A stretch of DNA of 64,000 nucleotides, taken from the NCBI GenBank assembly GCA_031404235.1, contig JANNHF010000143.1, forward strand, positions 23,999-87,998. Reading direction: 5' to 3'. Numbering within the stretch: position 1 is the stretch's first letter; the number at the start of each line of letters is the position of its first letter. Of the stretch, positions 1 to 64,000 are shown piece after piece. This DNA comes from Chloroflexota bacterium (GTDB taxonomy: Bacteria; Chloroflexota; Limnocylindria; P2-11E). The position numbers and the translations under genes are program-made. The notes beneath the pieces are model-generated. The model worked only from the letters and a program-made list of their open reading frames with translations. It was not told where the DNA came from and did not search any database.

Positions 1-857
1 AGTTCGCTTTCCGCGGGGAGCGCCTCGCCTTCTCGTTCGGGATCATCGCGCTGGCGCTCGTCTCGGCCGCGGTGCTTGCGGCATTCGAAGGGAGCGTGAC
101 GAAGCTCGTTCCGCTCTACACGATCGGGGTGTTCCTCGCGTTCACCCTCTCGCAGAGCGGCCTGGTGCGGCGCTGGTGGCGGCTGCGCGATCCTGGGTGG
201 CGACTCAGCATGGTCATTAACACTTTCGGGACCGTCGTCACGGGGACCGTCCTGGTCGTGGTCGCGGTCACGAAGTTCACGATCGGCGCGTGGATCGTGC
301 TCGTTGTCATGCCGGTGCTCGTCGGAATGCTGTACGCGATCAACCGGCATTACCGATCAGTACAAGACGCGCTGACGCTTGACCGGCCCGATGAGCCCAT
401 CCCGGTCCTCAAGCCACCGGTCGTGCTCATCCCCGTCGCACGGCTGGACCGCGCGACACTTCAGGCCGTCGCATTCGCGCGTTCCATCTCACCCACGGTG
501 CGCGCCGTACACATCGCATCGACCGCCGAGAGCGCCGCGGAATTCGCGCGCCGGTGGCGGCGCTGGACGACCGAGGTGCCGCTCGACGTGATCGAATCCC
601 CGTACCGGTCGCTACTGAAACCGCTGCTGCGGTATATCGAGCGCATCGACGAGCGTGACGATCGTCCGATCACGATCGTGCTCGCGGAGTTCGTGCCACG
701 CAACTGGTGGGAGTGGATCCTCCACAGTCAGACCGCGCTGCGGTTGAAGCTCTCGCTGCTCTTCCGCCCGAACACGATCGTCATCGACATCCCGTATCAC
801 ACCGAGGACACCGGCCACGGCCATACGCCGCGCGAGCTCGAGGATCCACCGCAGTAG
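1..857 (+). CDS. APC-superfamily permease, C-terminal part (partial, runs off window start) with soluble USP-like C-terminal tail
   Basis: Frame of ORF 72..857 stays open back to nt 3 (FAFRGERLAFSFGIIALALVSAAVLAAFEG...). Two hydrophobic helices (LYTIGVFLAFTLSQ; VVTGTVLVVVAVTKFTIGAWIVLVVMPVLVGMLYAI) are followed by a ~170-aa soluble tail. Family call is from general resemblance only. Confidence 0.45.
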   Translation, partial: FAFRGERLAFSFGIIALALVSAAVLAAFEGSVTKLVPLYTIGVFLAFTLSQSGLVRRWWRLRDPGWRLSMVINTFGTVVTGTVLVVVAVTKFTIGAWIVLVVMPVLVGMLYAINRHYRSVQDALTLDRPDEPIPVLKPPVVLIPVARLDRATLQAVAFARSISPTVRAVHIASTAESAAEFARRWRRWTTEVPLDVIESPYRSLLKPLLRYIERIDERDDRPITIVLAEFVPRNWWEWILHSQTALRLKLSLLFRPNTIVIDIPYHTEDTGHGHTPRELEDPPQ

Positions 858-870
858 ACTGCCGCGAGCC

Positions 871-1299
871 ATGCAGTTGAAACGCATCCTTGTTCCGCTT
901 TCTGGCACGAGCGTGGACCCCGACGTCATCCGAGTGGCGGTCTCCCTCGGGAAGCCGGCGAAGGCGGAGGTCATGGCCATCTATGTGATCGAGGTGCGGT
1001 GGAATCTTCCGCTCGACGCGATCCTGGAGCCGGAGAGCGAGCGCGGCGAGGGCGTTCTCGACGACGCGGTGAAGGTGGCGGAGAAGGCCGGCGCGCACCT
1101 CGAGACGGAGCTCGTCCAGGCGCGCGAGGCGGCCGCCGCGATCATCGACACGGCGCGGGACCGGAAGGCCGACCTCATCGTGCTCGGCATGCCGTTCCGG
1201 AGGCGTTTAGGCCGGGTGTACGTCGGCAAGACGGTACAGAGCGTCTACGTCGGAGCGCACTGCGCGGTGCTCGCGTATCGTCAGGAAGAGACACGTTGA
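871..1299 (+). CDS. universal stress protein (UspA family)
   Basis: 142 aa, ILVPLSGT...VMAIYVIEV...ADLIVLGMPFRRRLGRVYVGKTVQSVYVGAHCAVLA is the typical UspA layout; ATG 14 nt after the upstream stop. Confidence 0.8.
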   Translation: MQLKRILVPLSGTSVDPDVIRVAVSLGKPAKAEVMAIYVIEVRWNLPLDAILEPESERGEGVLDDAVKVAEKAGAHLETELVQAREAAAAIIDTARDRKADLIVLGMPFRRRLGRVYVGKTVQSVYVGAHCAVLAYRQEETR

Positions 1300-1766
1300 A
1301 CATCGTCATCGTCGGGTGCGGCCGGGTCGGCGCGTTCCTCGCGGGTCAGCTCGCCAAGGCTGGTCATGCGGTCACGATCGTGGACCTCGACCGTGGTTCG
1401 TTCGAACATCTGCCCCGCGGCTTCGGAGGCACGACGCTGCTCGGCAACGGCACCGACATGGACGTGCTCCGCGCCGCGGGCATCGAGAAGGCGGACGCGG
1501 TCTTCACGCTCACGCAGGGCGATAACCGCAACCTCATGGCCGCGCAGATCGCGCGCCAGATCTTCGGCGTCAAGCGCGTCATCGCTAAGGTCAACGATCC
1601 GATCCGTGCCGCGCTCTACCGCGAGCACGACATCAGCACCGTGTCGCGCACCACGATCCTCGGCACGCTCCTCGAGGCGATGCTCATGGGCGACGCCGAG
1701 GTGGGGAAGGTGCTCATGGAGAAGTCGAAGCAGGCGGAGGCCACGATGGCCGGGGAGCTCGGCTAG
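1296..1766 (+). CDS. TrkA-N (RCK N-terminal) K+ transport regulatory protein, KtrA-like
   Basis: LNIVIVGCGRVGAFLAGQLAKAGHAVTIVDLD... Rossmann GxGxxG of RCK domains. Probable TTG start overlapping the usp stop (acgTTGA); start uncertain. Confidence 0.7.
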   Translation: MNIVIVGCGRVGAFLAGQLAKAGHAVTIVDLDRGSFEHLPRGFGGTTLLGNGTDMDVLRAAGIEKADAVFTLTQGDNRNLMAAQIARQIFGVKRVIAKVNDPIRAALYREHDISTVSRTTILGTLLEAMLMGDAEVGKVLMEKSKQAEATMAGELG

Positions 1767-2423
1767 GTGTACTTCGTCATCGCCGGCGGCGGCGAGGTCG
1801 GCTTCCATCTGGCCAAGGCGCTCCTCGAGGCGTCGCACGAGGTCATGCTCCTCGAGAGTGACCGTCGCCGCGCGCAGGTCATCGCGGAACAGCTCGGGTC
1901 CGTCGTCCTCAACGCGCCGGCGGACGAGGGCCGCTACCAGCTCGAGGCCGGATGCCAGCGCGCGGATGCCGTCATCGCGGTCACCGGGGACGATCCGGTC
2001 AACCTCATCATCTGCCAGCTCGCGAAGTGGAAATGCAACGTGCCGCGCGTCATCGCGCGCGTGAACGACCCGAAGAACGAGATCGTGTTCAAGGCGCTCG
2101 GCATCGACGAGACGATCTCGTCGACGCGCGTGATCATGAACGTGATCGAGCAGGAGCTGCCCTCCGGCGGGTTCATGCCGCTGATGCCGCTCACCGGCTC
2201 GCACCTCGAGCTCATCGAAGCCGAGATCGCCGCGGGGACGCCATCCGCAGGCAGGGCGATCGGCTCGCTCGGTCTGCCCGAGGGAGCGGCGATCGGCGGC
2301 ATCGTCCGCAAGGGCGCCGTCGTGCATACGGACGACGACACGAAGCTCCAGATCGGCGACCGGATCGTGGTCCTTTCTCCGACGAAGGACGAGGCTGGGG
2401 TGCGGAAGGCGCTATTCGGCTAG
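1767..2423 (+). CDS. TrkA family K+ uptake protein (TrkA-N + TrkA-C)
   Basis: GTG start directly after previous stop; MYFVIAGGGEVGFHLAKALLEASHEVMLLESD... (RCK-N) and C-terminal GRAIGSLGLPEGAAIGGIVRKGAVVHTDDDTKLQIGDRIVVLSP (TrkA-C). Confidence 0.8.
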   Translation: MYFVIAGGGEVGFHLAKALLEASHEVMLLESDRRRAQVIAEQLGSVVLNAPADEGRYQLEAGCQRADAVIAVTGDDPVNLIICQLAKWKCNVPRVIARVNDPKNEIVFKALGIDETISSTRVIMNVIEQELPSGGFMPLMPLTGSHLELIEAEIAAGTPSAGRAIGSLGLPEGAAIGGIVRKGAVVHTDDDTKLQIGDRIVVLSPTKDEAGVRKALFG

Positions 2424-3772
2424 CGCGGCAAACCTCCGAGCGCTGCCTCCTCGACGCCGGGCATCGCGAGGCCGGAGGCGACGCTCGTGAACGCCGCCGC
2501 GTCACGCGCACGGGCGTGCGGGAAACGACGCGCGAGCAGCGCGCGGAAGGCTGGTATCGCGCTCGATCCGCCTGTCGTGACCACTTCTCCGATGTCGGTC
2601 GAGCTCACGGTGGCGCGGACCAGCACGTCGGTGATGAGCGCGTTCGTGTCGGTGAGCAGGGTGTCGATGAGGCGCTCGAAGCGCCCACGGGTGAGCCGCG
2701 CGTCCACGTCGACCGCGGCGTGGTGATACGAGAGGATCGCCGCAGGCGCGCTGGAGAGCGCGCACTTCGTGATGTCCGCGGTCATGAAGATCTCGTAGCC
2801 CAGCTGCAACTCGATCGCGCTTCGCAGCGCGGCGAGCTCGCGCTTTGGCGCGCCCTGGCGAACGAGATCATCCAGCGCTTCGAGCAGCGGCTTCTCGTTG
2901 AGCGCCGAAAGCGCGTGCCAGTCGTGGAGCGCGTTGATGATGAAGGCGGGAAGGCGCAGTCGTTTCGGTCCCCAGGTCGCGCGCGAACCCAGGTGCGGAG
3001 CGATCGCATCGTCGATCACCCGCTCGGTGCACCGATCGCCGCCGATGTCGCGGCCCGCCGTCGCGAGGACCTCGAGCCGGCTGCCCTCGCGGCGGGCCTC
3101 GCGTAGAACGATCGCCAGATCGAGCGTGCCACCCCCGAAGTCGAAGACCAGGGTGAGCCCCGGCGTGACGCTCGCCGCGTGCGCGGCGCCCACAGGCTCG
3201 AACGCGAAGCGCACTTCGTCGAAGCCGGCGAGCTCCGCCGCGCGCCGCATGCGCGAGACTGCGCGGGCCTCGGCCGCGGCGCCCCCGATGTACTCCACCG
3301 GCCGGCCGACGGTGATCTCCGACGGCGCCTCGCCGACGAGCTCGCGCACGCGTTCGCGAACGTGCGCGAGTACGACAGCGATGAGGTCCTCGAGCCCGCG
3401 GGCTTCACCGAAGACATTCGTGCGCACGTCGAGTGGCTCGCCCAGAAAGGTCTTCAGCGCCTGGAACAGCCTGCCCGGCGACGACGTGTCGGTGTAGATC
3501 TGCGCCTCGACCGTCTTCTGGCGTGGGTTCGAAGATTCGAGGCGGATGCCAAGCGGCCTGAACTCCCGGGTTATCGGGCCGCGCTGGCGGTTGTCAGCCA
3601 GATAGGCGTCGATCGCCGTCCGGCCCACGACGCTCGATCCGTCCCGCCGGACGTAGAGCACCGTCGGCATCGCGGCGCCGGCGATCGGGTCGATGGGCAA
3701 GACCGTCGAGCGCTCGCCATCCCAGACGGCGACCGACGTGTTGGATGTACCGAAGTCGAGTCCGAAGCGCAC
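2420..3772 (-). CDS. Hsp70-family nucleotide-binding-domain protein (YegD-like, ~450 aa, no substrate-binding domain)
   Basis: Within ORF 2420..4108 the actin-like ATPase phosphate-1 motif FGLDFGTSNTSVAV is preceded by an in-frame GTG (VRFGLDFG). Later LVFDFGGGTLDLAI matches the phosphate-2 motif of Hsp70. The upstream 112 codons are Arg/Ser/Pro-rich junk, so start set at GTG 3772. Confidence 0.7.
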   Translation of the reverse strand: MRFGLDFGTSNTSVAVWDGERSTVLPIDPIAGAAMPTVLYVRRDGSSVVGRTAIDAYLADNRQRGPITREFRPLGIRLESSNPRQKTVEAQIYTDTSSPGRLFQALKTFLGEPLDVRTNVFGEARGLEDLIAVVLAHVRERVRELVGEAPSEITVGRPVEYIGGAAAEARAVSRMRRAAELAGFDEVRFAFEPVGAAHAASVTPGLTLVFDFGGGTLDLAIVLREARREGSRLEVLATAGRDIGGDRCTERVIDDAIAPHLGSRATWGPKRLRLPAFIINALHDWHALSALNEKPLLEALDDLVRQGAPKRELAALRSAIELQLGYEIFMTADITKCALSSAPAAILSYHHAAVDVDARLTRGRFERLIDTLLTDTNALITDVLVRATVSSTDIGEVVTTGGSSAIPAFRALLARRFPHARARDAAAFTSVASGLAMPGVEEAALGGLPR

Positions 3773-3794
3773 GGCGCGCGATTGTCGCACCGCT

Positions 3795-4016
3795 CTAGCC
3801 GATCGCGCGCCTTCGCGCGAAGCGACGCAGCGCGACCGCGCCCCAGATCGCCTCGACGAGCGCGAATGGCCAGGTGCCGGCGAGCCACCCGTACATCGCC
3901 GCGGCCCAACAGGCCAGGCCGAACGCCAGCACGAAGTAAGGGGAGCGGTCCTCCGCGGCGTAGCACGCAAGCATGACCGCGACGCTGGCAAAGCCGAATA
4001 CCGTGAGGGGATCCAC
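3795..4016 (-). CDS. small two-helix membrane protein (hypothetical)
   Basis: C-terminal 73 aa of ORF 3795..4145 (VDPLTVFGFASVAVMLACYAAEDRSPYFVLAFGLACWAAAMYGWLAGTWPFALVEAIWGAVALRRFARRRAIG) has high GC3 and two TM helices; GTG start with GAAAGG upstream. Sits 20 nt upstream of the Hsp70-like gene on the same strand. Confidence 0.4.
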   Translation of the reverse strand: MDPLTVFGFASVAVMLACYAAEDRSPYFVLAFGLACWAAAMYGWLAGTWPFALVEAIWGAVALRRFARRRAIG

Positions 4017-4101
4017 GCACGCCTTTCTAGCCGCACTTGCGCGAGGCCGCCATCTGAGCGCCCCCCTCCAGCGGTGGGGGGTCGACACTGGGGTAAGAGT
4101 C

Positions 4102-4130
4102 TTGACAATGCTATTGGTAACTTTTATACA
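4102..4130 (+). promoter_or_regulatory. sigma-70-type promoter TTGACA-N17-TATACA in an AT-rich island; TSS predicted at or within 1-2 nt of the hspR ATG (leaderless)
   Basis: tcTTGACAatgctattggtaacttTTATACAcataagacATG: the only AT-rich stretch for kilobases. -10 ends 8 nt before ATG 4139 and there is no SD. Imperfect inverted repeat TTGACAAT/ATTGGTAA and CAATgctATTG overlap the -35 (possible HspR operator). Confidence 0.5.
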
Positions 4131-4138
4131 CATAAGAC

Positions 4139-4450
4139 ATGGCACGTGCTCAGCGGCCCGTTTACGTTATCTCCATCGCAGCCGGTCTCGCGGGCTGCCA
4201 CCCGCGCACGCTGCGGATCTATGAGGAGGAAGGCCTGCTCGAACCAGTGCGGACCGAGACCAATATCCGCCTGTACTCCGATGATGATCTGCAGCGGGTA
4301 AGGGTGATCCGTTACCTCACCCAGGTGCGTGGCGTGAATCTCGCCGGCGTCAAGCTCCTCCTGCACATGCGCGACGCCACGGACCTGATGGAGGATCTGA
4401 TGCGGGAGGTCGTGGAACTAGACACGGAGGACGAAGGCACGCGTTTCTAG
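4139..4450 (+). CDS. hspR: MerR-family heat-shock repressor HspR
   Basis: 103 aa, PVYVISIAAGLAGCHPRTLRIYEEEGLLEPVRTETNIRLYSDDDLQRVRVIRYLTQVRGVNLAGVKLLL is a MerR-type HTH typical of HspR; sits in front of lon, cbpA-like and clpB. Confidence 0.75.
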   Translation: MARAQRPVYVISIAAGLAGCHPRTLRIYEEEGLLEPVRTETNIRLYSDDDLQRVRVIRYLTQVRGVNLAGVKLLLHMRDATDLMEDLMREVVELDTEDEGTRF

Positions 4451-4507
4451 CACGACGAGCACACATCGCACCCTGGACCGAACCGCGAAAGGAAACAGAG
4501 GACCAAA

Positions 4508-6925
4508 ATGACGGACGAAACGAAGACGACCACACCGGAGGGCGGGTACCCGGGCGATCTACCGGTTGTCCCGCTGCGCGAAGCGGTCGTGTTCCCAAAG
4601 CTGGTCGTGCCCCTCGGAGTCGGCCGCGAGAAGTCCGTCGCCGCGATCAATGCCGCCATGGCGGAGGAGCGGCACCTCATCGTGCTCGTCGCCCAGCGCG
4701 ATGCCGAGATCGACGACGTTCAGCCCGAGCAGATCCACAACGTCGGCACGGTCGCGGAGATCGTGCGCCTGCTTCGCATCCCGGATGGAAGCGCGCAGAT
4801 CATCGTTCAGGGCGTCCAGCGGGTGAAGATCACCGGCTACCAGCCGGAGTCGCGGTTCTTCCGCGTCACGTTCGAGCCGATCGTCGAGGAGCTCGGCGAT
4901 CCCATCGAGCGCGAGGCGCAGCTGCGCAATGTGAAGGCCCTCTTCGAGCGCTACGTCGATAACGGCGGGTCGATCCTGCCCGAGCTCGCCATGACCGCGA
5001 AGAACACGGACGACCCGGCCCACTTCTCAGACCTGGTGGCGTCGAGCCCCGATCTCACGCTGGAGCAGCGGCAGCAGCTGCTCGAGACGCGCAACGTCAT
5101 CGAGCGCCTGCGCTTCCTCGGCGTGTTCCTCGCGAAGCAGAACGAGATCCTCGAGCTGAAGCAGAAGATCCAGAGCGAGGTCCAGCAGACGCTCGACAAG
5201 ACGCAGCGCGAGTACATCCTGCGCGAGCAGATGAAGGCCATCCAGAAGGAGCTTGGCGACGACGACCAGGGCTCCGAGGTGCGCGAGCTGCGCGAGAAGA
5301 TCGAACAGGCCGGCATGCCCGATCCGGTGAAGGAGAAGGCCCTCAAGGAGCTCGGCCGGCTCGAGAAGATCCCGCAGGCCTCGCCCGAGACCGGCGTCAT
5401 CCGCACCTATGTCGACTGGCTGGTGTCGCTACCGTGGAAAGTGGCAGCGAACGACGACTGGGACATCTCCGAGGCCGCGAAGATCCTGGACGAGGATCAC
5501 TACGGCCTGCCGAAGGTGAAGGACCGGATCATCGAGTACATGGCGGTGCGCAAGCTCTCGCAGAACCTGCGCGCCCCGATCCTGTGCTTCGTCGGCCCGC
5601 CCGGCGTCGGCAAGACGAGCCTTGGCAAGTCGATCGCGCGGGCGATGGGCCGCAAGTTCATCCGCATGTCGCTCGGCGGGATCCGTGACGAGGCCGAGAT
5701 CCGCGGGCACCGCCGCACCTACGTGGGCGCGCTCCCCGGCCGGATCCTGCAGAACATGAAGACCGCCGCTGAAGTGAACCCCGTGTTCATGCTCGACGAG
5801 ATCGACAAGGTCGGCGCGGACTTCCGCGGCGATCCGAGCTCGGCACTGCTCGAGGTGCTCGATCCCGAGCAGAACAACACCTTCTCTGACCACTACCTTG
5901 AGGTGCCGTACGACCTCTCGAAGGTCATCTTCATCACGACGGCCAACGTCGAGGACACGATCATCGCTCCGCTGCGCGACCGCATGGAGATCATCCGTCT
6001 CCCCGGATACACCGAGGATGAGAAGCTTCATATCGCGACCGGCTACCTCGTGCCCCGCCAGCTGAAGCAGCACGGCCTCGAAGACGGCCGTCTCGTGATC
6101 GTCGACGAAGTCCTTCGCGAGCTCGTCCGCCGCTACACGCGCGAGGCCGGCGTCCGAAACCTCGAGCGCGAGATCGGCACGATGTGCCGCAAGGTCGCGC
6201 GCGCGATCGCCGAGGGCAAGACCGAGAAGGTCGAGATCACGCTCGAGCACGTCGCCGAGTACCTCGGTCCGCAGCGCTTTGACTACGGCCTGGCCGAGGA
6301 AGAGGACCAGGTCGGGGCCGCGACCGGCGTCTCGGTCTCCGAGGCGGGCGGCGACGTGCTCACGGTCGAGGCCACCGTCATCGACGGCAAGGACGAGGAC
6401 TTCACGCTCACCGGCCAGATCGGCAAGGTGATGGAGGAGTCGGCTCGCGCCGCGCTCTCGTACGTGCGAAGCCACGAGCATGAGTTCGGCATCCCGAAGG
6501 GATTCTTCGAGGATCACGCGATACACATCCACGTGCCCGCGGGGGCGATCCCCAAGGACGGTCCGTCCGCCGGCGTGACGATGGCGACCGCCATCGTGTC
6601 GGCGCTCTCCGGCCGTCGCGTGCGACGCGACGTCGCGATGACCGGCGAGATCACGCTCCGCGGCCGGGTCCTGCCGATCGGCGGTGTGAAGGAGAAGCTG
6701 CTCGCGGCGCACCGCGCCGGGATCAAGACGTTCATCCTCCCCGAAAAGAACAGGAGGGACCTGATCGACATCCCCAAGGAAGTGCTCGACACGGTCGAGA
6801 TCAAGACGGTCGACAACGTCGATCAGGTGCTGAAGATCGCGCTCCAGCCAGGCCAGCCAGCGGTGACACCGGCGCAGATCGAGGCGGCCACGCACACCGG
6901 CGTCGTCCCGCCGCCCGCGCACTAG
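4508..6925 (+). CDS. lon: ATP-dependent Lon protease
   Basis: 805 aa; LON N-domain, Walker [10 protein letters not shown], catalytic Ser in [17 protein letters not shown] and Lys in [11 protein letters not shown]. Confidence 0.95.
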
Positions 6926-6967
6926 AGGGGGTTGGCAGGGGTGGCCCCGGCGCTGAAAGGGGGGTTG

Positions 6968-6985
6968 CAGGGGGTTCTCCCCCTG
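6968..6985 (+). terminator. GC hairpin downstream of lon (CAGGGGG-TTCT-CCCCCTG), no U-tract
   Basis: Perfect 7-bp stem / 4-nt loop 43 nt after the lon stop; G-rich flanks (gagggggttggcagggg...). Confidence 0.35.
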
Positions 6986-6997
6986 CGATAAACCGGT

Positions 6998-7969
6998 ATG
7001 CCGGTCGAATACAAGGACTACTACAAGACACTCGGCGTCTCGAAGAGCGCGAGCGCCGAGGAGATCAAGAAGGCATACCGCAGGCTTGCGCGCCAGCACC
7101 ACCCGGACGTCAACAAGAAGCCGGAGGCGGAGAAGCGCTTCAAGGAGGTCAACGAGGCCAACGAGGTGCTCTCCGATGCCGACAAGCGCAAGCGTTACGA
7201 CACCATCGGACCGGAGTGGGCGCGCGTCCAGAACGGTGGAGGGCGGCAGCAGCCGGGCGGATTCCAGTGGGTCTACACCGGTCAAAGCGGAGCGGATCCG
7301 TTCAACGGAGAAGCGACCGGATTCTCGGACTTCTTCCGCACGCTGTTCGGTGAGGGCGCCGCTGACATCGACACGGGCCCGCTCTTCGGCCGGCCGAGCG
7401 CGAACCGCCGGCGCCGGGCCGCGGCGGGCGCCGACGTCGAACAAGACGTCGAGATCACGCTGGCCGAGGCGTACAAGGGGACCGAGCGACAGGTGGAGCT
7501 GCGCCTCTCCGATGGAACGACGCGTCGCCTCAGCGTGAGGGTCCCGACGGGCGTGCGCGATGGCCAGCGCATCCGCCTCGCGGGACAGGGCGCACCCAGC
7601 GCCGCCGGCGGTCCCTCCGGCGACCTTTTCCTCCGAATGCGCGTTCGGCCACATCCGGTGTTCCAGCGCGACGCGGACGACCTACGCATGGAGCTGCCGG
7701 TCGCCCTGCACGAAGCGATGCTCGGCGCGGAGGTCACGGTACCGACGCTGAAGGGCCGCGTTTCACTCCGCATCCCGCCGGAGACGCAGAACGGTCGCGT
7801 CATCCGGCTCGCGGGGCAGGGGATGCCGCGCCCGACGGGCGGGCACGGCGATCTGTACGTGACGGTCAAGGTCGTGTTGCCCACGAAGCTGAGCGACAAA
7901 GAGCGCGAGCTGGTCACGGAGCTCGCGGCATCGCGCGCCGCCGACGACCCTCGCAGGGGACTCTTATGA
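6998..7969 (+). CDS. cbpA: J-domain co-chaperone, CbpA-like (DnaJ class II, no Zn-finger)
   Basis: [34 protein letters not shown] (J-domain with HPD), G/F-rich linker, two C-terminal beta domains, no CxxCxGxG repeats. Confidence 0.85.
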
Positions 7970-8012
7970 GCTTCTCTCCTGGCCGCGAGCCAGAGATTGA
8001 GCAGGTAACGAA

Positions 8013-10655
8013 ATGATCGATCCGAACAAGCTCACCGAGAAATCGCAGGAAGCCATTGTCGGCGCGCAGCAGCGCGCGCGAGACAACGGGCATAGCCAGA
8101 TCGATGTCGAGCACCTCGCCGCGGCGCTCATCGAGCAGCCAGGCGGGATCGTTCCGAGCGTGCTCACCGCCCTGGGCGTGCAGCCGGCGCAGGTGAGCAG
8201 TGCGCTGACCACCGAGCTCGAGCGCCAGCCGCACGTCTCCGGCAACGTTCAGGTCGGAGCGTCGCCGCGCCTGGGTCGCGTGTTGCAGCACGCGCAGAAG
8301 GAGGCTGAAGCCCTTGGCGACGAGTACGTCTCCACCGAACACCTCCTGCTGGCGATGACCGGTGACAACGGCTACACGGGGCAGGCACTGAAGCGCCTCG
8401 GCGTCACGCACGAGCGCGTGTTGAGCTCGCTGAAGGACATCCGGGGGAACCAGCGCGTCACCGACGCGAGCCCCGAGAACAAGTACCAGGTCCTCGAGAA
8501 GTACGGGCGTGACCTCACCGAGCTGGCTCGCAAGAACAAGATCGACCCGGTCATCGGCCGGGACGAAGAGATACGCCGCGTCATCCAAGTCTTGTCACGG
8601 CGCACCAAGAACAATCCGGTGCTGATCGGCGAGCCCGGCGTCGGCAAGACGGCGATCGTGGAGGGCCTTGCTCAGCGGATCGTTCGCGGCGACGTGCCCG
8701 AGGGCCTGAAGGACAAGCGCGTGTTCGCGCTGGACATCGGCTCGCTCCTCGCCGGAGCGAAGTACCGCGGCGAGTTCGAGGAGCGACTCAAGGCCGTACT
8801 GAAGGAGGTCGCCACCAGCGATGGCCAGATCATCCTGTTCATCGACGAGCTGCACACCGTCGTCGGGGCCGGCGCCGCCGAAGGCGCTGTCGACGCCGCG
8901 AACATGCTGAAGCCGATGCTCGCGCGCGGAGAGCTGCATGCGATCGGTGCCACGACGCTCGACGAGTACCGCAAGCACATCGAGAAGGACGCCGCGCTCG
9001 AGCGCCGCTTTCAGCCGGTCTACGTAGGGGAGCCCTCGGTCGAAGACACGATCTCGATCCTCCGTGGGCTGCGCGAGCGGTACGAGATCCATCACGGTGT
9101 CCGCATCCAGGACTCCGCCCTGGTCGCCGCCGCCACGCTTTCCGCGCGCTACATCCAGGACCGGTTCTTGCCGGACAAGGCGATCGACCTCGTCGATGAG
9201 GCCGGCTCGAAGCTACGCATGGAGATCGACTCGATGCCGGCGGAGCTCGACGAGGTCGAGCGGACCATCCGCCGCCTCGAGATCGAGCGCGAAGCGCTCA
9301 AGAAGGAGACGGATCCCGCGAGCAAGGAGCGCCTCCAGAAGCTCGAGCGGGAGCTCGCGCAGGTGAAGGAGGACAGCGCCGGTCTGCGCGCGCGTTGGCA
9401 GCAGGAGAAAGCCGCGATCCAGGAGATCAGGACGCTGCGCGAACGCATCGAGGCCGTCAAGGCTGACATCGAGAGCGCGGAGCGCACCGGCGATTACGCG
9501 AAGGCTGCCGAGCTCAAGTACGGCACCGCGGCGAACATCGAGCGCGATATCGCTCAAGCCGAGAGGAAGCTCGCGGACGTGCAGAAGACCGGGAAGATGC
9601 TCACCGAAGAGGTCACGCCGGAAGACATTGCCGATGTGGTGGGCAAGTGGACCGGCATCCCGGTCTCCAAGCTGCTCGAGGGCGAGGTCTCGAAGCTCCT
9701 GAAAATGGAGCAGCAGCTGCACTCGCGCGTCGTCGGCCAGGACGAGGCGGTCACCGCCGTCGCGAACGCGGTCCGCCGCGCACGCGCTGGCATGCAGGAC
9801 CCGAACCGTCCGCTCGGATCATTCCTCTTCCTCGGGCCGACCGGCGTGGGCAAGACGCTGCTCGCGAAGGCGCTCGCGGAGTTCCTCTTCGACGATGACA
9901 AGGCGATGGTCCGCCTCGATATGACCGAGTACATGGAGAAGCACACGGTCTCGCGGCTCATCGGCGCGCCGCCGGGCTACGTCGGCTTCGAAGAAGGCGG
10001 CCAGCTCACCGAAGCTGTCCGCCGCCGCCCGTACGCCGTTCTGCTGCTCGACGAGATCGAAAAGGCGCATCCCGACGTGTTCAACGTCCTGCTGCAGATC
10101 CTGGATGACGGACGTCTCACGGACGGGCAGGGCCGCACGGTCAGCTTCAAGAACGTCGTGATCATCATGACCAGCAACGTCGGCTCGACATTCATCACCG
10201 AGCTCGCGGAACAGCCCGACCTCCTCCGCAAGCGTGTGATGGACGCCCTCCGCGGACAGTTCCGCCCCGAGTTCCTCAACCGCGTCGACGAGATCGTCAT
10301 CTTCAAGAATCTCGTGATCGATCAGATCAAGGAGATCGTCGAGAAGGAGACGCTGATGCTCGCGAAGCGCCTTGCGGAGCGGAAGATCGCCCTCGAGCTA
10401 AGCGAGAACGCGAAGGCCTTCATCGCGAAAGAGGGCTGGGACCCTGTCTACGGCGCGCGCCCGATCAAACGCACCATCCAGCGCCTCGTCCTCGACCCGC
10501 TCGCGCAGAAGATGCTTTCCGGCGAATACAAGGAGGGCGACACCGTCGTCGTGGATGTGGAGAAGGGTAGGGTCGTCTTCTGGTCGCAGCAGTACGCCGC
10601 CGAGAAGGCCGAACAGCGCGAGAAGGACCCCGTCGGCGCGGGGAAGATGAACTAG
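8013..10655 (+). CDS. clpB: ATP-dependent chaperone ClpB
   Basis: 880 aa; two AAA modules ([18 protein letters not shown]; [19 protein letters not shown]), coiled-coil middle domain, N-terminal Clp repeats. Confidence 0.95.
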
Positions 10656-10691
10656 CACCGTTCGCGACGAGGGCCCGTTTAGCCTAGGAGA

Positions 10692-11792
10692 ATGAGGGTC
10701 CTCGTCGTGTTGTTCCTGGTCCTGTGCGCCGCGTGCGACGCCATACCGGGACGTGTCTACACGCTTACGGCCTCACCCACCACTGACCCTCTCGCCGTGA
10801 GCGTCGCGCCGGCGCCAAGCGCGACACCCACCGCCTCAGTCGCTCCAACTGCCACGGCTCGACCAACACCCACACCGACGCCGTCGCCGAAACCCATCGC
10901 CGAGATGCTCACGCAGATCGACCCCGCGAAGCTCGACGACCACCTGCGCGCCCTGACGTCATTCGTGTCGCGTCATCCGCTCCACCCCGGCCATGCGAAG
11001 GCCGTCGCATACCTGATGGAGCAGCTCTCCGCGATCCCGGGCGTGGTGGTCCAGGACGTCCCGACGTCGTACAACGGCGTCCGCCTCGACAACATCTTCG
11101 CGACGATCAACCCGCTCGCAGGCAGCGGGGCGGAGGGCTTCCTCGGCGGCGCGGGCATGATCAGCGCCCACTTCGACTCGACTGCGAACCGCACGCCGGG
11201 GTGGCGCCCCGCGCTGGATCCCGCCCCCGGCGCCGACGACAACGCGACCGGCACCGCGGCGCTGCTCGAGTACGCGCGGATCCTGGCCGCGGACCGCGCG
11301 TCGCTGCGCATGCCCATCGTCCTCGCGTTCTTCGACGGTGAGGAGTATTTCTTCAAGGGCAGCCTCGCGTATCTGCAGTCGCTCCCGCCGCCGAATCCGT
11401 ACCGTTGGGTGATCAACATCGACATGGTCGGATTCAATCCGCTCGCAGACCGGCTCGACCTCGTGTACTACACGCCGAACTCCGCGTCGCTGCGGGACCG
11501 TGTGAGGGACGCGAACCAGCGCTATGCGATCGGCGTCTCGCCGCTGGTCGAGCAGCTCGCGACCAGCGACGCCTTCATCCTCGACGCAGCGCCGTTCGGT
11601 CTCATCGGCGGCGTACCGTCGGTCGCGCTCGTTCAGCGCTACGGCGAGATCGACCGCACGTTCCCCGGGAACTTCACCTTCCACACGGTGGATGACACGC
11701 CAGACAAGATCACGAACAAGCGGCTTTGGCTCAAGGCCGCGAAGCTGACGCTCGCGACGGCGCTCGAGCTCGCGCGCGGAGCCCAGCTCTGA
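10692..11792 (+). CDS. M28-family zinc aminopeptidase, lipoprotein
   Basis: Signal peptide + lipobox (LVLCAAC), Pro/Thr linker, then M28 motifs (SAHFDS..., GADDNATGTAALLEYARIL, FFDGEEYFFKGS). Confidence 0.8.
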   Translation: MRVLVVLFLVLCAACDAIPGRVYTLTASPTTDPLAVSVAPAPSATPTASVAPTATARPTPTPTPSPKPIAEMLTQIDPAKLDDHLRALTSFVSRHPLHPGHAKAVAYLMEQLSAIPGVVVQDVPTSYNGVRLDNIFATINPLAGSGAEGFLGGAGMISAHFDSTANRTPGWRPALDPAPGADDNATGTAALLEYARILAADRASLRMPIVLAFFDGEEYFFKGSLAYLQSLPPPNPYRWVINIDMVGFNPLADRLDLVYYTPNSASLRDRVRDANQRYAIGVSPLVEQLATSDAFILDAAPFGLIGGVPSVALVQRYGEIDRTFPGNFTFHTVDDTPDKITNKRLWLKAAKLTLATALELARGAQL

Positions 11793-12109
11793 CCCGACGG
11801 ATCAGCCGCCGCGCCCAGCTCGCGATATTCGCGGGGCTCGCGGCGATCTTCGTGATCGCCTTTCTCTACCTGCGGCCGCCCGATGGCACGCTCAGCGACA
11901 CGGAGTACGTCGCTATGGCGAAGAGCACGGCGCAGGGACAGCTCTACTTCAAGAAGTACGACGCGCCGTGTCAGGTCATCCGTGTGTGGACGGTCCAGGT
12001 GAACTGCGACATCGTTCCGGCGGGCGCGCGTTCGACGGAGAAGTTCCGCGTCCACATCGATCCGCGCACGAACAAGGTCATCGAGGTCGAGGCGCAGTTC
12101 ACGCCCTGA
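11726..12109 (+). CDS. hypothetical protein with one N-terminal TM anchor; start uncertain
   Basis: ORF overlaps peptidase 3' end by 67 nt; convincing part begins around LTRRISRRAQLAIFAGLAAIFVIAFLYL (TM) then soluble ~80 aa. No family recognised. Confidence 0.35.
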   Translation: MAQGREADARDGARARARSPALTRRISRRAQLAIFAGLAAIFVIAFLYLRPPDGTLSDTEYVAMAKSTAQGQLYFKKYDAPCQVIRVWTVQVNCDIVPAGARSTEKFRVHIDPRTNKVIEVEAQFTP

Positions 12110-12620
12110 TGCTCTCGGCGCAGTAGATGCGTCCGAGGAAGCGACTCGGGACGCTCGCGAGCTTCCGGGTGCCGCTGAAGCCGTTCGCGTCGGCGAGCGA
12201 CCGCCAGGTCTCGAACGACAGCGGGTGGGGGACCCAGTGGTTCCCCTTGTCGGCGTCGTACTCGACGAGCAGCAGCCGTGCCGATGGCCTCAGCATGTGG
12301 TGGACGAGCGTGAGCACCTGAGCCTTGTCCTTCACGAAGTGGAGCGAGTTCGCCATCACGATGCCGTCGAGTGAGGCGAGCTCCATCGGCTTCGTGAAGT
12401 CCGCAGTGAGGGTCTGGACCGTGGCGCCGCCCGGATGAAGAGCGCGCTCGAGCTCACGCAGTGCGGCGCGGTCGCGATCGACCGCGATCACTTCGCCTTC
12501 CGTGCCGATGAGCTCCGCGAGAGCGAGCGTGAAAGCTCCGGTCCCGGCGCCGAGGTCGGCCCAAGCACCGCCCGGAGTCACGCCGCCCTTCAGGAGGCGA
12601 ACGTGGTCCGCGTGATCCAC
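12099..12620 (-). CDS. class I SAM-dependent methyltransferase
   Basis: ADLGAGTGAFTLALAELIG (motif I) ... VDRDRAAL ... DGIVMANSLHF. GTG start chosen at 12620 because it forms a TAGTG overlap with the dtd stop; the track start at 12653 would overlap dtd by 34 nt. Confidence 0.65.
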   Translation of the reverse strand: MDHADHVRLLKGGVTPGGAWADLGAGTGAFTLALAELIGTEGEVIAVDRDRAALRELERALHPGGATVQTLTADFTKPMELASLDGIVMANSLHFVKDKAQVLTLVHHMLRPSARLLLVEYDADKGNHWVPHPLSFETWRSLADANGFSGTRKLASVPSRFLGRIYCAESIRA

Positions 12621-13093
12621 TAGGTCTTGCGCCCGAGGTCTGCCTGCGCCCAACCGTCGGTCGACAGCAGCAGCGTGACCGGCCCGTCGGCCTCGAGCAC
12701 GATCCGCATGTCGGCGCCGAACCTTCCCTGCGCGACGTCGGTGCCCGCGCCCCGCAGCACGCCGCAGAAGCCTTCGAAGAGCCTCCGGCCGACCTCGGGC
12801 GGCGCCGCGGCGCTGAAGTCAGGACGCCGCCCATGGCGCACGTCGCCGTACAGGGTGAACTGGGGGATGACGAGCACGCTCCCGCCCGCGTCCTTCAGGG
12901 TGCGATCCAGGCGGCCGCGAACGTCGTCGAAGATGCGAAGGGAGAGGAGCTTGGCGGCGATCCGTTCGCCGTCCTCGGGGCGGTCGTCTCCCGCGACACC
13001 GAGCAGCACCGCGAGGCCCGGGCCGATCGTGGCGATGGTCTCATCCGCGACGTGGACGGAGACGGAGCGCACCCGCTGAACGACCGCGCGCAC
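12620..13093 (-). CDS. dtd: D-aminoacyl-tRNA deacylase
   Basis: MRAVVQRVRSVSVHV...GPGLAVLLGVAGDD...VIPQFTLYGD...GRRPDFSAAAPPE: canonical Dtd sequence features including SQFTL-like motif. Confidence 0.85.
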   Translation of the reverse strand: MRAVVQRVRSVSVHVADETIATIGPGLAVLLGVAGDDRPEDGERIAAKLLSLRIFDDVRGRLDRTLKDAGGSVLVIPQFTLYGDVRHGRRPDFSAAAPPEVGRRLFEGFCGVLRGAGTDVAQGRFGADMRIVLEADGPVTLLLSTDGWAQADLGRKT

Positions 13094-13110
13094 CTCTCGC
13101 GAGCCTGTCT

Positions 13111-13383
13111 CTAGTCCAGCATCCAGGGGTTGTCCCCGCGAACGACGGACTCGACCTCGCTCGCGGAAAGATGCCCGGGCGCGAACACCGTCATGCTCTT
13201 TTCCAGCGGCAGCCGCGTGACATACGTGACCTTGCCGAAGCGGTAGCCGTGCTGGAACAGGAACGGCTTTCCCTCGATGTCGAGGCGTTGGCGGCGATCG
13301 GTGGATGTAGCGGGCACGTCGCCAGTATGGAGAACGGCCCGCCGGTCCGCCGCTGGCGCTACTCGGACAGCGGCCAGAACCAC
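13111..13383 (-). CDS. hypothetical small protein (start uncertain, probably shorter than the ORF)
   Basis: Only the C-terminal ~55 aa (LDIEGKPFLFQHGYRFGKVTYVTRLPLEKSMTVFAPGHLSASEVESVVRGDNPWMLD) look protein-like. Upstream codons overlap the small secreted peptide gene. Confidence 0.3.
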   Translation of the reverse strand: MVLAAVRVAPAADRRAVLHTGDVPATSTDRRQRLDIEGKPFLFQHGYRFGKVTYVTRLPLEKSMTVFAPGHLSASEVESVVRGDNPWMLD

Positions 13384-13538
13384 GGCAGGATCGGCGCGAT
13401 GTTGGGGAGCCCGGGGTCGTACGGCACGCTGTCGGCCCCGGCGCCGCCAGCGTTCGCAGACGCCACGTCCGCGGTCATTACGACGAGCAACGCGGCGAGA
13501 ACGGCCGCGCGCAGGAGTCGCGTGCGAAGTGGTTTCAC
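13359..13538 (-). CDS. unannotated 59-aa secreted pro-peptide (Sec signal peptide + 31-aa Trp/Pro-rich tail)
   Basis: GTG at 13538..13536 preceded by aGGGGAGAcagag (SD, 6-nt spacer). Translation MKPLRTRLLRAAVLAALLVVMTADVASA|NAGGAGADSVPYDPGLPNIAPILPWFWPLSE then TAG at 13361..13359. n/h/c regions and AxA site of a type I signal peptide; GC3 ~85 %. Not in the ORF track because it is short with a GTG start. Confidence 0.45.
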   Translation of the reverse strand: MKPLRTRLLRAAVLAALLVVMTADVASANAGGAGADSVPYDPGLPNIAPILPWFWPLSE

Positions 13539-13686
13539 CTCTGTCTCCCCTCGTTCCCCTCCCCCGTTCGGCGGATGCGCCGCCTGCGGGGGGTTGGCTA
13601 TCGTCGGGCGAGTCTACGAACGCTGAACTTGGCGGCGCAAGGTGAAACAGTCCGCCTGGCTGTCAGTTCGGTGACATTGGAGCGAT

Positions 13687-14997
13687 GTGACGACTACCGA
13701 CACGCTGGCGAAACCGAACGGAGCGAATGGACTCGGGGCCCGCGTGCGTGAAGCGCGACGCGAACGAGGCATGAGTCAGGCTCAGCTCGCGGGCGACGAA
13801 CTCACCAAGGGCTTCATCAGTCAGGTCGAGTCCGGCCTCGTCCGCCCCTCCGTCCGTTCCCTTCAGATCCTCGCGGCGCGCCTTAGCAAGAGTCTCGACT
13901 ACTTCCTCGGCGACGAACCGCTTGCGACGTCGAAGCGGCTCGTTTTCCACCGTTTGGCCGCGGAGGCCGCGGCGGAGCGGCGGGATTGGACCGTCGTTCG
14001 CGACGAGGTGACGGCGGCACTTGCCGCCAAGCCCGAGAAACGCGAGCGCGCGGCGCTGCTGCGCTTCCTGGCGCAGGCGGAGATGAACACCGGTAATCGT
14101 GAGGTTGCCTTCGACCGTATCGGCGAGGCGCTGTCCCTGATCGACGCGGCCACCGACGCGGGCGAGGTCGCCCACCTTCTGCACCTGCGCGGCATCGCCT
14201 ACGGCCAGATCGGCCAGTACGTGGCCGCGGCCGAGGCGCTGGAATCGGCGCGGGATGCCATGGAGCGCCACGAGGTCAGCGACCCGCGTCTGCGCGCACG
14301 CATCCTCGTCGCGCTGGGGACGGCATACCGCCGTTTGAACCGCTCTGCCAAGGCCATGCAGACATACGTCTCGGCCCTGGATCTCGCGAGCGGGATCGAC
14401 GAGCTGCGCCTTGCGGCGCAGGGCTACATGGGCGTTGCGGTGTCGCTCTACGACGCTGGCGAGCTGGACGGCGCGATCGCGAACTATCGCCGTGCGCTCG
14501 ATCTCTTCACGCGCGTCGAGGACACGACGTTCCAACTGCAGGTGCTCCACTCGCTGTCGTCGATCCACTTCGAGATGGGCAAGACCGACGAGGCGCGCGA
14601 GCTGGCCCAGCGTGGTGCGGCCACGGCACGCATGGTCCACGACGAGGGCATGGTCGTCGTCGCGGAGCTCGTGCTCGCGCGTATCGCGCTCACCAGCGGC
14701 GATGCCGAGCAGGCGCTGAACATCGCGCGGCACGCCGAGAAGATCCTCACCGATCAGCCCGTGCAGCGCGCCGACGCGCTGCGCGTCATCGGCGCCGCAC
14801 AGGACGCCCTCAAGTCGTTCACCGCGAGCGACCGCGCTTATCGGAAGGCCATCGAGCTTCTCGTGGAGGTCGGTGACCACCCGAACCTCTCGACGTTCGC
14901 CGCTGAGTACGCGATGAAGCTTCGCGCGCGCGGCGAGACCGATCAGGCGTTCCGCTACCTCGAGCTCGCGCGAACACCGGTGACAAACCGGACCTAG
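13687..14997 (+). CDS. XRE-family HTH + TPR-repeat transcriptional regulator (RRNPP/Rgg-like architecture)
   Basis: GTG start with GGAG 5 nt upstream; N-terminus LGARVREARRERGMSQAQLAG...ISQVESGLVRPSVRSLQILAARLSKSLDYF is a Cro/C1-type HTH. The remaining ~360 aa are helical repeats with TPR-like periodicity (ALGTAYRRLNRSAKAMQTYVSALDL...). Confidence 0.8.
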   Translation: MTTTDTLAKPNGANGLGARVREARRERGMSQAQLAGDELTKGFISQVESGLVRPSVRSLQILAARLSKSLDYFLGDEPLATSKRLVFHRLAAEAAAERRDWTVVRDEVTAALAAKPEKRERAALLRFLAQAEMNTGNREVAFDRIGEALSLIDAATDAGEVAHLLHLRGIAYGQIGQYVAAAEALESARDAMERHEVSDPRLRARILVALGTAYRRLNRSAKAMQTYVSALDLASGIDELRLAAQGYMGVAVSLYDAGELDGAIANYRRALDLFTRVEDTTFQLQVLHSLSSIHFEMGKTDEARELAQRGAATARMVHDEGMVVVAELVLARIALTSGDAEQALNIARHAEKILTDQPVQRADALRVIGAAQDALKSFTASDRAYRKAIELLVEVGDHPNLSTFAAEYAMKLRARGETDQAFRYLELARTPVTNRT

Positions 14998-15032
14998 CGC
15001 GAGCTCCTCCCGCCCTCGCGTACCATCGCCTC

Positions 15033-16784
15033 GTGCCCCGCGATGCCGTCACGTACGACAACGAAGGCGTCGCCGCGGTCCTTGATGAGATCGGCGATCT
15101 CCTTGAGCTGAAGGGCGAGAACGTCTTCCGCGCCGTCACGTATCGCGCGGTCGCGCGCGCCATCCGAGATCTGCGCGAGCCCATCGCGACGCTGGTCGAG
15201 CAGGATCGCCTCGCCGAGATCCCCAAGGTGGGTCCGTCGGTGCGCGACGCGATCACGCAGCTCGTGAGCACGGGCACTTCGCTGCGCCACGAGGAGCTGA
15301 AGGCCGCGGTGCCGTCCGGACTCATCACGCTCCTGCGCGTGCCGGGCGTCGGGCCGGCGACGGCCCGGATCATCTACGACAACCTGAAGATCACGACCGT
15401 CGACGAGCTGGAGGAGGCGGCGAAAGCCCATCGCCTGCGTGAGCTCCCGAAGATCCAGGCGAAGACCGAGGAGAACATCCTGAGGTCGATCGCGTCGCTG
15501 AAACAGCGCACCGGCCGGAACCTCGTCCATCACGCGCGGGCCGCGGCGACGTCGATGGTGGACTGGCTGCGGCAGGAGACCGGGACCCGGGCGGTCGGGG
15601 TCGCGGGAAGTCTGCGTCGCTACCGGGAGACGATCGGCGACGTCGATCTCCTCGTCGCCTCCGTCGCGGCCGCACCGATCATGGACGCGTTCGTCCGGGC
15701 GCCTTCGGTCGAGCGCGTGCTGGCACACGGCGAGACGAAGACCTCGGTCATCGTCGCGCGTGGGCTGCAGATCGACCTCCGCGTCGTCCCGCCCGAGTCG
15801 TGGGGCGCCGCGCTCCTCTATTTCACGGGCTCGAAGGAGCACAACGTGCGGCTGCGTGGCCACGCGCTGAAGAAGAAGCTGCTGCTCAACGAATACGGCC
15901 TCTATCGGGTCGGCGCCGAGGCGCGCGGCCAGGAGATCGCGTCACGGACCGAGGAGGACATCTACGCCGCGCTCGGCATGGACTGGATCGCGCCGGAGCT
16001 ACGCGAGGACCACGGCGAGATCGACGCTGCGATCGCGCACGCCCTGCCGACGCTCGTGACGCTTCCAGAGATGCGCGGCGACCTCCATACCCACACGAAC
16101 TGGACCGACGGTCGCGACACGCTGGCCGACATGGCACGTCGCGCGCGCGACAAGGGCTACGCGTATTACGCCGTCACCGACCACTCGCCGGGTCTCGGTA
16201 TGACGAACGGCCTGGGCGCGGAGCGCATCACCGCACGCGTCGAGGAGGCGCGGCGGCTCAACCTGGAGCTCGCGCCGTTCAGGATCCTCGTCGGCACCGA
16301 AGTGGACATCCGCGCGAACGGAGCGCTCGACTACCCCGACGACATGCTGGCGCGCTTCGACATCGTCAGCGCGTCGGTGCACTCGGCGTTCGGCCAGACG
16401 CGCGAGATCATGACCGAGCGCGTGCTCACCGCGATGCGGCATCCCTTGGTCACCGCGATCTCACACCCGACAGGGAGGCTGCTCGAACGGCGCGATCCGC
16501 ATGCGCTCGACCTCCAGGCGCTCATCGACGCCGCCGCGGAGACGGGCACGTGGATCGAGATCAACGGCGGACCCGAACGGCTCGACTTGCCGGATACCTG
16601 GGTCCGTAAGGCCCTCGACAAGGGCGTCACGCTCGTCGCGAACTCCGACGCGCATTCGATCGAGGAGCTCGACTGGATGGAATACGCCGTCGCGAACGCG
16701 CGCCGTGGCTGGACGCCGCGCGGAGCGCTCGCGAACACTTCGGAGCTGGACGAGATGCTCACGAGGCGCAAGCGCCGCGGATGA
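15033..16784 (+). CDS. polX: family X DNA polymerase with C-terminal PHP domain (PolX)
   Basis: 583 aa; HhH and Pol-beta-like N-terminal half (GSLRRYRETIGDVDLLV), C-terminal PHP motifs (DLHTHTNWTDG, AVTDHSP, NSDAHS). Confidence 0.9.
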   Translation: MPRDAVTYDNEGVAAVLDEIGDLLELKGENVFRAVTYRAVARAIRDLREPIATLVEQDRLAEIPKVGPSVRDAITQLVSTGTSLRHEELKAAVPSGLITLLRVPGVGPATARIIYDNLKITTVDELEEAAKAHRLRELPKIQAKTEENILRSIASLKQRTGRNLVHHARAAATSMVDWLRQETGTRAVGVAGSLRRYRETIGDVDLLVASVAAAPIMDAFVRAPSVERVLAHGETKTSVIVARGLQIDLRVVPPESWGAALLYFTGSKEHNVRLRGHALKKKLLLNEYGLYRVGAEARGQEIASRTEEDIYAALGMDWIAPELREDHGEIDAAIAHALPTLVTLPEMRGDLHTHTNWTDGRDTLADMARRARDKGYAYYAVTDHSPGLGMTNGLGAERITARVEEARRLNLELAPFRILVGTEVDIRANGALDYPDDMLARFDIVSASVHSAFGQTREIMTERVLTAMRHPLVTAISHPTGRLLERRDPHALDLQALIDAAAETGTWIEINGGPERLDLPDTWVRKALDKGVTLVANSDAHSIEELDWMEYAVANARRGWTPRGALANTSELDEMLTRRKRRG

Positions 16785-17065
16785 CCAGGGCTCGCTTCGT
16801 GGTGCGCGGGCGCGTGCAGGGTGTGAACTTCCGCGCCGCGGCCATGCGCGAGGCGATGGCTCACGGACTGAACGGTTGCGTGTGGAATCGAGCGGATGAC
16901 GCAGTGGAGCTGATCGCGGAGGGCGACGCCCATGCTCTCGACGCGCTGGCGACGTGGCTCGCGCACGGACCGCGCCTCGCGAAGGTCGAACGCGTCGATC
17001 GGACGGATCTCGGTGGTGAGTCTCGCTACCCGGACTTCACGGTCGCGTACGCGGCGCCGGAATGA
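16781..17065 (+). CDS. acyP: acylphosphatase
   Basis: 94 aa, VRGRVQGVNFRAAAMREAMAHGLNGCVWNRADDAVELIAEG is the acylphosphatase signature; ATGA overlap with the polX stop. Confidence 0.85.
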   Translation: MTRARFVVRGRVQGVNFRAAAMREAMAHGLNGCVWNRADDAVELIAEGDAHALDALATWLAHGPRLAKVERVDRTDLGGESRYPDFTVAYAAPE

Positions 17066-17066
17066 G

Positions 17067-17465
17067 CTAGCCGCGGCGCCTCTTCTTGCGCTTCTCCGGC
17101 TGCGGGAAGTACCGCTGCCGGCGCTGCTCGCGCTCCCACGCCGCTTCCTGCGGCGGTAGCACGTACAGATACATCAGCCCGAGCGCCGCGATGTTGGCCG
17201 CCATCGTGACACCGATGACCCAGAACGGCAGCTTCGCGATGATCCAGACCAGGATCACGATCAGGAAGACGATGTTCGTCCACAACGCCCATTGCTTCAG
17301 TGCGTTCTCGGCCGGCGGCGTCGCGCCGCGGCGCCTCCAGTTGTACCAAACGATGTTCGCCACGAGCGAGACGGCGACCGCATAGACCGCGGGCCAATAG
17401 AACCGCGACTCGGTGTTGAAAGGCTGAAAAAAACGGTCAACGAAGTGACCGAGGTCGAACGGCAC
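17067..17465 (-). CDS. hypothetical membrane protein (3-4 TM helices, basic C-terminal tail)
   Basis: 132 aa, high GC3, helices such as WALWTNIVFLIVILVWIIAKLPFWVIGVTMAANIAALGLMYLYVL. Confidence 0.45.
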   Translation of the reverse strand: MPFDLGHFVDRFFQPFNTESRFYWPAVYAVAVSLVANIVWYNWRRRGATPPAENALKQWALWTNIVFLIVILVWIIAKLPFWVIGVTMAANIAALGLMYLYVLPPQEAAWEREQRRQRYFPQPEKRKKRRRG

Positions 17466-17512
17466 GGTCCGGCTATGCTAGCGACCGCAAGCGCGATTGA
17501 CAGGGAGACACC

Positions 17513-19060
17513 GTGCGAGCACTCCTCTCAGCTTCAGATACGACCGGTCTCGTCGCGTTCGCGCGCGGCTTGCGCGAGCTTGGCTGGGATCTGATCGCGA
17601 CCGATGGCACGCGGGCGGCGCTCGCGATGGAGGGCATCGACGCCAAGGCTGTCGAAGAGCAGACCGGCTCGCCGGTGCTGCTTGGTGGTCGGGTCAAGAC
17701 GCTGCATCCCCGCATCCACGCGGCGCTGCTGGCGCGACGCGACGACGAGGCGCACCTGGCAGAGCTCGCGCGCGAAGGCATCGAACCGATCGACCTCGTC
17801 GCGGTGAACCTGTATCCCTACGCGAAGGCCGCGGCTGCGGGGAAGCGTGGCCTCGAGCTGCAGGACCAGATCGACATCGGCGGCGCGACACTGCTGCGCG
17901 CCGCGGCCAAGAACTACCAGGATGTCGTCGTCGTTGCGCGACCGGACCGTTACGGCGCTGTGCTGGACGAGCTCAAGGGCCGGGGCACCGTGTCGCTGGA
18001 GACGCGCCGACTCCTCGCTGCTGAGGCGTTCTCGCACACCGCGGCGTACGACGCCACGATCGCATCGCGCTTCGTGAACGAGGCCGGGATCCAGTTTCCT
18101 GACGACATGACGCTCTCGCTTCGAAAGGTGCGCGATCTGCGCTACGGCGAGAACCCGCACCAGCAGGCGGCGTTCTACGCGATCCGCGGCGAGGAGAGCG
18201 GCGCGATGGTCTCGATGGAGCAGATCCATGGCCGCGCAGCGAGCTTCAACAACGTTCTCGACATCAACGCGGCCTGGCGCATCGTCTCCGACTTCGCGCA
18301 GCCGACCGTCGCGATCGTGAAGCATCAGAACCCCTCAGGCATCGCGTCCGAGAGCGAGATCACCAAGGCGTACCAGCGCGCGTTCATGGCCGACTCGGTC
18401 TCGGCGTTCGGAGGCATCGTGGGCGCCAACCGGCCTGTCACGCGCGAGCTCGCCGAAGCGATGCAGGACACGTTCTACGAGGCCATCATCGCGCCGGGCT
18501 TCGAGGACGACGCCCTGCCTCTGCTTCGCCAGCGAAAGAACCTCGAGATCCTGTCGGTGCCGAACGCGCTCGTGGATGGCCGGCGTCTCCGTCGCGCCGA
18601 TCATAGATTCGACCTGAAGAAGGTCGCGGGAGGTCTCCTGGTCCAGACGCCGGACGAGTCCGTGACGGAAGAGGGGAACTTCAAGGTCGTAACGGAGCGC
18701 ACGCCGACGCTCGAAGAGCTGACCGACCTGCTGTTCGCATGGCGCTGCGTGCGCCACGTCACGTCCAACGCGATCGTCCTTGTGAAGGGCCTCGCCAGCG
18801 TCGGCGTGGGTCCCGGTCAGCTGTCGCGCGTTGTCGCCGTCGAGGTCGCCGTCCGGAAGGCCGGCGAGAACGCGCGCCTCGCCGTCATGGCGTCCGACGC
18901 GTACTTCCCGTTCCCGGACGGCATCGAGGTCGCAGCCCGCGCGGGCGTGACCGCGATCATCCAGCCCGGCGGTTCACTCCGCGACGCGATGATGATCGAG
19001 ACGGCGAACAAGCACCGCATGGCCATGCTGTTCACGGGGCGGCGGCACTTCAAGCACTAG
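17513..19060 (+). CDS. purH: bifunctional AICAR formyltransferase / IMP cyclohydrolase
   Basis: 515 aa; MGS-like N-domain (RALLSASDTTGLVAFARGL..GWDLIATDGT) and AICARFT domain; GTG start with AGGGAGA SD. Confidence 0.95.
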   Translation: MRALLSASDTTGLVAFARGLRELGWDLIATDGTRAALAMEGIDAKAVEEQTGSPVLLGGRVKTLHPRIHAALLARRDDEAHLAELAREGIEPIDLVAVNLYPYAKAAAAGKRGLELQDQIDIGGATLLRAAAKNYQDVVVVARPDRYGAVLDELKGRGTVSLETRRLLAAEAFSHTAAYDATIASRFVNEAGIQFPDDMTLSLRKVRDLRYGENPHQQAAFYAIRGEESGAMVSMEQIHGRAASFNNVLDINAAWRIVSDFAQPTVAIVKHQNPSGIASESEITKAYQRAFMADSVSAFGGIVGANRPVTRELAEAMQDTFYEAIIAPGFEDDALPLLRQRKNLEILSVPNALVDGRRLRRADHRFDLKKVAGGLLVQTPDESVTEEGNFKVVTERTPTLEELTDLLFAWRCVRHVTSNAIVLVKGLASVGVGPGQLSRVVAVEVAVRKAGENARLAVMASDAYFPFPDGIEVAARAGVTAIIQPGGSLRDAMMIETANKHRMAMLFTGRRHFKH

Positions 19061-19069
19061 CCGTAGCGA

Positions 19070-19768
19070 CTACCCCAGCTCGATGTAGCGGAAGGCCTCC
19101 GCAGCCGGCACGTTCCACGCGGCACCGATGCTCTTCGCCCACGTTCGCATGCGTTTGGGGAACTCGGTGCGCCCGCCGAGCTGCGATTTGTGCGATCGCA
19201 GAGCCTTGATCTTCTTATCGAGCGTGCCGCTGATGTCGAACCACACGTTCGGCTCGCGCGTGCCGAACAGGAGGACGCGGGAGACGCGATGCTTCGCGAG
19301 CTTGCCACCGCCCAGCTGTTCGGGAAAGAAGAGGTGGTCGCGCGCCGCGATCACGCCATCAAGGCCCGACCATCCCGCGACACGGTGGTCGGGGTGGACC
19401 TGGTAGTGGCCCCATGGATCGTTGGTGAAGACGAGGTCGGGCTTGTACTCGCGGATGACGCGACAGACCTCCTCGCGAAGCGCCATCGACCGCTCCAGCT
19501 CGCCGTCGTGGTGCCGGAGAAAGACGAATTCCTTGACGCCGATGGCCTCGCCGGCCGCGCGTTGCTCTCTCTCGCGCGTCTGCGCGAGCGCCTGGGGCGA
19601 CAAGTCCGGATCGTGTGTGCCCTTGTCGCCGCTGGTGAGAAGGCAGTAGGTGACGTGCGTCCCGCGCTCGATGAAGGAGGCGAGCGTGCCCGAGCATCCG
19701 AAGTCGACGTCATCGGGGTGCGCCACGACGGCCATCGCACGCTTCGGGATCGCGAATGCTTCCGCCAC
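19070..19768 (-). CDS. PIG-L / LmbE-family N-acetylglucosaminyl deacetylase (MshB/BshB-like)
   Basis: AVVAHPDDVDFGCSGTLA (AHPDDE-type motif), VIREYKPDLVF, HPDHRVAG. Start set at in-frame GTG (LKVAEAF) 2 nt after the GT stop with GGAGGT 6 nt upstream; the track's longer N-terminus is Arg-rich junk. Confidence 0.7.
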   Translation of the reverse strand: MAEAFAIPKRAMAVVAHPDDVDFGCSGTLASFIERGTHVTYCLLTSGDKGTHDPDLSPQALAQTREREQRAAGEAIGVKEFVFLRHHDGELERSMALREEVCRVIREYKPDLVFTNDPWGHYQVHPDHRVAGWSGLDGVIAARDHLFFPEQLGGGKLAKHRVSRVLLFGTREPNVWFDISGTLDKKIKALRSHKSQLGGRTEFPKRMRTWAKSIGAAWNVPAAEAFRYIELG

Positions 19769-19770
19769 CT

Positions 19771-21036
19771 TTAGACCTCCACCGCCGGAGATGACGCGAG
19801 CACCGATCCGTAGAGCGCATCGATCTTCTCGCCGACGCTTTGCCAGGTGTAATGCTCGGCGCGATCTCGCGCGCCGTGCGCGAGATGCATCCGCAGCCGA
19901 TGATCCGTGAGCAACTGTTCGATCGCGGCCGCAAGCGCCTCGTCGTCGCCAGCGGGAACGAGGAGGCCCGACTCGCCGTGTTCGATGAGCGTCTGAAGGC
20001 CGCCGACGCGTGTGCCAACGACGGGTGTTCCACACGCCATCGCCTCGAGTGCGACGAGACCGAAGGATTCCGTCAGCGACGGCACCGCGCAGACGTCCGC
20101 CGCGGCGTAATAGAGCGCGAGCCGGTCTTGGTCGAGCGAGCCTACGAAGTTGACGTTCGCCTCCATGCGGTGCTCGTGCACAAGTCGGCGCAGCTCCTGG
20201 ATCTTCTCGGTCTCGGGCGCGTCGTCTTGCGGATCGAGCGCACCGCCGACGACGAGGAGGCAGACGTCACTGCGAAGATCGGGTCGGCGGAGGAACAGCA
20301 GGCCCAGCGCGCGCAGCAGCACGTCGATCCCCTTGATCTGCTCGATACGACCGACGAACAGCACGATGCGCTCGCATTGGTCGCGGCCGAGGCGATCGCG
20401 CGCGTCCGCTTGGCGGATCGGCCGGAACACCATCGGATCGACGCCGCAGGGGATGATCCGGACCCTGGCCGGATCCGCGCCGTAGAGGTCGCGCAGCTCG
20501 TCGAGCTCGATCTCGCTCGCCGCGACGATCGCCGCGGACTCCTGGATGGCCTGGCGCTCGATCTCAACGCGCACGTCACTCTCGCCGTCGATGTCCTCGT
20601 CCATGACTTCGCGCTTCACCAGACCCAGGGTGTGGAACATCTGGATGCGCGGCACTCCCCAGCGTGCTGCGAGGGTGCGCGCGACGCTTGCGGACAGCCA
20701 GTAGTGCGAATGTATGAGGTCGTACGACCGACCCTCTGCGGCGACGTGCTCGTCGACCTTCGCGGTGAACTCGTCGAGGTGGTCGTACACGTCCATCTTC
20801 GGCCAGTACCCGATCGGTCCGGATTCGATGTGGATGACACGCGCGTTCTCGCCGAACTGCTGGATGCGCGGGTCGTACTTCTCGCGCCAGCGCGTGAACA
20901 CGTCCACCTCGATACCGCGCTGCCCGAGCACACGCGCCAGCTCGCGCACGTAGACGTTCATTCCGCCCGAGTCCCGACCACCAAGTTTCGCGAGCGGACA
21001 CGCATGGACCGACAGCATCGCGACTCGGCGCGTCAT
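19771..21036 (-). CDS. GT4 glycosyltransferase, MshA-like (D-inositol-3-phosphate / acceptor GlcNAc transferase family)
   Basis: RVAMLSVHACPLAKLGGRDSGGMNVYVRELARVL...DLIHSHYWLSASVARTLAARWGVPRIQMFHTLGLVK...ESFGLVALEAMACGTPVVGTRVGG closely follows the MshA N-terminal and EX7E-region pattern. Confidence 0.75.
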   Translation of the reverse strand: MTRRVAMLSVHACPLAKLGGRDSGGMNVYVRELARVLGQRGIEVDVFTRWREKYDPRIQQFGENARVIHIESGPIGYWPKMDVYDHLDEFTAKVDEHVAAEGRSYDLIHSHYWLSASVARTLAARWGVPRIQMFHTLGLVKREVMDEDIDGESDVRVEIERQAIQESAAIVAASEIELDELRDLYGADPARVRIIPCGVDPMVFRPIRQADARDRLGRDQCERIVLFVGRIEQIKGIDVLLRALGLLFLRRPDLRSDVCLLVVGGALDPQDDAPETEKIQELRRLVHEHRMEANVNFVGSLDQDRLALYYAAADVCAVPSLTESFGLVALEAMACGTPVVGTRVGGLQTLIEHGESGLLVPAGDDEALAAAIEQLLTDHRLRMHLAHGARDRAEHYTWQSVGEKIDALYGSVLASSPAVEV

Positions 21037-22016
21037 AGACGTGTGGCGTCGAGCCGCCCGAGCCAGCGGTCCGTCGCGCCGAGGTCGTACTTGTACGGCT
21101 CGTCGCCTCTCAGCAGGTCGTAGGTGTCGAAATGCTCGCGGATCGCCTCACGGATCGCCCAGGCGTGGCTGACGATGCCGATCGACAGCGATGCGAGCGC
21201 CGGATCGTACGCGGCGTTGTAAAGCGCGAGCGTGCCGCGGTAAGCGAACGCGAACAACACGGCGGCGTCTTCGTCGTGCGCACGCAGCACACCCAGACGC
21301 AGCCGTCCCAGCGGTGCGAGCGCGTCGGCGATGTCGCGGAAGAACCGCTCGACGGGCGCTGTCATGAAGTCCGCCTTCTCGCCGCGCGACAGCCGGTGCA
21401 GCGCGAAGAAGCGATCCAGTGTCGCGCCGCGTTCTGCGTCGCCGGCCCAGCGGAAGGTGGCCTGGGTGGCGTTTTCGAGGCGGCGGATCTTTCGGCGCAG
21501 CTCGTGCCGCTCCTTCTTCCCGAGGCTCTGCACGTACGTCTCGAAGTCTGCGGGGAGGCCGAGGCGCGGGCTGGTGATCAGGCGCGAGCGCTCGACGGCG
21601 TAGCCGCCCTGCTCGAGTGCGACCGCGACCGCGTCGAGGGTCGGCGAGTCCTCGGGCACGAATTCGATGCGGACCCGCCGCGGTGCATCAGTGACCATCC
21701 AGTTGGCGACCGCGGTGGCGATCTCGCGTTCCCGACCCGCCGGTGCGACCACGTCCTGCTCGTCGGTGAGCTCGCCGCCTGCGAAGCGGATGGTGCCGTC
21801 CACGTCGCGCGCGAGGGCCGCGATGCCGTGCGGTGCGTCGCCGACCGCGAGTGTCACCGGTTCGGCGCTGTCGTGTTCGCGCGCCACACGGATCCAGTCC
21901 GGAGTGAGGAAGATGCTGGCTGGCGATCGCCGTTCGGCGATCTCTGACCAGGCTTCGGAGAGCTCGGCGGGGGCGCGCGGGGTACAACCCGCGTCAGGCC
22001 CGGTCATGAGGGTCAC
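21033..22016 (-). CDS. GNAT-fold acyltransferase of the FemAB/CelD-like (Acetyltransf_6) type
   Basis: 327 aa; C-terminal LYNAAYDPALASLSIGIVSHAWAIREAIREHFDTYDLLRGDEPYKYDLGA matches that family's conserved tail. ATGA overlap with the downstream GT. Start GTG 22016 or ATG 22007. Confidence 0.55.
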   Translation of the reverse strand: MTLMTGPDAGCTPRAPAELSEAWSEIAERRSPASIFLTPDWIRVAREHDSAEPVTLAVGDAPHGIAALARDVDGTIRFAGGELTDEQDVVAPAGREREIATAVANWMVTDAPRRVRIEFVPEDSPTLDAVAVALEQGGYAVERSRLITSPRLGLPADFETYVQSLGKKERHELRRKIRRLENATQATFRWAGDAERGATLDRFFALHRLSRGEKADFMTAPVERFFRDIADALAPLGRLRLGVLRAHDEDAAVLFAFAYRGTLALYNAAYDPALASLSIGIVSHAWAIREAIREHFDTYDLLRGDEPYKYDLGATDRWLGRLDATRL

Positions 22017-22076
22017 GTGCTTTCGAGTTTAGGGGGCACGCCGGATGAACGTCCGCGTCGTACCTATCATTCCCGC

Positions 22077-23237
22077 GTGCTCGACCGCGACGCGCCGCGG
22101 GTCGTGATCGCTCCTCAATCGTTCAAGGGCAGTGCCGACGCGGTCGCCGTCGCGCGCGCTATCGCGCGCGGCATACGGCGCGTTTGGCCTCGCGCGGAAT
22201 GCGTCGAGCTGCCGCTCGCGGATGGGGGAGAGGGGACTGCGCTTGCCCTCGTGCGTGCGACGGGCGGCGAGCTGCGGAGCGCGCGCGTGCACGATCCGCT
22301 CGGACGTGAGATCGACGCGCAGTGGGGCGTGCTCGGCGATCGCGCGACCGCCGTCCTCGAGATGGCCGCAGCGAGCGGGCTTCCGCTCCTTCGCGACGAC
22401 GAGCGCGATCCACGCATCACGTCCACGCACGGCACCGGCGAGCTCATCCTGGCCGCGGCGGCTTCGGGCGCGCAGCGCATCGTCATCGGCATCGGCGGTA
22501 GCGCGACGAACGACGGCGGCGCCGGCATGGCGCGCGCGTTCGGCTACCGCTTCTTCGACGCCGACGGCGGCGAACTGCCGGAGGGTGGCGCCGCCCTCGC
22601 GCGTCTCGCGCGCATCGAGGGGCAGACCGATCCGCGTCTCATCCGGCCTGCGATCGACGTCGCGTGCGACGTGCGCAATCCGCTGCTCGGCCCCGAGGGC
22701 GCGACCGCGGTCTACGGACCGCAGAAGGGCGCGACGCCCCAGATCCAACGCGAGCTTGAGGCGGCGCTCACGCGTTACGCGGACGTCGTCGAGGCATTCG
22801 TGGGTCGTGACGTGCGGAGCGTGCCCGGAGCGGGCGCGGCCGGTGGTCTCGGTGCGGGGCTCATCGCCTTCCTCGATGCGCGACTCGTCTCTGGAGCGTT
22901 GCTCGTCCTCGACGCCGTCGGGTTCGACAAACGGCTGGTCGGAGCGGACCTCGTGGTGACGGGCGAAGGGCGCATCGACAGGCAGAGCATGTACGGCAAG
23001 CTCACGCATGCCGTGACCGTCGCGGCGAAACGGCGCGGCATCCCGGTCGTCGCGGTGGCGGGGATGATCGGTCCGGGTCACGATGCGATGCGTGACGCCG
23101 GCGTCGAGGCGATCGAGACCCTCGCGGGCCAGTCGGAGGCCGACCGCGACGCTGCGATGCGCGACCCGCTGCCGCGCATCGAGGATGCCGCGGAGCGACT
23201 GGTCCGTGCTCGTGCAGCGGCCCGCGGAAGCCGGTAG
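22077..23237 (+). CDS. glxK: glycerate kinase (GlxK/GarK family)
   Basis: VVIAPQSFKGSADAVAVARAIARGI matches the glycerate kinase N-terminus (MKIVIAPDSFKES...); GGSATNDGGAGMARAFG is the family motif. The track start at 22017 abuts the divergent gene start (CACGTG), so a downstream GTG (22077 or 22104) is more likely; start uncertain. Confidence 0.7.
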   Translation: MLDRDAPRVVIAPQSFKGSADAVAVARAIARGIRRVWPRAECVELPLADGGEGTALALVRATGGELRSARVHDPLGREIDAQWGVLGDRATAVLEMAAASGLPLLRDDERDPRITSTHGTGELILAAAASGAQRIVIGIGGSATNDGGAGMARAFGYRFFDADGGELPEGGAALARLARIEGQTDPRLIRPAIDVACDVRNPLLGPEGATAVYGPQKGATPQIQRELEAALTRYADVVEAFVGRDVRSVPGAGAAGGLGAGLIAFLDARLVSGALLVLDAVGFDKRLVGADLVVTGEGRIDRQSMYGKLTHAVTVAAKRRGIPVVAVAGMIGPGHDAMRDAGVEAIETLAGQSEADRDAAMRDPLPRIEDAAERLVRARAAARGSR

Positions 23238-23248
23238 GGTCTAGCCCC

Positions 23249-24238
23249 ATGCTCGGCCCGCCGGTCCCCACCGATCGGACCTCCAGCCTTGAGCTCGTGC
23301 GCATCACCGAAGCGGCCGCGCTCGCGGCCGCCCACTGGATGGGCCATGGCAACAACGATCGCGCCGACGAGGCCGCGGTCGAGGCGATGCGGAAGGCGAT
23401 GGACGAGGTCGCGTTCCACGGCACCGTCGTCATCGGCGAGGGCGAGCGCGACGAGGCACCGATGCTCTACATCGGTGAGAAGGTGGGGCGTGGTGACGGT
23501 CCCGAGGTCGACATCGCGGTCGATCCGCTCGAGGGCACGAACCCCGTCGCGAAGGGACGCGCGAACGCGCTGGCGACGATCGCGGTATCCGAACCCGGCG
23601 GCCTGCTCCACGCGCCCGATACCTATATGGAGAAGCTCGTCGTCGGGAAGCCGGCTGCGGGACAGGTCGATCTCGACCGTCCGGTCGCGGAGAACCTGAA
23701 GATCATCGCGAGGTCGCTGAATCGTGACGTCGACGACCTCACGATCGTGATCCTCGACCGACCGCGCCACGAGCAGCTCGTCGCGCAGGTGCGCGCTGCC
23801 GGAGCGCGCATCAAGCTCATCGAGGACGGTGACCTCATGGCCGCGATCTCGGTGGCCGTGGCGGGCACCGGTGTGCACGCGGTCATGGGCATCGGCGGCG
23901 CGCCCGAGGGCGTTCTTGCCGCGGCCGCGCTGAGGTGCCTGCGCGCCGAGATCCTGGGGCGCCTCAAGTTCCGCAGCAACGAGGAGCGCGAGCGTGCCAA
24001 GAAGATGGGCATCGTCGACGACGGCCGCGTGTACCGCACTGAGGACCTGGCGAGCGGGCGGGACGTGCGATTCGTCGCCACGGGCGTGACCGACGGCGAC
24101 CTGCTGCAGGGAGTGCGCTTCTTCGCGGGCGGCGCTCGCACCCACTCGGTGCTCATGGACCGCCGACTCGGCAAGCTCCGCTTCATCGACACCACCCACT
24201 TCGAGGACCCAGCGAACCCACCCGTCGTCCGTCTCTAG
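23249..24238 (+). CDS. glpX: class II fructose-1,6-bisphosphatase
   Basis: 329 aa; ELVRITEAAALAAAHWMG...DIAVDPLEGT...VMGIGGAPEGV is the GlpX signature layout. Confidence 0.9.
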   Translation: MLGPPVPTDRTSSLELVRITEAAALAAAHWMGHGNNDRADEAAVEAMRKAMDEVAFHGTVVIGEGERDEAPMLYIGEKVGRGDGPEVDIAVDPLEGTNPVAKGRANALATIAVSEPGGLLHAPDTYMEKLVVGKPAAGQVDLDRPVAENLKIIARSLNRDVDDLTIVILDRPRHEQLVAQVRAAGARIKLIEDGDLMAAISVAVAGTGVHAVMGIGGAPEGVLAAAALRCLRAEILGRLKFRSNEERERAKKMGIVDDGRVYRTEDLASGRDVRFVATGVTDGDLLQGVRFFAGGARTHSVLMDRRLGKLRFIDTTHFEDPANPPVVRL

Positions 24239-24296
24239 AAACGCGCTGTCGATTTCCAGTTGACGCCGACCCCCAGGGCGCGTACCTTCTCGCGCC

Positions 24297-25616
24297 GTGC
24301 CAATGCGCGTCCGCCAGCGACGCATCGCCCCCGAATCGCCGGCCATGCGGCAACTGGGCCAGCGCCTGCGTGAAGCGCGCGTCGCAGCGGGTCTGAGCCA
24401 AGCGCAGCTTGGCGCTCCCTACTACACGCGCGCACATGTCAGCGCGATCGAGCTTGGCAAGATTCGCCCGGCGATGAAGTCCCTCGAACACTTGGCGACG
24501 AAGCTCGGGAAGCCGGTCTCGCACTTCATGGAGGACCGTCAGCTCGAAGAACAGCGAGGTGAACGAGCCGTGGCAATTGCCCGCGCGCACCAACTCACCG
24601 CCGAGGGCAAGGCGGCTGAAGCGATCGAGATTCTCCTTCCGTTGCTCGAGGAAGAGCAGACCCGGTTGGAGCGCGCCGGCGTCCTCCGCACGCTAGGCCG
24701 GGCGTACTGGGAGGCGGGTCTAGGCGCGAAATCCGCGACAGCGTTGCAGGAAGCGCTCGACATCTACCAGGCAAACGGAACCGTCGAGCTGATCGCTCGC
24801 GCGCGCGCCCAGCTCGGTATGGCGCTGCACCTGTTGATGAGCTACGCCGAGGCTGCCGAGCATTTCAGCGAGGCGCTTCGTGCGATGGCGCGTGGTGAAC
24901 TGCGCGACCCTGTGCTCAAAGTCCATGTGCTCCACAACCTCGGTCTCACCTTCTATCAACGGAATGAGTTCTCGCTCGCGCTCGAACACTTCGAACGCGC
25001 GGAGACTGAGGGCGCGGACATCGGCGATCCGAAGTGGCTCGCCTCCCTATTCGCCGCGATAGGAATGTCCTTTCATCAACTGAAGGATTACGACGCCGCC
25101 CTGGCGTACCTCGGCAAGAGCGAGGCTCTCTTCGAATCGATCCGGAACAGATCGCGGGTGGCTGAGATCCGCTTTCAGCGAGGGAGAGGCCTGTTGGCCA
25201 TCGGGCATCGCGCGAAGGGAATGGTCACGCTTCGCGAGGCCGAGCGGCTCGCTGGCGAGGCCGACAACCCTGTACTCGAGACGCGTATCGCAATGATCGC
25301 CGGACTGGCCCAGGTCGAGGGCGGTGAGGAGGCCGTCGGGACCGTGAGCCTACGAAACGCACACTCGCGCGCTGGCGAGCTCGGCGATCGCGCGCTTCGG
25401 GTCGCAACGGCAATAGCGCTCGCTCGTGCAATAAAGGAGCGGGCGCCGAGCGAGGCTGAGAAGGTGCTTCGTGAGGCTATCGAAATAATGCGAGATCGGC
25501 CGGGGCCCGAGCTCGGCGAGACGTATGCGGAGCTCAGCGACGTGCTATCAAGACGGGGGCTTGCCGAAGAGGCACTTGGCTATGCGCGTAGAGCCTTTGA
25601 ACTAGCGAAGCGTTAG
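24297..25616 (+). CDS. XRE-family HTH + TPR-repeat transcriptional regulator, paralog of 13687..14997
   Basis: LGQRLREARVAAGLSQAQLGAP...VSAIELGKIRPAMKSLEHLATKLGKPVSHFMED (HTH) then ~370 aa of TPR-like repeats. Same length class (439 vs 436 aa) and co-linear similarity to the first regulator. Confidence 0.8.
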   Translation: MPMRVRQRRIAPESPAMRQLGQRLREARVAAGLSQAQLGAPYYTRAHVSAIELGKIRPAMKSLEHLATKLGKPVSHFMEDRQLEEQRGERAVAIARAHQLTAEGKAAEAIEILLPLLEEEQTRLERAGVLRTLGRAYWEAGLGAKSATALQEALDIYQANGTVELIARARAQLGMALHLLMSYAEAAEHFSEALRAMARGELRDPVLKVHVLHNLGLTFYQRNEFSLALEHFERAETEGADIGDPKWLASLFAAIGMSFHQLKDYDAALAYLGKSEALFESIRNRSRVAEIRFQRGRGLLAIGHRAKGMVTLREAERLAGEADNPVLETRIAMIAGLAQVEGGEEAVGTVSLRNAHSRAGELGDRALRVATAIALARAIKERAPSEAEKVLREAIEIMRDRPGPELGETYAELSDVLSRRGLAEEALGYARRAFELAKR

Positions 25617-25625
25617 GGAGGTCGC

Positions 25626-25706
25626 ATGAAGATCTTGGCCTTGCTGTTCGCCGCGACGAGTGGAGCGCGCTCACTCATCGAGGTGCTCAAGCCGATCCTG
25701 GGCTAG
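25626..25706 (+). CDS. unannotated 26-aa hydrophobic peptide ORF immediately downstream of the XRE-TPR regulator (candidate signalling pro-peptide)
   Basis: taGGGAGGtcgcATG: perfect SD overlapping the regulator stop, ATG at 25626. Translation MKILALLFAATSGARSLIEVLKPILG then TAG; GC3 ~88 %. Fills the whole 86-nt gap between the regulator and convergent folD, with the two stop codons overlapping. Confidence 0.4.
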   Translation: MKILALLFAATSGARSLIEVLKPILG

Positions 25707-26551
25707 GCGCCGGCGCTCGGCGTCTCCGCCGCGGTCAGCACATTGCGCATTAGCAGGGCGGTGGTCACCGCCCCAACGCCACCAGGCACGGGGCTGAGTG
25801 CTCCCGCGACCTTCGCGACGGAGTCGGCATCCGTGTCGCCAACGGTCCCCGCCGGCGTCACATTGATTCCCGCGTCGATGACGGTGGCGCCGGGCGCGAC
25901 CATGTCGCCGGTGAGGAACCCGGCGCGACCGACAGCGACGACGACGACCGAGGCGCGGCGCGTGAGCGCGGCGACGTCAGCTGTGCGCTGGTGCGCGATG
26001 GTCACTGTCGCGTCTTCGTTGAGGAGCAAGGCCGCGGCTGGGCGACCGACCACGGTGCTGCGGCCGACGACGACGACATAGGCGCCGGCGAGGCGGACGT
26101 GGTGGAACTTGAGGAGCTCGACGATCGCCTCCGCGGTCGAGGGTACGAACCGCGGACGGCCGTCGAAGAGCAACCCAACGTTCTGCGGGTTCAGTCCTTC
26201 GACGTCCTTGTACGGTGCGATGTGATCGACGAGATGGCCCTCGTCGAGCTTTCCGGGCAGTGGGGTGAGGAGCAGAACACCGTGGATCGCGGCGTCGCGG
26301 CTCGCTCGGTCGAGCTCAGACATGACCGCCCCCTCGGCTGCCTCGCGGGGCAGGGCGATATCGCGGACGGTGATACCGAGCGCGCTGCCGCTTCGCACCA
26401 GGCGCTGCAGATACGTGGTCGCTGCGGGGTCGATCCCGACCGAGACCACCGCGAGGGCGGGTTGGATGCCGCGAGCACGGAGAGCATCGGATCGTTCACG
26501 CGAGCGCGCGTTCAACCGCTCCGCGAGCGGTCGCCCGTGCAGCAGTCGCAT
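25703..26551 (-). CDS. folD: bifunctional methylene-THF dehydrogenase / methenyl-THF cyclohydrolase
   Basis: 282 aa, typical FolD (YLQRLVRSG...GKLDEGHLVDHI...VVVGRSTVVGRPAAALLL...AVGRAGF). Confidence 0.9.
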   Translation of the reverse strand: MRLLHGRPLAERLNARSRERSDALRARGIQPALAVVSVGIDPAATTYLQRLVRSGSALGITVRDIALPREAAEGAVMSELDRASRDAAIHGVLLLTPLPGKLDEGHLVDHIAPYKDVEGLNPQNVGLLFDGRPRFVPSTAEAIVELLKFHHVRLAGAYVVVVGRSTVVGRPAAALLLNEDATVTIAHQRTADVAALTRRASVVVVAVGRAGFLTGDMVAPGATVIDAGINVTPAGTVGDTDADSVAKVAGALSPVPGGVGAVTTALLMRNVLTAAETPSAGA

Positions 26552-27177
26552 CAGCGCGCGATGCGCGTCTCGACGAAATCCGTGATCCGTTTGCGCTGCG
26601 CCTCAGCGCCGTCGAGCGCGCGGTCGAGGTCCTCGGAAAGCGCCTTGACCTGAGCCGGATCCTTCACCGACGCGAGATTGATCATCACGTTCAAGGACGC
26701 CCCGCGCAGCGCCGCCTCGGCCATGAGGGCGCCAACGCCGATATCGCTCGCTGTCGTGGGCGTCGACTTCGTGATGCCGCGCTCGCAAGCATCGAGGAGC
26801 CGGCGACTGGTCTTCGCGACCTCGAGCGGGACGCGGGATGCCGCGAGCAGTGCCGACTGGATGCGTTCGGTGCGCTCCCGCTTCTCGTCGTCGTTCGTTT
26901 TCGGCAGCTTCATGGCGTCCATGACGCCGCCATATGCCGCGCTGTCGTCGTCGACCAGACGAAGGAAGTCCGCTCGCAGGTTGTCCATCTCCGCGACGTA
27001 GTCGGCGAACCAGCCGTCTTCAGACTTGCGGGCGGCGATCCGCGCGACCATCGCCGCGAGGGCAGCTCCAAGCGCGCCGGCGTAGGCCGCGGCGCTGCCT
27101 CCGCCAGGGACCGCAGCGTCGGAGGACAGGTCGTCGCTGAACGCGCGCAAGGTCCGGTCGACGAGCCGTTTGGTCAT
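26551..27177 (-). CDS. cyclodeaminase/cyclohydrolase-family protein (FtcD C-terminal domain-like, methenyl-THF cyclohydrolase)
   Basis: 208 aa, VPGGGSAAAYAGALGAALAAMV is the characteristic N-terminal motif of the formiminotransferase-cyclodeaminase domain; TGATG overlap with folD. Confidence 0.7.
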   Translation of the reverse strand: MTKRLVDRTLRAFSDDLSSDAAVPGGGSAAAYAGALGAALAAMVARIAARKSEDGWFADYVAEMDNLRADFLRLVDDDSAAYGGVMDAMKLPKTNDDEKRERTERIQSALLAASRVPLEVAKTSRRLLDACERGITKSTPTTASDIGVGALMAEAALRGASLNVMINLASVKDPAQVKALSEDLDRALDGAEAQRKRITDFVETRIAR

Positions 27178-27235
27178 GGGAACGGCGAGAGTGTACGTGT
27201 TACGCTTCGACGAAAGTTCAGACGCGATCCTTTTT

Positions 27236-27392
27236 TCATCGAGAAGAGGCTGAGGGAACGGCCCGATGACGCCTCGGCAACCGGCGGAGGCCCGCTACGG
27301 TGCCAACTCCGGCCCTGTAGAACAGGGAAAGATGAGAGAGGGTCGACCCGTAAAGGGCGACTTCTCTTGAATATGGAGAGGTCGTTTTTCAT
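27236..27392 (+). promoter_or_regulatory. SAM-I (S-box) riboswitch with SD-sequestering expression platform, leader of metF
   Basis: CAUCGAGAAGAGGCUGAGGGAACGGCCCGAUGACGCCUCGGCAACC...GGUGCCAACUCCGGCC...GAAAGAUGAGAG matches S-box core blocks. Downstream CUUCUCUU can pair either with GGAGAGG (SD, 11 nt before TTG start 27393) or with the P1 3' strand GAGAGAG; a U5 run follows. Confidence 0.8.
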
Positions 27393-28313
27393 TTGAGCAG
27401 CCTCGCAGCGCTCCTCCGGCAGGGCGAGTTCGTCGTCACCGCCGAGCTCAATCCGCCGAAGAGCGCGTCCGGTGCGGTCGTGAAGCGACGGGCCGGCGTT
27501 CTCAAGGGAAGCGTCGACGCCATAAACGTCACCGACAACAACCGCGGTGTCGCGGCGATGGCAGCGATCCCGGCGGCGTTGTTGGTCCGCGAGGCTGGCG
27601 TGGAGCCCGTCGTCCAGATCACCGGGCGCGACCGGAACCGCATCGCGCTGCAGGCCGACCTGCTCGGTGCAGCCGCCCTGGGCCTGGCCAACTTCCTGTT
27701 CATGAGCGGCGATGACCCGAAGCAGGGGAATCATCCCGACGCCGTGCATGTGAAGGACCTGGACGGTGTCGGTCTCATCAAGATGGCGGTCACGATGCGC
27801 GACGAGCACAAGTTCCTCTCCGGTGACGAGATCCGCCAGGCTCCCGAGTACTTCATCGGCGCCACCGCATCGCCGTTCACGAAACCGATGTCGGCCGACC
27901 TCGAAAAGACGGTGGAGAAGATCAATTCCGGCGCTGACTTCGTGCAAACGCAGCCGGTCTTCGATCTCGCGACGTTCAGCCAGTGGCTCGCCGAGCTCCG
28001 GCGCGTCGGTGGCGGGCGTGGGGCCGCGGTCATCGCCGGCGTTCTCGTCCTTCGTTCCGCCGACCAGGCCGAACGCTTCGCGCGCGTGCCGGGCATCGCG
28101 CTCGAGAAGGACGTTGTCGCTCGACTCAAAAAGGCGGCCGACGGAGAGCAGGAAGGTATCGCCATCGCCGTCGAGATGGTGAAGTCGCTACGCGCGCTGC
28201 CCGGAGTCCACGGCGTGCATATCTACGCGATCGAATGGCCTGAGGCCGTTCCGCTCGTCGCGGAGCGCGCAGGTCTGCTGCCACGACCGAAGGTGAAGGA
28301 GTCGAACCCATGA
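27393..28313 (+). CDS. metF: 5,10-methylenetetrahydrofolate reductase
   Basis: 306 aa, TTG start; FVVTAELNPPKS, AINVTDNNRGVAAMAAIPAALL, QPVFDLATF are MetF features. Confidence 0.85.
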   Translation: MSSLAALLRQGEFVVTAELNPPKSASGAVVKRRAGVLKGSVDAINVTDNNRGVAAMAAIPAALLVREAGVEPVVQITGRDRNRIALQADLLGAAALGLANFLFMSGDDPKQGNHPDAVHVKDLDGVGLIKMAVTMRDEHKFLSGDEIRQAPEYFIGATASPFTKPMSADLEKTVEKINSGADFVQTQPVFDLATFSQWLAELRRVGGGRGAAVIAGVLVLRSADQAERFARVPGIALEKDVVARLKKAADGEQEGIAIAVEMVKSLRALPGVHGVHIYAIEWPEAVPLVAERAGLLPRPKVKESNP

Positions 28314-29272
28314 AGACCACCGTTATCGGCGCGTACCCCAAGATCTCGGACGAGCATCAGGACCTCCGCCGGGCGCTCCACCGCCACGACCGCGGCGAGC
28401 TCGACGCCGATGGACTCTCCGGCGTGCTCGATGAGAGCACGCGCTGGGCGGTCGGCGAGCTCGACTGGGCCGGCGTCGACGTGGTCAACGACGGCCAGGT
28501 CCGGTGGGACGATCTGCTCGCCCCGTTCGCGCGCTCGTGGAGCGGCTGCGACCGCGGGCCGCTCGAGCGCTTCTACGACAACAACACGTACTTCCGCCAG
28601 CCGGTCATCACCGGGCCGATCACCACTGAAGGCACGACGCTCGTGCGCGACTTCGAATTCGCTCGCGGCTTCGCTCGCGGTCAGCTGAAGGCGGCGGTCT
28701 GCGGTCCGCTCACATTCGCGACCCTGGCCGAGGACCACCATTACCGGTCGCTCGAGGACCGCACGCTGGCGGTCGCCGACGCGATCGCAACGGAGATCCG
28801 TGCGCTTGGCGCGGCAGGCGCGACGCTCGTCGACGTCGAGGAGCCCGCGTTGGTGGCCCACCCGGAACACTTCGCGCTCGCGCGCGCGGCCATCGAGCGC
28901 CTCGCCGCCGCCGGCGTGCCGCTGGCGCTCCAGACCTACTTCTTCCCAGCCGATCCTCTGCTCGACGCGCTCGCGGCGTTCCCGGTCGCGCAAGTCGGGA
29001 TCGACCTCCGGAGCCGGGAGACGCACGTTCTCGAAAAGCTGAACACGGTCCGCCAGACGGTCGTCCTCGGCATCGTGGACGCGCGCAACACGCGGGTGGA
29101 GACCGAGAGCGAGGTCGTCGGTCTCATCGAGGCGGCGCTCAAGCGGATCCCAGCGGACTACCTGTGGCTCGCGCCGACAACAGGACTCGAATACCTGCCC
29201 CACGATGTGGCAGTGCAGAAGCTGAAGGTACTGGTCGCGGCGGCGCGCGCGATGGGAGGGGTGAAGGCATGA
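28310..29272 (+). CDS. MetE N-terminal-domain-like protein (separate gene; UroD/MetE TIM-barrel fold)
   Basis: 320 aa, MKTTVIGAYPKIS... resembles the folate-binding N-terminal half of cobalamin-independent methionine synthase; ATGA-coupled to metF upstream and core metE downstream. Confidence 0.6.
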   Translation: MKTTVIGAYPKISDEHQDLRRALHRHDRGELDADGLSGVLDESTRWAVGELDWAGVDVVNDGQVRWDDLLAPFARSWSGCDRGPLERFYDNNTYFRQPVITGPITTEGTTLVRDFEFARGFARGQLKAAVCGPLTFATLAEDHHYRSLEDRTLAVADAIATEIRALGAAGATLVDVEEPALVAHPEHFALARAAIERLAAAGVPLALQTYFFPADPLLDALAAFPVAQVGIDLRSRETHVLEKLNTVRQTVVLGIVDARNTRVETESEVVGLIEAALKRIPADYLWLAPTTGLEYLPHDVAVQKLKVLVAAARAMGGVKA

Positions 29273-30258
29273 GCGATCAGGTACTGCTGACGACAACCGT
29301 CGGCTCGTTCGGCAAGCCGGATTACCTGCAGAGGGCGCGCAACGCGAGTGCGCGCGGCAAGCTAGGCGAGTCGGAGCTCAACGACCTCGAGCGTAAAGCG
29401 ACGGAGGAGTGGGTCCGGAGACAGGAGCGGCTCGACCTCGACATCCTCGTCGACGGCGAGATGTACCGCGGCGACATGGTCGCGTATTTCGCGGAGCGTC
29501 TCGAAGGATTCCGCATCGGCGGCCTCGTCCGCTCGTATGGGAACCGCTACTACCACAAGCCGGTCATCGCCTCGAAGGTCGGACGCCCGAAGCCCATGAC
29601 CGTCGACTGGTTCCGCTACACGCAGTCGCTCACGGATCGCCCGGTGAAGGGAATGCTCACGGGGCCGTACACGATGCTCGACTGGTCGTACAACGAGGCC
29701 TATCGCACGCGGCGTGACGCGGCGCTCGCGCTCGCGGAAGTCGTGCGGCAGGAAGCGGAGGACCTGCAGGCCGCCGGCGCGCGCTACATCCAGATCGATG
29801 AGCCCGCGATCCACGCACGCCCCGAGGAGATCGACATCGCGATCGAGGCGATGGGCGTCGTCACCCAGAACCTCAATGCGAAGACGATCTCGCACATCTG
29901 TTACGGCGACTTCGCCGCGATCTATCCAAAGGTCCTCGACCTCCCGGTGGATCAGCTCGACCTCGCGATGGCGAACTACGGGTACCGGTGGCTCGAGCTG
30001 TTCAACAAGCATCCGTTCACGAAAGAGCTCGCGATCGGCATCGTTGACGTGCACTCGCACGAGACCGAGTCGGTGGCGACGGCGGCCGAGGGGATCCGCA
30101 AGGGCCTGCGACACGTGTCGAAGGAGCGCCTCTTGCCGCACCCGGACTGCGGGCTGAAGACACGCACCGTCGAGGAGTCAGAGGAAAAGTGTCGCGTCGT
30201 CGTCGAGGCGACCAAGGTCGTCCGCAAAGAGCTCGCGCAGCAGAAGGCGCCGGCCTAG
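29269..30258 (+). CDS. metE: cobalamin-independent methionine synthase, catalytic (C-terminal) domain only (core MetE)
   Basis: MSDQVLLTTTVGSFGKPDYL, IQIDEPAI, ICYGDF, PDCGLKTR are the MetE Zn-binding and catalytic signatures. Start ATG 29269 overlaps the previous stop (ATGA); the track's upstream M at 29164 is out of context. Confidence 0.8.
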   Translation: MSDQVLLTTTVGSFGKPDYLQRARNASARGKLGESELNDLERKATEEWVRRQERLDLDILVDGEMYRGDMVAYFAERLEGFRIGGLVRSYGNRYYHKPVIASKVGRPKPMTVDWFRYTQSLTDRPVKGMLTGPYTMLDWSYNEAYRTRRDAALALAEVVRQEAEDLQAAGARYIQIDEPAIHARPEEIDIAIEAMGVVTQNLNAKTISHICYGDFAAIYPKVLDLPVDQLDLAMANYGYRWLELFNKHPFTKELAIGIVDVHSHETESVATAAEGIRKGLRHVSKERLLPHPDCGLKTRTVEESEEKCRVVVEATKVVRKELAQQKAPA

Positions 30259-30280
30259 TTGGCTCGCTAGAGTCTCGGGC

Positions 30281-31612
30281 GTGGCCAGCCTCGTCGAGGA
30301 GACGACCGACCTCCTCCGGCACCTCATCCGCAACGAGTGCGTGAACGATGGGACGCCGTCGTCCGGGCGCGAGGTCCGAAGCGCCGACACCCTCGCGAGC
30401 TACCTGCAAGCGCCGGGCGTCGAGATCAAGCGGTATGAGCCGCAGCCCGGTCGCGGGAGTCTCGTCCTGCGAATAGAAGGGAGCGATCCCAAGGCGCCGT
30501 CGCTCCACTTCATGGGACACACCGACGTGGTCCCTGTGACCCGCTCGGGTTGGCGACACGATCCATTCGGCGCGGAGGTCATCGACGGCGAGGTGTGGGG
30601 TCGTGGCGCGATCGACATGCTCGACGTCACGGCCTCGATGGCCGTCGCCGTCCGTCATCTCGTCACGAGCGGGTTCCGACCGAAGGGCACCTTCATCTAC
30701 TCCGCGGTCGCCGATGAGGAGGCGCTCGGCACGTACGGCGCCCAGTGGCTCACCGAGAACGCGTGGGACGACGTGAAGAGCGACTTCCTCGTCACGGAGT
30801 TCGGCGGCGCCCGGTTCCCGATGGGCAAGGGCGCGAAGCTGCCGATCATGACGGCGGAGAAAGGCTCGCAGTGGACCCGCCTGCGCGTGAAGGGCACGCC
30901 CGGCCACGGCTCGATGCCGTTCAAGTCCGACAACGCGCTGGTCAAGGCGTCCGAGGTGATCACCCGCGTCGCGCGGTACAAGGCGCCGCTGCACCTGCAG
31001 GAGCTGTGGCGCGCCTTCGTCGAAGGGATCGACCTCGGCACGGTCGAGCGCATGGCGCTCACGAATCCGGCGGCGTTCGACGTTGCGCTCGACCGGGCGC
31101 CCGAGGGCACCCAGCCGATGCTCTACGCCGCGACGCGGACGACCTTCTCTCCGAACATCGCCCACGCCGGCGTGAAGGTGAACGTGATCCCCGACAGTGC
31201 GGAGGTCGACATCGACATCCGCACCCTGCCCGGCGACGACGGCGAGGGGGTGAGGAAGATGCTGCGCGACGCGATCGGCGACCTCTGGAAGGACGTCGAG
31301 GTCGTCTACGAGGGGAGCAACCCGGCGAGCTCATCGCCGATCGGCACGCCTCTATGGGACGCGCTGACGCGAGTGACGCAGCGCCTCATACCGGACTCGG
31401 CGACGGTCCCGTTCCTCATCGTGGGCGCGACCGATGCGCGCTTCTTCCGCCGCAAGGGCGTGGTGTCATATGGCTACGGACTCATGAGCGACAGGATCCC
31501 CTTCGGGCAGTTCGCAAAGATGTTCCATGGGAACGACGAGCGCGTGGATCAGGAGACGCTCCGACTCATGAGCGAGCTCTGGGAGCAGACCGCGCGGGAG
31601 TTCGTCGCCTAG
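30281..31612 (+). CDS. M20-family metallopeptidase (ArgE/DapE-like)
   Basis: 443 aa; HFMGHTDVVPV, GRGAIDMLDVTASMAVAV, EEALGTYGA are M20 metal-binding motifs. Confidence 0.8.
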   Translation: MASLVEETTDLLRHLIRNECVNDGTPSSGREVRSADTLASYLQAPGVEIKRYEPQPGRGSLVLRIEGSDPKAPSLHFMGHTDVVPVTRSGWRHDPFGAEVIDGEVWGRGAIDMLDVTASMAVAVRHLVTSGFRPKGTFIYSAVADEEALGTYGAQWLTENAWDDVKSDFLVTEFGGARFPMGKGAKLPIMTAEKGSQWTRLRVKGTPGHGSMPFKSDNALVKASEVITRVARYKAPLHLQELWRAFVEGIDLGTVERMALTNPAAFDVALDRAPEGTQPMLYAATRTTFSPNIAHAGVKVNVIPDSAEVDIDIRTLPGDDGEGVRKMLRDAIGDLWKDVEVVYEGSNPASSSPIGTPLWDALTRVTQRLIPDSATVPFLIVGATDARFFRRKGVVSYGYGLMSDRIPFGQFAKMFHGNDERVDQETLRLMSELWEQTAREFVA

Positions 31613-32031
31613 CCCGCGAGCGCGCTGCGCAGCGTCTGGGCGATCTGTTCCGCCTCACCGTCGGCATACCGCCTGCGGATCCACATCCCGCGACCCGGTG
31701 AGAACAACCCGTCCCCTTTGCGCCGCGGCACGACGTGCACGTGGACGTGCGGCACGCTCTGGCTGATCCGGGTGTTCACGGCGACGAAGGAGCCGTCCGC
31801 GCCGAGCGCGTCGCCGAACGCGATCGAGAGCCGGCGCGCGAACACGAACAGCGGAGCGACCTCGTCCTCCGGAACATCCTCGAGCGTGTCGTAGTGCCGC
31901 GCCGGCACGATCAGCGTGTGCCCCGGGGTGACCGGTGCGTGGTCGAGGAACGCGACGACGTGCTCGTCCCGATGGACCGTGTGAAGATGATCGGCACCGT
32001 TCACGACCGCGCAGAAGACGCAGGCCGCCAC
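31609..32031 (-). CDS. HIT-family (histidine triad) hydrolase
   Basis: VAACVFCAVVNGADHLHTVH...HVHVHVVPR (HxHxHxx motif). GTG start 1 nt after the helicase stop; the track's longer N-terminus is Ser/Thr/Arg junk. Confidence 0.8.
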   Translation of the reverse strand: MAACVFCAVVNGADHLHTVHRDEHVVAFLDHAPVTPGHTLIVPARHYDTLEDVPEDEVAPLFVFARRLSIAFGDALGADGSFVAVNTRISQSVPHVHVHVVPRRKGDGLFSPGRGMWIRRRYADGEAEQIAQTLRSALAG

Positions 32032-32032
32032 G

Positions 32033-33169
32033 CTACCTGCCGTACAGCTCGAGCACCTCGCGGCGGAAGGGGACGCCAGCCTTGCTGCGCAGGCGCTCGA
32101 ACTCGTCGAGGTCCCACTCGCCGACGAACGTGACCGCGACCCCGACCTCACCGGCGCGCCCGGTGCGACCGACGCGGTGCGTGAACGTCTCGGCGTCCTC
32201 TGGCAGGTCGTAGTTGATGACGTGGCTGATGTCCTCGATGTGCAGGCCGCGCGCCGCGAGGTTGGTCGCGATGAGCACCTTGATCTCGCCGCTGCGGAAT
32301 TGATCAAGGGTCCGCTCGCGCTCGCGTTGCGACAGATCGCCGTGGATCGCGGCGACCTTCTGGCCGCGTCGCTTCACATCGTCAAAGAGCTTGTCGACGC
32401 CGCGCTTGGTGTGGCGGAACACGAGCACCTGATCCGTTTCCCAGCGGCGCAGGAGCTCCGCCAGCGCCTTCGGCTTGTCCTGATCGAGGACCTCGACATA
32501 CACCTGCTCGATCGCCTCGAGGTTGCGCTGACCGGGGTCGATGGCGATCTGCGCTGCATCCTTCGTGAAGCGATGCGCGAGGTCGCGGATCTCGCCGGAA
32601 AGCGTCGCCGAGAAGAGCGCGGTCTGGCGCTTCGTCGGGCAGAGGCGCAGCAGCTTGCGCACGTCGGGCGCGAAGCCCATGTCGAGGAGCCGGTCGGCCT
32701 CGTCCAAGACGACGACGCGGATCCCCTCGAGGGAGAGCGTCCCGCGGTCGATGTGATCGAGGACACGTCCGGGCGTACCGATGACGATCGGCACGCCGCG
32801 CTTGAGCGCTCGCTCCTGGGGGCCGTACGGAACACCGCCGTAGATCGCGACCTCGTGGGTGTGCCGGTACTTGCCCAGGACGCCGAAGTCGCGCGTCACC
32901 TGGACGGCGAGCTCGCGCGTCGGCACCACGACGAGTGCCTGCGGCCGCTTCTCCTCAGGGTCGATCCGCTCGATGATCGGGATGGCGAAGGCCGCGGTCT
33001 TGCCGGTGCCGGTCTGCGCCTGTGCGAACAGATCGCGCCCGGCGCGCAGGACCGGGATGGCCTCCAGCTGCACCGGCGTGGGCGCCATGAAGCCGAGCTC
33101 GTCGATCGCGCGCGATATGTCGGGGTGCATCTCAAGCGTGCCGAAGCGCCCGGTCGCGAGATCTGTCAC
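32033..33169 (-). CDS. DEAD-box ATP-dependent RNA helicase
   Basis: Q-motif, AQTGTGKTAAFAIP, PTRELA, VVLDEADRLLDMGF, SAT, HRVGRTGRAG. Confidence 0.9.
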   Translation of the reverse strand: MTDLATGRFGTLEMHPDISRAIDELGFMAPTPVQLEAIPVLRAGRDLFAQAQTGTGKTAAFAIPIIERIDPEEKRPQALVVVPTRELAVQVTRDFGVLGKYRHTHEVAIYGGVPYGPQERALKRGVPIVIGTPGRVLDHIDRGTLSLEGIRVVVLDEADRLLDMGFAPDVRKLLRLCPTKRQTALFSATLSGEIRDLAHRFTKDAAQIAIDPGQRNLEAIEQVYVEVLDQDKPKALAELLRRWETDQVLVFRHTKRGVDKLFDDVKRRGQKVAAIHGDLSQRERERTLDQFRSGEIKVLIATNLAARGLHIEDISHVINYDLPEDAETFTHRVGRTGRAGEVGVAVTFVGEWDLDEFERLRSKAGVPFRREVLELYGR

Positions 33170-33252
33170 GCCTCGCGGCGTCGGTGGTGGTCGTCCAACA
33201 TCGTCCTCATCCGCCTCAAGTATCGCGCGGATATCGCGGCTATGCTCGCACT

Positions 33253-34401
33253 GTGCCCGGATCGTTCCGTATCGCGCGCGTTCTCGGCATCGACATCCGC
33301 ATACACATCTCCTGGGTGCTGATCTTCTTCCTTGTCCTGCTGTCGCTTGCCGATCAGGTGTTCCCGGATTGGTACCCCCAGTGGTCCCAGGAGAAGACGT
33401 TCGTCGTGTCCGCGGTCGCCGCGCTGCTCTTCTTCACCTCCGTGCTTCTGCACGAGCTGGCGCACGCTATCGTCGCGCTGCGCTTCAAGATGTCGGTCTC
33501 GTCGATCACGCTGTTCCTTCTCGGTGGCGTCGCGAACCTGACGAAGGAGCCGCCCAGCGCGAGAGCGGAGTTCTTCATGGCCTCGGCCGGGCCCCTGACA
33601 AGCCTGGCCATCGGTGGTCTCGCGCTCGTCGTGCAGCAGCTCGTCACCGACAACCTCGTCCGCGTACCGCAGCTCCAACCCGTCGAGGGAGTCGCGCGGT
33701 ACCTCGGGTTCATCAACATCGCGGTCGCGCTCTTCAATCTCGTGCCCGGGTTCCCGTTGGATGGCGGCCGCGTTCTGCGTTCCATCGTCTGGGGATTCCG
33801 GCGCGATCGCGCGGCAGCCACGCGCATCGCCGCCCGCGGCGGTCAGCTCGTCGCCGGACTCATGGTCGTGTACGCGGTCTCGCGCATCGTCGATGGCGAG
33901 GCCTGGGCAGGCCTCTGGATGGGTCTCATCGCGTACTTCTTGTACGGCGCGGCGTCGCAGGCGCTAGAGCAGGAGCGCGTCACGGCCGCGGTCGGTAGCG
34001 TGCGCGTCGGTCAGCTCATGACGACCGAGTTCCGTTCCGCGCCGGCAGGGATCCCGATCGGGCAGCTCATCCGCGACGTCGTGTTGCCGAACAACCTTCA
34101 GGCGATCCCCGTCGTGTCACACGACCGGCTCGTCGGCGTCGTCACGATCGCCGACCTGCGCAAGGTCGAGCAGGACCAGTGGGCGACGACACCGGTCGAT
34201 GCGGTGATGACCCCCGTCTCTGAGCTGGCCACTGTCTCGCCGGAGGACGAGCTTGTCGTTGCTCTCGAGCGCTTCGGCGGTGGCGATCCACCGCTGCTCG
34301 CCGTCGTCGATCGCGGATCGCTGGTGGGCGTCCTCTATCGCGAGTCCGTCGCGAGCTACGTCCGCATGCGCGAGATGCTGGGCTTCGACGCGCGCCGGTA
34401 G
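33253..34401 (+). CDS. site-2 protease (M50) with two C-terminal CBS domains
   Basis: HELAHAIVA (HExxH), NLVPGFPLDGGRVL, then CBS pair. GTG start at VPGSFRIARVLGIDIRIH chosen; the first 23 codons of the track ORF look non-coding. Confidence 0.7.
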   Translation: MPGSFRIARVLGIDIRIHISWVLIFFLVLLSLADQVFPDWYPQWSQEKTFVVSAVAALLFFTSVLLHELAHAIVALRFKMSVSSITLFLLGGVANLTKEPPSARAEFFMASAGPLTSLAIGGLALVVQQLVTDNLVRVPQLQPVEGVARYLGFINIAVALFNLVPGFPLDGGRVLRSIVWGFRRDRAAATRIAARGGQLVAGLMVVYAVSRIVDGEAWAGLWMGLIAYFLYGAASQALEQERVTAAVGSVRVGQLMTTEFRSAPAGIPIGQLIRDVVLPNNLQAIPVVSHDRLVGVVTIADLRKVEQDQWATTPVDAVMTPVSELATVSPEDELVVALERFGGGDPPLLAVVDRGSLVGVLYRESVASYVRMREMLGFDARR

Positions 34402-34430
34402 ACCCACGGGGTGATGGTGACGGCGCTCAG

Positions 34431-35327
34431 CTAGATCGCGAGCGCGAGCGCGATCTGCGCCGCGACGCGCGCGTTCGCGCGTAGCAGGGCCACGTTGGCC
34501 GCCAGACTGCGCCCGCCGGTCGCGTCAGCCAGCTGTCCGAGCAGGAACGGCGTGATCGCGGCGCCGCGAACGCCTTGCCGCTCGGCGGTCTCCAGCGCGC
34601 GCGCGACCTCGGCCTCGGCCTCGCGACGGTCGAGCGCGTCCCGGGCCGCGATCGGAACGACGATCACGATCCCGGCGCCTCGAGCGAGCTGTTCGCGGGC
34701 GACGCGCGCCGCGGCCAGGGCATCGTCGACCCGGTGCGCCAGCGGCAGTCCGCTCGAACGCACGTAGAACGCGGGGAGCTCGTCGGTGCCGTAGCCGACG
34801 ACGGGCACCCCGAGCGTCTCGAGCCGCTCGAGCGTCAGCGCAAGGTCGAGTACCAGCTTCGCGCCCGCGCACACCACGCAGACGGGGTTGCGCGCGATCG
34901 CCTCGAGGTCAGCGGACTCGTCGAAGGAGCGCTCCGCTCCGCGGTGCACGCCGCCGATCCCGCCCGTGGCCATCACCGCGATGCCTGCGCGCGCCGCGAT
35001 CTCAACGGTCGCCGCGACGGTCGTGGCGCCGATGCCACGACGCGCAAGCACCGGCGCGAGGTCGCGCAGCGAGACCTTCGCCACGTCGGGATCCTCCGCG
35101 AGCCGCCTCAGCAGCGCATCGTCCGCGCCAACCACGGCCTCGCCGTTCGCGATCGCGATCGTGGCCGGCGTCGATCCGAGGCCGCGCACCTCTTCCTCGA
35201 CCGCGCGTGCGGCCGCGAGGTTCTGGGGGCGGGAAAGGCCATGGGCGATCACCGTGGATTCGAGCGCGACCACGGCCCGGCGCGCGGCGATAGCCGCAGC
35301 CACCTCCGGGTGGACCGCGAGCTTCAC
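34431..35327 (-). CDS. psuG: pseudouridine-5'-phosphate glycosidase
   Basis: 298 aa, [19 protein letters not shown]...[15 protein letters not shown]...[16 protein letters not shown] is the PsuG pattern. Confidence 0.85.
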
Positions 35328-35834
35328 CTAAGAGCGGCCGCGTGCGTGGCCGGACTCGCCGCTGTCGCCGGCGAGGAGCTCGATGGCGTGGGGGAGGACG
35401 GGCAGCAGCACCTCGAGCGATTCGCGTACCGCGCGCGGAGAACCCGGCAGGTTCACGACGAGCGTCGCGCCGACGGCACCCGCGACGCCGCGCGAGAGCA
35501 TGCCGTGCGCGGTCTTTTCCAGCGAACGCGCCCTCAGCGCCTCCGCGATCCCCGGGACCTCCCGGTCGATCACGCGCCGCGTCGCCTCGGGCGTCACGTC
35601 GTTCGGCGAGAGACCGGTCCCGCCGCTGGTGAGCACCACATTCGCGCCTGCGCGCACCGCGCTGAGGATCGCCGTTGCGACGCCGCCGACGTCGTCGGGC
35701 ACGACATCGGCGTGGACGATCTGGTGGCCGGCGGCGGTGAGGGCGTCACGCATCGCTGGTCCGCTCTCGTCGGCGCGCTCGCCAGCGGCGCCCCGGGTGC
35801 TCACGGTGATGATCGCGGCACGCACGGAGCTCAC
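35328..35834 (-). CDS. mogA: molybdopterin adenylyltransferase MogA/MoaB family
   Basis: [27 protein letters not shown]...[19 protein letters not shown]; GGTG motif of the MoCF-biosynthesis domain. Confidence 0.85.
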
Positions 35835-36343
35835 TGCGCGCGGTACTCCCCGCTGCGCCCGCCGCTTTTCGCAACGAGGCGCACATCGGTGAGCCGAGCG
35901 CCGCGCTCGATCGCCTTCAGCATGTCGTACAGCGTGAGGCCCGCGATGGCCACCGCCGTGAGCGCCTCCATCTCCACGCCGGTCTGCGCCGTCGTCGCGA
36001 CGGTCGCCTCGATCGCGATGCCCCTCGCCTCGATCGCGAGCTCGACGCTCGCGTGCGTGATCGGCAGCGGGTGCGCCAGCGGGATCAGCTCAGACGTCCG
36101 CTTTGCTGCCATGATGCCGGCGACGCGCGCGCTTGCGAGCACGTCGCCCTTCGGCGTCCGTCCATCGCGTACCAGCGCGAGCGTCTCTGATGACAGCACG
36201 AGCATGCCGCGCGCGGTCGCGCGCCGCTCGGTCACAGCCTTCGCGCCGACGTCCACCATGCGCGCTGCGCCGCGCTCGTCGACGTGCGTGAGCGTCTTGC
36301 TCGCGCGCGTCCGTGGCGCGGATGCACGCTTGCGAGCCGGCAC
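35831..36343 (-). CDS. moaC: cyclic pyranopterin monophosphate synthase accessory protein MoaC
   Basis: [25 protein letters not shown]...[30 protein letters not shown]...[20 protein letters not shown]. Confidence 0.9.
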
Positions 36344-36344
36344 T

Positions 36345-37595
36345 CTAGTGATCCTCCGGTCGGTCCGTCAGTAGAACGCTGACGCTGTCGCCTGGTCCTA
36401 CCGACGAAGTCGCTTCGGGTATGTCGATGAGGCAGTTCGCCAGGGACATCGAGCGCAGGATGCCGGAGCCCTGCGGACCCGTCGACCGCACGGCCCCCTG
36501 GCTCTCGTCGTAGATCCCGCGCGCGAACGTTCGAAGGCCGCTCGGCTTGTCGATCCGGTCGAGCAGGCGTGCCGTCACCCGCGGACGGTGGAGTTTGGTC
36601 CGCCCGGCCATCTTCAAGAGCGCGGGCCGTACGAAGATCTCGAACGTGAGCAGCGCGGACACCGGATTGCCGGGTAGGCCGAAGATCGGAACGGCGCCGC
36701 GCTTGGTGCGGAGCTCGCCGAACGCGAGCGGGCGGCCGGGGCGGATCGCGATCGACCAGAAGTCCATCTCTCCCATCGCGTTCACGACGGGCTTCAGGTG
36801 GTCGTGGTCGCCGACCGACACGCCGCCGCTGGTCACGACGACATCGCCAAAGGCCGCGTTGCCGAGCGCGTGGCGAAGGTCGTCGGCCGAGTCGCGGGCG
36901 ATGCCGATGTCGAACGCCGCGCAACCGGCCGCTCGGACCGCGGCCACGAGCGAATAGCGGTTCGCATCACGGATCTGGCCTGGGCCGGGCTGCTCACCGA
37001 TCTCCACGAGCTCGTCGCCAGTGGAGAGCACCGCGACGTTGGGGCGACGGACGACGTTCACCTTCGCGCGACCGATCGAAGCAAGCACCCCGATCTCCGC
37101 GTGCCTCAGTGCCGTGCCGCGTGCGAGGACGGTCTCGCCCCGATGCAGATCCTCGCCGGCCTGCCGGACCGCGACCCCCTGTGGCGTGGCCGCGTGGATC
37201 GTCATGACGTCGGAGCCGTTGTCGGTGTCCTCGACGCGCACGACCGTATCCGCGCCGTCGGGCATCGGGGCGCCGGTCATGATGCGCATCGCCTCCCGCG
37301 GCCCGATGGGGCGGTCAGGCATCGAGCCGGCCGAGACCACGCCGACGACGCGGAGCAACGCGCCTGGCTCGCGCACATCCGCTCCGCGCACCGCGTAGCC
37401 GTCCATCGCCGAATTGCGGAACGGCGGCACGTCGCGATCGGCGACCGCGTCGTCGGTGAGGACCGCGCCCAGCGCGTCGAGAAGCCCGACCTCCGTTGGC
37501 TCGAGGAGCGCGATCCGCGCGAGGATGCGCTCCAGGGCCTCATCGACGCTGAGCGTCGAGACCGCGGCGCGCGCTGCGCTGGGACTGGTGGGCAT
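36345..37595 (-). CDS. moeA: molybdopterin molybdotransferase MoeA
   Basis: 416 aa; [34 protein letters not shown] motifs. Confidence 0.9.
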
Positions 37596-37674
37596 CGCCA
37601 GGAGTCTAGGAGCGATAGTCGGCGGGCCGACTGCGGGGTCGCTGAGCCTCGGTCAGCGTCGGACCAGGCATCCT

Positions 37675-37691
37675 ATGTGGTATACCTACAT
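37675..37691 (+). promoter_or_regulatory. AT-rich palindromic element (core GGTATACC flanked by ATGT/ACAT) in the moeA / modE-like divergent region
   Basis: cctATGTGGTATACCTACATATTCG is the only AT-rich palindromic stretch between the divergently transcribed Moco-biosynthesis and molybdate-uptake operons. Confidence 0.3.
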
Positions 37692-37695
37692 ATTC

Positions 37696-38145
37696 GTGGC
37701 AAAACAGCGGCAGGTACCTAAGGATGGTGCACTCCGGGTGGGCGAGGCAGCCGGGGTCTTGGGCATCTCGGTCGACACGCTGCGCCGCTGGGCCGCATCG
37801 GGTGAGGTCAAGGTGCGGCGCTCGCCAGGCGGGCAGCGGCTCGTCCCGCTCCCCGAGCTGCGTCGCCTCCAAGCTTCGCGCAAGCGCGAGGGTCACGAGC
37901 GACCGATCGTCGCGCAGTCCGCGCGCAACCGTTTCGCGGGGATCGTGACGCGCGTCGAGAAGGACCGTGTCGCTGCGGTCGTCGAGGTCCAGGCAGGTCC
38001 GCATCGGCTGGTCAGCCTCATGACGGCCGAAGCGGCTCAGGAGCTCGGGCTGCGGCCGGGCGTCGCCGTCGTGTGCGCCGTGAAGTCGACGAACGTGGTC
38101 GTGGAGATCGCCCAACGCTCCCGTTCATCGAGCGATCGCGAGTAG
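37696..38145 (+). CDS. molybdate-responsive regulator-like protein: MerR/excisionase-type HTH + TOBE (Mop) domain
   Basis: ALRVGEAAGVLGISVDTLRRWAASGEV (HTH_17) then RNRFAGIVTRVEKDRVAAVVEVQAGPHRLVSLMTAEAAQELGLRPGVAVVCAVKSTNV (Mop/TOBE). Start GTG 37696 or ATG 37675, both inside the AT-rich element. Confidence 0.65.
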   Translation: MAKQRQVPKDGALRVGEAAGVLGISVDTLRRWAASGEVKVRRSPGGQRLVPLPELRRLQASRKREGHERPIVAQSARNRFAGIVTRVEKDRVAAVVEVQAGPHRLVSLMTAEAAQELGLRPGVAVVCAVKSTNVVVEIAQRSRSSSDRE

Positions 38146-38156
38146 GCCGAGCTCGG

Positions 38157-38948
38157 ATGCGCAGATCACTGGTGCTCATCGCTGCCACCCTGGTCCTCGC
38201 TGGTTGTGGCCGAGCCGCGCCGAGCACGGTCATTCCCAGCGCGTCGCCATCTCCCGAGAGCGAGCTCCTCGTCTTCGCCGCCTCGGACCTCCAGTTCGCT
38301 CTTGCGGAGGTGTCGAACGCGTTCGCTGCCGCCGGGCATCCCAAGCCGACGATCAGCTTTGGATCGACCGGGACGCTCAGCCAACAGATCGAGAACGGAG
38401 CGCCTGCGGACGTGTTCTTCGCCGCGGACGAGGCCTACCTGATCGGGCTTGAGCAGAAAGCCCTCGTCCTGGCGGGCACCCGTCAGCTCTACGCGATCGG
38501 AAGGATCGTTCTCGTCGAGCGCACCGGACTGCCGCCGGTCACGACGCTCGAGGATCTCGGTCGCTCCGATGTTGGCAGGATCGCCATCGCGAATCCGGAT
38601 CACGCGCCGTACGGCCGTGCGGCGCGTGATGCGATGATGCGCGTCGGTCTGTGGCCAACGCTTCAGCCAAGGCTCGTGCTCGGCGAGAATGTCTCACAGG
38701 CCTTTCAGTTCGTACGGACAGGGAACGCGGACGCGGGCGTCGTCGCACTCTCGCTGGCCATCGGAACGCCGGGGACCCGGTACTCCGTCGTCGATGGTGC
38801 GCTCCACGACCCGATCGTGCAGTCCGCCGGAGTGCTCGCACGCACGCGTCAGTCCGCCTCGGCGCGCGATCTCCTTGCGTTCGTGAACGGTCCCTTCGGA
38901 CGGCCGATCATGAAGAAGTACGGCTTCACGCTTCCCGGCGAAGGCTAG
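38157..38948 (+). CDS. modA: molybdate ABC transporter substrate-binding lipoprotein
   Basis: MRRSLVLIAATLVLAGCG (lipobox), SFGSTGTL, ADVFFAADE typical of ModA. Confidence 0.85.
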   Translation: MRRSLVLIAATLVLAGCGRAAPSTVIPSASPSPESELLVFAASDLQFALAEVSNAFAAAGHPKPTISFGSTGTLSQQIENGAPADVFFAADEAYLIGLEQKALVLAGTRQLYAIGRIVLVERTGLPPVTTLEDLGRSDVGRIAIANPDHAPYGRAARDAMMRVGLWPTLQPRLVLGENVSQAFQFVRTGNADAGVVALSLAIGTPGTRYSVVDGALHDPIVQSAGVLARTRQSASARDLLAFVNGPFGRPIMKKYGFTLPGEG

Positions 38949-38950
38949 AC

Positions 38951-39610
38951 GTGGATCTGGCACCACTCGCGCTCTCGCTGCGGGTCGCAGCGGTGGCCAC
39001 CGCGTTCGGGATCGCCGTCGGTGTGCCGCTCGCCTGGGTTCTCGCACGGAAGAGCTTTCCCGGTCGCGACGTCATCTCCGTGCTCATCGTCCTTCCGATG
39101 GTCCTGCCGCCAACTGTGCTCGGTTATGGATTGCTCGTCCTGCTCGGTCGGCAAGGTCCTGTCGACCCCGCGATACAGGCGGTGTTCGGCGAGGGTCTGG
39201 TGTTCACGCCCGCCGCGGCGGTCGTCGCGGCCTTCGTTGCCGCGACCCCCTTTCTCATACGGGCGGCGCAGGGCGGCTTCGAACAGCTCGACGTCGCGTA
39301 TGAGGAGGCCGCGCGCACCCTTGGCCGCCGCGAGTTCGCCATCTTCCTGACCGTCACGGCACCACTCGCGTGGCGGGGGATCGCCGCCGGCATCGCTCTC
39401 TGCTTTGCGCGCGCGATCGGCGAGTTCGGCGCGACGCTGATGCTCGCGGGCAACATCCCGGGGCGCACGCAGACCGCGAGCATCGCGATCTACGACGCCG
39501 TGCAATCGGGTCGGCTTGAGCAGGCCACCACCATGGCGCTCGCGCTCGGCATCGTTGCGGGTGCCGTGCTGTTCCTGCTCGCGCGTGTCGGACGAGGAGC
39601 TCGCTGGTGA
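38951..39610 (+). CDS. modB: molybdate ABC transporter permease
   Basis: GTG 2 nt after the modA stop; ABC permease EAA-like loop (EEAARTLGRREFAIFLTVTAPLA). Confidence 0.85.
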   Translation: MDLAPLALSLRVAAVATAFGIAVGVPLAWVLARKSFPGRDVISVLIVLPMVLPPTVLGYGLLVLLGRQGPVDPAIQAVFGEGLVFTPAAAVVAAFVAATPFLIRAAQGGFEQLDVAYEEAARTLGRREFAIFLTVTAPLAWRGIAAGIALCFARAIGEFGATLMLAGNIPGRTQTASIAIYDAVQSGRLEQATTMALALGIVAGAVLFLLARVGRGARW

Positions 39611-40308
39611 TCATCACCGTCGATGTCCGGCGCACACTCGGTCCGTTCCATCTGAAGGTCGCCTTCGCCGCTCCGGCCGGGATCACTGCGTTGTTCGGTC
39701 CGTCCGGATCCGGCAAGACGCTCACGCTTCGCTGCGTCGCCGGACTGCTCAGGCCGGAGCGCGGCCGCGTGGCGCTCGGACAGCGCGTTCTGTACGACGG
39801 CGCCTTGGGCGTCGATCTCGCGACACGCGACAGGCGGATCGGCTACGTCTTCCAGCATTACGCGCTCTTCCCGCATCTCAGCGCCTCTGCCAACATCGGG
39901 TACGGGCTGCACGATGCTTCGCCCGCGGATCGATCGGCACGCGTGAAGGAGCTGCTGGAGATGGTCGGTCTCGCTGACTTCGCGGAGCGGCATCCTCACC
40001 AGCTCTCCGGCGGCCAGCAGCAGCGCGTGGCGCTCGCGCGGGCCCTCGCACCCCGTCCGGATCTCGTCCTCCTCGACGAGCCCTTTGCGGCGATCGACTC
40101 GTTCGTGCGCGATCACCTGCGCGAACAGCTGCGCGCGATCCATGCGCGCACGCAGGTCCCGATGATCCTCGTCACCCACGATGTCGCCGACGTCCGACGC
40201 TTGGCCGACACCGTGGTGCTGTACGGCCACGGAGCGGTCCTCGAGGTCGGAGCCACCGATGACGTGCTGGCCAGGCGCGAGGTCCAGACCGCGGCCTACC
40301 CTGCGTAA
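39607..40308 (+). CDS. modC: molybdate ABC transporter ATP-binding protein (short form, no TOBE)
   Basis: GTGA overlap with modB; [29 protein letters not shown]. Confidence 0.85.
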
Positions 40309-40438
40309 GACCAGGATGGCGAGCGCATCGGAAGACCGGCGGACGAATCGCACGCGATCGCGATGCTAACCACACGTTCCGGACGCGCGCACCAGGCGCA
40401 GCTCTCTGAATTACAGTGACCGCGGGGCCGTCATCAAC

Positions 40439-40606
40439 GTGCCCATCGTCGACGACCATCTCGCCGTTGCCGAAAGCCTGCAAGCTCTTCTCTCGCAGCA
40501 GGCCGATCTGGACGTCGGTGAGGTGGCCACGAACGGCGACGCCGCGCTCCGGTGCGCGGCCCGGCGAGCGCACCGAGAACGATCGCGCAACTCGCGCAGC
40601 AGCTAG
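40439..40606 (+). pseudogene. remnant of a response-regulator receiver (REC) domain N-terminus (~45 aa, then out-of-context tail)
   Basis: VPIVDDHLAVAESLQALLSQQADLDVGEVATNGDAALRCAAR matches the NarL/CheY-type REC start (xIVDDHxxxxxxLxxLL...GEAxxGxEAL) but degenerates into RAHRERSRNSRSS* after ~45 aa. Confidence 0.35.
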
Positions 40607-41448
40607 GCCGCCGGCCGCCGCCCCACGTCGTCGCGCGCGAGTGCGTCCTGAGCGATACGCAGTACCGCACCGGTCGTCACGAGATTTGGGCTCCAGGTGG
40701 CATGACCGATCCGAACGTTCCACCGCGCGCCCGCGAAGGCGCGCACGCTGACAGTCATGGTTCGCAGCAGCTCATCGAGTCGTGCTCGAAGGAGGGTCGC
40801 GCCGCGAGCGCCACGTCCTTCATCGCCGACGATCGGGGCGACGAGCGCGACGCCGCAGTCGCCGTAGCGGAAGGCACTCGCGTCTCCACCAAAGAGCGTC
40901 GACGCGCCGCCGAGCGTGGCGCGGATGCAGCGATGCACGATCGCGCGCCGCGTTGCTTCCGACGATGCGTCCACATCCGCGACGCCCAAGACGAGCGAGA
41001 ACGGTCGGCCCCCGTCGCGGGCATTGGCCACGCACTCGCGGAGCGCGGCGACCAGCACGCGATCGAGGTACGACTCAGCGACGGCCGCGGCGCGATACGC
41101 CACCGCCGGAGCCTCCGCGAGCACCGCGGCTGGACGCGGTCCAGGCTCCGGCTCCGCGATGAGTCGCAGGACGGTAGGGATGACCGCCCGCCAGCGTTCC
41201 CGCTCGGCGAGGCGTTCCGCCGCGCCGAGCGATGTGAGCGCGACCGCTGCCTCGGGCGCGGGAACGAGGTGGCCCCCTTCGAGCAGGGATTGGAGCGCGC
41301 GGCCGAACGCGCCGCTCGCGAGCGGGAGGCGTTCCGCGGAGATCGCGGCGAGCAGCGTCGCTGGCCGCGCGGTCGTCAACGCGAGCGACTCGAGGAGATA
41401 GAGGCGGTAGAAAGAGGTCGCGAGGCCGGTCGCGGATGGGCGGACCAC
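40603..41448 (-). CDS. GGDEF-domain protein with degenerate active site (RYGDCG instead of RYGGEEF)
   Basis: RPFSLVLGVADVDAS...AFRYGDCGVALVAP...VSVRAFAGARW...VLRIAQDALARDD follows GGDEF topology; GTG start. Confidence 0.5.
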   Translation of the reverse strand: MVRPSATGLATSFYRLYLLESLALTTARPATLLAAISAERLPLASGAFGRALQSLLEGGHLVPAPEAAVALTSLGAAERLAERERWRAVIPTVLRLIAEPEPGPRPAAVLAEAPAVAYRAAAVAESYLDRVLVAALRECVANARDGGRPFSLVLGVADVDASSEATRRAIVHRCIRATLGGASTLFGGDASAFRYGDCGVALVAPIVGDEGRGARGATLLRARLDELLRTMTVSVRAFAGARWNVRIGHATWSPNLVTTGAVLRIAQDALARDDVGRRPAA

Positions 41449-41505
41449 TGGCTACCTCCGCATGAGACTCGTCAGTGGTACGGCCCGCCCTTGCCGACCA
41501 CAAGT

Positions 41506-41638
41506 TCTCCGCGAGCATGCTCTCGACCGCAGCGAGCAGCGAGTCAGGCGTGAACGGTTTGTGAACGACGGGTCCGTCGATCCGGAGCGCCGCGGTCTGC
41601 AGCTCGTCGCTGTAGCCGGTCACGTACACGACGCGCAC
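41506..41638 (-). pseudogene. remnant of a REC domain C-terminus, N-terminally truncated by an in-frame TAA and frame-shifted relative to the downstream GGDEF ORF
   Basis: VRVVYVTGYSDELQTAALRIDGPVVHKPFTPDSLLAAVESMLAE is the last beta-alpha unit of a receiver domain (VxxTxxxDE...KPF). In-frame TAA lies 4 codons upstream. Confidence 0.35.
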
Positions 41639-41765
41639 ATGCAGACGTGTTTACTCGCGGCTCCCACCACGGACCGCACCCTTCGAACCGGAACCCGCCA
41701 GTCAAGCGTCCCTTAGCCTGGTAACAGCAGGCTGCTCACTAGCGGTTGCTTAGGATTCGCGCCGT

Positions 41766-42503
41766 ATGACGCCCTGGTTCGCTGTCGCGCGTCACCTCGG
41801 CATGGCGTCGCTGGCGGGAATCACCGCTGGCGTGCTGGTCGGAGGGCTCCTCGGCCGCGTGGCGATGCGCGTCAGCGGCTTCACGGCGGGTCCGGCGCTC
41901 GCCGGCGTGACGACCTCGAACGGCAACCGGGTCGGCGACATCACGTTCGCGGGCACGGTCGCGCTGATCGTGTTCGTCGGCGTCGGCACCGGTCTCTTCG
42001 GCGGTGTTCTTTACGCCGTGGCGGAACCGTGGCTGCGTCGCATGCGTCCGTGGCACGGCCTCGCGTACGGTTCGGCGCTGCTTCTCGCATTCGGCTTCAC
42101 CGTCCTCGACCCGGCGAACTTCGACTTCGCGCGTTTTGGCCCGGCCCCACTGAACGTCGCGATGTTCGCGGCGCTGTTCCTCATTTTTGGCCTGACGATC
42201 GCGTGGCTCTTCGATCTCCTGAGCCGGTCGAGGGAGGGGACCGGAATGGCGGCGCGCGTCATTGACGTGCTGGCCTGGGTCGCGCTCGTGCCCGCGGTGA
42301 TCGTCATGGTGCTGTTCATGGCAGGGGCCGGCGGCCTCGAGCCGCTCCTTGCGATCGCCATCGTTGGCGCGCTGCTCGTTCCGGCGTTCGTGCGTTGGCG
42401 TGGCCTACCGCCGGCGATCGGATATGCGACCCTCGTTGGCGCGGTAATGCTCGGTGGTGCACGCACGCTGAGTGGTCTTCCGAGCCTCGTTGCGGGGCTC
42501 TGA
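41766..42503 (+). CDS. hypothetical polytopic membrane protein (~7 TM)
   Basis: 245 aa, high GC3, continuous hydrophobic helices; no family recognised. Confidence 0.5.
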   Translation: MTPWFAVARHLGMASLAGITAGVLVGGLLGRVAMRVSGFTAGPALAGVTTSNGNRVGDITFAGTVALIVFVGVGTGLFGGVLYAVAEPWLRRMRPWHGLAYGSALLLAFGFTVLDPANFDFARFGPAPLNVAMFAALFLIFGLTIAWLFDLLSRSREGTGMAARVIDVLAWVALVPAVIVMVLFMAGAGGLEPLLAIAIVGALLVPAFVRWRGLPPAIGYATLVGAVMLGGARTLSGLPSLVAGL

Positions 42504-42507
42504 ACCG

Positions 42508-43977
42508 CTAGCTCTTGCTGTCGGCCTCCATGGCTTTCGCGATCGAGGCGAGGAATTCCTTGTTCGTCTTGGTCTTGCCGAGCCGCTGCAACAGGAGCTC
42601 GGTGCCCTCGATCTGGCCGACGGCGGAGAGCATCTTCCGCAGCAGGATGACCTGCTTCATGACCTCCGGTGAGAGGAGCATCTCCTCGCGGCGCGTACCC
42701 GAGGCGGGGATGTTGATCGCGGGGAACGTGCGGCGCTCCTGCAGCTTGCGGTCGAGGATCATCTCGGAGTTACCGGTGCCCTTGAACTCCTCGTAGATCA
42801 CGTCGTCCATACGGCTTCCGGTGTCGACCAAACAGGTCGCGAAGATCGACAGCGATCCGGCTGGCTGTCCGTTCGCTCCTTCGATGTTGCGCGCGGCGCC
42901 GAAGAAGCGCTTCGGCGGGTAGAGCGCGACGGGGTCCATACCACCGGAGAGCGTGCGGCCTGACGGAGGCACGGCGAGGTTGTAGGCGCGCGCGAGGCGC
43001 GTGACGGAGTCGAGCAGGATCGCGACGTCGCGTCCGGTCTCGACCAGCCGCTTCGCGCGCTCGAGCGCGAGCTCGGCGACGCGGGTGTGGTTCTCGGTGG
43101 GCTCGTCGAACGTGGAGGAGAACACCTCGCCCTTGATCGAGCGGCGGATGTCGGTCACTTCCTCGGGACGCTCGCCGACCAGCACGACCATGATGTGCAC
43201 GTCGGGGTGGTTCCCCGCGATGCCGTTCGCGATGTCCTTCAGCAGCGTGGTCTTGCCGGCCTTCGGCGGTGACACGATGAGGGCGCGCTGACCGAAGCCG
43301 AGGGGATTCACGAGGTTGATGAGCCGCTGACTGAGGTTGGCGCCCTCGATCTCGAGGTTGAACATCTTGTCGGGGAAGATGGGCGTGAGCGCTTCGAAGA
43401 GCGGTCGGCGCTTCGCGACCTCGGGGTCGACACCGTTGACGGCCTCGACGCGCAGCAGGCTGAAGTACTTCTCGTTGTCCTTCGGCGGACGCGTCTGTCC
43501 GGTGACGTAGTCGCCCGTGCGCAGACCAAGGCGGCGCACCTGGCTCGAGCCCACGTACACGTCGTCGGGCGAGGGACGAAGGCTGCGGCGGCGGAGGAAG
43601 CCGAAGCCGTCCTCGACGATCTCGAGGATGCCCTGGGCGAAGATGTTCCCCTGGGCTTCGGTCTGCGCCTGCAGGATGCGCGTGATGAGCTCTGGCTTGT
43701 TGGTCTCGGGAGTGATGTCGGTGACGCTGAACTCCTTGGCGATCGCCAGCATGTCCTTCGGCTTCGCCTCGTTCAGCTCCGTGATCGTGTAGTACTTGCG
43801 ACTTGGCGCAGGAGGTGCCGCCTCGCGACGGGTGGCCGGCGCAGCGGGCCCGTTCGTTGGGCCGTTAGCGGGACCCCCCGTGCCATTCGTATTGTTCACT
43901 TCGCTCGTCGGGGGGGTAGCCGCTGCGGTCGGGTTCGGTTCGGGTGCCTGCCCTTGGGTGGGCTCTGGGGTGTCCAA
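42508..43977 (-). CDS. rho: transcription termination factor Rho with ~55-aa N/T/G/P-rich N-terminal extension
   Basis: RNA-binding OB (RFFGAARNIEGANG...), Walker A PPKAGKTTLL, Q/R loops. TTG start with AGGAG 12 nt upstream; MDTPEPTQGQAPEPNPTAAATPPTSEVNNTNGTGGPANGPTNGPAAP precedes the conserved N-terminal helix bundle. Confidence 0.9.
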   Translation of the reverse strand: MDTPEPTQGQAPEPNPTAAATPPTSEVNNTNGTGGPANGPTNGPAAPATRREAAPPAPSRKYYTITELNEAKPKDMLAIAKEFSVTDITPETNKPELITRILQAQTEAQGNIFAQGILEIVEDGFGFLRRRSLRPSPDDVYVGSSQVRRLGLRTGDYVTGQTRPPKDNEKYFSLLRVEAVNGVDPEVAKRRPLFEALTPIFPDKMFNLEIEGANLSQRLINLVNPLGFGQRALIVSPPKAGKTTLLKDIANGIAGNHPDVHIMVVLVGERPEEVTDIRRSIKGEVFSSTFDEPTENHTRVAELALERAKRLVETGRDVAILLDSVTRLARAYNLAVPPSGRTLSGGMDPVALYPPKRFFGAARNIEGANGQPAGSLSIFATCLVDTGSRMDDVIYEEFKGTGNSEMILDRKLQERRTFPAINIPASGTRREEMLLSPEVMKQVILLRKMLSAVGQIEGTELLLQRLGKTKTNKEFLASIAKAMEADSKS

Positions 43978-44111
43978 GCGGTGTGTTGCTCCTTGCTGGT
44001 GTGTGCTGGCGCTACTGCTTTACGTCCTGTGGGGACCGGGGGCGCATTCAAGGTGCGCTCGCGCCCGGCAGAAGCCAATAGGGGAAATGTCGCTATGGGA
44101 CAGTATACAGC

Positions 44112-45257
44112 GTGGTGAAGCCACTTTCCCCCACGCTCGCCGACGAGCTGGTGCAACTCTCCCGCGAGATCCATGCCGACCCGGAGCTCGCGTACCAGGA
44201 GCGTCGCGCGGCGGCACGGATCGCGGCGCTGTTGCAGCTTCACGGCCACGAGGTGCAGATGGGTATCGGTGGCCTCGAGACGGCGTTTCGCGCGCGCGTC
44301 GGTCCGCCCGGTCCCACCGTCGCGCTCATCGCGGAGTACGACGCGCTCGCGGGCGTCGGTCATGGCTGCGGTCACAACCTCATCGCCATGACGAACGTCG
44401 GCGCGTTCTTGCATGCGGCCGCGCACGACGATCTCGGGATGGCGGTCGAGCTGATCGGCACGCCGGCGGAAGAGGACGGCGGCGGGAAGATCGACCTGCT
44501 CGCGGCGGGAGCGTTCGACCTGGTCGCGTTCGCGCTCTCGACCCATCCCGCGGCGCAGGGGAGCTGGGGCGTGAGCGGGACCGGCCTGGGGATCGTCGGC
44601 AAGCGCGTCGTCTACCGCGGCGCCGCCTCGCACGCGGGCTCGTCGCCGGAGCGCGGACGGAATGCTCTGAACGGCGTCATTCGTCTCTTCATCGGCATCG
44701 ACGCTTGGAGGCAGCACCTTCCTGCCGACAGCCGCGTGCACGGGATCATCACCCACGGTGGCGACGCGGTGAACGTGATCCCTGCGCGCGCCGAGGCGAA
44801 GTTCGGACTGCGCGCGAAGGACCTCGCGACGCTCGAAGAGATGGTCGCCATGTTCACGGACGTCGCCCAAGGTGCGGCGCTCGAGACGGGGACGACCGTG
44901 GAGATCACCGATTACCTCCCGCTCTACGCGCCCGTCGCCGCGAACCTGAAGCTGGGCGACGTCGTCGCTGACGAGCTCCGCCACCGCGGTGTCGAGGCGG
45001 AGCGCGGCGTGCTCGTGATGGCGTCGACCGATCTCGGCAATGTCTCCCAGAAGGTCCCGACCGATTGGATCCGCTTCCCTGTCACAGAGCGGCCGATCGC
45101 GGGCCACTCCGATGCGATGCGCGATGCGAGCGCGAGCGACCTCGCGCATCGCAATGCCCTGCTCGTCGTTGAGGCCCTGGGGGCAGCGGCACACCGCATC
45201 GCTTCGGACGAGTCGCTCCGTCGGTCCCTCCTGGACGGCGCGAAGGTGACGGCATGA
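44112..45257 (+). CDS. M20D-family amidohydrolase (AbgB/hippurate hydrolase-like)
   Basis: AEYDALAGVGHGCGHNLIA, GTPAEEDGGGKI are M20D metal-binding motifs. Confidence 0.8.
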   Translation: MVKPLSPTLADELVQLSREIHADPELAYQERRAAARIAALLQLHGHEVQMGIGGLETAFRARVGPPGPTVALIAEYDALAGVGHGCGHNLIAMTNVGAFLHAAAHDDLGMAVELIGTPAEEDGGGKIDLLAAGAFDLVAFALSTHPAAQGSWGVSGTGLGIVGKRVVYRGAASHAGSSPERGRNALNGVIRLFIGIDAWRQHLPADSRVHGIITHGGDAVNVIPARAEAKFGLRAKDLATLEEMVAMFTDVAQGAALETGTTVEITDYLPLYAPVAANLKLGDVVADELRHRGVEAERGVLVMASTDLGNVSQKVPTDWIRFPVTERPIAGHSDAMRDASASDLAHRNALLVVEALGAAAHRIASDESLRRSLLDGAKVTA

Positions 45258-46375
45258 CCGCGGAGACGCTCCAGCCTGAGCTTGTCGCTCTGTCGCGCGC
45301 GATCCACGGAACGCCCGAGCTGGCGTATCAGGAGCGGACCGCGGTCAAGAACATCGCGGTGCTGCTCGAGAGGTACGGCCACAAAGTCGAACAGAAGCTC
45401 GGCGGCGTCGAGACCGCCTTCCGCGCACGGATCGGTCCGCCGGGTCCCGCGGTCGCGCTGCTCGCCGAGTACGACGCGCTGCCGCAGATCGGGCACGCCT
45501 GCGGCCATAACCTCATCGCGATGTCGAACGTGGGCGCCTTCCTTCTCGCGGCCGAGCGCACGAAGGAGCTTCGGGTCGGAGTCGAGCTCGTCGGCACGCC
45601 GGCGGAGGAAAGCGGCGGCGGCAAGATCGACCTCATCGATGCCGGTGTGTTCCAGGGCTCGGTCGCCGTCCTGTCGTCGCATCCGTCGGGTGATCCGGAC
45701 TGGGAGTTCGGCGGGAGCTCGCTCGGCGTTGTCGCGAAGCGCGTCATCTTCCATGGCGTCGCGTCGCACGCTGCCTTCTCGCCGCACCTCGGACGGAACG
45801 CGCTGTCGGCCGCGATCCGCCTCTTCGTCGCGATCGACGGATGGCGCCAGCACCTGCCCGCGGACACCCGCGTCCACGGGATCATCACCAAAGGCGGCGT
45901 GGCGCAGAACATCATCCCGGAGCTCGCCGAGTGCGATATCGGTCTGCGCGCCGCGACCGTGGAGCAGCTGAACGAGATGCAGCGCACCTTCGCGCAGATG
46001 GTCGAAGGCGCGGCGATGCAGACCGGTACGAAGGCGGAGATCGTCGATGACATGCGCCTGTACGCGCCGGTGAGACCGAATGCCCGCATCGGTGACCTCC
46101 TCGCCGAGGAGCTGAAGCGACGCGGCCTCAGGACGGTGCGGGGCAAGCTCGTGCTTGCGTCCACCGATTTCGGCAACGTCTCTCAGGTCGCGCCGGCGGA
46201 CTACATCGGCTTTCCCGTCAGCCAGACATCGATCCCCGGACACTCGCACGTGATGCGCGAGTCGTCCGCGACCGACCTTGCGCACCGCAACGCGATGATC
46301 ACGGCGGAGATCCTGGCAGCCGCGGCCGTGCGCATCGCCACAGACGCGAACGTGCGCGCGAACCTGCGTGCGTGA
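45254..46375 (+). CDS. M20D-family amidohydrolase, tandem paralog
   Basis: Co-linear with the previous gene (AEYDALPQIGHACGHNLIA, GTPAEESGGGKI); ATGA overlap. Confidence 0.8.
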   Translation: MTAETLQPELVALSRAIHGTPELAYQERTAVKNIAVLLERYGHKVEQKLGGVETAFRARIGPPGPAVALLAEYDALPQIGHACGHNLIAMSNVGAFLLAAERTKELRVGVELVGTPAEESGGGKIDLIDAGVFQGSVAVLSSHPSGDPDWEFGGSSLGVVAKRVIFHGVASHAAFSPHLGRNALSAAIRLFVAIDGWRQHLPADTRVHGIITKGGVAQNIIPELAECDIGLRAATVEQLNEMQRTFAQMVEGAAMQTGTKAEIVDDMRLYAPVRPNARIGDLLAEELKRRGLRTVRGKLVLASTDFGNVSQVAPADYIGFPVSQTSIPGHSHVMRESSATDLAHRNAMITAEILAAAAVRIATDANVRANLRA

Positions 46376-46868
46376 GTCGGCCGCGCGGGCCATCAGCGCC
46401 TTACGCCAACTGGCGCTCGCTCTTGCACTCGCAGGCGCGGTCGCGTGCCAGCAGGTCCAGCTCCCCTCGCCGCTTGCGTCCGAGGCGCCACCGCAGCTGC
46501 CTCTCCAGCTCGAGATGCCGGACCAGTACCGAGGTTACGTCGTGCTGCAGTACGCGCTCGCATCATGCCCCGTGCTGCCGCGGCGCGACGGCTACACCGT
46601 GATCCGCTTCGGTGACGACGGTCGCGCGTGCACCTCGGAAGCCAAGGTGGAGGCGACGCTGAGGGATCGCGCCTATTACGTCACAGCCACTGGGGGTCAC
46701 GCGGACGAGAACATCATCTTCGCCGTGGACTTCGAGCAGCGACAGGAAGCCACCCATCGGATCATCGGCACGGTGTTCGCGGTGGCTCCGGATCCCTTCG
46801 TCATCCAGGCCATCGACCAATGCCGCTGGGAGGACGCGAAGTGCTGGGAGGGCCTGCGTTCGCGGTAA
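46368..46868 (+). CDS. hypothetical lipoprotein
   Basis: GTG start overlapping the previous stop; signal peptide + lipobox LAGAVAC, then 140 aa with four Cys. Confidence 0.45.
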   Translation: MRESAARAISALRQLALALALAGAVACQQVQLPSPLASEAPPQLPLQLEMPDQYRGYVVLQYALASCPVLPRRDGYTVIRFGDDGRACTSEAKVEATLRDRAYYVTATGGHADENIIFAVDFEQRQEATHRIIGTVFAVAPDPFVIQAIDQCRWEDAKCWEGLRSR

Positions 46869-46931
46869 GCGGCCCCCTGCAGTCTGGAACGAGACACCCC
46901 TGATGCGCGTTCGAGCGGCGTGTACGTTGAT

Positions 46932-48626
46932 ATGGCAGTGATGCGTGCTCTGAGCATCCTCGCGGCCCTGGCGCTGCTGCTGACCGCGTGCACCTCCGAG
47001 CCCTCGCGTCCCAGCGACGCGCCCGCGCGCACCGTGCCACCCGCGCCCGCGGTGCTTCTCGCAAAGCTTCCCGTCGCGGCGAAGTTCGGCGAGCAGGGGA
47101 TCCGCGTGTCCCCGAACGGAGAGATGGTGCTGGTCGTCGAGCGCGAAGGCTTCGTGCACACGATCTATGACCTCGCCGGCCGCAGCCTGGCCTCCGTCAA
47201 GCTGGGCGAGATCGGCATGAATCCGTTCTGGCTACCTGACTCGTCGGGCGTGGTGATCGGAAAACGGATCCCGACGGGAACGGGAGGTCCCGTCGTCCGG
47301 CTCGAGGTGTCGATCCTCGAGGTCGACGGCAGCGTGCGTGAGATCGGCAAGGGCCTGGCCTACCCTCGCGCCGAAGGGCAGCTCGTGTCGCCCGATGGCC
47401 AGTCTCTCGCGTTCAGCACGCCGTGCTGTCCCTCGAGCCTCGCGATCCTCGGGCGGCGCGGGGGTGTGGCGCGCGAGATCGCGACGGCGCCGACGCAGCT
47501 GCACGTACTCAGCTGGGATGCACAGGGTCATGTGGTGTATTGGGCCGGTGGTCTTGCGATCGAGGCGGCGGGTGAGGACGGCACGCGCTACGGCGTCCCA
47601 CTCGGACTGCCGGCGGGCGTGCATGTGCTGGACATCCAAGTGGGGGTCCGTACCGGTGACGGCGTCGCGACCGTAGTCGGGATCCAAGCCGACGCCGCTT
47701 TCCCTGGCAGCGGAGACAAGAACTTCGCCGAGCGCACGCTCGTCGGTCGCGAGCTGCGCGCGTACCCGACCGGCTCGCCCTTGTACGGGCGCTTGTCTCC
47801 GCACGAGGCGCTGACGTACGCCGTCGGCGGAGCACTCGCGGCGTACGACGTGACGACGGGTGCCACGCGGCCGGTCGCAAAGATCGTCGACGACAACGGC
47901 ACCCAGCCGACCTCTCTGTCCGCGGGCATCCTCATGTCCAGCCTGGGCCGCAGCTGGGTCCGCGTCCTCGATATCGATCGCGACGACCACTGGCATGAAA
48001 CGGACGTCGGCCTCTTCCTGCAAGCGGCGGGATACGCGCTATCGCGCGGCCGCTTCCTGGTATTCGACGACGAGGGCGCACCGTATGTGCTGGACGGTGT
48101 CGCCGCGCGAGCCGCTCCCGCGCGCGCCGTCGCCGGAGCGAGCGCGCCCAACGCCGTTGCCGGCACCGTCCGCACCGCGCGGAACGCCGCCGTCGGCAGG
48201 AAGATGGAGCTCACGTGGCGCAACACCGATGGCGCGCCGCAGTCGCTCGACTACTTCGCCGGCAGCCTCGTCGTGGTGGCGACCTGGACGAGGGCGTGCG
48301 TGCTCTGCACCCAGCAGCTCGGACTGCTCTCCGATGTCGCGATCGGAAAGAGGCTCGAGATCGTCGCCATCGGAGTGGACGAGACCGAGGCATCGGCACT
48401 CGAGGTAGTGAAGGACTACCGGCGCGTTCGGCCGCTGGTCGGCAGCCGGGCGGTGCTCCAGGACATCTCGCCGGGTCTTCTCCCGCAGGCCTTCGTCCTG
48501 GACAGCGATCACGTGGTGCGGCAGGTCTTCTTCGGTCCGGTGTCGCACGATGCGCTGACACGAGCGCTCACGGCGGCGTCGAAGAGTCGGCTAGCGCTCC
48601 GCGATAGGGATGTAGCGCTTTCCTGA
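46932..48626 (+). CDS. lipoprotein: TolB-like beta-propeller domain fused to TlpA/ResA-like thioredoxin domain
   Basis: Lipobox LLLTAC; repeated VSPNGEMV / VSPDGQSLAF blades; C-terminal VVVATWTRACVLCTQQL (CxxC in thioredoxin-fold context). Start among in-frame ATGs 46920/46932/46941. Confidence 0.55.
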   Translation: MAVMRALSILAALALLLTACTSEPSRPSDAPARTVPPAPAVLLAKLPVAAKFGEQGIRVSPNGEMVLVVEREGFVHTIYDLAGRSLASVKLGEIGMNPFWLPDSSGVVIGKRIPTGTGGPVVRLEVSILEVDGSVREIGKGLAYPRAEGQLVSPDGQSLAFSTPCCPSSLAILGRRGGVAREIATAPTQLHVLSWDAQGHVVYWAGGLAIEAAGEDGTRYGVPLGLPAGVHVLDIQVGVRTGDGVATVVGIQADAAFPGSGDKNFAERTLVGRELRAYPTGSPLYGRLSPHEALTYAVGGALAAYDVTTGATRPVAKIVDDNGTQPTSLSAGILMSSLGRSWVRVLDIDRDDHWHETDVGLFLQAAGYALSRGRFLVFDDEGAPYVLDGVAARAAPARAVAGASAPNAVAGTVRTARNAAVGRKMELTWRNTDGAPQSLDYFAGSLVVVATWTRACVLCTQQLGLLSDVAIGKRLEIVAIGVDETEASALEVVKDYRRVRPLVGSRAVLQDISPGLLPQAFVLDSDHVVRQVFFGPVSHDALTRALTAASKSRLALRDRDVALS

Positions 48627-49754
48627 GGGGCCGGTGTACTCGGACTCGGGCCGGATGAGCCGATTGTCGCCGTGCTGCTCCATGATGTGCGCGCTCCATC
48701 CGGCGATACGCCCGAGCGCGAAGATCGATGTCCCGAGGTCGGCGGGGATGCCCAGGAACGTGTAGGTCGTGGCCGCGTAGTAGTCGACGTTGACCACGTT
48801 GACCTTCGCTGCCGCGCTCGGTGACATCTTCGGACGGCGATCGGCGATGGCCTTCGCCAAGCGCTCCTGGATCTCGAAGTACGGCTTGCCCTGCCACTCC
48901 TTCGCGAGGTCCATCGCGAAGCCCCGAAGGAACTTGCCGCGCGGATCCTCGGTGAGATACACGCGGTGCCCGAAGCCGGAGAACTTGTACTTCTGCTGGA
49001 TCGCCCGGTCCACGAACGTCTCGACGTGATCCGGCGAGCCGATCTCGTCGAGCATCTTCATCGTCCCGTCCGTGGCGCCCCCGTGCAGCGGACCCTTGAG
49101 CGCTCCGAACGCGGCCGTCACGGCAGCATGCATGTCGGCGTTCGTGCCGGCCACGACGCGCGCGGTGAAGGTCGACGCGTTGAGCCCATGCTCGGCCTGC
49201 AGGATGAAACAGGTATTGAGGATCTCTGCGGCGCGGGGATGGCCCTCCGCAACGCCGGCCATGTGCGCGAAGTTCGCCGCGTGACCCTGCGCCGGGTCCG
49301 GCGGGATCGGCGGCTCACCGCGACGACGGCGCATGTAGCTCGCCAGGATCGTCGGAAGCTTCGCGGTGAGCCGGATCGCCTTGCGGTATTCGGCTTCCTG
49401 CGAGTTGTCGCCCTCGGCGGGGTCTTCGACGGCCGACGCCGACGCGACGGTGCGCAGTACGTCCATCGCCGTACCGCTCTCCGACATTTCTTGAAGGATG
49501 TTGCGGAGCAACGGTGAGAGCGTGCGGTGCTCCACCAGCTCCGCTTTGAGATCGCGTAGCTGCTCCCTCGTCGGCAGGTCGCCGTTCAGGAGCAGGTATG
49601 CGACTTCCTCGAACTCGGCTCTCGTGGCGAGCTCGTCGATCGAATACCCGCGGTACACGAGGCTGTTGTCCTCGACCTTGCAGATCGCGGTGGTCGTCGC
49701 CACCACGCCTTCGAGTCCGCGTGTGGCGACCTTCGAGCGAGTCTCGTCGGTCAC
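48591..49754 (-). CDS. gltA: citrate synthase (type I / 2-methylcitrate synthase-like)
   Basis: 387 aa; catalytic His and Asp regions (GPLHGGA, FGHRVY). Confidence 0.9.
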   Translation of the reverse strand: MTDETRSKVATRGLEGVVATTTAICKVEDNSLVYRGYSIDELATRAEFEEVAYLLLNGDLPTREQLRDLKAELVEHRTLSPLLRNILQEMSESGTAMDVLRTVASASAVEDPAEGDNSQEAEYRKAIRLTAKLPTILASYMRRRRGEPPIPPDPAQGHAANFAHMAGVAEGHPRAAEILNTCFILQAEHGLNASTFTARVVAGTNADMHAAVTAAFGALKGPLHGGATDGTMKMLDEIGSPDHVETFVDRAIQQKYKFSGFGHRVYLTEDPRGKFLRGFAMDLAKEWQGKPYFEIQERLAKAIADRRPKMSPSAAAKVNVVNVDYYAATTYTFLGIPADLGTSIFALGRIAGWSAHIMEQHGDNRLIRPESEYTGPSGKRYIPIAER

Positions 49755-49853
49755 ATTTCGAGTGTCGCATAACGGTGTCGGTCGGCTTTTGCGGTGTTTT
49801 TCGCCATCGCGCCTACTTGCCTGCGTACAAATCCGGGAGTAGAGTCGCGGCCG

Positions 49854-49929
49854 CAGGGTCAGTCACGACTAAACCCTGTGGGGAGGACGAAACGGACGCG
49901 GCTAGGCCGCGTTAGGCACCTTGGGTGCC
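49854..49929. other. cluster of three perfect short GC hairpins in the 266-bp region upstream of citrate synthase (possible sRNA or leader structure)
   Basis: CAGGG-tcagtcacgactaaa-CCCTG; ACGCGGC-tag-GCCGCGT; GGCACC-ttg-GGTGCC, back to back. Confidence 0.3.
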
Positions 49930-50020
49930 CGCTAGAACTGAAAGCCCCTCATCCCACCCACCAGCGGAGGGCGGCGGCCATCGGGCCGGCGCCCTTTCGC
50001 TATCTTGGCCCGGAGGAACG

Positions 50021-51106
50021 GTGAAGGCAGGAGCTGCAGTTCGGCGTCGTAGCCGAGTCCCTCGCGATGCATATCGCGCCACGGCGCGCTCGGTCGGCAT
50101 CGCTCCACGGCTGCGGCGCCGCACCGTCATCCTCGACGCGGCGATCCTCGCCGTCGCTGGTGGATTCCTCATCTTCACCGGGCCGATCATCGGCGCGTCG
50201 GTCGGCGACGGCATCCGGCAGATCACCGCCAGCGTGAGCGAGTCATTCGCCGGCCAGCTCGGCAGCGGCCAGATCGAACTCCCGGCCGGCGGCGGCAATG
50301 TCGTCAGCGCGGAACCGGTCGTCAATGGCCTTCCCGACTTCACCCGCGACACGGAGCTCCAGCTCTCCGGGCGGGTGCCGTCATTCGCGCTCGCGCCGGG
50401 GCGCAGCGTCGAGATCGTGCTCAACGCAGCGGTCATCGCGAATGCCGAGCTGGATGACACCGGCACGTTCGCGGCGTCGCTCAAGCTCAAGGACGGCGCG
50501 AACGCGATCGGACTCACGCTTCTGTCCGGCAAGGACGTGGTCGCGCGTTCCGCCTACACGGTCATCCTCGACCGGCAACCGCCGACGCTCGACGTGCTCG
50601 GGCCCGTGGGCGGTGCGATCCTCGATGGCCCGAATGTTGTCGTGCAGGGCAAGACCGAAGTGGGCGCTTCGGTGACCGTGAACGGACGCACGATCGTGCC
50701 CGGACAGGACGGTTCGTTCAGCGAATCCTTCACGCCGCCGGTCGGACCGGTCGCGATCACCGTCGTCGCGCGTGATCGCGCGGGCAATGAGACCACGGCG
50801 AAGGCCAACGTCACGCTGCGAGCGCCGAAGACGGCCGCGACGGTGGTGACCGTGACGCTCGATCGCACGCGAGTGCGCCCTGGAGAGATCGTCAATGCGC
50901 AGATCCGCGTGACCGAGAACGGCATACCGAAGGTCGGGACGCTCGCGACGCTGTCGGTGGGCGTGATCACGATCGGCAGCGCTGCCACCGATGTCTTCGG
51001 CAACGCCCGCATCGCGTTCGCGGCGCCGCCGAACGAGGGCGACGCCGCGGTCGTCGTGTTCGCGGCGGGGTCGTCCGGGAGGACTGCGCTCACCGTCGCG
51101 CGCTGA
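50021..51106 (+). CDS. membrane-anchored surface protein with bacterial Ig-like domains
   Basis: GTG start with GGAGG 4 nt upstream; N-terminal signal-anchor, then repeated Thr/Val-rich beta-sandwich segments (ITVVARDRAGNETTAKANVTL). Confidence 0.5.
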   Translation: MKAGAAVRRRSRVPRDAYRATARSVGIAPRLRRRTVILDAAILAVAGGFLIFTGPIIGASVGDGIRQITASVSESFAGQLGSGQIELPAGGGNVVSAEPVVNGLPDFTRDTELQLSGRVPSFALAPGRSVEIVLNAAVIANAELDDTGTFAASLKLKDGANAIGLTLLSGKDVVARSAYTVILDRQPPTLDVLGPVGGAILDGPNVVVQGKTEVGASVTVNGRTIVPGQDGSFSESFTPPVGPVAITVVARDRAGNETTAKANVTLRAPKTAATVVTVTLDRTRVRPGEIVNAQIRVTENGIPKVGTLATLSVGVITIGSAATDVFGNARIAFAAPPNEGDAAVVVFAAGSSGRTALTVAR

Positions 51107-51128
51107 CCGACCCGGCGATACTGCCCCG

Positions 51129-52760
51129 GTGACTTCGGCGGACCTCGTCCTTTTCTCGCTCCTCGGCGGTACGGCGCTGCTCCTTTATGGAGTGCGCCTG
51201 GTGGGCGAAGGCCTGCAGCGCGCGGCTGGGACGCGCCTGCGGCACGTCCTCTCGACGCTCACCGGCAATCGCTTCAAGGCGCTTGCGGTCGGCGCGGGCG
51301 TGACGGCGGTGCTGCAATCCTCGAGCGCGACGACGGTGATGCTCGTCGGCTTCGCATCCGCAGGCCTGCTCTCGCTGCGCCAGACGATCGGGGTGATCCT
51401 CGGCGCCGACGTCGGCACGACGGTCACGGTGCAACTGCTCGCCTTTGACCTGCTCTCCGTCTCACCGCTCATCGTGTTCTTGGGCTGGCTCCTCTGGACT
51501 ACGGGTCGCGGAACGGTCCGCTACATCGGCCAGGCGGTGCTCGGCTTTGGCTTCCTGTTCCTCGGTATGAAGCTCGTTTCCGAGGGGACCGCGCCGCTCG
51601 CGACCAGCGAGCTCTTCCGGGATCTCCTCGCCGCGCTCACTGGCCAGCCGCTGATCCTGTTCCTCGTCGCCGCGGTGTTCACGGCTCTCGTGCGATCGAG
51701 CGCCGCGGTCATCGGACTCGCATTGTCGCTCGCCGCCAGTGGCCTGATGCCGCTGTCGGGGGCGATCCCGATCATCTTCGGCGCGAACATCGGCACCGCC
51801 GCAACAGCACTCGTCGCCGCCATCGGGCAGAACGCAGAGGCGCTGCGGGTCGCGGCGGCGCACGCGGTCTTTAAGGTCGCAGGCGTGGCGCTCTTCATAC
51901 CCTTCGCCGGCCTCTTCGCCGACCTCGTCGCGCGCACCGCGCCGGACGTGCCGCGGCAGATAGCGAATGCTCACACGCTCTTCAACCTGATCCTCGCCGC
52001 CGTCTTCCTGCCGTTCACGCACTTCGCTGCGGATCTGTTCACGCGGCTCGTGCCCGACCGCACGACGACCTCGACCGGCGCCATCTACCTCAACCCACTG
52101 ACGATCGACACGCCTGCGGTCGCGCTTGGGCAGGCGCTCCGGGAGACCCTGCGCATGGGTGACGTCGTCCTGCAGTCACTGCGCGACTCGATCACGGTGC
52201 TCGAGCGCGGAGACGAGCGGCTCATGAGCGAGGTCGTCGCGCGCGATGACGTCATCGACCGGCTCGAGGAGGACATCAAACAGTTCCTGATCCGTCTGGG
52301 GCAACAGTCGCTCACCGAAGACCAGGCGGAGCGTGAGACCGCCCTCATCTTCGTCATCGCCAACCTCGAGGAGATCGGCGACGTCGTCGAGAAGAACCTC
52401 ATGGAGCTCGCCGCGAAGAAGATCACGGGACACCACGTGTTCAGCCAGCAGGGCTGGTCCGAGATCCGCGAGCTGCACGCGAAGGTCGCCGAGAATCTCG
52501 AGCTGGCGATGTCCGCGCTGGCGTCGCAGGACCCGACCGTCGCCGAGAAGGTCATCCGCCACAAGAGCGTCGTGAACGTCCTCGAGCGTCGGCTCCGCCA
52601 GACGCACATCCAGCGTCTGCACGAGGGTCTGCCCGAATCGATCGACACGTCCAGCATCCACCTCGATCTCCTGGCAAATCTGAAGCGCGCGAACTCTCTC
52701 GTTGCCGGAGTGGCGTACGCGGTCCTCGGACGTCACGCCGTGAAGGGTGCCGAGGAGTGA
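51129..52760 (+). CDS. Na+/phosphate cotransporter family protein with C-terminal PhoU-like domain
   Basis: Two Na/Pi-cotransporter repeats (QSSSATTVMLVGFA; RSSAAVIGLALSLA) then a PhoU-like helical domain; GTG start at VTSADLVLFSLLGG. Confidence 0.75.
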   Translation: MTSADLVLFSLLGGTALLLYGVRLVGEGLQRAAGTRLRHVLSTLTGNRFKALAVGAGVTAVLQSSSATTVMLVGFASAGLLSLRQTIGVILGADVGTTVTVQLLAFDLLSVSPLIVFLGWLLWTTGRGTVRYIGQAVLGFGFLFLGMKLVSEGTAPLATSELFRDLLAALTGQPLILFLVAAVFTALVRSSAAVIGLALSLAASGLMPLSGAIPIIFGANIGTAATALVAAIGQNAEALRVAAAHAVFKVAGVALFIPFAGLFADLVARTAPDVPRQIANAHTLFNLILAAVFLPFTHFAADLFTRLVPDRTTTSTGAIYLNPLTIDTPAVALGQALRETLRMGDVVLQSLRDSITVLERGDERLMSEVVARDDVIDRLEEDIKQFLIRLGQQSLTEDQAERETALIFVIANLEEIGDVVEKNLMELAAKKITGHHVFSQQGWSEIRELHAKVAENLELAMSALASQDPTVAEKVIRHKSVVNVLERRLRQTHIQRLHEGLPESIDTSSIHLDLLANLKRANSLVAGVAYAVLGRHAVKGAEE

Positions 52761-52767
52761 CGCTCGC

Positions 52768-53487
52768 GTGAGCGGCCGCGCATTCGTGGGCACGTCCGGC
52801 TGGTCGTACACGTCGTGGCGGCCGAAGTTCTATCCCGAGGGCACGAAGAGCGCAGAGTTCCTGCGCTACTACGCGACGCGCTTGCGCACGATCGAGATCA
52901 ACTACACCTTCAATCACCTTCCGACGGAGAAGAACGTCGCGGAGTGGACCGCAGCGACGCCCGATGACTTCATCTTCGGGCTGAAGGCCTCGCAGCAGAT
53001 CACGCATCGCAAGCAGCTGCGCGAGCCCGGGGAGACGCTGCCGATCTTCTTCGACCGCGCGCGCCTGCTAGGGGCGCGACTCGGACCGATCCTGTTCCAG
53101 ACGCCGCCCTGGGTGAAGCGCGACGACGACCGGCTCGCGATGTTCCTCGCGGCGCTGCCGCGCGACGTGCGCTGCGTGCTCGAGGTGCGTGACCCGTCGT
53201 GGTACGCGCCGGAGGTGTACGACCTGCTGCGTACGGCGAACGTCGCGCTCGTACACGCGGAGGGGGAGAAAGCTCCGTCGCCGGTCGAGACGCTCGGCGA
53301 GACCGCGGACTTCAGCTACGCGCGTCTGCGGACCGCCGCTGGCTACACCGACGAGGCGGTGGACGCATGGGCCGAGCGGTCACGCGAGATCCTCGCATGG
53401 GGCAAGGACGTGTATGCGTACTTCCGCCACGACGAGGACGGATCGAACGCCCTTTCCGCGGAGCGTCTGCGACGCGCGATCTCATAG
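52768..53487 (+). CDS. DUF72-family protein
   Basis: FVGTSGWSYTSWRPKFYPEG is the DUF72 N-terminal signature; start moved to the in-frame GTG after the upstream stop. Confidence 0.7.
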   Translation: MSGRAFVGTSGWSYTSWRPKFYPEGTKSAEFLRYYATRLRTIEINYTFNHLPTEKNVAEWTAATPDDFIFGLKASQQITHRKQLREPGETLPIFFDRARLLGARLGPILFQTPPWVKRDDDRLAMFLAALPRDVRCVLEVRDPSWYAPEVYDLLRTANVALVHAEGEKAPSPVETLGETADFSYARLRTAAGYTDEAVDAWAERSREILAWGKDVYAYFRHDEDGSNALSAERLRRAIS

Positions 53488-54032
53488 CCACGGTCGCGAT
53501 CGGCGGCGGGCTCGTCTTCATCCTGTTCGCACAGATCGCCCAGCGCCGCGCGGTCGCGAGACGCGGCGTGACCGTTCGGAGCGCCGGCGGCCCCGCCTCG
53601 CTCGTCCCGTACTTCTTCTGGGTGCCGTACGCGGTGATAGCCCTTCGGCCGGGCCCCGAGCTTGCCGTCCCCGATGCGCTCGGGTGGCTCGGCGTCGCCT
53701 TGAGCGTGGTCGGCGTGGCGTTCTCCCTGTGGTCGATCGTGACGCTGGGGCGTCACTACGACCTCGTGCTGGAGGTGCATGCCGACCACGAGCTGGTGCG
53801 GAACGGGCCCTACGCGCTGGTGCGCCATCCCGTGTACACCGGCCTCGCGCTGCACTTCGCGGGTGTGTGCCTTGGCACCGGTAACGTCCTGCTTACCTTG
53901 GGGACGCTGTTCGTCTCGTATCCCGCCTTCTTTCTGCGCGCTCACGCCGAAGAGGCCCTGCTGCGCGAGAGATTCGGGGCCGAGTACGACAAGTACGCCC
54001 AAGAGGTCCCAATGCTTGTGCCGCTGCCTTAG
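53397..54032 (+). CDS. isoprenylcysteine carboxyl methyltransferase / phospholipid methyltransferase family membrane protein
   Basis: C-terminal VRNGPYALVRHPVYTGLALHFAGVCL...EEALLRERFGAEYDKYAQEVP is the ICMT/PEMT motif region. The only in-frame ATG is 90 nt inside the DUF72 gene; start uncertain. Confidence 0.55.
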   Translation: MGQGRVCVLPPRRGRIERPFRGASATRDLIATVAIGGGLVFILFAQIAQRRAVARRGVTVRSAGGPASLVPYFFWVPYAVIALRPGPELAVPDALGWLGVALSVVGVAFSLWSIVTLGRHYDLVLEVHADHELVRNGPYALVRHPVYTGLALHFAGVCLGTGNVLLTLGTLFVSYPAFFLRAHAEEALLRERFGAEYDKYAQEVPMLVPLP

Positions 54033-54073
54033 CCTTCCGTCCAGGGGAGCTAGGTCACGCTTAGGAGGGAAAG

Positions 54074-54466
54074 ATGAACTGGCTCGCCGTCATCATTGCG
54101 GCTGTCGCGAACATCGTCATCGGCACTCTCTGGTACGGAACGTGGGCCTTCGGCAAGAGCTGGATCCAGCTCTCCGGACGAAACATGGGCGAAGGCATGC
54201 AGGCTGGCCCGCTCTACGCGCTCACCGCAGTCGCCGCGGTCGTTCAGGCGATCACGATGGCCTGGTTCGTCGGCCAGACGGGCGCCAACAGCGGCGCGGC
54301 CGGAGCGATCGTCGGGCTCTACGTCGGGCTTGGCTTCGTCGCCGCGGCGATGTTCGCCGAGGTCCTATTCGCGGGTCGGCACCCGCGCCTCTTCGCCATC
54401 ATTGCCGGCTACTCGGTAGTCGCGCTCGTCGTGCAGGGAGCGATCATCGGATTCCTCGGGGCCTGA
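54074..54466 (+). CDS. DUF1761-like small membrane protein
   Basis: GGAGGG SD; 130 aa, 4 TM, LAVIIAAVANIVIGTLWYG. Confidence 0.5.
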   Translation: MNWLAVIIAAVANIVIGTLWYGTWAFGKSWIQLSGRNMGEGMQAGPLYALTAVAAVVQAITMAWFVGQTGANSGAAGAIVGLYVGLGFVAAAMFAEVLFAGRHPRLFAIIAGYSVVALVVQGAIIGFLGA

Positions 54467-54470
54467 TCCG

Positions 54471-55604
54471 CTAGGCGGCTTTCGGGAACAGACGCGCGCC
54501 GACCGCCGACGCGGCGATGGTGACCGCCGCGGCGGCGAGCACGGCGCTGAATTGTCCGGATGACACGACGCCGGCGGCGAGGCCAAGGCCTGCGACGACG
54601 AAGCTGAACTCGCCGATCTGGCCCAGGCCGACGCCGAGCTGCGCGCGCCGCGCCGGCACCGAGAACACCTTGGCGAGCACGGCGATCGTCACGATCTTCA
54701 GCGCGACGAGAAGGAGCACGACAAGGAGCACGCCGCCTTCGCTCACGACCGCGGCCGGCTCCACCAGAGTGCCTATCGCGACGAAGAACATCACCGCGAA
54801 GAGGTCGCGGAACGGCAGCACCTCACGGCGGGCCTCCTGCGCCTCGGGTCGGATCGAGAGCAGGAGTCCGGCGACGAACGCCGCCAACGCGACCGGGACG
54901 CCGAATACCACAGCACCGATCCCCGCGTTGGCGAGCGCGACCGAGACAGCGACGATCAAGAAGCTGTCCGGTTGCTCGCGCACGCGGGCCAGAAGCCAGG
55001 GCATGACGACGAGCTGCGCCACCGCGGCGAAGCCGATGAACGCGATCGCCTTCGCGAACGCGAGCGCTGCCGGGTCACCGCTCGGAGCAAGGAGCACCGT
55101 GAGGATCGTCGCCGCGACGAGCGTGACAGCGTCCTGGAGGATCGCCCAGACAACGAGCGCGCGGTCCGTCACCGGGTCGGTCGTGCGCTTTCGGCTGCGG
55201 GTGATGTTGACCACGACAACGGAGCTCGAGAGCGCGACGGCGAGACCCAGCGTCACCGCGCCGAGGACACCGCTGCCCAGCCACGTGAACGCGAGCGCAC
55301 CCGCAAGCGTGCCGAGCGCGACCTGCAGCGGCACGGCGAGGATGATCCCGCGCGGCTCGCGACGCAGCGCGCGCAGGTCGAGCTCGATGCCCACCTCGAA
55401 CAGCAGGAGGACGACGCCGACGTCGGCGAGGACCTGGATCTGCTCCCGATCGGCGACGTACCCCGGCGTGAAGGGACCGACGAGGAGACCGACGATGAGA
55501 TACCCGAGGACCGCGGGTAGTCCGAGGCGCCGGCTGAGCGCGCCGGCGAGCGCGGCCGCGAGAAGCACGACGCCGATCTCGAGGACGGGGGCGGCCTGGG
55601 GCAT
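54471..55604 (-). CDS. cation:proton antiporter (CPA2 family, Kef/NapA-like)
   Basis: 377 aa, 11-12 TM, GLPAVLGYLIVGLLVGP and the conserved antiporter core. Confidence 0.85.
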   Translation of the reverse strand: MPQAAPVLEIGVVLLAAALAGALSRRLGLPAVLGYLIVGLLVGPFTPGYVADREQIQVLADVGVVLLLFEVGIELDLRALRREPRGIILAVPLQVALGTLAGALAFTWLGSGVLGAVTLGLAVALSSSVVVVNITRSRKRTTDPVTDRALVVWAILQDAVTLVAATILTVLLAPSGDPAALAFAKAIAFIGFAAVAQLVVMPWLLARVREQPDSFLIVAVSVALANAGIGAVVFGVPVALAAFVAGLLLSIRPEAQEARREVLPFRDLFAVMFFVAIGTLVEPAAVVSEGGVLLVVLLLVALKIVTIAVLAKVFSVPARRAQLGVGLGQIGEFSFVVAGLGLAAGVVSSGQFSAVLAAAAVTIAASAVGARLFPKAA

Positions 55605-55659
55605 GTCGGCAGGCTAGAGGACCAGGCGATGCGCTGGTGGCTGACGCAGGCGAGTGGCT

Positions 55660-57789
55660 CTAGCCCGAGGGCACGTCCCAGTCGGTGGGAAGGATGTGGA
55701 TCCAGGTCTGCCCCGGCGAAAGGTAGATCTTCTGGTTGTAGAAGTTCGTGAACACGAACGGGTCTGTGAACGACGCGCGCGACCAGATGCCGTCCTGACG
55801 CCGGCCGTCGCGGAAGACGCTCGCTTTGCCGACACCGGTGAGGCGCATGTCGAGGCTCGCCGCGCCGCCCGCGTCGTCCCTGACGTCCGTTGCCCAGATA
55901 TCGGTGTTGATGATCACGATGTTGCGGGCCGCGATCGCCTGCCCGTTCATCCCATCGATCTCGCGCCGGTAGTTGAGCGCCGAGCTCGCGCTCTGCAGGC
56001 GGGCGTAGGTGTGCGACGGGGCGTCGTACTCGTACCGCACGCGCGCGTCGAGCCGATAGGGGATCAGCAGTGCGCTCGCGGAGATGCTGCCGATGAAGCC
56101 TCCGGCGGTGTCGGCATGTTGTGCCGAGCTGAGGAAGTCCCAACGCGGCACGTCGACCGGGAGTCCGCCGCCGACCGAGTTCGACGCCTCGCGCAGCGCC
56201 TGCGACGAGGTGAAGAGGTTGTGCGGCGCGACCTTCCCGTCGACGTTCGTTCGGTAGAAGGTGCTGCCCTGTCCGAGCTGTGGTGAAACGCCGACGTAGG
56301 CGCCGCGCTCGATGTCCTCGCGCACGAGGCGCTCCATGAGCTGCGACGCACCGGAGAAGACGAGCGAGCCGCGCACCATCGGCGTCGTGTAGCGGTCGGA
56401 GAAGCGCACGCTGCGTACGGCGCCGATCGTGTCCGGATCCTGCGAGTGGAAGTACGCGGCGAGCCGCGTGATGAAGCCCTCGACGAGGAGCTCCATGACC
56501 ATGTCCGCCTGGCTGATGCCGTAGTGCGGGCGCGCGTTCGGCGCGTTGTCGATCTTCACGGCGAGCGGCCGACGCAGCGGACTCGGCCCGCCCGCGGTGA
56601 CCTGCATCCCGTTCAGCGGCCAGCACGAGACGCACGCGAGCTTCTGTACCTCGCCGGGTGGCGTGATCCAGGCGTCCGGCTGATAGGTGAACGCCGCCGT
56701 GCCGGTGTTGTTCAGTGCGCCGACGTGCGTCGTGCCGTCGCCGAGCGCCGAGACGGTCGCGGCGTCCGCCTTGCCGTCCTTGTTCCAGTCGCCGGCGACG
56801 AGTCCGGTCGCATTCCACGACAGCATCGCGGGCCCGAACGTCGCGATGCCGCTGACGTCGCGAAGCGCGAAGCGCGACGCGGCCGACATCATGTGCAGGC
56901 GCGTGCTGCCGTCGGCGTAGGCGTACATCGAGAGGATGTCGGTCTTCCCGTCGCCGTCGACGTCCGCTGTCGCCCACTTCGCGCGCGTGACGTCGAAGAA
57001 TCCGTCAGGCGAGGTCCACATTCCCGCGAATCCGCCGATCGGCTGCACTCCGAGCGGTGAAGGATCGAAGATGTGGACCTTGATCTGGAAGTTCGGGTAC
57101 TGGTAGATCATCGCAACCTGATCGACGCCGTCCGTGCGCGTGAAGTGCCCGGTCAGGAAGCGCGCTTTCCCCGAATCGATCTGTCCGGGACCCGAGTCAT
57201 ACGCGCCGCCGTCGCCGGCGTAGAGCAGTCCCGATCCGGTGGCGATGAGGTAGAGGAACTTCAGTTGGAAGCTATCGAGCTGATAGGGGATGAGCAGTCC
57301 GGTCTTGGGCGTGCCGTCCCAGACGCCCGCCAGCACTCCCTGAGCACGGTTCCAGTCGAACATCGTGTGCCGGAACCAACCGGCATTCCCCGTGTAGGCG
57401 AAGCCCGTTCCGGTCGAGAGCCACACGAGCATCCGGACCGTGAAGTTGCCGTCGTTGTAGAGCACCGCGATGTCGGTCTTCTTGTCGCCGCTCAGGTCGA
57501 CCGCGACCGGCTTCATCCTGGAGAGGTCGAACTGGTTCGCACCCGCGAGGAACCACTCGATGTGCGTGAACTTCCCGTCAGCGCCGCGGTCGAGCATGAC
57601 GATCCGCAGTCCGAAGTCGTCGTTCGGGTCGTAGAGGGTCGCGATCTGCTGCGCGCCGTTGCCGCGGAAGTCGCCGACCAGCGTGAAGCCGTTCGCCAGG
57701 GTCTGTCCTGCGGAGCTGCCGCCGGGCGCCACCGCTGGAACGAGGGTCACGGACAGCACCAGCGTCAGGAAAAGAGCGAAGAGCCTCAC
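55660..57789 (-). CDS. secreted protein: FG-GAP/VCBS-type repeat beta-propeller + C-terminal DUF3048 (YerB-like) domain
   Basis: Repeats DLSGDKKTDIAV, DVDGDGKTDILS, GDWNKDGKADAAT; C-terminal AVKIDNAPNARPHYGISQADMVMELLVEGFITRLAAYF typical of DUF3048. Start chosen at GTG giving signal peptide MRLFALFLTLVLSVTLVPAVAPG; the track M1 at 57897 overlaps the convergent gene by 35 nt. Confidence 0.55.
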   Translation of the reverse strand: MRLFALFLTLVLSVTLVPAVAPGGSSAGQTLANGFTLVGDFRGNGAQQIATLYDPNDDFGLRIVMLDRGADGKFTHIEWFLAGANQFDLSRMKPVAVDLSGDKKTDIAVLYNDGNFTVRMLVWLSTGTGFAYTGNAGWFRHTMFDWNRAQGVLAGVWDGTPKTGLLIPYQLDSFQLKFLYLIATGSGLLYAGDGGAYDSGPGQIDSGKARFLTGHFTRTDGVDQVAMIYQYPNFQIKVHIFDPSPLGVQPIGGFAGMWTSPDGFFDVTRAKWATADVDGDGKTDILSMYAYADGSTRLHMMSAASRFALRDVSGIATFGPAMLSWNATGLVAGDWNKDGKADAATVSALGDGTTHVGALNNTGTAAFTYQPDAWITPPGEVQKLACVSCWPLNGMQVTAGGPSPLRRPLAVKIDNAPNARPHYGISQADMVMELLVEGFITRLAAYFHSQDPDTIGAVRSVRFSDRYTTPMVRGSLVFSGASQLMERLVREDIERGAYVGVSPQLGQGSTFYRTNVDGKVAPHNLFTSSQALREASNSVGGGLPVDVPRWDFLSSAQHADTAGGFIGSISASALLIPYRLDARVRYEYDAPSHTYARLQSASSALNYRREIDGMNGQAIAARNIVIINTDIWATDVRDDAGGAASLDMRLTGVGKASVFRDGRRQDGIWSRASFTDPFVFTNFYNQKIYLSPGQTWIHILPTDWDVPSG

Positions 57790-57862
57790 AAGCGCCAGAA
57801 CGTGCGATGCGACCGTTTCGTGACGGCCCGCCAGCCTGCGTGCCGCATCCGCGTCGTATCGG

Positions 57863-59353
57863 TCAGGCGAACATCCGCTCTTCGTAGGGAACGGCACCGA
57901 TCGCGTCGCGCTTGGACCGGCCGGAAAGGAGGTGCTCGGCCATGGTGATGCCCATCTCCGACGAGATGTCCATGTCGACGTACTTGTACAGGCCCTGGCG
58001 ACCGCCGGTCACGAGACTGTCGAAGCGCAGGAGCTCGTTCACGAGCGTCTCCATCGCCGCTTCGAATCCGACCATGTAGACCGGGTAGCCGGTGGTCGAA
58101 CGGAGGACGACGGACTCGGCCAGGTCCTCCTCACGGCAGAAACCCTCCGCCGCGAGCTCCCGGGCGCAGCGCCGGCCGAGATCGTCGGCGGACGCCGTCC
58201 AGATCGCGTCGCCGGTCTCGCAAGTGATGTCGCAGATCACGACCGTTTCGTCGGGCGGGCAGATCTCAGTTCCGCCGTAGTTCCGAGTCTCCGAGACGCG
58301 GTTGAACGTCTTGTCCTGGAAATACACGGACTGCGCCGGAAGCACCTTCGGCTTCTTGAAACGCAGACCGACGATCGTGAGCGCGCGGAAGCGGAGCACC
58401 CGGGCCGCCTCTCGCGCGTCGGACGACACGCCCTCGCCGAGTAGCGCGAAGAGCGCCGGTAGCGGAAGTGTGCTGACCACGCGGTCGCACTCGATCCGCT
58501 CCTCCGGACCTTCGAACCGGTACGTATCGAGCTGCGGCTCCGTCCCCGACGCCATGAGACAGAGCTGCCCGCCCTGCGCCGTCGACGCGACCCTTCGGTA
58601 GCGGACCGTGACGCGCTCGCCGGTGAGTGCGAGGCCGGTGACGAGGGCGCGGGTCAGAACGCGGTTCTCCGCGGACGCCGCGGAGATGCGGTCGGCCATC
58701 CGACGCGAGATGAGCCCAGCGCCTTTCGGCGGGTAGTACAGCTGCACGACGAGCGGGGCGTACTTGTGCTCGTCCTCGGTGATCTTGCCCTTGCTCTTGC
58801 GGAACGAGCTCACCGCCACCTTCCACAGGTTGATCTGCGGGATCCGGTGCCGGGCGAAGGACGCGGCCAGCTGCGAGGGTGGCATCCCCCAGACCTTCTG
58901 CGTGTACGGCCCGAAGAACATGTCGTAGAGCGTCCTTCCCATGCCCTGGATGACCCAGTCCTCCGCGGAGATCATCTTCCGCGGCCAGACACGCTTCCGC
59001 ACGACCTCCACGAAGTAGTCGAAGAACGCCCGCGCCACCAGAAGCGGCGACATGCTGCGCGCGATGTCCATCGCCTCGAGCGGGTACTTGTAGTAGCGGC
59101 CGCGGAATTTGATGCGAACGTTCTTCGCCTGCGCCGGGAAGCCGTCCGACGCGATCTCCTTGAACATGTCGAGCACTCGCTGATTGCGCGCGTGGTACGC
59201 GTGCGGTCCGAAGTCGAAACCGGCGCCGGTAGAGCCGCGTAGTGTCGTCGCGAGACCCCCGAGGAAGTCCTGGGCCTCCAGCACCGTCACCCGTTCGCCC
59301 CGCTCGGCCAGCGTGAAACCTGCGGCGAGCCCACAGATGCCGCCGCCGAGCAC
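57863..59353 (-). CDS. FAD-dependent oxidoreductase (amine-oxidase / UDP-galactopyranose-mutase-like fold)
   Basis: GGGICGLAAGFTLAERGERVTVLEAQDFLGG (dinucleotide-binding GxGxxG). The true start may be the in-frame CTG 15 nt upstream (MSHTVVLGGG...), which overlaps the sucD stop. Confidence 0.65.
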   Translation of the reverse strand: MLGGGICGLAAGFTLAERGERVTVLEAQDFLGGLATTLRGSTGAGFDFGPHAYHARNQRVLDMFKEIASDGFPAQAKNVRIKFRGRYYKYPLEAMDIARSMSPLLVARAFFDYFVEVVRKRVWPRKMISAEDWVIQGMGRTLYDMFFGPYTQKVWGMPPSQLAASFARHRIPQINLWKVAVSSFRKSKGKITEDEHKYAPLVVQLYYPPKGAGLISRRMADRISAASAENRVLTRALVTGLALTGERVTVRYRRVASTAQGGQLCLMASGTEPQLDTYRFEGPEERIECDRVVSTLPLPALFALLGEGVSSDAREAARVLRFRALTIVGLRFKKPKVLPAQSVYFQDKTFNRVSETRNYGGTEICPPDETVVICDITCETGDAIWTASADDLGRRCARELAAEGFCREEDLAESVVLRSTTGYPVYMVGFEAAMETLVNELLRFDSLVTGGRQGLYKYVDMDISSEMGITMAEHLLSGRSKRDAIGAVPYEERMFA

Positions 59354-59364
59354 GACCGTATGGC

Positions 59365-60237
59365 TCAGGCCGACCTCAGCGCCTCGCGCACGAGGCGCGG
59401 AATGTCGCTCGGCGCATTTGCAACGGGGATACCGGCGGCCTCGAACGCCTTCACCTTCGATTCCGCGGTGCCCTGATTGCCGGAGACGATCGCGCCCGCG
59501 TGGCCCATCCGCTTTCCAGGCGGCGCGGAGCGACCGGCGATGAACGCCACAGCGGGCTTCTTGGCATTCGCGCGCATGTACTCCGCGGCGCTCTCCTCGG
59601 CGCTGCCGCCGATCTCCCCGACGATGACGATCACTTCCGTCGCCGGGTCATCGTTGAGCAGGCGCACCGCGGCCGGGGTGGGCAGCCCGATGACCGGATC
59701 GCCGCCGATTCCGAGGCACGTCGACTGGCCAAGGCCGGCTCGGCTGAGAAGGTCGGCGATCTCGTAGGTGAGCGTGCCGCTGCGCGACACGAAGCCCACG
59801 GGTCCCGGCGAGAAGTTCTCGGCGGGCATGATCCCGATCTTGCACTCGCCTGGCGTGATCGCGCCGGGGCAGTTCGGTCCGATGAGCGTCGTCGCGGAGC
59901 GATCGAGGACCGACGCGACCTTCAGCATGTCCTGTATCGGCGTTCCCTCGGTGATCGTGATGACGAGGGCCAGCTGCGCGTCGAGCGCCTCGAGCATCGC
60001 GTCCATCGCGCCCGAAGCCGGCACGAAGATGATCGACGCATTCGCGCCCGTTTCCGCCTCCGCGCGCGAGACCGTGTCGAAGATGGGGAAGCCCTCCCGC
60101 GTCGTGCCGCCCGCGCCGGGCACCACGCCGCCGACGACCTTCGTGCCGTACTCGCGCATGCGCGTCGCGTGGAATGTCCCCTCGCGGCCCATGCCCTGGA
60201 CGATCACCTTGGTGTTGCGGCCGAGCAGGACGCTCAT
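59365..60237 (-). CDS. sucD: succinyl-CoA ligase alpha subunit
   Basis: 290 aa, canonical SucD incl. phosphohistidine region GHAGAIV. Confidence 0.95.
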   Translation of the reverse strand: MSVLLGRNTKVIVQGMGREGTFHATRMREYGTKVVGGVVPGAGGTTREGFPIFDTVSRAEAETGANASIIFVPASGAMDAMLEALDAQLALVITITEGTPIQDMLKVASVLDRSATTLIGPNCPGAITPGECKIGIMPAENFSPGPVGFVSRSGTLTYEIADLLSRAGLGQSTCLGIGGDPVIGLPTPAAVRLLNDDPATEVIVIVGEIGGSAEESAAEYMRANAKKPAVAFIAGRSAPPGKRMGHAGAIVSGNQGTAESKVKAFEAAGIPVANAPSDIPRLVREALRSA

Positions 60238-61388
60238 TTGGACTTGCCCCCCGTTGCGCCCCGCGCGAGCCTCACCGCTTCGGCCGCCGCCTCGTCCATC
60301 GTCGCCTTCGAGACCAGCTTCGCCCCTTCGAGCAGCTTGCGTCCCGCGTCAGCCTCGGTGCCGGACAGTCGGATCACGAGCGGAACGCTTGGCGGCTGCG
60401 TCGTGATGACCGAGAGGATGCCCTTCGCGACCTCGTCCCCGCGCGTGATGCCTCCGAAGATGTTGATGAGGACGCTTTTCACCTTCGGGTTCGCGAGCAC
60501 GATCTCGAGCGCCGACCGCACCACCGATTCCTTCGCGCCGCCGCCGACGTCGAGGAAGTTCGCGGCATGTCCGCCGGCATTCAGGACCGCGTCGAGCGTC
60601 GCCATGACCAGCCCGGCCCCATTGCCGATGATCCCCACGTCTCCGTCGAGCTGGACGAAGCTGAAGCCGAGCGCGCGGGCGCGCTCCTCGACCTCCTCGT
60701 CGGGGGACACCTCCTTCCAGTCGCGCAGCTCCGTCTGTCGGAACAGCGCGTTGTCGTCCATGTCGAGCTTCGCGTCGCCTGCGAGCACGGAGCCGTCGGT
60801 CTGGATGAACAGTGGGTTGATCTCGACGAGCATCGCGTCGGTGCGCGCGTAGACGCCGTACAACCGGGTCGCGATATCAGCGACGGCGTTCCGCTGCGCC
60901 GCGGGCACACCCGCGTCGAAGCACAACGCGCGCGCTTGGTAGGGAAGGAGTCCCACGAGCGGATCCGGCCAGCCGCGAGCGATCTTCTCCGGCTCTTTCT
61001 CGGCGACCTCTTCGATGTCCATGCCGCCTACGGTCGAGAGCATCACGACCGGGCGACGGCGGTCGCGATCGAGAGTGATACCCAGATACAGCTCGCTCGC
61101 GATCTGCGCGACTCGCTCGACGTACACCTTGCGCACCCGCAGTCCTTTTATCTGCATGTGCAGGATCGTCGCGGCGTGCTCGCGCGCCTCCGCAGGCGTT
61201 TTCGCGACCTTGATGCCGCCCGCCTTGCCGCGGCCGCCGGCATGCACCTGCGCCTTCACCACGACGGTGCCACCGAGGGCCCGCGCGGCGGCCTCCGCCT
61301 CCTCATGGGTCGTCGCGAGACGACCCTCGGGGACGGGGATGCCGGCGCGAGCGAGCAGCTGCTTGGCCTGGTACTCGTGGAGCTTCAC
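60234..61388 (-). CDS. sucC: succinyl-CoA ligase beta subunit
   Basis: GTG start at VKLHEYQAKQLLARAGIPVPEG (compare E. coli MNLHEYQAKQLF); ATP-grasp + CoA-ligase domains. The 64 codons upstream in the track ORF are Ser/Arg/Pro-rich non-coding. Confidence 0.9.
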   Translation of the reverse strand: MKLHEYQAKQLLARAGIPVPEGRLATTHEEAEAAARALGGTVVVKAQVHAGGRGKAGGIKVAKTPAEAREHAATILHMQIKGLRVRKVYVERVAQIASELYLGITLDRDRRRPVVMLSTVGGMDIEEVAEKEPEKIARGWPDPLVGLLPYQARALCFDAGVPAAQRNAVADIATRLYGVYARTDAMLVEINPLFIQTDGSVLAGDAKLDMDDNALFRQTELRDWKEVSPDEEVEERARALGFSFVQLDGDVGIIGNGAGLVMATLDAVLNAGGHAANFLDVGGGAKESVVRSALEIVLANPKVKSVLINIFGGITRGDEVAKGILSVITTQPPSVPLVIRLSGTEADAGRKLLEGAKLVSKATMDEAAAEAVRLARGATGGKSK

Positions 61389-61417
61389 GGGGTGGACCGA
61401 GGATATCGTCGCGCTTC

Positions 61418-61969
61418 GTGAAACGCGTTTCGGTGGTGGGAACGACGGGCAGCGGGAAGACGACCTTGGCGCGCTCGCTGGCAGCCATGCTCGGATCTCC
61501 GCACATCGAGCTTGACGCGCTGTTTTGGGGACCGCATTGGACGATGGCGGAAACAACCGTTTTCCGGTCGCGGGTCGCATCGGTCGTTGCCGGTGACGGA
61601 TGGGTCATCGACGGTGGCTACTCGGTCGTGCGCGACATCATCTGGTCCCGGGCCGACACGATCGTGTGGCTTGACTACCCGCTCGCCGTGATCCTTCCCC
61701 GCCTGCTCCAAAGGATCGTCGCGCGCATCCGCGACCGCGCCGAACTCTGGCCGGGCACAGGCAACCGCGAGACGTTCCGAAATGCCTTCTTCTCCCGCGA
61801 CAACCTCCTTTGGTTCGCGGTCCGCACGCACCGCGGCCGGCGCCGACGGATCAGAGAGACCCTTGCACGCCCCGAATTTGCGCGCCTGGTGGTCCATCGC
61901 TTCCGCGAGACGCGCGAGGCCGAGGGCTGGCTCCAGGCGCAACGCCGCCTCGTCGCGCCGCGTATATAG
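61418..61969 (+). CDS. P-loop NTPase, adenylate-kinase-like (FlaR / topology-modulation-type)
   Basis: GTG start; VSVVGTTGSGKTTLARSLAAMLGSPHIELDALFW. Confidence 0.55.
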   Translation: MKRVSVVGTTGSGKTTLARSLAAMLGSPHIELDALFWGPHWTMAETTVFRSRVASVVAGDGWVIDGGYSVVRDIIWSRADTIVWLDYPLAVILPRLLQRIVARIRDRAELWPGTGNRETFRNAFFSRDNLLWFAVRTHRGRRRRIRETLARPEFARLVVHRFRETREAEGWLQAQRRLVAPRI

Positions 61970-61975
61970 GTATCG

Positions 61976-62914
61976 ATGGCGACTCTGACCGCGACGCGCA
62001 CCACGGCTCTCCCGCGTGCTGAGCTGGGCATCCGGTTCGACTGGCTCGTCACCGCCGCGAGCGTGTGGCTGCTCGGTGGGCTCTACTGGGACGGCTGGGC
62101 CCACGGCTACGGGCTGCCGGATTCCTTCTGGACGATCTGGCACGCCGCGACCCCGGCCGGCTACCTGGCGGCGGTCGCCGGCGTCGTCGTATTCGGATTC
62201 GGTGGTGCGTTCGATATGGCGTGGCACACGGCGTTCGGCATCGAGCTCGGCAGCGATGCGCTGCTGAGTCCGAGCCATCTCGTGCTCGGCATCGGCATCG
62301 CGCTCATCGTGAGCGGTCCGCTGCTCGCCGCCTGGCGCCGCCGCGCGTCGGGTGGACTCGCGGCGCAGCTTCCGGCGGTGCTCTCGCTCACCGCGCTGTT
62401 GTCCTTGTTCACCTTCTTCACGCTGTTCGCCGGTCCGTACTCGGCGGTCATTGGGACCGGAGCGAAGCCGAGCGAGGCGACGCTCGTGCGGTCACTGCTC
62501 GGGATGTATCTCTTCAGCGCGCTCATCGTCGGGTTGGCCGTCGTGGCGCTGCGCCGCGGCACCCTGCCGCTCGGCTCGCTCACCGTGCTCCTTGGACTCA
62601 ACGGCGTCGCGATGATCCTCATGCGGGGTCATGCCCCGCTCGACGTGCAGCTCACCTTCATGCTCGTCGCGGCGGCGGCGGGTGCGACCGGCGATCTGCT
62701 GCTGTGGCGGCTTCGGCCATCGGACTCGCGACCGCTCGAGATGCATGCGTTCGCATTCGCCCTGCCGGTCGTGTACTTCGCGATCTACCTGACGGTGGTG
62801 GTCCTCCGCGTAGGGAGCGGCTGGACGGTGCACGAGCTCACTGGGATGGTCACGCTCTGCGGCATCGTTGGCCTGCTGATCAGCTTCGTCGCCGCACCGC
62901 GCCAGGCCTACTAA
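61976..62914 (+). CDS. hypothetical polytopic membrane protein
   Basis: 312 aa, 8-9 TM helices, Trp-rich N-terminal segment; no family recognised. Confidence 0.45.
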   Translation: MATLTATRTTALPRAELGIRFDWLVTAASVWLLGGLYWDGWAHGYGLPDSFWTIWHAATPAGYLAAVAGVVVFGFGGAFDMAWHTAFGIELGSDALLSPSHLVLGIGIALIVSGPLLAAWRRRASGGLAAQLPAVLSLTALLSLFTFFTLFAGPYSAVIGTGAKPSEATLVRSLLGMYLFSALIVGLAVVALRRGTLPLGSLTVLLGLNGVAMILMRGHAPLDVQLTFMLVAAAAGATGDLLLWRLRPSDSRPLEMHAFAFALPVVYFAIYLTVVVLRVGSGWTVHELTGMVTLCGIVGLLISFVAAPRQAY

Positions 62915-64000
62915 TCGGTGACGTCCACCGCGACGGCGAGGATGCCCTTGCGCGTGAGCGCGAGACGCACGCCGTGCTCCACGTCGGCCGGTACGCGTCC
63001 GCCCAGCGAGCGCAGCACGTCATCTGGTACCGCGCCCCCTTCCGACGACAGCATGTCGGCGGCGTTGCGCCGCAGGTCCGGGTCCGGCGACGTCAGGTTC
63101 CGCGCGATCCGGCGGCCGAACAGGCGCCTTATGTGCCACGCGTTGTAGACATAGACGAGGGAGAGGCTTGCGCCGACGGCGAGGAGCGTTCTCACACCGA
63201 AGAAGCCGAGATCGACGGCGCGCAGACCGAGGATCAGCGAGACGGCGGCGGCCATGTTCCCGAACGCGTTCACACCCCCGGAGAGGAAGGCGCGGGCGCG
63301 TGGACGGATGGCCGCGGAGATCTGGCTGTACACCAGCTCGCTGGCCGGGCGGTGCAGCGCCGGGATCCAGATCCGTTCCCCAAGCTGCAGGGCGACGCCC
63401 GTGACGAGATTGAGGCTCCAGTACGCGGCGGCCGCGTAGGTCCCGAGGAACCACAGGGGCAGCGCAAAGAGCATCCAGGCGATGCCGATGCGCCGAAGGA
63501 GCCCGCTGGTGATGAAGCTCTGGATCGCGAGAGCCACGAGCGACGAGCTGGTGTACACGGACGCGTACAGCTGGGAGAAGAGGTCCTCGCTGCCCGTGCC
63601 CGTCGCCCCCTTTGCCGATTCCGTGTCGAGGCCGAGCAGGTACAGGAAGTTCGCGAACTGCATGAGGAAGTACCAGAAGAAGACGCCCACGCCGAAGGTG
63701 CGCAAGAGAGGGTCTGAAGTGACCGCGCGGTAGCCGTCCGTCGTCTCGCGGATCGTCGCGTTGATGCCCTGCGGCCGATGCTTGTCCTTGACCTCACCCG
63801 AGCGGCCCTCGGGCAGTCCGCGATACAGGAGGAGCGCGACGAAGCACACGAGGAATCCGACCGCCTGCGCGCCGATGAAGTTCTCGGCGTGGATGATCGG
63901 GGCGATCGCGGCACCGACGACGCCGCCGAGGATCTTCCCGACGAGTACCGAACCAGCGAAGAAGGGGAACAGCCGCTTCGACTGCTCGGCGTCGTACAGG
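62911..64000 (-). CDS. MFS-like transporter of the ATP/ADP-translocase (TLC/Npt) type, C-terminal portion (partial, continues beyond window end)
   Basis: Frame remains open upstream of the track's GTG 63849 to the window edge (…LYDAEQSKRLFPFFAGSVLVGKILGGVVGAAIAPIIHAENFIGAQAVGFLVCFVALLLY). Multiple TM helices and a C-terminal soluble tail. Confidence 0.45.
   Translation of the reverse strand, partial: LYDAEQSKRLFPFFAGSVLVGKILGGVVGAAIAPIIHAENFIGAQAVGFLVCFVALLLYRGLPEGRSGEVKDKHRPQGINATIRETTDGYRAVTSDPLLRTFGVGVFFWYFLMQFANFLYLLGLDTESAKGATGTGSEDLFSQLYASVYTSSSLVALAIQSFITSGLLRRIGIAWMLFALPLWFLGTYAAAAYWSLNLVTGVALQLGERIWIPALHRPASELVYSQISAAIRPRARAFLSGGVNAFGNMAAAVSLILGLRAVDLGFFGVRTLLAVGASLSLVYVYNAWHIRRLFGRRIARNLTSPDPDLRRNAADMLSSEGGAVPDDVLRSLGGRVPADVEHGVRLALTRKGILAVAVDVTD

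Follow-up and report, generated by a model that had tools for sequence, protein, structure and literature searches.

To our knowledge, reports of peptide quorum sensing through TPR receptors (RRNPP) come almost exclusively from Firmicutes and the mobile elements they carry. These systems combine a cytoplasmic receptor carrying a TPR-type sensor and, except in Rap, an N-terminal XRE-type HTH with an exported pro-peptide whose gene adjoins the receptor gene. The NprR receptor of the Bacillus cereus group is about 420–440 aa long and carries about nine TPR-like repeats behind an XRE-type HTH, and its partner NprX is a Sec-exported pro-peptide of about 40–60 aa whose active heptapeptide is internal, not strictly C-terminal. 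In Phr precursors a Sec signal peptide is joined to a short mature peptide, of which some precursors contain more than one copy. SHP and ComS are about 17–35 aa long, have no Sec signal peptide of the classical kind and use PptAB/Eep. The large RRNPP surveys were confined to Firmicutes genomes (PMC10075063), and one preprint mentions unexamined RRNPP candidates in non-Firmicutes of the human microbiome. In the literature searched, no paper linked RRNPP-type systems with Chloroflexota or Limnocylindria.

The locus described here lies in a window of 64,000 nucleotides, the whole stretch of DNA analysed, from a soil bacterium of the class Candidatus Limnocylindria (Chloroflexota). It comprises a regulator gene and, divergent from it, a short ORF followed by an orphan gene (Table 1). 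We lean towards reading it as a candidate RRNPP-like, NprR/NprX-style receptor-pheromone module, vertically inherited across a non-Firmicutes class. A preliminary description had proposed a peptide pheromone receptor/ligand module in a high-GC lineage; what stands of this is a conserved exported-peptide gene, always divergent from an HTH and TPR regulator, in a non-Firmicutes lineage, and the ligand role keeps the status of a candidate.

Table 1. Coordinates of the regulator-peptide locus and its neighbours within the window.
Feature	Position	Strand	Remarks
M28 lipoprotein peptidase	10692-11792		within 3 kb of peptide gene
Class I SAM methyltransferase	12099-12653		generic; within 3 kb of peptide gene
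dtd, D-aminoacyl-tRNA deacylase	12620..13093	-	Pfam Tyr_Deacylase, E 2e-47
p68, 68-aa orphan protein	13111..13317	-	41 nt downstream of peptide gene, co-oriented
59-aa pro-peptide gene	13359..13538	-	ORF call; orthologous ORF in 93/93 loci
Variable tail NIAPILPWFWPLSE and stop codon	13359..13403	-	dN/dS 0.81
Core VPYDPGLP, residues 38-45	13404..13427	-	candidate mature signalling peptide
Sec-type signal peptide, codons 1-28	13455..13538	-	predicted cleavage VASA-NA
Shine-Dalgarno (SD) GGGGAGA of peptide gene	13544..13550	-	5 nt before GTG
Imperfect inverted repeat/hairpin	13561..13593	.	arms 13561-13574 and 13580-13593
Invariant non-coding block GAGTCTACGAACGCTGAAC	13610..13628	.	invariant in 23-locus alignment
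Perfect palindrome TGTCAGTTCGGTGACA	13661..13676	.	abuts regulator SD
436-aa cytoplasmic regulator	13687..14997	+	HTH_3 and TPR
HTH_3, residues 16-74	13732-13908	+	HTH_3 match at residues 20-73, E 5.6e-8
TPR superhelix, 40-residue repeat, residues 81-429	13927-14973	+	AlphaFold2 model

From its sequence and that of its orthologues, the 59-codon ORF is a real, conserved gene for a predicted exported peptide. It runs from the GTG at 13538 to 13359 and translates exactly as the preliminary description had quoted, giving MKPLRTRLLRAAVLAALLVVMTADVASA, NAGGAGADS, VPYDPGLP and NIAPILPWFWPLSE in that order. The GGGGAGA noted ahead of the start keeps the same spacing in 25 of 25 genome loci, and the third-position GC, put earlier at about 85%, was measured as 0.87, with 0.72 and 0.53 at the first and second positions. 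A basic n-region (K2, R5, R7, R10) and a Leu/Ala/Val h-region precede VASA-NA, again as first described; since the n-h-c layout and an AxA-type site are kept in every orthologue, we infer cleavage between VASA and NA. The gene had also been called unannotated, and it is indeed nameless, but NCBI and Logan assemblies already contain a gene call for precisely this 59-aa protein. Plus-strand ORFs at 13171-13626 and 13277-13645 overlap the region of the peptide ORF.

A check of the 59-aa ORF for conservation and selection had been proposed, and both were found: a divergent small ORF stands beside the regulator in every one of the 93 orthologous loci whose upstream DNA was long enough, over a range of regulator identity from 96% to 48%, and the motif is under strong purifying selection. 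In each of these loci the ORF is 43-97 aa long, begins with a Sec-type signal peptide and lies about 150 bp from the regulator. All orthologous loci come from Candidatus Limnocylindria/Chloroflexota MAGs and soil metagenomes. Spurious ORFs are common in high-GC genomes, the overlapping plus-strand frames being a case in point, and the ORF might thus be a chance open frame in GC-rich DNA with the conserved element non-coding. This explanation is effectively refuted by the retention of frame, SD, start codon and signal-peptide layout in 93/93 loci, together with a core dS of 0.96 against a dN of 0.008.

Selection on the precursor is concentrated in the VPYDPGLP core, whose dN/dS is 0.01; as baselines in the same clade, the regulator has a value of 0.064 and p68 one of 0.092. 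For the signal peptide dN/dS is 0.46, and the linker (0.93) and C-terminal tail (0.81) are both drifting. Synonymous change is saturated in the eight core codons while the amino acids are fixed, and DPG is invariant in 25 genome loci. The preliminary description had placed the active part at the C-terminus, as APILPWFW. This segment lies in the near-neutral tail and is unique to the source genome, close relatives having either no such tail or another one (...DPGLPSIQE and stop is an example); because selection sits on the internal VPYDPGLP while the tail drifts, conservation does not lie in APILPWFW.

In relatives, the core takes the general form [VLF]-P-x-D-P-[GW] and is either C-terminal or present in two to four tandem copies. 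Of the 92 precursors tallied, 45 have a single canonical core and 35 have it in two to four copies (two in 22, three in 9, four in 4), the remaining 12 having variant or more divergent cores, and the last core ends 1-6 residues before the C-terminus in 62 of 84 precursors. One locus (L111) encodes FPSDPGVEG-FPSDPGFES-FPSDPGWD, starting exactly at the predicted signal-peptide cleavage site. The cores are specific to regulator clades, and include PYDPG[LF]P, PEDPG[LIFV], PDDPGY, PVDPGY and FPEDPW as well as FPSDPGEP, DPGDPGLPPD, SPDDGGG and IDPG[FG]. Since the short core alone is constrained, is found in tandem in relatives and differs in kind between clades, the selection pattern is the one expected of a processed signalling pro-peptide. 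The sorting signals PEP-CTERM, PGF-CTERM and LPXTG were rejected; no C-terminal transmembrane segment follows the motif.

Tandem conserved cores with variable spacers between them would also suit a multi-core RiPP-type precursor, with enzymatically modified cores and a pathway-specific regulator, and the methyltransferase and M28 peptidase genes lie close by. We consider this very unlikely. RiPP leaders are normally not Sec signal peptides, and the leader here is of the Sec type; no recognisable maturase was found, the genes up to about 3 kb away in both directions giving housekeeping-type Pfam matches or none, with dtd, PolX and purH among the housekeeping neighbours; and the methyltransferase is missing from rearranged loci that retain the regulator-peptide pair.

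The assignment of the divergent 436-aa protein as an HTH plus TPR protein is borne out by its HTH_3 match, by matches to TPR_12 (E 2e-24) and TPR_MalT (E 1e-17), and by an AlphaFold2 model (mean pLDDT 87.6) in which the HTH is followed by a superhelix of 18 helices at residues 81-429. The HTH forms the N-terminus, and the protein is without a signal peptide or TM segment. A PDB profile search with the regulator returned RapJ (E 9e-8), the PlcR HTH (1e-5) and the ComR HTH (1e-4). The structural comparison with RRNPP receptors that had been suggested gave a divided answer: Rap and PlcR are, with MalT domain III, the closest bacterial matches to the model, but eukaryotic LGN/Pins fits the TPR domain with an equally good structural score, and APC subunits also match. 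Because LGN scores as well as Rap and PlcR, homology of the modelled regulator to RRNPP is unproven. RRNPP-specific family models in Pfam and NCBIfam gave no match to it, and the name 'quorum sensing regulator NprR' on three regulator homologues is an automatic JGI name. Of the RRNPP/Rgg membership first proposed, the HTH, the TPR domain and the adjacent pro-peptide gene hold, the Rgg sizes do not, and the absence of a family-model match counts against it.

RRNPP receptors are reported (PMC4794775, citing Declerck 2007) to hold the peptide backbone by strongly conserved Asn residues on the concave side of the TPR domain. The TPR domain of the present regulator has no invariant Asn, N266 occurring in 48/58 sequences and N218 in 38/58, and an Arg/Tyr cluster (R201, R203, R205, Y214, R215, R216, R219, Y267, R269) is invariant instead. 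Mean column conservation is 0.90 for the HTH, which is almost invariant, versus 0.74 for the TPR domain. A search for specificity-determining positions in the regulator was uninformative, yielding two candidates only.

The locus is single-copy and chromosomal, and its 8-kb neighbourhood, from the M28 peptidase to purH, is syntenic throughout the class. The constant adjacency of regulator and peptide may thus be due to simple vertical inheritance, and because of the synteny adjacency alone is weaker evidence than it looks. In two loci (L109 and L110) both flanks are rearranged and the regulator-peptide-p68-dtd block is unbroken; there the linkage goes beyond synteny. A window-wide scan found no signal-peptide mini-ORF or P-x-D-P-G/W motif besides the ORF at 13359-13538. 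Remote regulator-like matches (L099-L107) are similar in the HTH only and, judged by eye from the sequence, are apparently cupin-type fusions, and an Actinoplanes relative (L027) lacks a convincing exported-peptide gene beside it, so the family is not traceable beyond Limnocylindria.

These observations bear on the alternative that the exported peptide is processed but does not serve the neighbouring regulator as ligand. Its role would then be a separate, extracellular one, for instance in antagonism or in binding to envelope, matrix or metal, or it would be sensed at the cell surface, and the HTH-TPR protein would control the divergent operon upon another cue or protein partner. With class-wide synteny, adjacency needs no functional cause; the TPR fold is generic, protein-binding TPRs such as LGN and APC subunits matching like Rap; a paralogous HTH-TPR protein in the window (24297-25616) has no exported peptide gene adjoining it; and no SBP_bac_5 or Opp-like oligopeptide permease gene was found among the window ORFs scanned. 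We nevertheless regard this alternative as unlikely. The two genes are divergent and have a conserved 148-bp control region in common, the pair survives rearrangement of both flanks, core type follows regulator clade with the regulator changing fastest exactly where the core changes, and a structural role is hard to square with tandem constrained cores of 6-8 residues.

Within a clade sharing one core, the regulator is 94% identical, versus 86% for dtd and 91% for PolX, whereas between clades with different cores it is 54-59% identical, versus 67% for dtd and 70-76% for PolX. The regulator is thus more conserved than both neighbours within the clade and less conserved than both between clades, a rate reversal for which different among-site rate heterogeneity could be an alternative to co-evolution.

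The constant third member of the locus is p68, which immediately follows the peptide gene in every locus with sufficient sequence. It has no match in Pfam, NCBIfam, PADLOC or PHROG, is found in only 14 representative clusters among 1.84 billion proteins, and gives a low-confidence structure model with no informative fold match. Like the regulator it is lineage-restricted, with a dN/dS of 0.09. It is probably co-transcribed with the peptide gene, and dtd, 17 nt downstream of p68 and still beside it in the rearranged loci, is probably part of the same transcription unit. Of the genes here, p68 is the likeliest candidate for a dedicated output gene. Alternatively, p68 or another protein could be the partner of the TPR domain, so that the locus would couple a regulator to a small-protein modulator in the manner of XRE-type regulator/small-partner pairs, with the exported peptide as separate operon cargo. 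This would accord with the constant presence, purifying selection and restricted distribution of p68, with its position just 41 nt from the peptide gene, and with the fact that the best TPR structural matches, LGN/Pins, bind protein segments. Between clades, however, p68 is 78-94% identical versus 51-59% for the regulator TPR domain, unlike tightly co-evolving partners, and its model offers neither confidence nor fold matches in favour; we hold a p68-type partner to be quite improbable.

The coordinates give a shared spacer of 148 bp (13539-13686) between peptide and regulator, correcting the 146 bp first stated, and it contains conserved non-coding blocks. The imperfect inverted repeat reported in it was recovered. 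On the minus strand this repeat would belong to the leader of the peptide mRNA, a little upstream of the SD (MFE -31.5 kcal/mol, z -2.06), and a hairpin recurs at the equivalent place in most of 23 loci with differing stem sequences (mean z -2.3 versus shuffles). RNAalifold on 23 leader sequences found no consensus structure and no compensatory pairs, and Rfam gave no match in 13000-13800; as the recurrent hairpin is suggested by per-sequence folding alone, we do not claim a conserved RNA element. Within the invariant block is AGTCTA; its minus-strand reading, TAGACT, is -10-like with respect to the peptide operon. AGTCTA is retained in most clades, to about 50% regulator identity, and the element has one occurrence in the window versus 0 expected. 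From this we infer a promoter role for GAGTCTACGAACGCTGAAC and its TAGACT in the peptide operon; a sigma-70 promoter and terminator scan of 12500-15200 found nothing, so the promoter assignments were made by eye. The palindrome TGTCAGTTCGGTGACA keeps its position, with no more than two changes, in L062 and in all sampled clades whose regulators are at least 71% identical; its single occurrence in the window is not significant alone (48/100 shuffles). We regard it as a candidate operator for the HTH dimer.

In the receptor-pheromone reading that we favour, the pro-peptide would be exported via Sec and cut after VASA, and extracellular proteases would free a core of 6-9 residues, [VLF]-P-x-D-P-[GW]-x, whose prolines at position 2 and near the end could protect it against exopeptidases; in relatives, two to four copies would be freed per precursor. 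The peptide would build up with cell density, be taken up by an oligopeptide permease and dock in the concave channel of the TPR domain. There the invariant Asp-Pro-Gly could plausibly sit in a pocket formed by the invariant Arg/Tyr cluster named above, and more variable helices at residues 101-113 and 300-353 may read the clade-specific core flanks. Peptide binding would alter HTH-dimer occupancy of the intergenic operator, and would thereby set how far both the regulator gene and the peptide-p68-dtd-methyltransferase unit are transcribed.

More broadly, the locus could represent cytoplasmic-receptor peptide quorum sensing outside Firmicutes as a core, vertically inherited trait of a whole class of soil Chloroflexota that are abundant and for the most part uncultured, built of a receptor, a 1-4-copy x-P-x-D-P-G/W precursor and a p68 output, with clade-specific 'dialects' arising by joint diversification, and being either an ancient RRNPP branch or an independent invention from generic TPR scaffolds. 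We see this wider proposal as evenly balanced. If it is true, TPR-receptor peptide signalling reaches another monoderm phylum and a dominant soil lineage, and Limnocylindria hold a natural series of receptor/peptide variants for specificity studies. Tests that dispense with cultivation would then be open to inexpensive reagents, namely a peptide of 8 residues, the soluble 436-aa protein and a DNA fragment of 148 bp. For pro-peptides in general, selection limited to a few codons, taken with variation in core copy number, is a far better guide to the active part than its place in the ORF.

As in RRNPP systems, the regulator has a TPR-type sensor (TPR_12, TPR_MalT, superhelix) and, as in all but Rap, an N-terminal XRE-type HTH (HTH_3), and an exported pro-peptide gene adjoins it in 93/93 loci. 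Unlike them, it belongs to Chloroflexota, outside the host range of Firmicutes and mobile elements, and where RRNPP systems are often accessory it is single-copy and chromosomal beside housekeeping genes (dtd, PolX, purH). Rap-Phr resembles it in the Sec-signal pro-peptide with a short mature peptide and in multi-copy precursors, but Rap has no HTH, acts as a phosphatase or anti-activator, and has phr downstream and co-directional, in contrast to the HTH and divergent layout here. Rgg2/3-SHP2/3 also has an HTH plus helical-repeat receptor with a divergent short peptide gene, and the ComR HTH is a weak sequence match. Rgg receptors, however, are about 280 aa long with a shorter repeat domain, compared with 436 aa and a 350-aa TPR domain here, and SHPs lack the full signal peptide of the 59-aa peptide; with divergent orientation as the sole match, the Rgg/SHP subfamily was rejected.

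PlcR-PapR and AimR-AimP-AimX share the HTH plus TPR receptor and a Sec pro-peptide with a C-terminal active part, and many Limnocylindria orthologues end right after the core, as in PapR and AimP. The small downstream gene may be an output like aimX, but p68 encodes a conserved protein; both systems are accessory or mobile and confined to Firmicutes, and their peptides are unrelated to the core here. The yeast alpha-factor, with tandem identical short cores and spacers in one secreted precursor, is an analogy only, being eukaryotic, and no Kex2-like dibasic sites lie between the copies here. LGN/Pins TPR-peptide complexes are likewise a eukaryotic structural analogy that implies no evolutionary link. 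In NprR-NprX, receptor size and HTH-TPR layout, the adjoining Sec pro-peptide gene and the internal core all resemble the locus here. NprR-NprX differs in belonging to Firmicutes, in its co-directional genes, and in its SKPDIVG peptide, which is unrelated to the x-P-x-D-P-G/W core, and the present locus differs in the tandem multi-copy cores of relatives, the constant extra 68-aa gene and the lack of an invariant Asn. By analogy, the layout of the module is closest to that of NprR/NprX.

The small open reading frame (ORF) divergent to the HTH-TPR regulator agrees with the preliminary description in its GTG start, its end and its exact translation, and also in its high third-position GC (0.72, 0.53 and 0.87 by codon position). 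A scan of one genome per species yielded 25 orthologous loci, nearly all from MAGs labelled Candidatus Limnocylindria or Chloroflexota (two carry the labels Candidatus Acidiferrales and Candidatus Dormiibacterota), over which regulator identity falls from 96% to 51%; a metagenome scan added approximately 70 soil loci. A divergent small ORF was present at the same position in all 93 loci with enough upstream DNA. Each orthologous ORF encodes the proposed type of signal peptide, with a basic n-region, a hydrophobic h-region and an AxA-type site, and the proposed Shine-Dalgarno (SD) sequence is kept in 25/25 genome loci. The ORF had been called unannotated; it had indeed been overlooked, but NCBI and Logan assemblies already include a gene call, without a name, for exactly this protein.

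Conservation in the peptide is limited to one short motif and extends neither over its full length nor to its C-terminus; DPG, set within [VLF]-P-x-D-P-G-x, does not vary among the 25 genome loci. For a close clade of 14 loci with regulators 92-96% identical, Nei-Gojobori dN/dS was 0.46 for the signal peptide, 0.93 for the linker, 0.81 for the C-terminal tail and 0.01 for the VPYDPGLP core (dS 0.96, dN 0.008), to which codon-level purifying selection was confined; the estimates are summed over locus pairs and lack phylogenetic independence, but the contrast is roughly 100-fold. For this clade, the regulator gave 0.064 and p68, a 68-residue orphan protein encoded beyond the peptide gene, 0.092. 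Since the eight core codons are synonymously saturated while their amino acids are fixed, a non-coding explanation is excluded, and the likelihood that the ORF is spurious is negligible. Two plus-strand ORFs that overlap the peptide and p68 genes are most likely spurious products of the high GC content, since it is clearly the minus-strand frames that are under selection. The segment APILPWFW, previously put forward as active, lies in the drifting tail, and the precursors of close relatives end in ...DPGLPSIQE or have Pro-rich tails unrelated to it. The predicted functional peptide is therefore VPYDPGLP, not the Trp-rich C-terminus. The tail and its orthologues in L004, L005, L009, L011, L013 and L028 share a loose, weakly constrained pattern, a Pro-rich stretch followed by Trp and a terminal x(2-3)-[ST]-E; Glu is also the last residue of many precursors in other clades.

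Of 92 tallied precursors, 80 contain the canonical x-P-x-D-P-[GW] core (45 with one copy, 22 with two, nine with three and four with four); nine others carry variant cores (IDPG[FG], SPDDGGG, DPADPP etc.) and three diverge further. In 62/84 precursors, 1-6 residues separate the end of the last core from the C-terminus. Copy number varies even at 93-95% regulator identity, with one core in the window, three in L030 and four in L033, and the predicted mature product of L111 consists only of three tandem nonamers, FPSDPGVEG-FPSDPGFES-FPSDPGWD, beginning at the predicted cleavage site. A Sec-exported precursor with constraint on a short, sometimes amplified unit is how a proteolytically released oligopeptide would be expected to look. 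The Sec leader and the lack of neighbouring maturases speak against the alternative of a multi-core RiPP precursor, which we consider very improbable. In L017, L021, L039, L044, L068, L083, L087, L088 and L097, the predicted mature N-terminus begins with DPG directly after ...SA; in many relatives, DPG at the predicted cleavage site comes in addition to downstream cores.

The divergent 436-residue protein has the domains claimed for it: HTH_3 (E 5.6e-8), then TPR_12 (E 2e-24) and TPR_MalT (E 1e-17). Its AlphaFold2 model, built with 37 homologues (mean pLDDT 87.6), assigns residues 16-74 to the HTH and residues 81-429 to 18 helices that repeat every 40 residues. Structure comparison scored LGN at 29.6, Pins 28.0, RapI 27.8 (342 residues aligned), MalT domain III 24.6, RapH 23.3, pLS20 Rap 22.9, phi105 Rap 22.2, PlcR 21.7, NprR 18.9 and AimR 17.4, and Foldseek gave the same picture. 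A sequence profile against PDB chains matched RapJ (E 9e-8) and the PlcR and ComR HTHs among many generic TPR proteins, and three homologues are labelled 'quorum sensing regulator NprR' by JGI. The nearest solved bacterial proteins are thus receptors of the Rap/NprR/PlcR/PrgX (RRNPP) family, but the similarity is too unspecific to prove homology; the modelled fold is the one by which TPR superhelices wrap around peptides. On their concave face, RRNPP receptors reportedly carry Asn residues that are highly conserved (PMC4794775). No Asn is invariant in the regulators (N266 in 48/58, N218 in 38/58), and an invariant Arg/Tyr cluster in helices 200-277 could hold the invariant Asp-Pro-Gly of the peptide. 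A second HTH-TPR regulator in the window shares 29% identity with the first over 280 residues, and a signal-peptide mini-ORF was not found adjoining it.

Mean column conservation across the class is 0.90 for the HTH versus 0.74 for the TPR domain, and since the HTH is nearly invariant, all clades should read much the same operator. The spacer, measuring 148 bp and not 146 bp as first given, contains the reported imperfect inverted repeat, and its alignment revealed blocks fixed despite saturated synonymous sites. One, the palindrome TGTCAGTTCGGTGACA, recurs in all sampled clades down to a regulator identity of 71%; AGTCTA, kept in most clades, reads TAGACT on the peptide strand and is a putative -10-like element. 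The inverted-repeat hairpin forms in most loci with differing stem sequences, and no alignment-level covariation support was found for it. Given the invariant HTH, the palindrome, whose sequence is conserved, seems to us likelier to be the operator than the hairpin with its variable stem; we infer both the operator and the -10 assignments.

Features of the locus and its surroundings (window positions)
Feature	Position	Strand	Detail
Quality-control cluster	2420-10655		Hsp70-like protein, Lon protease, DnaJ, ClpB; just upstream
M28 peptidase	10692-11792	+	lipoprotein-like N-terminus (MRVLVVLFLVLCAAC...); ~1.5 kb from peptide gene
dtd	12620-13093	-	D-aminoacyl-tRNA deacylase; 17 nt beyond p68
p68	13111-13317	-	68 aa, MPATSTDRRQRLDIEGKPFLFQHGYRFGKVTYVTRLPLEKSMTVFAPGHLSASEVESVVRGDNPWMLD; start 41 nt past peptide stop
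Overlapping ORF	13171-13626	+	151 aa
Overlapping ORF	13277-13645	+	122 aa
Peptide gene	13359-13538	-	59 codons, GTG at 13538
C-terminal tail	13359-13403	-	
SD of peptide gene	13544-13550	-	GGGGAGA, 5 nt upstream of start
Inverted repeat	13561-13574, 13580-13593		imperfect
Conserved block			CCCCCGTTCGGCGGATTG
Conserved block			GTTGGCTATCGTC
Conserved block	13610-13628		GAGTCTACGAACGCTGAAC
Perfect palindrome	13661-13676		TGTCAGTTCGGTGACA, directly before regulator's SD
Regulator	13687-14997	+	436 aa
PolX	15033-16784	+	family X DNA polymerase with PHP domain; immediately downstream of regulator
Second HTH-TPR regulator	24297-25616	+	439 aa
Large ORF	34575-36374	+	599 aa
Large ORF	46920-48626	+	568 aa

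When 58 full-length regulators were clustered and cores compared clade by clade, every clade proved to have a core of its own (PYDPG[LF]P, P[AT]DPGY, PVDPGY, PEDPG[LIFV], PDDPGY, PEDPGFGG, FPEDPW, FPSDPGEP, DPGDPGLPPD, SPDDGGG or IDPG[FG]), as expected under co-inheritance as well as co-evolution. Within a clade of one common core, the regulator is ~94% conserved versus 86% for dtd and 91% for PolX, whereas across clades that differ in core it falls to 54-59% versus ~67% and 70-76%. This reversal hints that the receptor changed in bursts together with the ligand, although a difference in rate heterogeneity among sites could produce the same pattern.

Throughout the class, the genes of the whole stretch keep the same order (M28 peptidase, hyp127, methyltransferase, dtd, p68, peptide, regulator, PolX, acylphosphatase, membrane protein, purH), so the constant peptide-regulator adjacency is weaker evidence than it first appeared. 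In L109 and L110 both flanks are rearranged, the methyltransferase and hyp127 are missing, and a second HTH-TPR gene (452 aa, tail-to-tail with the regulator) takes PolX's place; the peptide gene, here with core VDDGGQPGP, nevertheless stays linked to the regulator, p68 and dtd. The p68 gene always directly follows the peptide gene and is confined to the lineage, with 78-96% identity across most of the class and ~52-57% in the most divergent loci. No family match was found for p68, which forms only 14 representative clusters among 1.84 billion proteins; its low-confidence model has four strands and one helix, and a fold search with it gave no informative match. That p68 or another protein is the partner of the TPR domain seems to us quite unlikely. 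As no terminator-like site was found in the region, the peptide gene, p68 and dtd are probably one transcription unit. The M28 peptidase, which in L109 directly follows dtd, could process the pro-peptide, proximity being the sole link. An acylphosphatase-sized ORF and then purH follow PolX in nearly all loci. The two large ORFs (GC3 0.82-0.83) had no Pfam match at E <= 1e-5.

Of the peptide pheromone receptor/ligand module proposed initially, the conserved exported-peptide ORF and its divergent HTH-TPR partner held up and the active segment did not; the module may or may not share descent with the RRNPP family. For a case made from sequence alone it is a strong one. We judge an RRNPP-like module somewhat likelier than the other readings combined: the pro-peptide would be exported and its signal peptide cleaved, and the core peptide would be released by proteolysis, taken up into the cell and bound in the TPR channel, altering operator occupancy by the regulator. 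The same exported product might instead have an independent extracellular role, which we regard as possible but rather doubtful.

Surveys of RRNPP systems covered Firmicutes only (PMC10075063), and a structural phylogeny of RRNPPA was likewise framed within Bacillota; one preprint lists uncharacterised small-peptide and TPR pairs 'including non-Firmicutes' in human-associated genomes. Since a literature search on RRNPP or peptide quorum sensing in Chloroflexi, Chloroflexota or Limnocylindria also returned nothing relevant, we count the proposed RRNPP-like module as a new form of RRNPP logic: the logic is already known, and the phylum, core motif, tandem cores and extra constant gene are new. 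The closest layout is that of NprR/NprX, which likewise combines an HTH and some nine repeats with a short-core pro-peptide exported by Sec, and the module's divergent gene orientation is that of Rgg2/3-SHP.

Follow-up and report, generated by a model that had tools for sequence, protein, structure and literature searches.

What might be made by an operon that couples an acyltransferase to an MshA-like glycosyltransferase and a GlcNAc deacetylase? The operon occurs in a soil Chloroflexota genome (Ca. Limnocylindria), within the 64-kb stretch of DNA analysed here as a whole, hereafter the window. To our knowledge no major low-molecular-weight thiol, or comparable glucosamine-based metabolite, has been identified for the Chloroflexota and several abundant soil, groundwater and marine phyla, and we found no literature on one; nor did we find a published description of a pathway of this composition. 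We tentatively favour, with a confidence a little short of even, the view that the three genes specify a cytoplasmic pathway whose product is an N-aminoacyl-glucosamine glycoside of mycothiol/bacillithiol type. The cluster may mark a route, not yet described, by which an aminoacyl-glucosamine metabolite is made, and this could be a thiol. Were a low-molecular-weight thiol or glucosamine metabolite indeed its product, the metabolite gap of the Chloroflexota and these other phyla would be filled.

An operon of three genes

The operon covers 3 kb and encodes three proteins, all soluble. Read from the sequence, the genes for the acyltransferase (AT), the glycosyltransferase (GT) and the deacetylase (DAC) follow one another in that order, translationally packed:

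21033–22016, minus strand: AT, PF13480 acyltransferase, soluble double-GNAT (FemX/MprF-fold); longest ORF 327 aa
19771–21036, minus strand: GT, retaining GT4 glycosyltransferase, MshA-like; 421 aa
19070–19768, minus strand: DAC, PIG-L/LmbE zinc-dependent GlcNAc de-N-acetylase; 232 aa, GTG start
21033–21036, minus strand: ATGA start/stop overlap of AT and GT, read from sequence
19775–19780, minus strand: GGAGGT Shine–Dalgarno sequence within the 3′ end of GT, 6 nt upstream of the DAC GTG, read from sequence

Direct reading bore out the junctions of 4 nt and 2 nt that the first-pass annotation had described between the three minus-strand genes, as well as the Shine–Dalgarno sequence that it had placed for DAC inside GT. 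The ATGA overlap implies translational coupling of AT and GT. The GT stop codon, TAA, occupies 19771–19773 and is separated by a 2-nt spacer from the DAC GTG at 19766–19768. The 232-aa DAC product is identical to the public NCBI gene call, which confirms the GTG start; for AT, NCBI places the start at 22007, giving 324 aa as against 327 aa for the longest ORF. No promoter-like site was found within the trio, and its sole terminator-like match lies on the opposite (+) strand and does not rise above shuffle level. A Pfam scan detected no membrane-associated domain in AT, GT or DAC.

Conservation and neighbourhood

Is this arrangement a matter of chance? The AT family comprises 244 representative clusters at E<1e-30, with thousands of members. 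AT is followed on the same strand by GT in 77 of 80 species-representative loci, with a median gap of 33 nt, in at least seven lineages (Limnocylindria, Dehalococcoidia/SAR202, Anaerolineae, Dormibacterota, Nitrospinota, Tectomicrobia and Thermodesulfobacteriota). DAC is present in 44 of these loci, directly after GT in 19. Every complete Limnocylindria locus has the trio in this order, even where AT identity falls to 58%, and across phyla the AT–GT adjacency persists at 32–45% identity. Among 80 metagenome loci fetched with an AT profile, GT directly follows AT in 58, many of the remainder being contigs too short to show GT. The order kept in Limnocylindria and the pairing in 77 of 80 loci argue against chance. 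We conclude that AT is genetically locked to GT across phyla.

The recurrent neighbours of the cluster are housekeeping genes (purH, thrC, hom, folE, SHMT, ribosomal proteins). Pairs of GT4 and PF13480 genes are known in exopolysaccharide (EPS) loci, and JGI labels the AT homologues ‘CelD/BcsL family acetyltransferase involved in cellulose biosynthesis’. Might the trio then modify the cell envelope or an exopolysaccharide, as a CelD/BcsL-like AT with a GT4 and a polysaccharide deacetylase, or with AT as a peptidoglycan-branching Fem enzyme? A second GT4 upstream in some metagenome loci would fit, as would a Poly_export/SLBB gene downstream in one Tectomicrobia locus (L040). However, the latter is the only polysaccharide-export gene among the neighbours, and genes for cellulose synthase, a flippase, a polymerase or a polyprenyl-phosphate transferase, mur genes, and bcs or EPS machinery do not recur across 160 loci, so that a cellulose/EPS context for this PF13480 protein is not apparent. 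Since no membrane-associated domain was detected in the trio either, AT has no detected sequence similarity to FemABX or MurM, and the residues with which soluble-acceptor enzymes bind phosphate are retained in GT, we regard an envelope function as improbable.

The glycosyltransferase

HMM searches with the PF13480, PF02585 and GT4 models, suggested in the first-pass annotation, found matches to all three families. For GT the GT4 domain matches are at 140, 135 and 102 bits. How closely does GT follow MshA? The MshA model (TIGR03449) is its top GT model by more than 200 bits, the next family scoring 145–158 bits. The window GT reaches 362.5 bits against an equivalog cutoff of 462.5, and its relatives at loci L073 and L080 reach 377 and 344 bits; the BshA model gives 130 bits (cutoff 274). 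Among PDB entries, CgMshA (3c48) scores 260 bits and TeSPS (6kih), a cyanobacterial sucrose-phosphate synthase (SPS), 258 bits. GT is 36% identical to CgMshA and likewise 36% identical to the sucrose-phosphate synthase.

The N-terminus of GT reads MTRRVAMLSVHACPLAKLGGRDSGGMNVYV...HSHYW. The acceptor/phosphate site of CgMshA reportedly comprises (Vetting et al. 2008) the GGMNVY loop, K78, H109, Y110, H133, T134 and R154, every one of which the window GT carries. Across 68 family members Y110, H133, T134 and R154 occur in 68/68 and H109 in all or nearly all; M24 is found in 65, N25 in 60 and K78 in 50. TeSPS deviates from these MshA-type residues, having Q at M24, N at H109, S at T134 and R at K78. 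In TeSPS the acceptor phosphate is bound by the Arg residues aligned with K78 and R154 of MshA (PMC7264703). The earlier claim that GT follows MshA closely holds for the top-scoring model and for the retained acceptor residues; it is weakened by the shortfall of 362.5 against 462.5 bits and by the equal PDB score of SPS. From its sequence, GT is predicted to act on UDP-GlcNAc and a phosphorylated polyol, probably inositol phosphate.

Two features of context bear indirectly on these substrates: the GlcNAc deacetylase in the same operon, and a mycothiol-type Ino1 gene that stands directly before the trio at L080, where the order is Ino1–AT–GT–DAC. This Ino1 scores 502 bits on TIGR03450 (mycothiol_INO1; cutoff 638 bits), and its adjacency is seen in 1 of 160 loci. 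A different neighbour recurs in Limnocylindria. Glycerate kinase and GlpX genes lie head-to-head with AT, with almost no intergenic space, in 17 of the 17 loci that reach far enough. The divergently transcribed kinase could provide an acceptor derived from phosphoglycerate or glycerate, rather than inositol phosphate, and the product would then be an aminoacyl-GlcN-glycerate, comparable to bacillithiol with its malate aglycone. The phosphate-binding residues of GT are compatible with any small phosphorylated acceptor. The kinase linkage, however, is confined to one class and absent from the other AT–GT lineages, the whole family has MshA-type residues in the acceptor loop, and the only biosynthetic acceptor gene joined to the cluster is Ino1. 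To a glycerate-type acceptor in Limnocylindria we therefore assign a low probability.

The deacetylase

DAC matches PF02585 at 108.6 bits (cutoff 28.2), placing it in the superfamily, and carries the motifs AHPDD, HPDH and VIREYKPDLVF; the LmbE/PIG-L identity that the first and last of these had suggested is thereby upheld. Its best NCBIfam model is BshB1 (TIGR04001), at 105 bits against a cutoff of 182.5; BshB2 gives 89 bits, below cutoff, and MshB (TIGR03445) 36 bits against 224.35. The best PDB match is an archaeal diacetylchitobiose deacetylase, at 139 bits. Judged by sequence, the archaeal diacetylchitobiose deacetylase, LnmX and BshB are all closer to DAC than MshB is.

Could the three genes simply lie side by side without a shared function, GT being for example a compatible-solute or sucrose-phosphate-type synthase and DAC a chitobiose-catabolic enzyme? 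That TeSPS scores as high as MshA against GT, and that the best solved relative of DAC is the diacetylchitobiose enzyme, would be in keeping with this. But the SPS-specific residues are not kept in GT, and neither the translational coupling nor an AT–GT adjacency that spans phyla at such low identity would be expected of unrelated genes. We consider this explanation very improbable.

The acyltransferase

What donor does AT use? By sequence AT belongs to PF13480 (107.3 bits, cutoff 22, residues 168–309), in agreement with its first description as Acetyltransf_6-like; its C-terminal part contains ...RGDEPYKYDLGATDRW.... Its sequence does not place it among the Fem proteins: PF02388 (FemAB) finds no match in AT, FemAB_like (PF04339) gives 16.4 bits, below the 27-bit cutoff, and neither the AT sequence nor an AT profile retrieved any Fem protein in the PDB. 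The possibility, raised in the first-pass annotation, that AT is an orthologue of a known cell-wall Fem enzyme is contradicted by the lack of a PF02388 match and of a PDB sequence match.

The AlphaFold model of AT (pLDDT 94.4) finds its best Foldseek match in the PDB in FemX (1xf8; E 1.2e-11, TM 0.68), which assigns AT to the Fem fold. Ranks 1–26 are aminoacyl-tRNA-dependent enzymes (FemX, FemA, the MprF synthase domain, Sbb17/Sba18), except for ranks 6 and 17, which are two chains of 2hqy, an uncharacterised Bacteroides protein. MprF and Sbb17/Sba18 fall within the top 15, the structures of the latter being complexes with the amino sugar streptothrisamine. A basic helix, KKxRHELRRKxRRL (residues 167–180), at the start of domain 2 is invariant in the family, as are E306, Y308, K309 and G313 towards the C-terminus. 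In FemX a positively charged helix of GNAT domain 2 binds the tRNA, and Lys305, which follows an aromatic residue near the C-terminus, is catalytic; Orf11 aminoacylates an amino sugar and depends for this on Gly-tRNA (PMC12945691). We equate AT K309 with FemX K305 by motif and position rather than by residue-level superposition. On the strength of the modelled fold, AT probably depends on aminoacyl-tRNA.

Membership of PF13480 does not of itself imply tRNA dependence. The single PF13480 member for which NCBIfam has a model, BspF, is annotated in it as a crotonyl transferase, and such an activity would use an acyl-CoA donor. BspF is the only NCBIfam match of AT (26 bits, cutoff 775). PF13480 lies in the GNAT clan, and the public annotation of AT is ‘GNAT family N-acetyltransferase’. 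Might AT instead be an acyl-CoA-dependent N-acyltransferase, putting an acyl group other than acetyl (short, hydroxy or fatty) back on the GlcN amine that deacetylation has freed? With the first two steps unchanged, AT would then give an N-acyl-GlcN-inositol solute or a glycolipid head group; the logic of GlcNAc transfer, deacetylation and N-acylation is that of teicoplanin and lipid A. Acyl-CoA tandem GNATs are indeed significant structural matches (probability 1.0), at TM 0.48–0.56 (clavulanate pathway 0.52–0.56, MshD 0.48). They rank lower, however, than the 26 top neighbours, which bar the 2hqy chains are aminoacyl-tRNA-dependent and have clearly higher TM values, and the invariant basic helix of AT resembles the tRNA-binding helix of FemX.

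A gene found in related loci also bears on this point. Outside Limnocylindria, 27 of 62 loci encode an MshD-like tandem GNAT between GT and DAC, on the opposite strand relative to the cluster; the protein matches TIGR03448 over its full length at 114–123 bits, below the 163.1-bit cutoff. The gene is absent from the window and from the Limnocylindria loci. Its presence in the cluster implies that AT leaves behind a new free amine, and such an N-acetyltransferase is sensible only if AT adds that amine. We therefore judge an acyl-CoA donor rather unlikely.

Is a conventional ligase encoded nearby? Neither the window nor the first 80 related loci yielded a gene for MshC, BshC or any other protein resembling a class I synthetase. 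The KMSKS motif occurs in no frame of the window, no ORF with KMSKS plus HxGH occurs in those 80 loci, and a Pfam scan found no Cys ligase among the larger window ORFs. In actinobacteria, as in the M. tuberculosis genome, the msh genes lie apart from one another, so MshC may be encoded elsewhere in the AT–GT genomes. The proposal that AT replaces the ligase and aminoacylates the GlcN amine is supported in part; at its core it agrees with each test made here, and it gains from the FemX/MprF/Sbb17 fold, the linkage to GT, the MshD-like and Ino1 genes of relatives and the lack of a nearby MshC. It loses by the failure of GT to reach the MshA cutoff and by a DAC that is not MshB-like; the tRNA, the amino acid and the thiol we infer.

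A proposed pathway

How might the aminoacyl-glucosamine glycoside be assembled? In the first step GT would move GlcNAc from UDP-GlcNAc onto a phosphorylated polyol, most likely 1L-myo-inositol-1-phosphate; the family, motifs and residues are observed and from these we infer the substrates. A phosphatase may then strip the phosphate, candidates in related loci being a PHP-family CpsB-like gene and a PAP2 gene. DAC, with its family and catalytic motifs in place, would take off the N-acetyl group of the predicted substrate, exposing the 2-amine. To this amine AT would join an amino acid by an amide bond, the amino acid most probably being delivered as aminoacyl-tRNA. The tRNA would be held by the invariant basic helix and Lys309 used as FemX uses Lys305; fold and conserved features are observed, donor and acceptor predicted. 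AT would thereby fill the role of MshC, an ATP-dependent CysRS paralogue, or of BshC. In Dehalococcoidia the MshD-like GNAT of the cluster may finally N-acetylate the new α-amine. No MshD-like gene lies nearby in Limnocylindria, where the amine might remain uncapped, like that of bacillithiol.

With cysteine as the amino acid, this pathway would yield mycothiol or a new low-molecular-weight thiol. A doubtful extension of the proposal is that mycothiol, or else a new Cys-GlcN-polyol thiol, is produced through a Cys-tRNA-dependent, Fem-fold ligase step in Chloroflexota (Limnocylindria, Dehalococcoidia/SAR202), Dormibacterota, Nitrospinota and relatives. If true, this would be a non-orthologous displacement of MshC/BshC, with a redox-buffer precursor drawn from the translation pool, and would identify the low-molecular-weight thiol of several abundant uncultured phyla.

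Comparison with known systems

Mycothiol synthesis in Actinomycetota (Ino1, MshA, the MshA2 phosphatase, MshB, MshC, MshD) is resembled in the GT model and acceptor/phosphate residues, in the LmbE-family deacetylase, in the MshD-like GNAT of related loci and, once, in a mycothiol-type Ino1, as well as in the overall logic of glycosylation, deacetylation and amide formation on the 2-amine. Yet GT, DAC, the MshD-like protein and Ino1 all score below their equivalog cutoffs, and DAC is BshB/Dac-like. In place of a linked CysRS-paralogue ligase there is a Fem-fold AT translationally coupled to GT. The AT–GT–DAC genes are clustered whereas msh genes are scattered in mycobacteria, and the hosts are Chloroflexota and other non-actinobacterial phyla.

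With bacillithiol synthesis (BshA, BshB, BshC) the operon shares a GT4 plus an LmbE deacetylase, the latter best matched by BshB1, and Limnocylindria, with no MshD-type capping gene nearby, would similarly leave the amine free. The BshA acceptor malate, however, is unphosphorylated, whereas GT has phosphate-binding residues, and BshC is absent from the window and the first 80 related loci.

AT shares with FemABX, MprF and Orf11 (Sbb17, Sba18) the double-GNAT fold, and its domain-2 basic helix and aromatic–Lys pair near the C-terminus may, by position, correspond to theirs; enzymes of the Orf11 type already aminoacylate an amino-sugar amine. It differs in having no detectable sequence similarity to them, in belonging to PF13480 rather than PF02388 or DUF2156, and in a primary-metabolism-like context in several phyla, as against peptidoglycan, lipid and antibiotic clusters. 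If the proposal is correct, AT would bring a Fem-type enzyme that depends on aminoacyl-tRNA into a mycothiol/bacillithiol-type pathway for the first time, and so extend a chemistry known until now from cell walls, lipids and antibiotics, and the AT–GT cluster would serve as a genetic marker for the metabolite in metagenomes.

CelD/BcsL-type PF13480 proteins and BspF belong to the same Pfam family as AT (107 bits). AT differs from them in having no cellulose/EPS context and in matching BspF at 26 bits against 775; its subfamily is set apart by its fixed pairing with an MshA-like GT.

Gene organization and family assignment

How are the three genes arranged, and to which families do their products belong? 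The window has a G+C content of 66-71%, and its proteins have their nearest relatives in metagenome-assembled genomes of Ca. Limnocylindria (Chloroflexota). The genes are as follows.

21033-22016, minus strand: AT, PF13480 acyltransferase, 327 aa (324 aa from the NCBI start at 22007)
19771-21036, minus strand: GT, MshA-like GT4 glycosyltransferase, 421 aa
19070-19768, minus strand: DAC, PIG-L/LmbE deacetylase, 232 aa, GTG start

Direct reading confirmed this arrangement, and every sequence detail quoted for it in the first-pass annotation (genes, junctions and Shine-Dalgarno site) is present. An ATGA overlap joins AT to GT. Two bases separate the TAA stop of GT from the GTG of DAC, and 6 nt upstream of that GTG a GGAGGT lies inside the coding end of GT. 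The public gene call is identical to the 232-aa DAC product; an exact-sequence lookup of GT gave no match, its public call probably starting elsewhere. The purH gene is convergent with the 3' end of the operon, 9 bp separating the stop codons. A promoter scan found no promoter-like site within the trio, the single terminator-like match there lies on the opposite strand at chance level, and the tRNA, Rfam and promoter/terminator scans attached nothing to the operon.

Model searches placed all three proteins by score in the families first proposed for them. AT matches PF13480 (Acetyltransf_6) at 107 bits over residues 168-309; FemAB_like is sub-threshold at 16 bits, and BspF, at 26 bits, is the sole NCBIfam match. 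GT is a GT4 enzyme. Its likeness to MshA holds in so far as the MshA equivalog model (362.5 bits) is far ahead of the second-best model (158 bits) and of BshA (130 bits), but the score falls short of the equivalog cutoff of 462.5 bits. Among solved structures GT is tied between Corynebacterium glutamicum MshA (CgMshA, 260 bits) and the Thermosynechococcus sucrose-phosphate synthase Tll1590 (TeSPS, 258 bits). DAC scores 108.6 bits as a PIG-L/LmbE enzyme and carries the motifs AHPDD and HPDH; among solved structures it comes closest to archaeal diacetylchitobiose deacetylases (139 bits), followed by LnmX (108 bits), BshB-type enzymes (50-65 bits) and MshB (just 26 bits). On these scores we read the pair as 'MshA-like plus BshB/Dac-like', not as an orthologue set of either thiol pathway. 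The labels given in public databases are unspecific: 'GNAT family N-acetyltransferase', 'CelD/BcsL family' and 'PIG-L deacetylase family protein'.

Conservation of the cluster

To what extent does the trio persist in other lineages? A search of 1.84 billion cluster representatives with AT gave 8,839 matches at E≤1e-3 and 244 at E≤1e-30, and with a profile of diverse homologues 80 loci were fetched from species-representative genomes. Of these 80, 77 have GT after AT in the same orientation, at a median gap of 33 nt; DAC lies directly after GT in 19 and within the fetched locus in 44. The loci come from Limnocylindria, Dehalococcoidia (including SAR202), Anaerolineales, Thermoflexus, Dormibacterota, Tectomicrobia, Nitrospinota and Thermodesulfobacteriota, across which AT identity to the window protein drops to 32-41%. 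Complete Dehalococcoidia chromosomes, OZ242014.1, OZ220748.1 and OZ240206.1 among them, also carry the cluster. A second scan, of metagenome contigs and from a different seed clade, again gave the AT→GT arrangement. Since this order is kept in genome loci and metagenome contigs alike, we conclude that the AT-GT pair is a conserved functional unit, with DAC a frequent third member. That the three genes are unrelated neighbours is very improbable.

The genes that recur nearby have housekeeping roles: hom, thrC, folE, SHMT, ssb and ribosomal protein genes in Dehalococcoidia, and purH, glyK and glpX in Limnocylindria. No polysaccharide-export or peptidoglycan genes recur among the neighbours examined; we give little credence to the idea that the three genes modify a surface polymer or peptidoglycan.

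An AT-GT fusion was sought among distant homologues. The 809-aa candidate, P0265 of the representative protein library, proved to consist of two tandem PF13480 modules, an AT-AT duplication and not a Rosetta-stone fusion.

The acyltransferase fold

Is AT related to the Fem enzymes? A single-sequence search of solved structures gave zero matches. A 70-sequence AT profile gave five unrelated proteins at E 0.15-1.9, taken as chance. Neither found a solved Fem protein, and AT, whose possible orthology to a known cell-wall Fem enzyme had been raised in the first-pass annotation, was not found to be one. With sequence searches of the PDB uninformative, the sole informative structural comparison for AT is that of its predicted fold.

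The AlphaFold model, built on the 70-sequence alignment (31-87% identity to the window AT), has two GNAT-like halves, a mean pLDDT of 94.4 and a pTM of 0.90. Its top Foldseek match in the PDB is Weissella FemX (E 1.2e-11, TM 0.68). Ranks 1-26 also include Staphylococcus aureus FemX and FemA, the aminoacyl-phosphatidylglycerol synthase domain of MprF, and Sbb17 and Sba18, 2026 structures of 'aminoacyl-tRNA-dependent peptide synthases' with the amino sugar streptothrisamine bound; ranks 6 and 17 are one uncharacterised Bacteroides protein. The acyl-CoA-dependent tandem GNATs lie lower, a clavulanate pathway protein at TM 0.52-0.56 and MshD at TM 0.48.

Conservation in AT is strongest in the helix that opens domain 2 (residues 167-180, KKxRHELRRKxRRL), where R170, H171, E172, L173, R174, R175, K176 and R178 are invariant among the 70 sequences; towards the C-terminus E306, Y308, K309 and G313 are invariant, within the stretch that reads DEPYKYDLGA in the window. 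FemX contacts the acceptor stem of the tRNA through a positively charged helix of its second GNAT domain, and Lys305 is the only reactive residue of its active site (review PMC12945691). The basic helix and C-terminal invariants of AT match this description of FemX-type enzymes, residues being equated by position. According to the same review (PMC12945691), Orf11 of the BD-12 pathway is Gly-tRNA-dependent and aminoacylates an amino sugar. Orf11 and Sbb17 offer precedent for the chemistry that we propose for AT. Membership of PF13480 alone does not imply the use of tRNA.

The glycosyltransferase acceptor site

What acceptor might GT use? We aligned 68 members of the GT family with CgMshA and TeSPS and followed the residues (CgMshA numbering) of the acceptor/phosphate site, a list cross-checked against the TeSPS structure paper. 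H109, Y110, H133, T134 and R154 are retained in all 68 members, M24 in 65, N25 in 60 and K78 in 50. TeSPS has Q at M24, N at H109, S at T134 and R at K78. The phosphate of its acceptor is held by Arg105 and Arg178 (PMC7264703), which align with MshA K78 and R154. From the retention of MshA-type acceptor/phosphate residues, GT is predicted to take a small phosphorylated acceptor via an MshA-type site. That UDP-GlcNAc is the donor we infer solely from the GlcNAc deacetylase encoded in the operon.

Additional cluster genes in other loci

A longer cluster, thrC-folE-AT-GT-DUF502-(tandem GNAT, opposite strand)-DAC, is found in many Dehalococcoidia. The tandem GNAT aligns to the model of the mycothiol synthase MshD along its whole length at 114-123 bits (cutoff 163) and is found in 27 of the 62 non-Limnocylindria loci. 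Might AT instead re-acylate the freed amine from acyl-CoA, by the logic of teicoplanin or lipid A? The presence of the MshD-like partner speaks for the addition by AT of a group that bears an amine, hence of an amino acid and not a fatty or short acyl chain, and we consider acyl-CoA-dependent re-acylation unlikely.

An inositol-3-phosphate synthase gene immediately precedes AT-GT-DAC in one unclassified metagenome-assembled genome (locus L080); its top model is 'mycothiol_INO1' (502 bits, cutoff 638). The metagenome scan, seeded with the AT of this locus, gave no second Ino1-AT-GT-DAC arrangement. Taken together, the acceptor-site residues and this single Ino1 linkage make inositol phosphate the most likely acceptor of GT.

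Further genes accompany the cluster in particular loci. The two Nitrospinota-like loci, L058 among them, each have a kinase of the aminoglycoside-phosphotransferase (APH) family upstream of AT. The DUF502 membrane protein, common in Dehalococcoidia loci and missing from the window, is encoded between GT and the MshD-like gene (L073, 10221-10970; L043, 10178-10843; about 30 other loci). Next after DAC in L073 (12933-13691) and L046 comes a PHP-family CpsB/CapC-like phosphoesterase, which five more genome loci (L037, L044, L057, L059 and L066) have at other positions of the cluster region; a PAP2 phosphatase gene follows DAC in L058 (11095-12186). The gene after GT in five metagenome loci, considered as the missing phosphatase, was dropped, being phosphonoacetate hydrolase PhnA (600 bits). 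Two tandem PIG-L deacetylase paralogues near the cluster in L046 (13080-14482) recall the MshB/Mca pair. On one metagenome contig (L084, 8869-10017) an FGE-sulfatase-domain protein directly after AT-GT is weakly EgtB/SenA-like (99.7 bits, cutoff 360); a link to sulfur or thiol chemistry would have this single, anecdotal case behind it. None of these extra genes (MshD-like, Ino1, DUF502, CpsB-like, APH, PAP2) is present in the 64-kb window.

Proposed pathway

How might these proteins act together? GT would form GlcNAc-α-inositol-phosphate. A phosphatase would then remove the phosphate; the PHP and PAP2 genes of some loci are candidates for this step, the counterpart of MshA2. DAC would free the 2-amine, and AT would form an amide between that amine and an amino acid, probably drawn from aminoacyl-tRNA, so substituting for MshC, the CysRS paralogue that depends on ATP. 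The new α-amine would be acetylated by the MshD-like enzyme in Dehalococcoidia and may remain free in Limnocylindria, as in bacillithiol.

The cluster shares the pathway logic of mycothiol and bacillithiol synthesis. It departs from them in its clustered genes, in its hosts from non-actinobacterial, non-Firmicute phyla, in a proposed ligase of another superfamily than MshC and BshC, and in scores that for every component fall below the equivalog cutoffs of its known counterparts. We found no description of it in the literature on PF13480, on mycothiol or bacillithiol in Chloroflexi/Dehalococcoidia, or on Fem plus MshC.

MshC, MshD, BshC and Ino1 are absent from the 45 larger window ORFs scanned, and neither the window nor the first 80 related loci contain a class I synthetase-like ORF. 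The msh genes are scattered in actinobacteria, so MshC may lie elsewhere in these genomes; this is the main weakness of the model. The first-pass proposal, that AT replaces the ligase step of a mycothiol- or bacillithiol-like pathway, is the best available hypothesis, strengthened by the comparative and structural evidence. We hold its general form, N-aminoacylation of a GlcN glycoside by AT, tentatively and at slightly less than even confidence. By analogy the amino acid might be cysteine and the product a thiol, which is possible but rather doubtful.

In the window a glycerate kinase (PF02595, 455 bits) and a GlpX-type fructose-1,6-bisphosphatase (22017-24238, plus strand) diverge from the start of AT, leaving hardly any space between the genes. 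All Limnocylindria loci retain this head-to-head order, and the other lineages do not; it may reflect co-regulation, acceptor supply or merely inherited synteny. It suggests a variant of the main model in which the Limnocylindria acceptor is glycerate-derived and not inositol, a variant that we regard as quite improbable.

Other features of the window

A SAM riboswitch (RF00162, 83 bits; 27233-27338, plus strand) lies upstream of MTHFR (27393-28313), which is followed by two adjacent short MetE-like genes (28310-29272 and 29164-30258; about 320-360 aa each). The MetE-like pair may represent a cobalamin-independent methionine synthase in split or 'core' form. The region is flanked (13687-14997 and 24297-25616, both plus strand) by two paralogous XRE-type HTH regulators that carry MalT-like TPR domains, a family recurrent in Limnocylindria loci. 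A 583-aa DNA polymerase of the PolX type, with a PHP domain, is encoded at 15033-17065 (plus strand); the stop of its gene overlaps the start of one for a small acylphosphatase (16781-17065). Coding-like GC3 without a Pfam match was seen in three ORFs: 46920-48626 (plus strand, 568 aa), 72-857 (plus strand, 261 aa) and 17067-17465 (minus strand, 132 aa), the last by appearance a small membrane protein. An atypical Hsp70-like protein of 562 aa (2420-4108, minus strand), in which the Hsp70 match is mainly C-terminal (residues 444-549), is encoded next to Lon, DnaJ and ClpB genes.

Follow-up and report, generated by a model that had tools for sequence, protein, structure and literature searches.

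The closest described counterparts of the locus analysed here are the receptor/pro-peptide pairs known as RRNPP systems. In such systems the mature peptide enters the cell, typically through Opp, and alters the activity of the regulator by occupying the groove of its TPR domain; SHP peptides of the Rgg subfamily are exported and processed by PptAB and Eep. In NprR, a protein of ~420–440 aa, an XRE-type HTH at the N-terminus precedes ~nine TPRs; its pro-peptide gene lies directly downstream on the same strand, and NprX matures from an internal heptapeptide. Rap proteins have no HTH and act as phosphatases or anti-activators, while PlcR-PapR is divided into discrete receptor and peptide pherotypes inside a species group. 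In two other systems, comQXPA of Bacillus subtilis and agr of staphylococci, a hypervariable signal and sensor segment is found between conserved flanks. In the Rap-Phr family many receptors are orphans that lack a peptide, and peptide-less RRNPP receptors have been read as 'eavesdroppers' (PMC9765709). SHP peptides are missed by SignalP and exported by PptAB, and a five-criteria signature for RRNPP systems comprises (1) a peptide of 10–100 aa, (2) an export signal (Sec/SPI as seen by SignalP, or of the SHP/PptAB type), (3) a receptor of 250–500 aa, (4) C-terminal TPRs, and (5) direct neighbourhood of the two genes at -60 to +400 bp (PMC10075063). In the papers searched, RRNPP signalling figures as a property of Bacillota together with their plasmids and phages (PMC10075063, PMC9765709, PMC12700828), and a search for it beyond Bacillota, with Chloroflexota and Limnocylindria included, returned no relevant report.

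Here we analyse a 64,000-nucleotide stretch of DNA from a soil bacterium of the Chloroflexota, class Limnocylindria (hereafter the window), in which an HTH-TPR regulator is followed by a very small ORF (Table 1). The best explanation of this locus, and a reasonably probable one, is in our view an RRNPP-like pair of receptor and pro-peptide whose polymorphism resembles that of pherotypes. The locus occurs as two alleles, A (that of the window) and B. Peptide size, receptor length (439 aa in A, 448–454 aa in B, for which 451 aa is cited), TPRs and gene distance agree with criteria 1, 3, 4 and 5 of the signature. No RRNPP-specific model was found among the Pfam or NCBIfam matches of the regulator, a phmmer search of the PDB gave only weak links to RRNPP receptors (HTH of PlcR, residues 18–79, E = 4.8e-6; TPRs of Rap, E = 3.9e-4), and common descent with the RRNPP receptors of Firmicutes (Rap, Rgg, NprR, PlcR, PrgX, AimR) is no more than a possibility.

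NprR-NprX resembles the locus in having a single HTH-TPR polypeptide of similar size with a pro-peptide gene directly downstream on the same strand, and one homolog from JGI (P0077) has been auto-named 'quorum sensing regulator NprR'. However, NprR-NprX belongs to the Bacillus cereus group (Bacillota) and the present pair to Chloroflexota, the peptide sequences are unrelated, generic TPR proteins score higher in the fold searches, and the conserved module here is formed by the extreme C-terminal 12 residues and not by an internal heptapeptide. Rap-Phr shares the weak TPR similarity and a downstream, often overlapping peptide gene, but the regulator described here has an HTH, and Phr peptides are matured to pentapeptides. 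The HTH of PlcR is the best RRNPP sequence match, and PapR is likewise encoded downstream and active through its C-terminal part; PlcR, however, has only ~285 aa and five TPRs, and its pherotypes arise by point substitutions instead of an unalignable sensor cassette. Rgg-SHP is similar in that a short hydrophobic unannotated peptide of ~22–35 aa, active through its C-terminal part, adjoins an XRE-HTH regulator, and the initial annotation of the window had matched the locus to it; unlike Rgg, the regulator has canonical TPRs, and we found no Rgg-family model in Pfam (E ≤ 0.01) or NCBIfam (E ≤ 0.1); the peptide resembles SHP in length and hydropathy only. Like comQXPA and agr, the locus has a hypervariable segment between conserved flanks, and its alleles are scattered over the species tree and share a habitat, but those systems rely on membrane histidine kinases and modified peptides, as opposed to a cytoplasmic TPR domain on an invariant HTH. 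Among the named bacterial regulator families of NCBIfam, the NsdA-family TPR-like regulators of Actinomycetota (NF053720) come nearest in coverage: the B allele covers positions 16–402 of the 432 in the profile, with bit scores (A 19, B 30, and 51 for the second regulator of the window) all far under the cut-off of 75. We know of no peptide partner for the NsdA family.

Table 1. Features of the regulator/peptide locus in window coordinates
Feature	Position	Strand	Basis or remark
Conserved element TGTCGATTTCCAGTTGACG, candidate operator (19 bp) over -35-like TTGACG (24260–24265)	24247..24265	+	Near-invariant in relatives
-10-like hexamer TACCTT	24283..24288	+	17 nt after TTGACG, 8 nt before GTG start; position conserved
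Regulator CDS, 439 aa, GTG start, XRE-type HTH then ~8.5 TPR repeats	24297..25616	+	Pfam, AlphaFold2
Regulator part common to both alleles: basic N-terminal arm and HTH, ~residues 1–80	24297..24537	+	DNA and protein alignment
Allelic cassette: TPR sensor domain (residues ~81–439) and entire peptide gene	24538..25701	+	Nucleotide similarity to type-B loci ends and resumes here
Shine-Dalgarno GGGAGG	25616..25621	+	Overlaps regulator stop; ATG 4 nt downstream
Candidate pro-peptide gene, 26 aa MKILALLFAATSGARSLIEVLKPILG	25626..25706	+	Conserved in 26 distinct variants, 32 loci
N-terminal signal-like segment MKILALLFAATSGA	25626..25667	+	Heuristic: K2, 12-residue uncharged run, S at -3 and A at -1 before R15
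C-terminal 12-residue module RSLIEVLKPILG, candidate mature peptide or precursor	25668..25703	+	Residue counts, 26 peptides
CTAG, peptide-gene TAG (+) overlapping folD TAG (-)	25703..25706	.	Right-hand cassette boundary
folD, convergent conserved flank, context and not part of the module	25703..26551	-	Pfam THF_DHG_CYH_C 1e-54

The regulator and its candidate promoter

The regulator matches the Pfam families HTH_31 (5e-7) and HTH_3 (9e-7) and, above the curated cut-offs, TPR_12 (8.7e-18), TPR_1 (1.5e-11), and TPR_2 (2.2e-9). Its AlphaFold2 model (pLDDT 87) is an all-helical TPR superhelix with 17 helices beyond the HTH. The start codon GTG at 24297 is kept in orthologs (GTGCC[C/A]A[C/T]G), and the public gene call (P0001) begins at ATG 24303 and gives a protein of 437 aa. 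Homologs numbered 335 at E ≤ 1e-10, and those for which the sources give a taxon all belong to Chloroflexota/Limnocylindria, bar one partial Saccharimonadales record. The order glyK-glpX-regulator-peptide, convergent with folD-fchA, is found in essentially all loci, and Pfam searches of ten large ORFs of the window revealed no Opp-type binding protein or oligopeptide permease. Paralogy to another regulator/peptide module of the window, which had been proposed from the sequence, extends to the regulators (28 % identity to that at 13687–14997, E = 3e-18) and not to the small ORFs, the candidate there (13359–13538, minus strand) being divergent and unrelated.

Upstream of the regulator, TGTCGATT-N5-TTGAC is present in 72–73 of 74 distinct regions from both alleles, 37–40 nt before the start codon, and in some lineages (e.g. 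L032) it forms the perfect palindrome TGTCAAT-N5-ATTGACA. We infer an operator here, and the -35-like and -10-like boxes, the latter reading TAGCGT or TATCGT in relatives, probably constitute a promoter. A strict sigma-70 consensus scan returned no promoter site, both boxes lying below an E. coli-type threshold. The position of the -10-like box, 8 nt from the GTG, implies that the regulator mRNA is leaderless or nearly leaderless. When the 64-kb window was searched for further copies of the element, the sole match was the regulator's own promoter, and therefore no regulon can be proposed.

The small ORF downstream of the regulator

The sequence features on which the initial annotation relied (regulator stop, Shine-Dalgarno sequence, ATG, ORF, 86-nt gap, CTAG, and GC3) are all present. 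The regulator stop TAG occupies 25614–25616, nine nucleotides separate it from the peptide ATG at 25626, and the gap between regulator stop and folD spans 25617–25702 (86 nt); GC3 is 0.885 in the small ORF, 0.82–0.88 in the flanking genes, and 0.73 in the regulator. The same annotation had asked whether orthologous regulators are followed by a short ORF with a Shine-Dalgarno sequence. An ORF of the 26-aa type was found downstream of every type-A ortholog with downstream sequence, at regulator identities of 41–90 %, yielding a set of 26 distinct peptides from 32 loci, with lengths of 26 aa in the window and 26–36 aa across the variants. A Shine-Dalgarno sequence (GGAGG, GGGAG or AGGAG) precedes the peptide start in all type-A loci except two (L036 and L037). 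Measured from the first base of the regulator stop, the peptide starts lie between -1 and +21 nt. Of 25 distinct loci, 22 have peptide and folD stops that overlap by 2 nt (CTAG or CTAA). In the frame of the small ORF, the interval is spanned by a complete ORF in all 26 distinct type-A loci, against no more than 3 of them in any other frame. Among 11 close homologs without indels, pN/pS was 0.51 in this frame vs 0.68–1.43 in the five other frames. Judged by this conservation, the small ORF is a real, conserved gene.

The gene has largely escaped annotation: the public Logan contig has no gene called at 25626..25706, and an exact look-up of ten peptides against 15 billion proteins found two already called as genes, neither of them named. 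An Rfam search of positions 23000–27500 and of four distant loci gave no match in the peptide region; its only match, outside that region, was a SAM riboswitch. In the window the regulator and the peptide are in one frame, and programmed stop-codon readthrough was considered and rejected, since the two frames stand in different relations at different loci (offsets of 12, 13, 14, 17, 21, and -1). Coding constraint from folD as the cause of peptide conservation was also rejected, because only the stop codons overlap.

Type-A peptides end in a tail of constant length (12 residues), R-x-x-x-[D/E]-x-x-x-P-x-x-G, and indels and length variation are restricted to the hydrophobic N-terminal segment. 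Counted from the C-terminus of the 26 peptides, R occupies -12 in 20, D or E occupies -8 in 25, and G occupies -1 in 18; P is found 15 times at -4 and 13 times at -5. An earlier suggestion that the C-terminal LKPILG recalls SKPDIVG of NprX does not hold as a family feature, given these proline counts and K at -5 in only 5 of 26, and the phmmer search of the PDB gave no match to NprR at E ≤ 1. Almost all type-A peptides (25/26) have K or R inside residues 2–6; by a heuristic reading, an uncharged run of mostly 11–12 aa (range 7–19) follows, and small residues usually stand just before the conserved R. For a Sec signal peptide, 11–12 aa would be a short run. Type-B peptides begin with what looks like a classical signal peptide and end in a hydrophilic tail (e.g. 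MKRLVLVLALLAVFMSTGSFAAA and then DEDERDWGGPPPICC), an argument for probable export of the peptides encoded at this site.

Exchange of the sensor domain together with the peptide gene

Alignment of the window with four type-B loci (L055, L070, L008, and L013) revealed flanks of 84–87 % DNA identity, with homology stopping at 24536/24537 and restarting at 25702, and no nucleotide similarity in between. Across A/B genome pairs the flanks are 84–99.9 % identical and the cassettes unalignable. The same breakpoints recur between L040 (A) and L063 (B), with flanks of 98.96 % and 99.88 % identity, between L038 (A) and L014 (B), which are 99.89 % identical up to the junction, and between L022 (A) and L058 (B), both from one metagenome. 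The left breakpoint falls around codon 80–91 of the regulator, the right one at the stop codon of the peptide gene. At the protein level the first ~70 residues of A and B regulators are almost identical, and the DNA-binding domain and the near-invariant upstream element are common to both alleles. The B allele encodes a different peptide, of 29–42 aa and the pattern MKR…AEA then …GSPPGCC, with what looks like a textbook signal peptide. In a glpX tree, A and B alleles are interspersed.

These alignments show an A/B polymorphism with fixed breakpoints, in which the TPR domain and the peptide gene behave as one allelic cassette, inherited and exchanged together. The alleles are ancient, mutually unalignable, and at least two in number. 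The core proposal made at the outset, a regulator with a cognate small-peptide gene forming a candidate signalling module, is at the level of sequence strongly supported, the peptide being conserved and co-segregating with the TPR domain. Loss of the ORF beside an intact regulator, which had been named as an observation that would speak against the proposal, is absent from every type-A locus; it does occur in the B allele, in which many loci have an intact regulator next to a truncated or missing peptide, and one entire distant lineage of B-like regulators has no peptide gene. Evolutionary rates fall from the peptide to the TPR domain and from there to the flanks. Such a rate pattern of peptide and receptor, along with orphan receptors, is also found in RRNPP systems (PMC9765709).

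Competing explanations and a proposed signalling model

What looks like a gene could be a frame left open by chance in GC-rich DNA, or a non-coding element conserved at the 3' side and shared by the convergent regulator and folD transcripts. At 68 % GC stop codons are rare and an open frame by itself is little evidence, pN/pS of 0.51 is only moderate, and a terminator scan found none between the convergent regulator/peptide and folD genes, so that their transcripts must overlap. The comparative data already contradict such a reading: frame, start codon, Shine-Dalgarno sequence and C-terminal motif are kept with different codons over the whole range of regulator identity, none of the five other frames is open in more than 3 of the 26 loci, the region is without an Rfam match, and its sequence goes with the regulator cassette and not with the folD side. 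We consider the chance that the ORF is not a gene to be very slight.

The product could instead be a membrane-embedded or cytoplasmic small protein which binds the TPR domain inside the cell and tethers or antagonises the regulator, with no signalling from cell to cell. This would agree with type-A peptides that are hydrophobic or amphipathic throughout and have a short uncharged run, and with a tight translational coupling leading to roughly stoichiometric co-production; moreover, co-inheritance of the cassette is equally explained by any direct contact between TPR domain and peptide. One natural in-frame fusion of regulator and peptide exists (P0043, at L004), but in its AlphaFold2 model the fused tail is an isolated undocked helix, which at a pLDDT of ~41 is uninformative. 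Against an intracellular partner stand the B peptides, with their apparently full signal peptide, AxA-type site and acidic soluble tail, and also the positive-inside rule, by which the N-terminal K/R would leave the conserved C-terminus outside, away from the cytoplasmic TPR domain. Frequent loss of the peptide beside an intact receptor also fits a shareable extracellular signal better than an obligate subunit, and we judge an intracellular role unlikely. Signal-peptide-like N-termini, rapid divergence of the peptide and the unusual conserved PPxCC ending of B peptides would be in keeping with a secreted product that has its own extracellular function (bacteriocin-like, RiPP-like or metal-binding), whose expression the regulator controls and which is not its ligand. 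However, there are no modification, immunity or transport genes nearby, the flanks being housekeeping genes (glyK, glpX, folD, fchA), and such a function leaves unexplained why the breakpoint falls exactly at the HTH/TPR junction, with the TPR domain always accompanying the peptide and the DNA-binding domain not. This makes an independent secreted product improbable.

For an RRNPP-like receptor/pro-peptide pair, we propose that a cytoplasmic XRE-HTH/TPR transcription factor and a translationally coupled cognate 26-aa pro-peptide encoded downstream would be co-transcribed from the conserved promoter, probably on a leaderless mRNA and under the candidate operator TGTCGATT-N5-TTGAC. The basic and hydrophobic N-terminus would direct the peptide into or across the membrane, and the RSLIEVLKPILG module, or a shorter product, would be released outside the cell, where it may accumulate before being re-imported and bound by the TPR domain. 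Binding would alter the activity of the regulator at its own promoter and at other targets. Specificity of the signal would be seated in the cassette of TPR domain and peptide, A and B sharing one DNA-binding domain and occupying one site in the chromosome. Peptide export, processing, re-import, direct binding to the TPR domain, autoregulation, and density dependence are all steps that we infer for this pathway.

Limnocylindria are an abundant class of soil and freshwater Chloroflexota that has never been cultured. They may run true peptide quorum sensing with a cytoplasmic HTH-TPR receptor, of RRNPP type outside Bacillota (by ancient common descent or convergence), with A and B as a trans-species, two-pherotype balanced polymorphism at a fixed core-genome site and frequent signal-null 'eavesdropper' variants; we hold the chances of this wider proposition to be evenly balanced. 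If a counterpart exists in Chloroflexota, the range of RRNPP-type communication would be widened to a second phylum. The proposal is testable without cultivation, through ligand candidates that can be synthesised, two mutually exclusive receptor alleles as specificity controls, and a 19-bp candidate operator. A constant HTH combined with an exchangeable TPR/peptide unit would be an unusually explicit natural case in which specificity is replaced and the regulon left untouched.

The regulator and its small ORF

In the window (68 % GC), which comes from an uncultured Chloroflexota of the class Candidatus Limnocylindria, 86 nt separate the XRE-HTH/TPR regulator from folD. The initial annotation had read this locus accurately: its coordinates, the overlap of regulator stop and GGGAGG, the ATG spacing, the gap and the CTAG overlap agree with the sequence, the GC3 of the small ORF, put there at ~88 %, computes to 0.885, and the proposed paralogy with a second HTH/TPR regulator at 13687-14997 (+) is supported (28 % identity, E = 3e-18). 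A divergent 59-aa ORF with a signal-peptide-like N-terminus (MKPLRTRLLRAAVLAALLVVMTADVASANAGG…PWFWPLSE; 13359-13538, minus strand) adjoins that second regulator and may be its partner peptide.

Features of the regulator-peptide locus, positions within the window
Feature	Position	Strand	Remarks
Upstream element TGTCGATT-N5-TTGAC	24247-24265	+	window copy
Regulator CDS	24297-25616	+	439 aa, GTG start; domains HTH_3/HTH_31 and TPR_12/TPR_1/TPR_2
Regulator stop TAG	25614-25616	+	overlaps GGGAGG 25616-25621
Small ORF	25626-25706	+	ATG 25626, 4 bases past GGGAGG; encodes MKILALLFAATSGARSLIEVLKPILG
CTAG	25703-25706	both	small-ORF stop and convergent folD stop in one tetranucleotide
folD	25703-26551	-	convergent with the regulator-peptide unit

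The comparison covered 100 related loci, taken from contigs of genomes and metagenomes; essentially all keep the order glyK-glpX-regulator, with folD-fchA convergent to it. Every locus with a regulator of the window's type (type A, 41-90 % identical) and with downstream sequence present has a small ORF behind the regulator, which upholds for this type the constant association considered in the initial annotation. The peptide start lies between 1 nt ahead of and 21 nt past the first base of that regulator's stop, and all type-A loci but two have a Shine-Dalgarno site in front of it. Among the 26 distinct complete type-A peptides (n=32 loci), length differences are confined to the hydrophobic N-terminus, while the last 12 residues are of constant length, with R at -12 in 20/26, D/E at -8 in 25/26, P at -4 or -5, and G at -1 in 18/26. 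The small-ORF frame contains a complete ORF covering the interval in 26/26 distinct loci, and every other frame does so in at most 3/26. Across 11 close homologs without indels, each 26 codons long, pN/pS is 0.51 in the small-ORF frame and 0.68-1.43 in the remaining five. Overlap with the folD stop is kept in 22 of 25 distinct loci, which is compatible with selection against altering the C-terminus of either the peptide or FolD. Several tests thus argue that the small ORF is a selected coding sequence, i.e. a gene. It has no gene call in the public contig bearing the window sequence, and an exact look-up of ten family peptides in a collection of 15 billion proteins returned two, both nameless.

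Both alleles described below have a near-invariant upstream element: it is kept in 72-73 of the 74 distinct loci, where it precedes the start codon by 37-40 nt, and in some lineages it forms a perfect palindrome, TGTCAAT-N5-ATTGACA. In the window, a -10-like TACCTT lies 17 nt past it and the GTG start 8 nt further on; we infer a leaderless regulator mRNA and a candidate operator overlapping the -35 box. A strict sigma-70 scan did not detect these promoter-like boxes, and no further copy of the element occurs elsewhere in the 64-kb window. No terminator-like structure lies between the two convergent units (25617-25710), and, given the overlapping stops, their transcripts must overlap as antisense. 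Just past folD-fchA, a SAM riboswitch (RF00162, 83 bits; 27233-27338, +) precedes a methylenetetrahydrofolate reductase gene (27393-28313, +), an arrangement also seen in L068, L092 and L100.

Two alleles at one chromosomal site

In many loci glpX and fchA are 92-95 % identical (protein) to those of the window, yet the same position is occupied by a 451-453-aa regulator (type B) that matches the window regulator over residues 1-284 only, at ~41 % identity. In protein alignments, A and B regulators hardly differ over the ~70 N-terminal residues, which cover the basic arm and the HTH, whereas their TPR parts can barely be aligned. At the DNA level, homology of 84-87 % between the window and four B loci extends from the left flank to 24536/24537, is absent thereafter and resumes at 25702, the peptide stop, whereas alignments with type-A loci are uninterrupted over the whole locus. 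The breakpoints recur in L040 (A) versus L063 (B), with flanks 98.96 % and 99.88 % identical, in L038 (A) versus L014 (B), 99.89 % identical as far as the junction, and in L022 (A) versus L058 (B), from a single metagenome (flanks 92 % identical). A tree of glpX from 32 loci shows the two alleles interspersed. One MAG has a contig ending in the B allele (L007) and another beginning inside the A allele (L006), and several contigs (L002, L026, L035, L041, L046-L048) begin 37-67 codons inside the regulator; contig ends at the A/B junction would be the expected product of a de Bruijn-graph bubble there. With breakpoints shared at the HTH/TPR junction and at the peptide stop, the unit of exchange is the sensor domain together with the peptide, the DNA-binding domain being constant.

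GC3 of the regulator (24297-25613) is 0.73, well under that of glpX (0.88), glyK (0.82), folD (0.82) and fchA (0.85), which would fit a separate evolutionary history of the cassette. In L063 (1259-1489), compared with the near-identical L040, a TAC->TAA nonsense change at codon 77 of the type-B regulator leaves the remaining frame and the B peptide intact, and reflects either a pseudogene or a sequencing error. In the type-A locus L004 (5200-5407), loss of the regulator stop has joined regulator and peptide in one frame (P0043, 472 aa), with an internal AAGGAGG and ATG retained; in the related L003 they are separate genes.

The B cassette carries its own downstream peptide, for example MKRILVLLIALCAISAEAIASLDAMSGSPPGCC, MKRLVLVLALLAVFMSTGSFAAADEDERDWGGPPPICC or MFQLKFALLIIAVGAVRLLLGPAGPPICC; the peptide start and the regulator stop overlap (GTGA). 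By their sequence these peptides look like a classical signal peptide with n-, h- and c-regions and then a soluble tail with a PPxCC end, an ending found in all intact B peptides (GSPPGCC, GPPPICC, QPPTCC; e.g. L055 2788-2889, L014, L015, L018, L056, L063). The paired cysteines at the C-terminus point to disulfide formation, metal binding or a modification; the neighbouring genes include none for a modifying enzyme.

Loss of the ORF beside an intact regulator, which the initial annotation had named as evidence against the pairing, was seen in no type-A locus and does occur in the B allele. Within the window's own clade, six distinct loci keep an intact B peptide. Others have a form shortened in frame (MKRLLIGCC, MKGGSPPGCC, a 17-aa form), L059 and L075 carry a frameshift in it, and more than ten loci, all with an intact regulator, have it deleted. 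The peptide is therefore not indispensable to the regulator. Among Firmicute RRNPP systems, peptide-less receptors are also common and have been discussed as possible eavesdroppers (PMC9765709).

A more distant B-like lineage has no peptide at all: the stops of regulator and folD lie directly against each other, or are separated by a GC-rich element of ~170 nt (L068 3851-4030, L100 3851-4020, L084-L086, L088, L094, L098). This element, present in either orientation and without an Rfam match, has terminal inverted repeats of ~17 nt (CCGCGGGT…GGGG); it could be a structured RNA or a MITE-like insertion. The same lineage carries an extra insert of 440-570 nt in the glpX-regulator gap (L064, L078, L083-L085, L091, L093, L095-L100) which by eye resembles a minus-strand ORF for a receiver domain; the upstream element is retained downstream of it.

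Family likeness and proposed mode of action

In an AlphaFold2 model of the regulator (60 sequences; pLDDT 87, pTM 0.74), 17 TPR-type helices come after the HTH. Among the PDB sequence matches are the HTH of PlcR (4.8e-6) and the TPRs of Rap (3.9e-4 to 0.02); NprR is not among them. The nearest named regulator family is the actinobacterial NsdA, at a score far under the family cut-off. The initial annotation had likened the peptide to SHP pheromones, which are encoded beside Rgg regulators; neither an RRNPP-specific nor an Rgg model in Pfam or NCBIfam matches the regulator. The published RRNPP signature comprises five criteria: a small peptide, a receptor of 250-500 aa, TPRs, adjacency and a secretion signal (PMC10075063). 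The first four are found here and the secretion signal was assessed heuristically only; for this reason we say that the locus would work like an RRNPP system, and claim no membership by descent.

We propose, with moderate confidence in the scheme as a whole, that an exported and re-imported pro-peptide is the ligand of the cognate TPR domain. The peptide would be co-transcribed with the regulator, translationally coupled and exported. The C-terminal module of 12 residues, or something shorter derived from it, would then be re-imported and bind the cognate TPR domain, thereby modulating the HTH at the conserved candidate operator, and A and B would be pherotypes without cross-reaction. Co-inheritance in the cassette is the strongest computational evidence available for TPR domain and peptide being a matched pair; in an AlphaFold2 model of the natural fusion P0043 the peptide was not docked, and the model thus gives direct binding no structural support. 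We consider it unlikely that the peptide binds the TPR domain as an intracellular or membrane partner and never leaves the cell. It seems less likely still that it is a secreted effector with its own extracellular function, merely regulated by the regulator. That the small ORF is not a gene is contradicted by the comparative data, and we give this reading hardly any credence.

The literature searched places RRNPP systems in Bacillota and their mobile elements only, and nothing in it ties them to Chloroflexota or Limnocylindria. The locus follows a familiar architecture and logic; new are its phylum, peptides unrelated to the known ones, and an allelic cassette swapped at the level of domains at a core-genome site.
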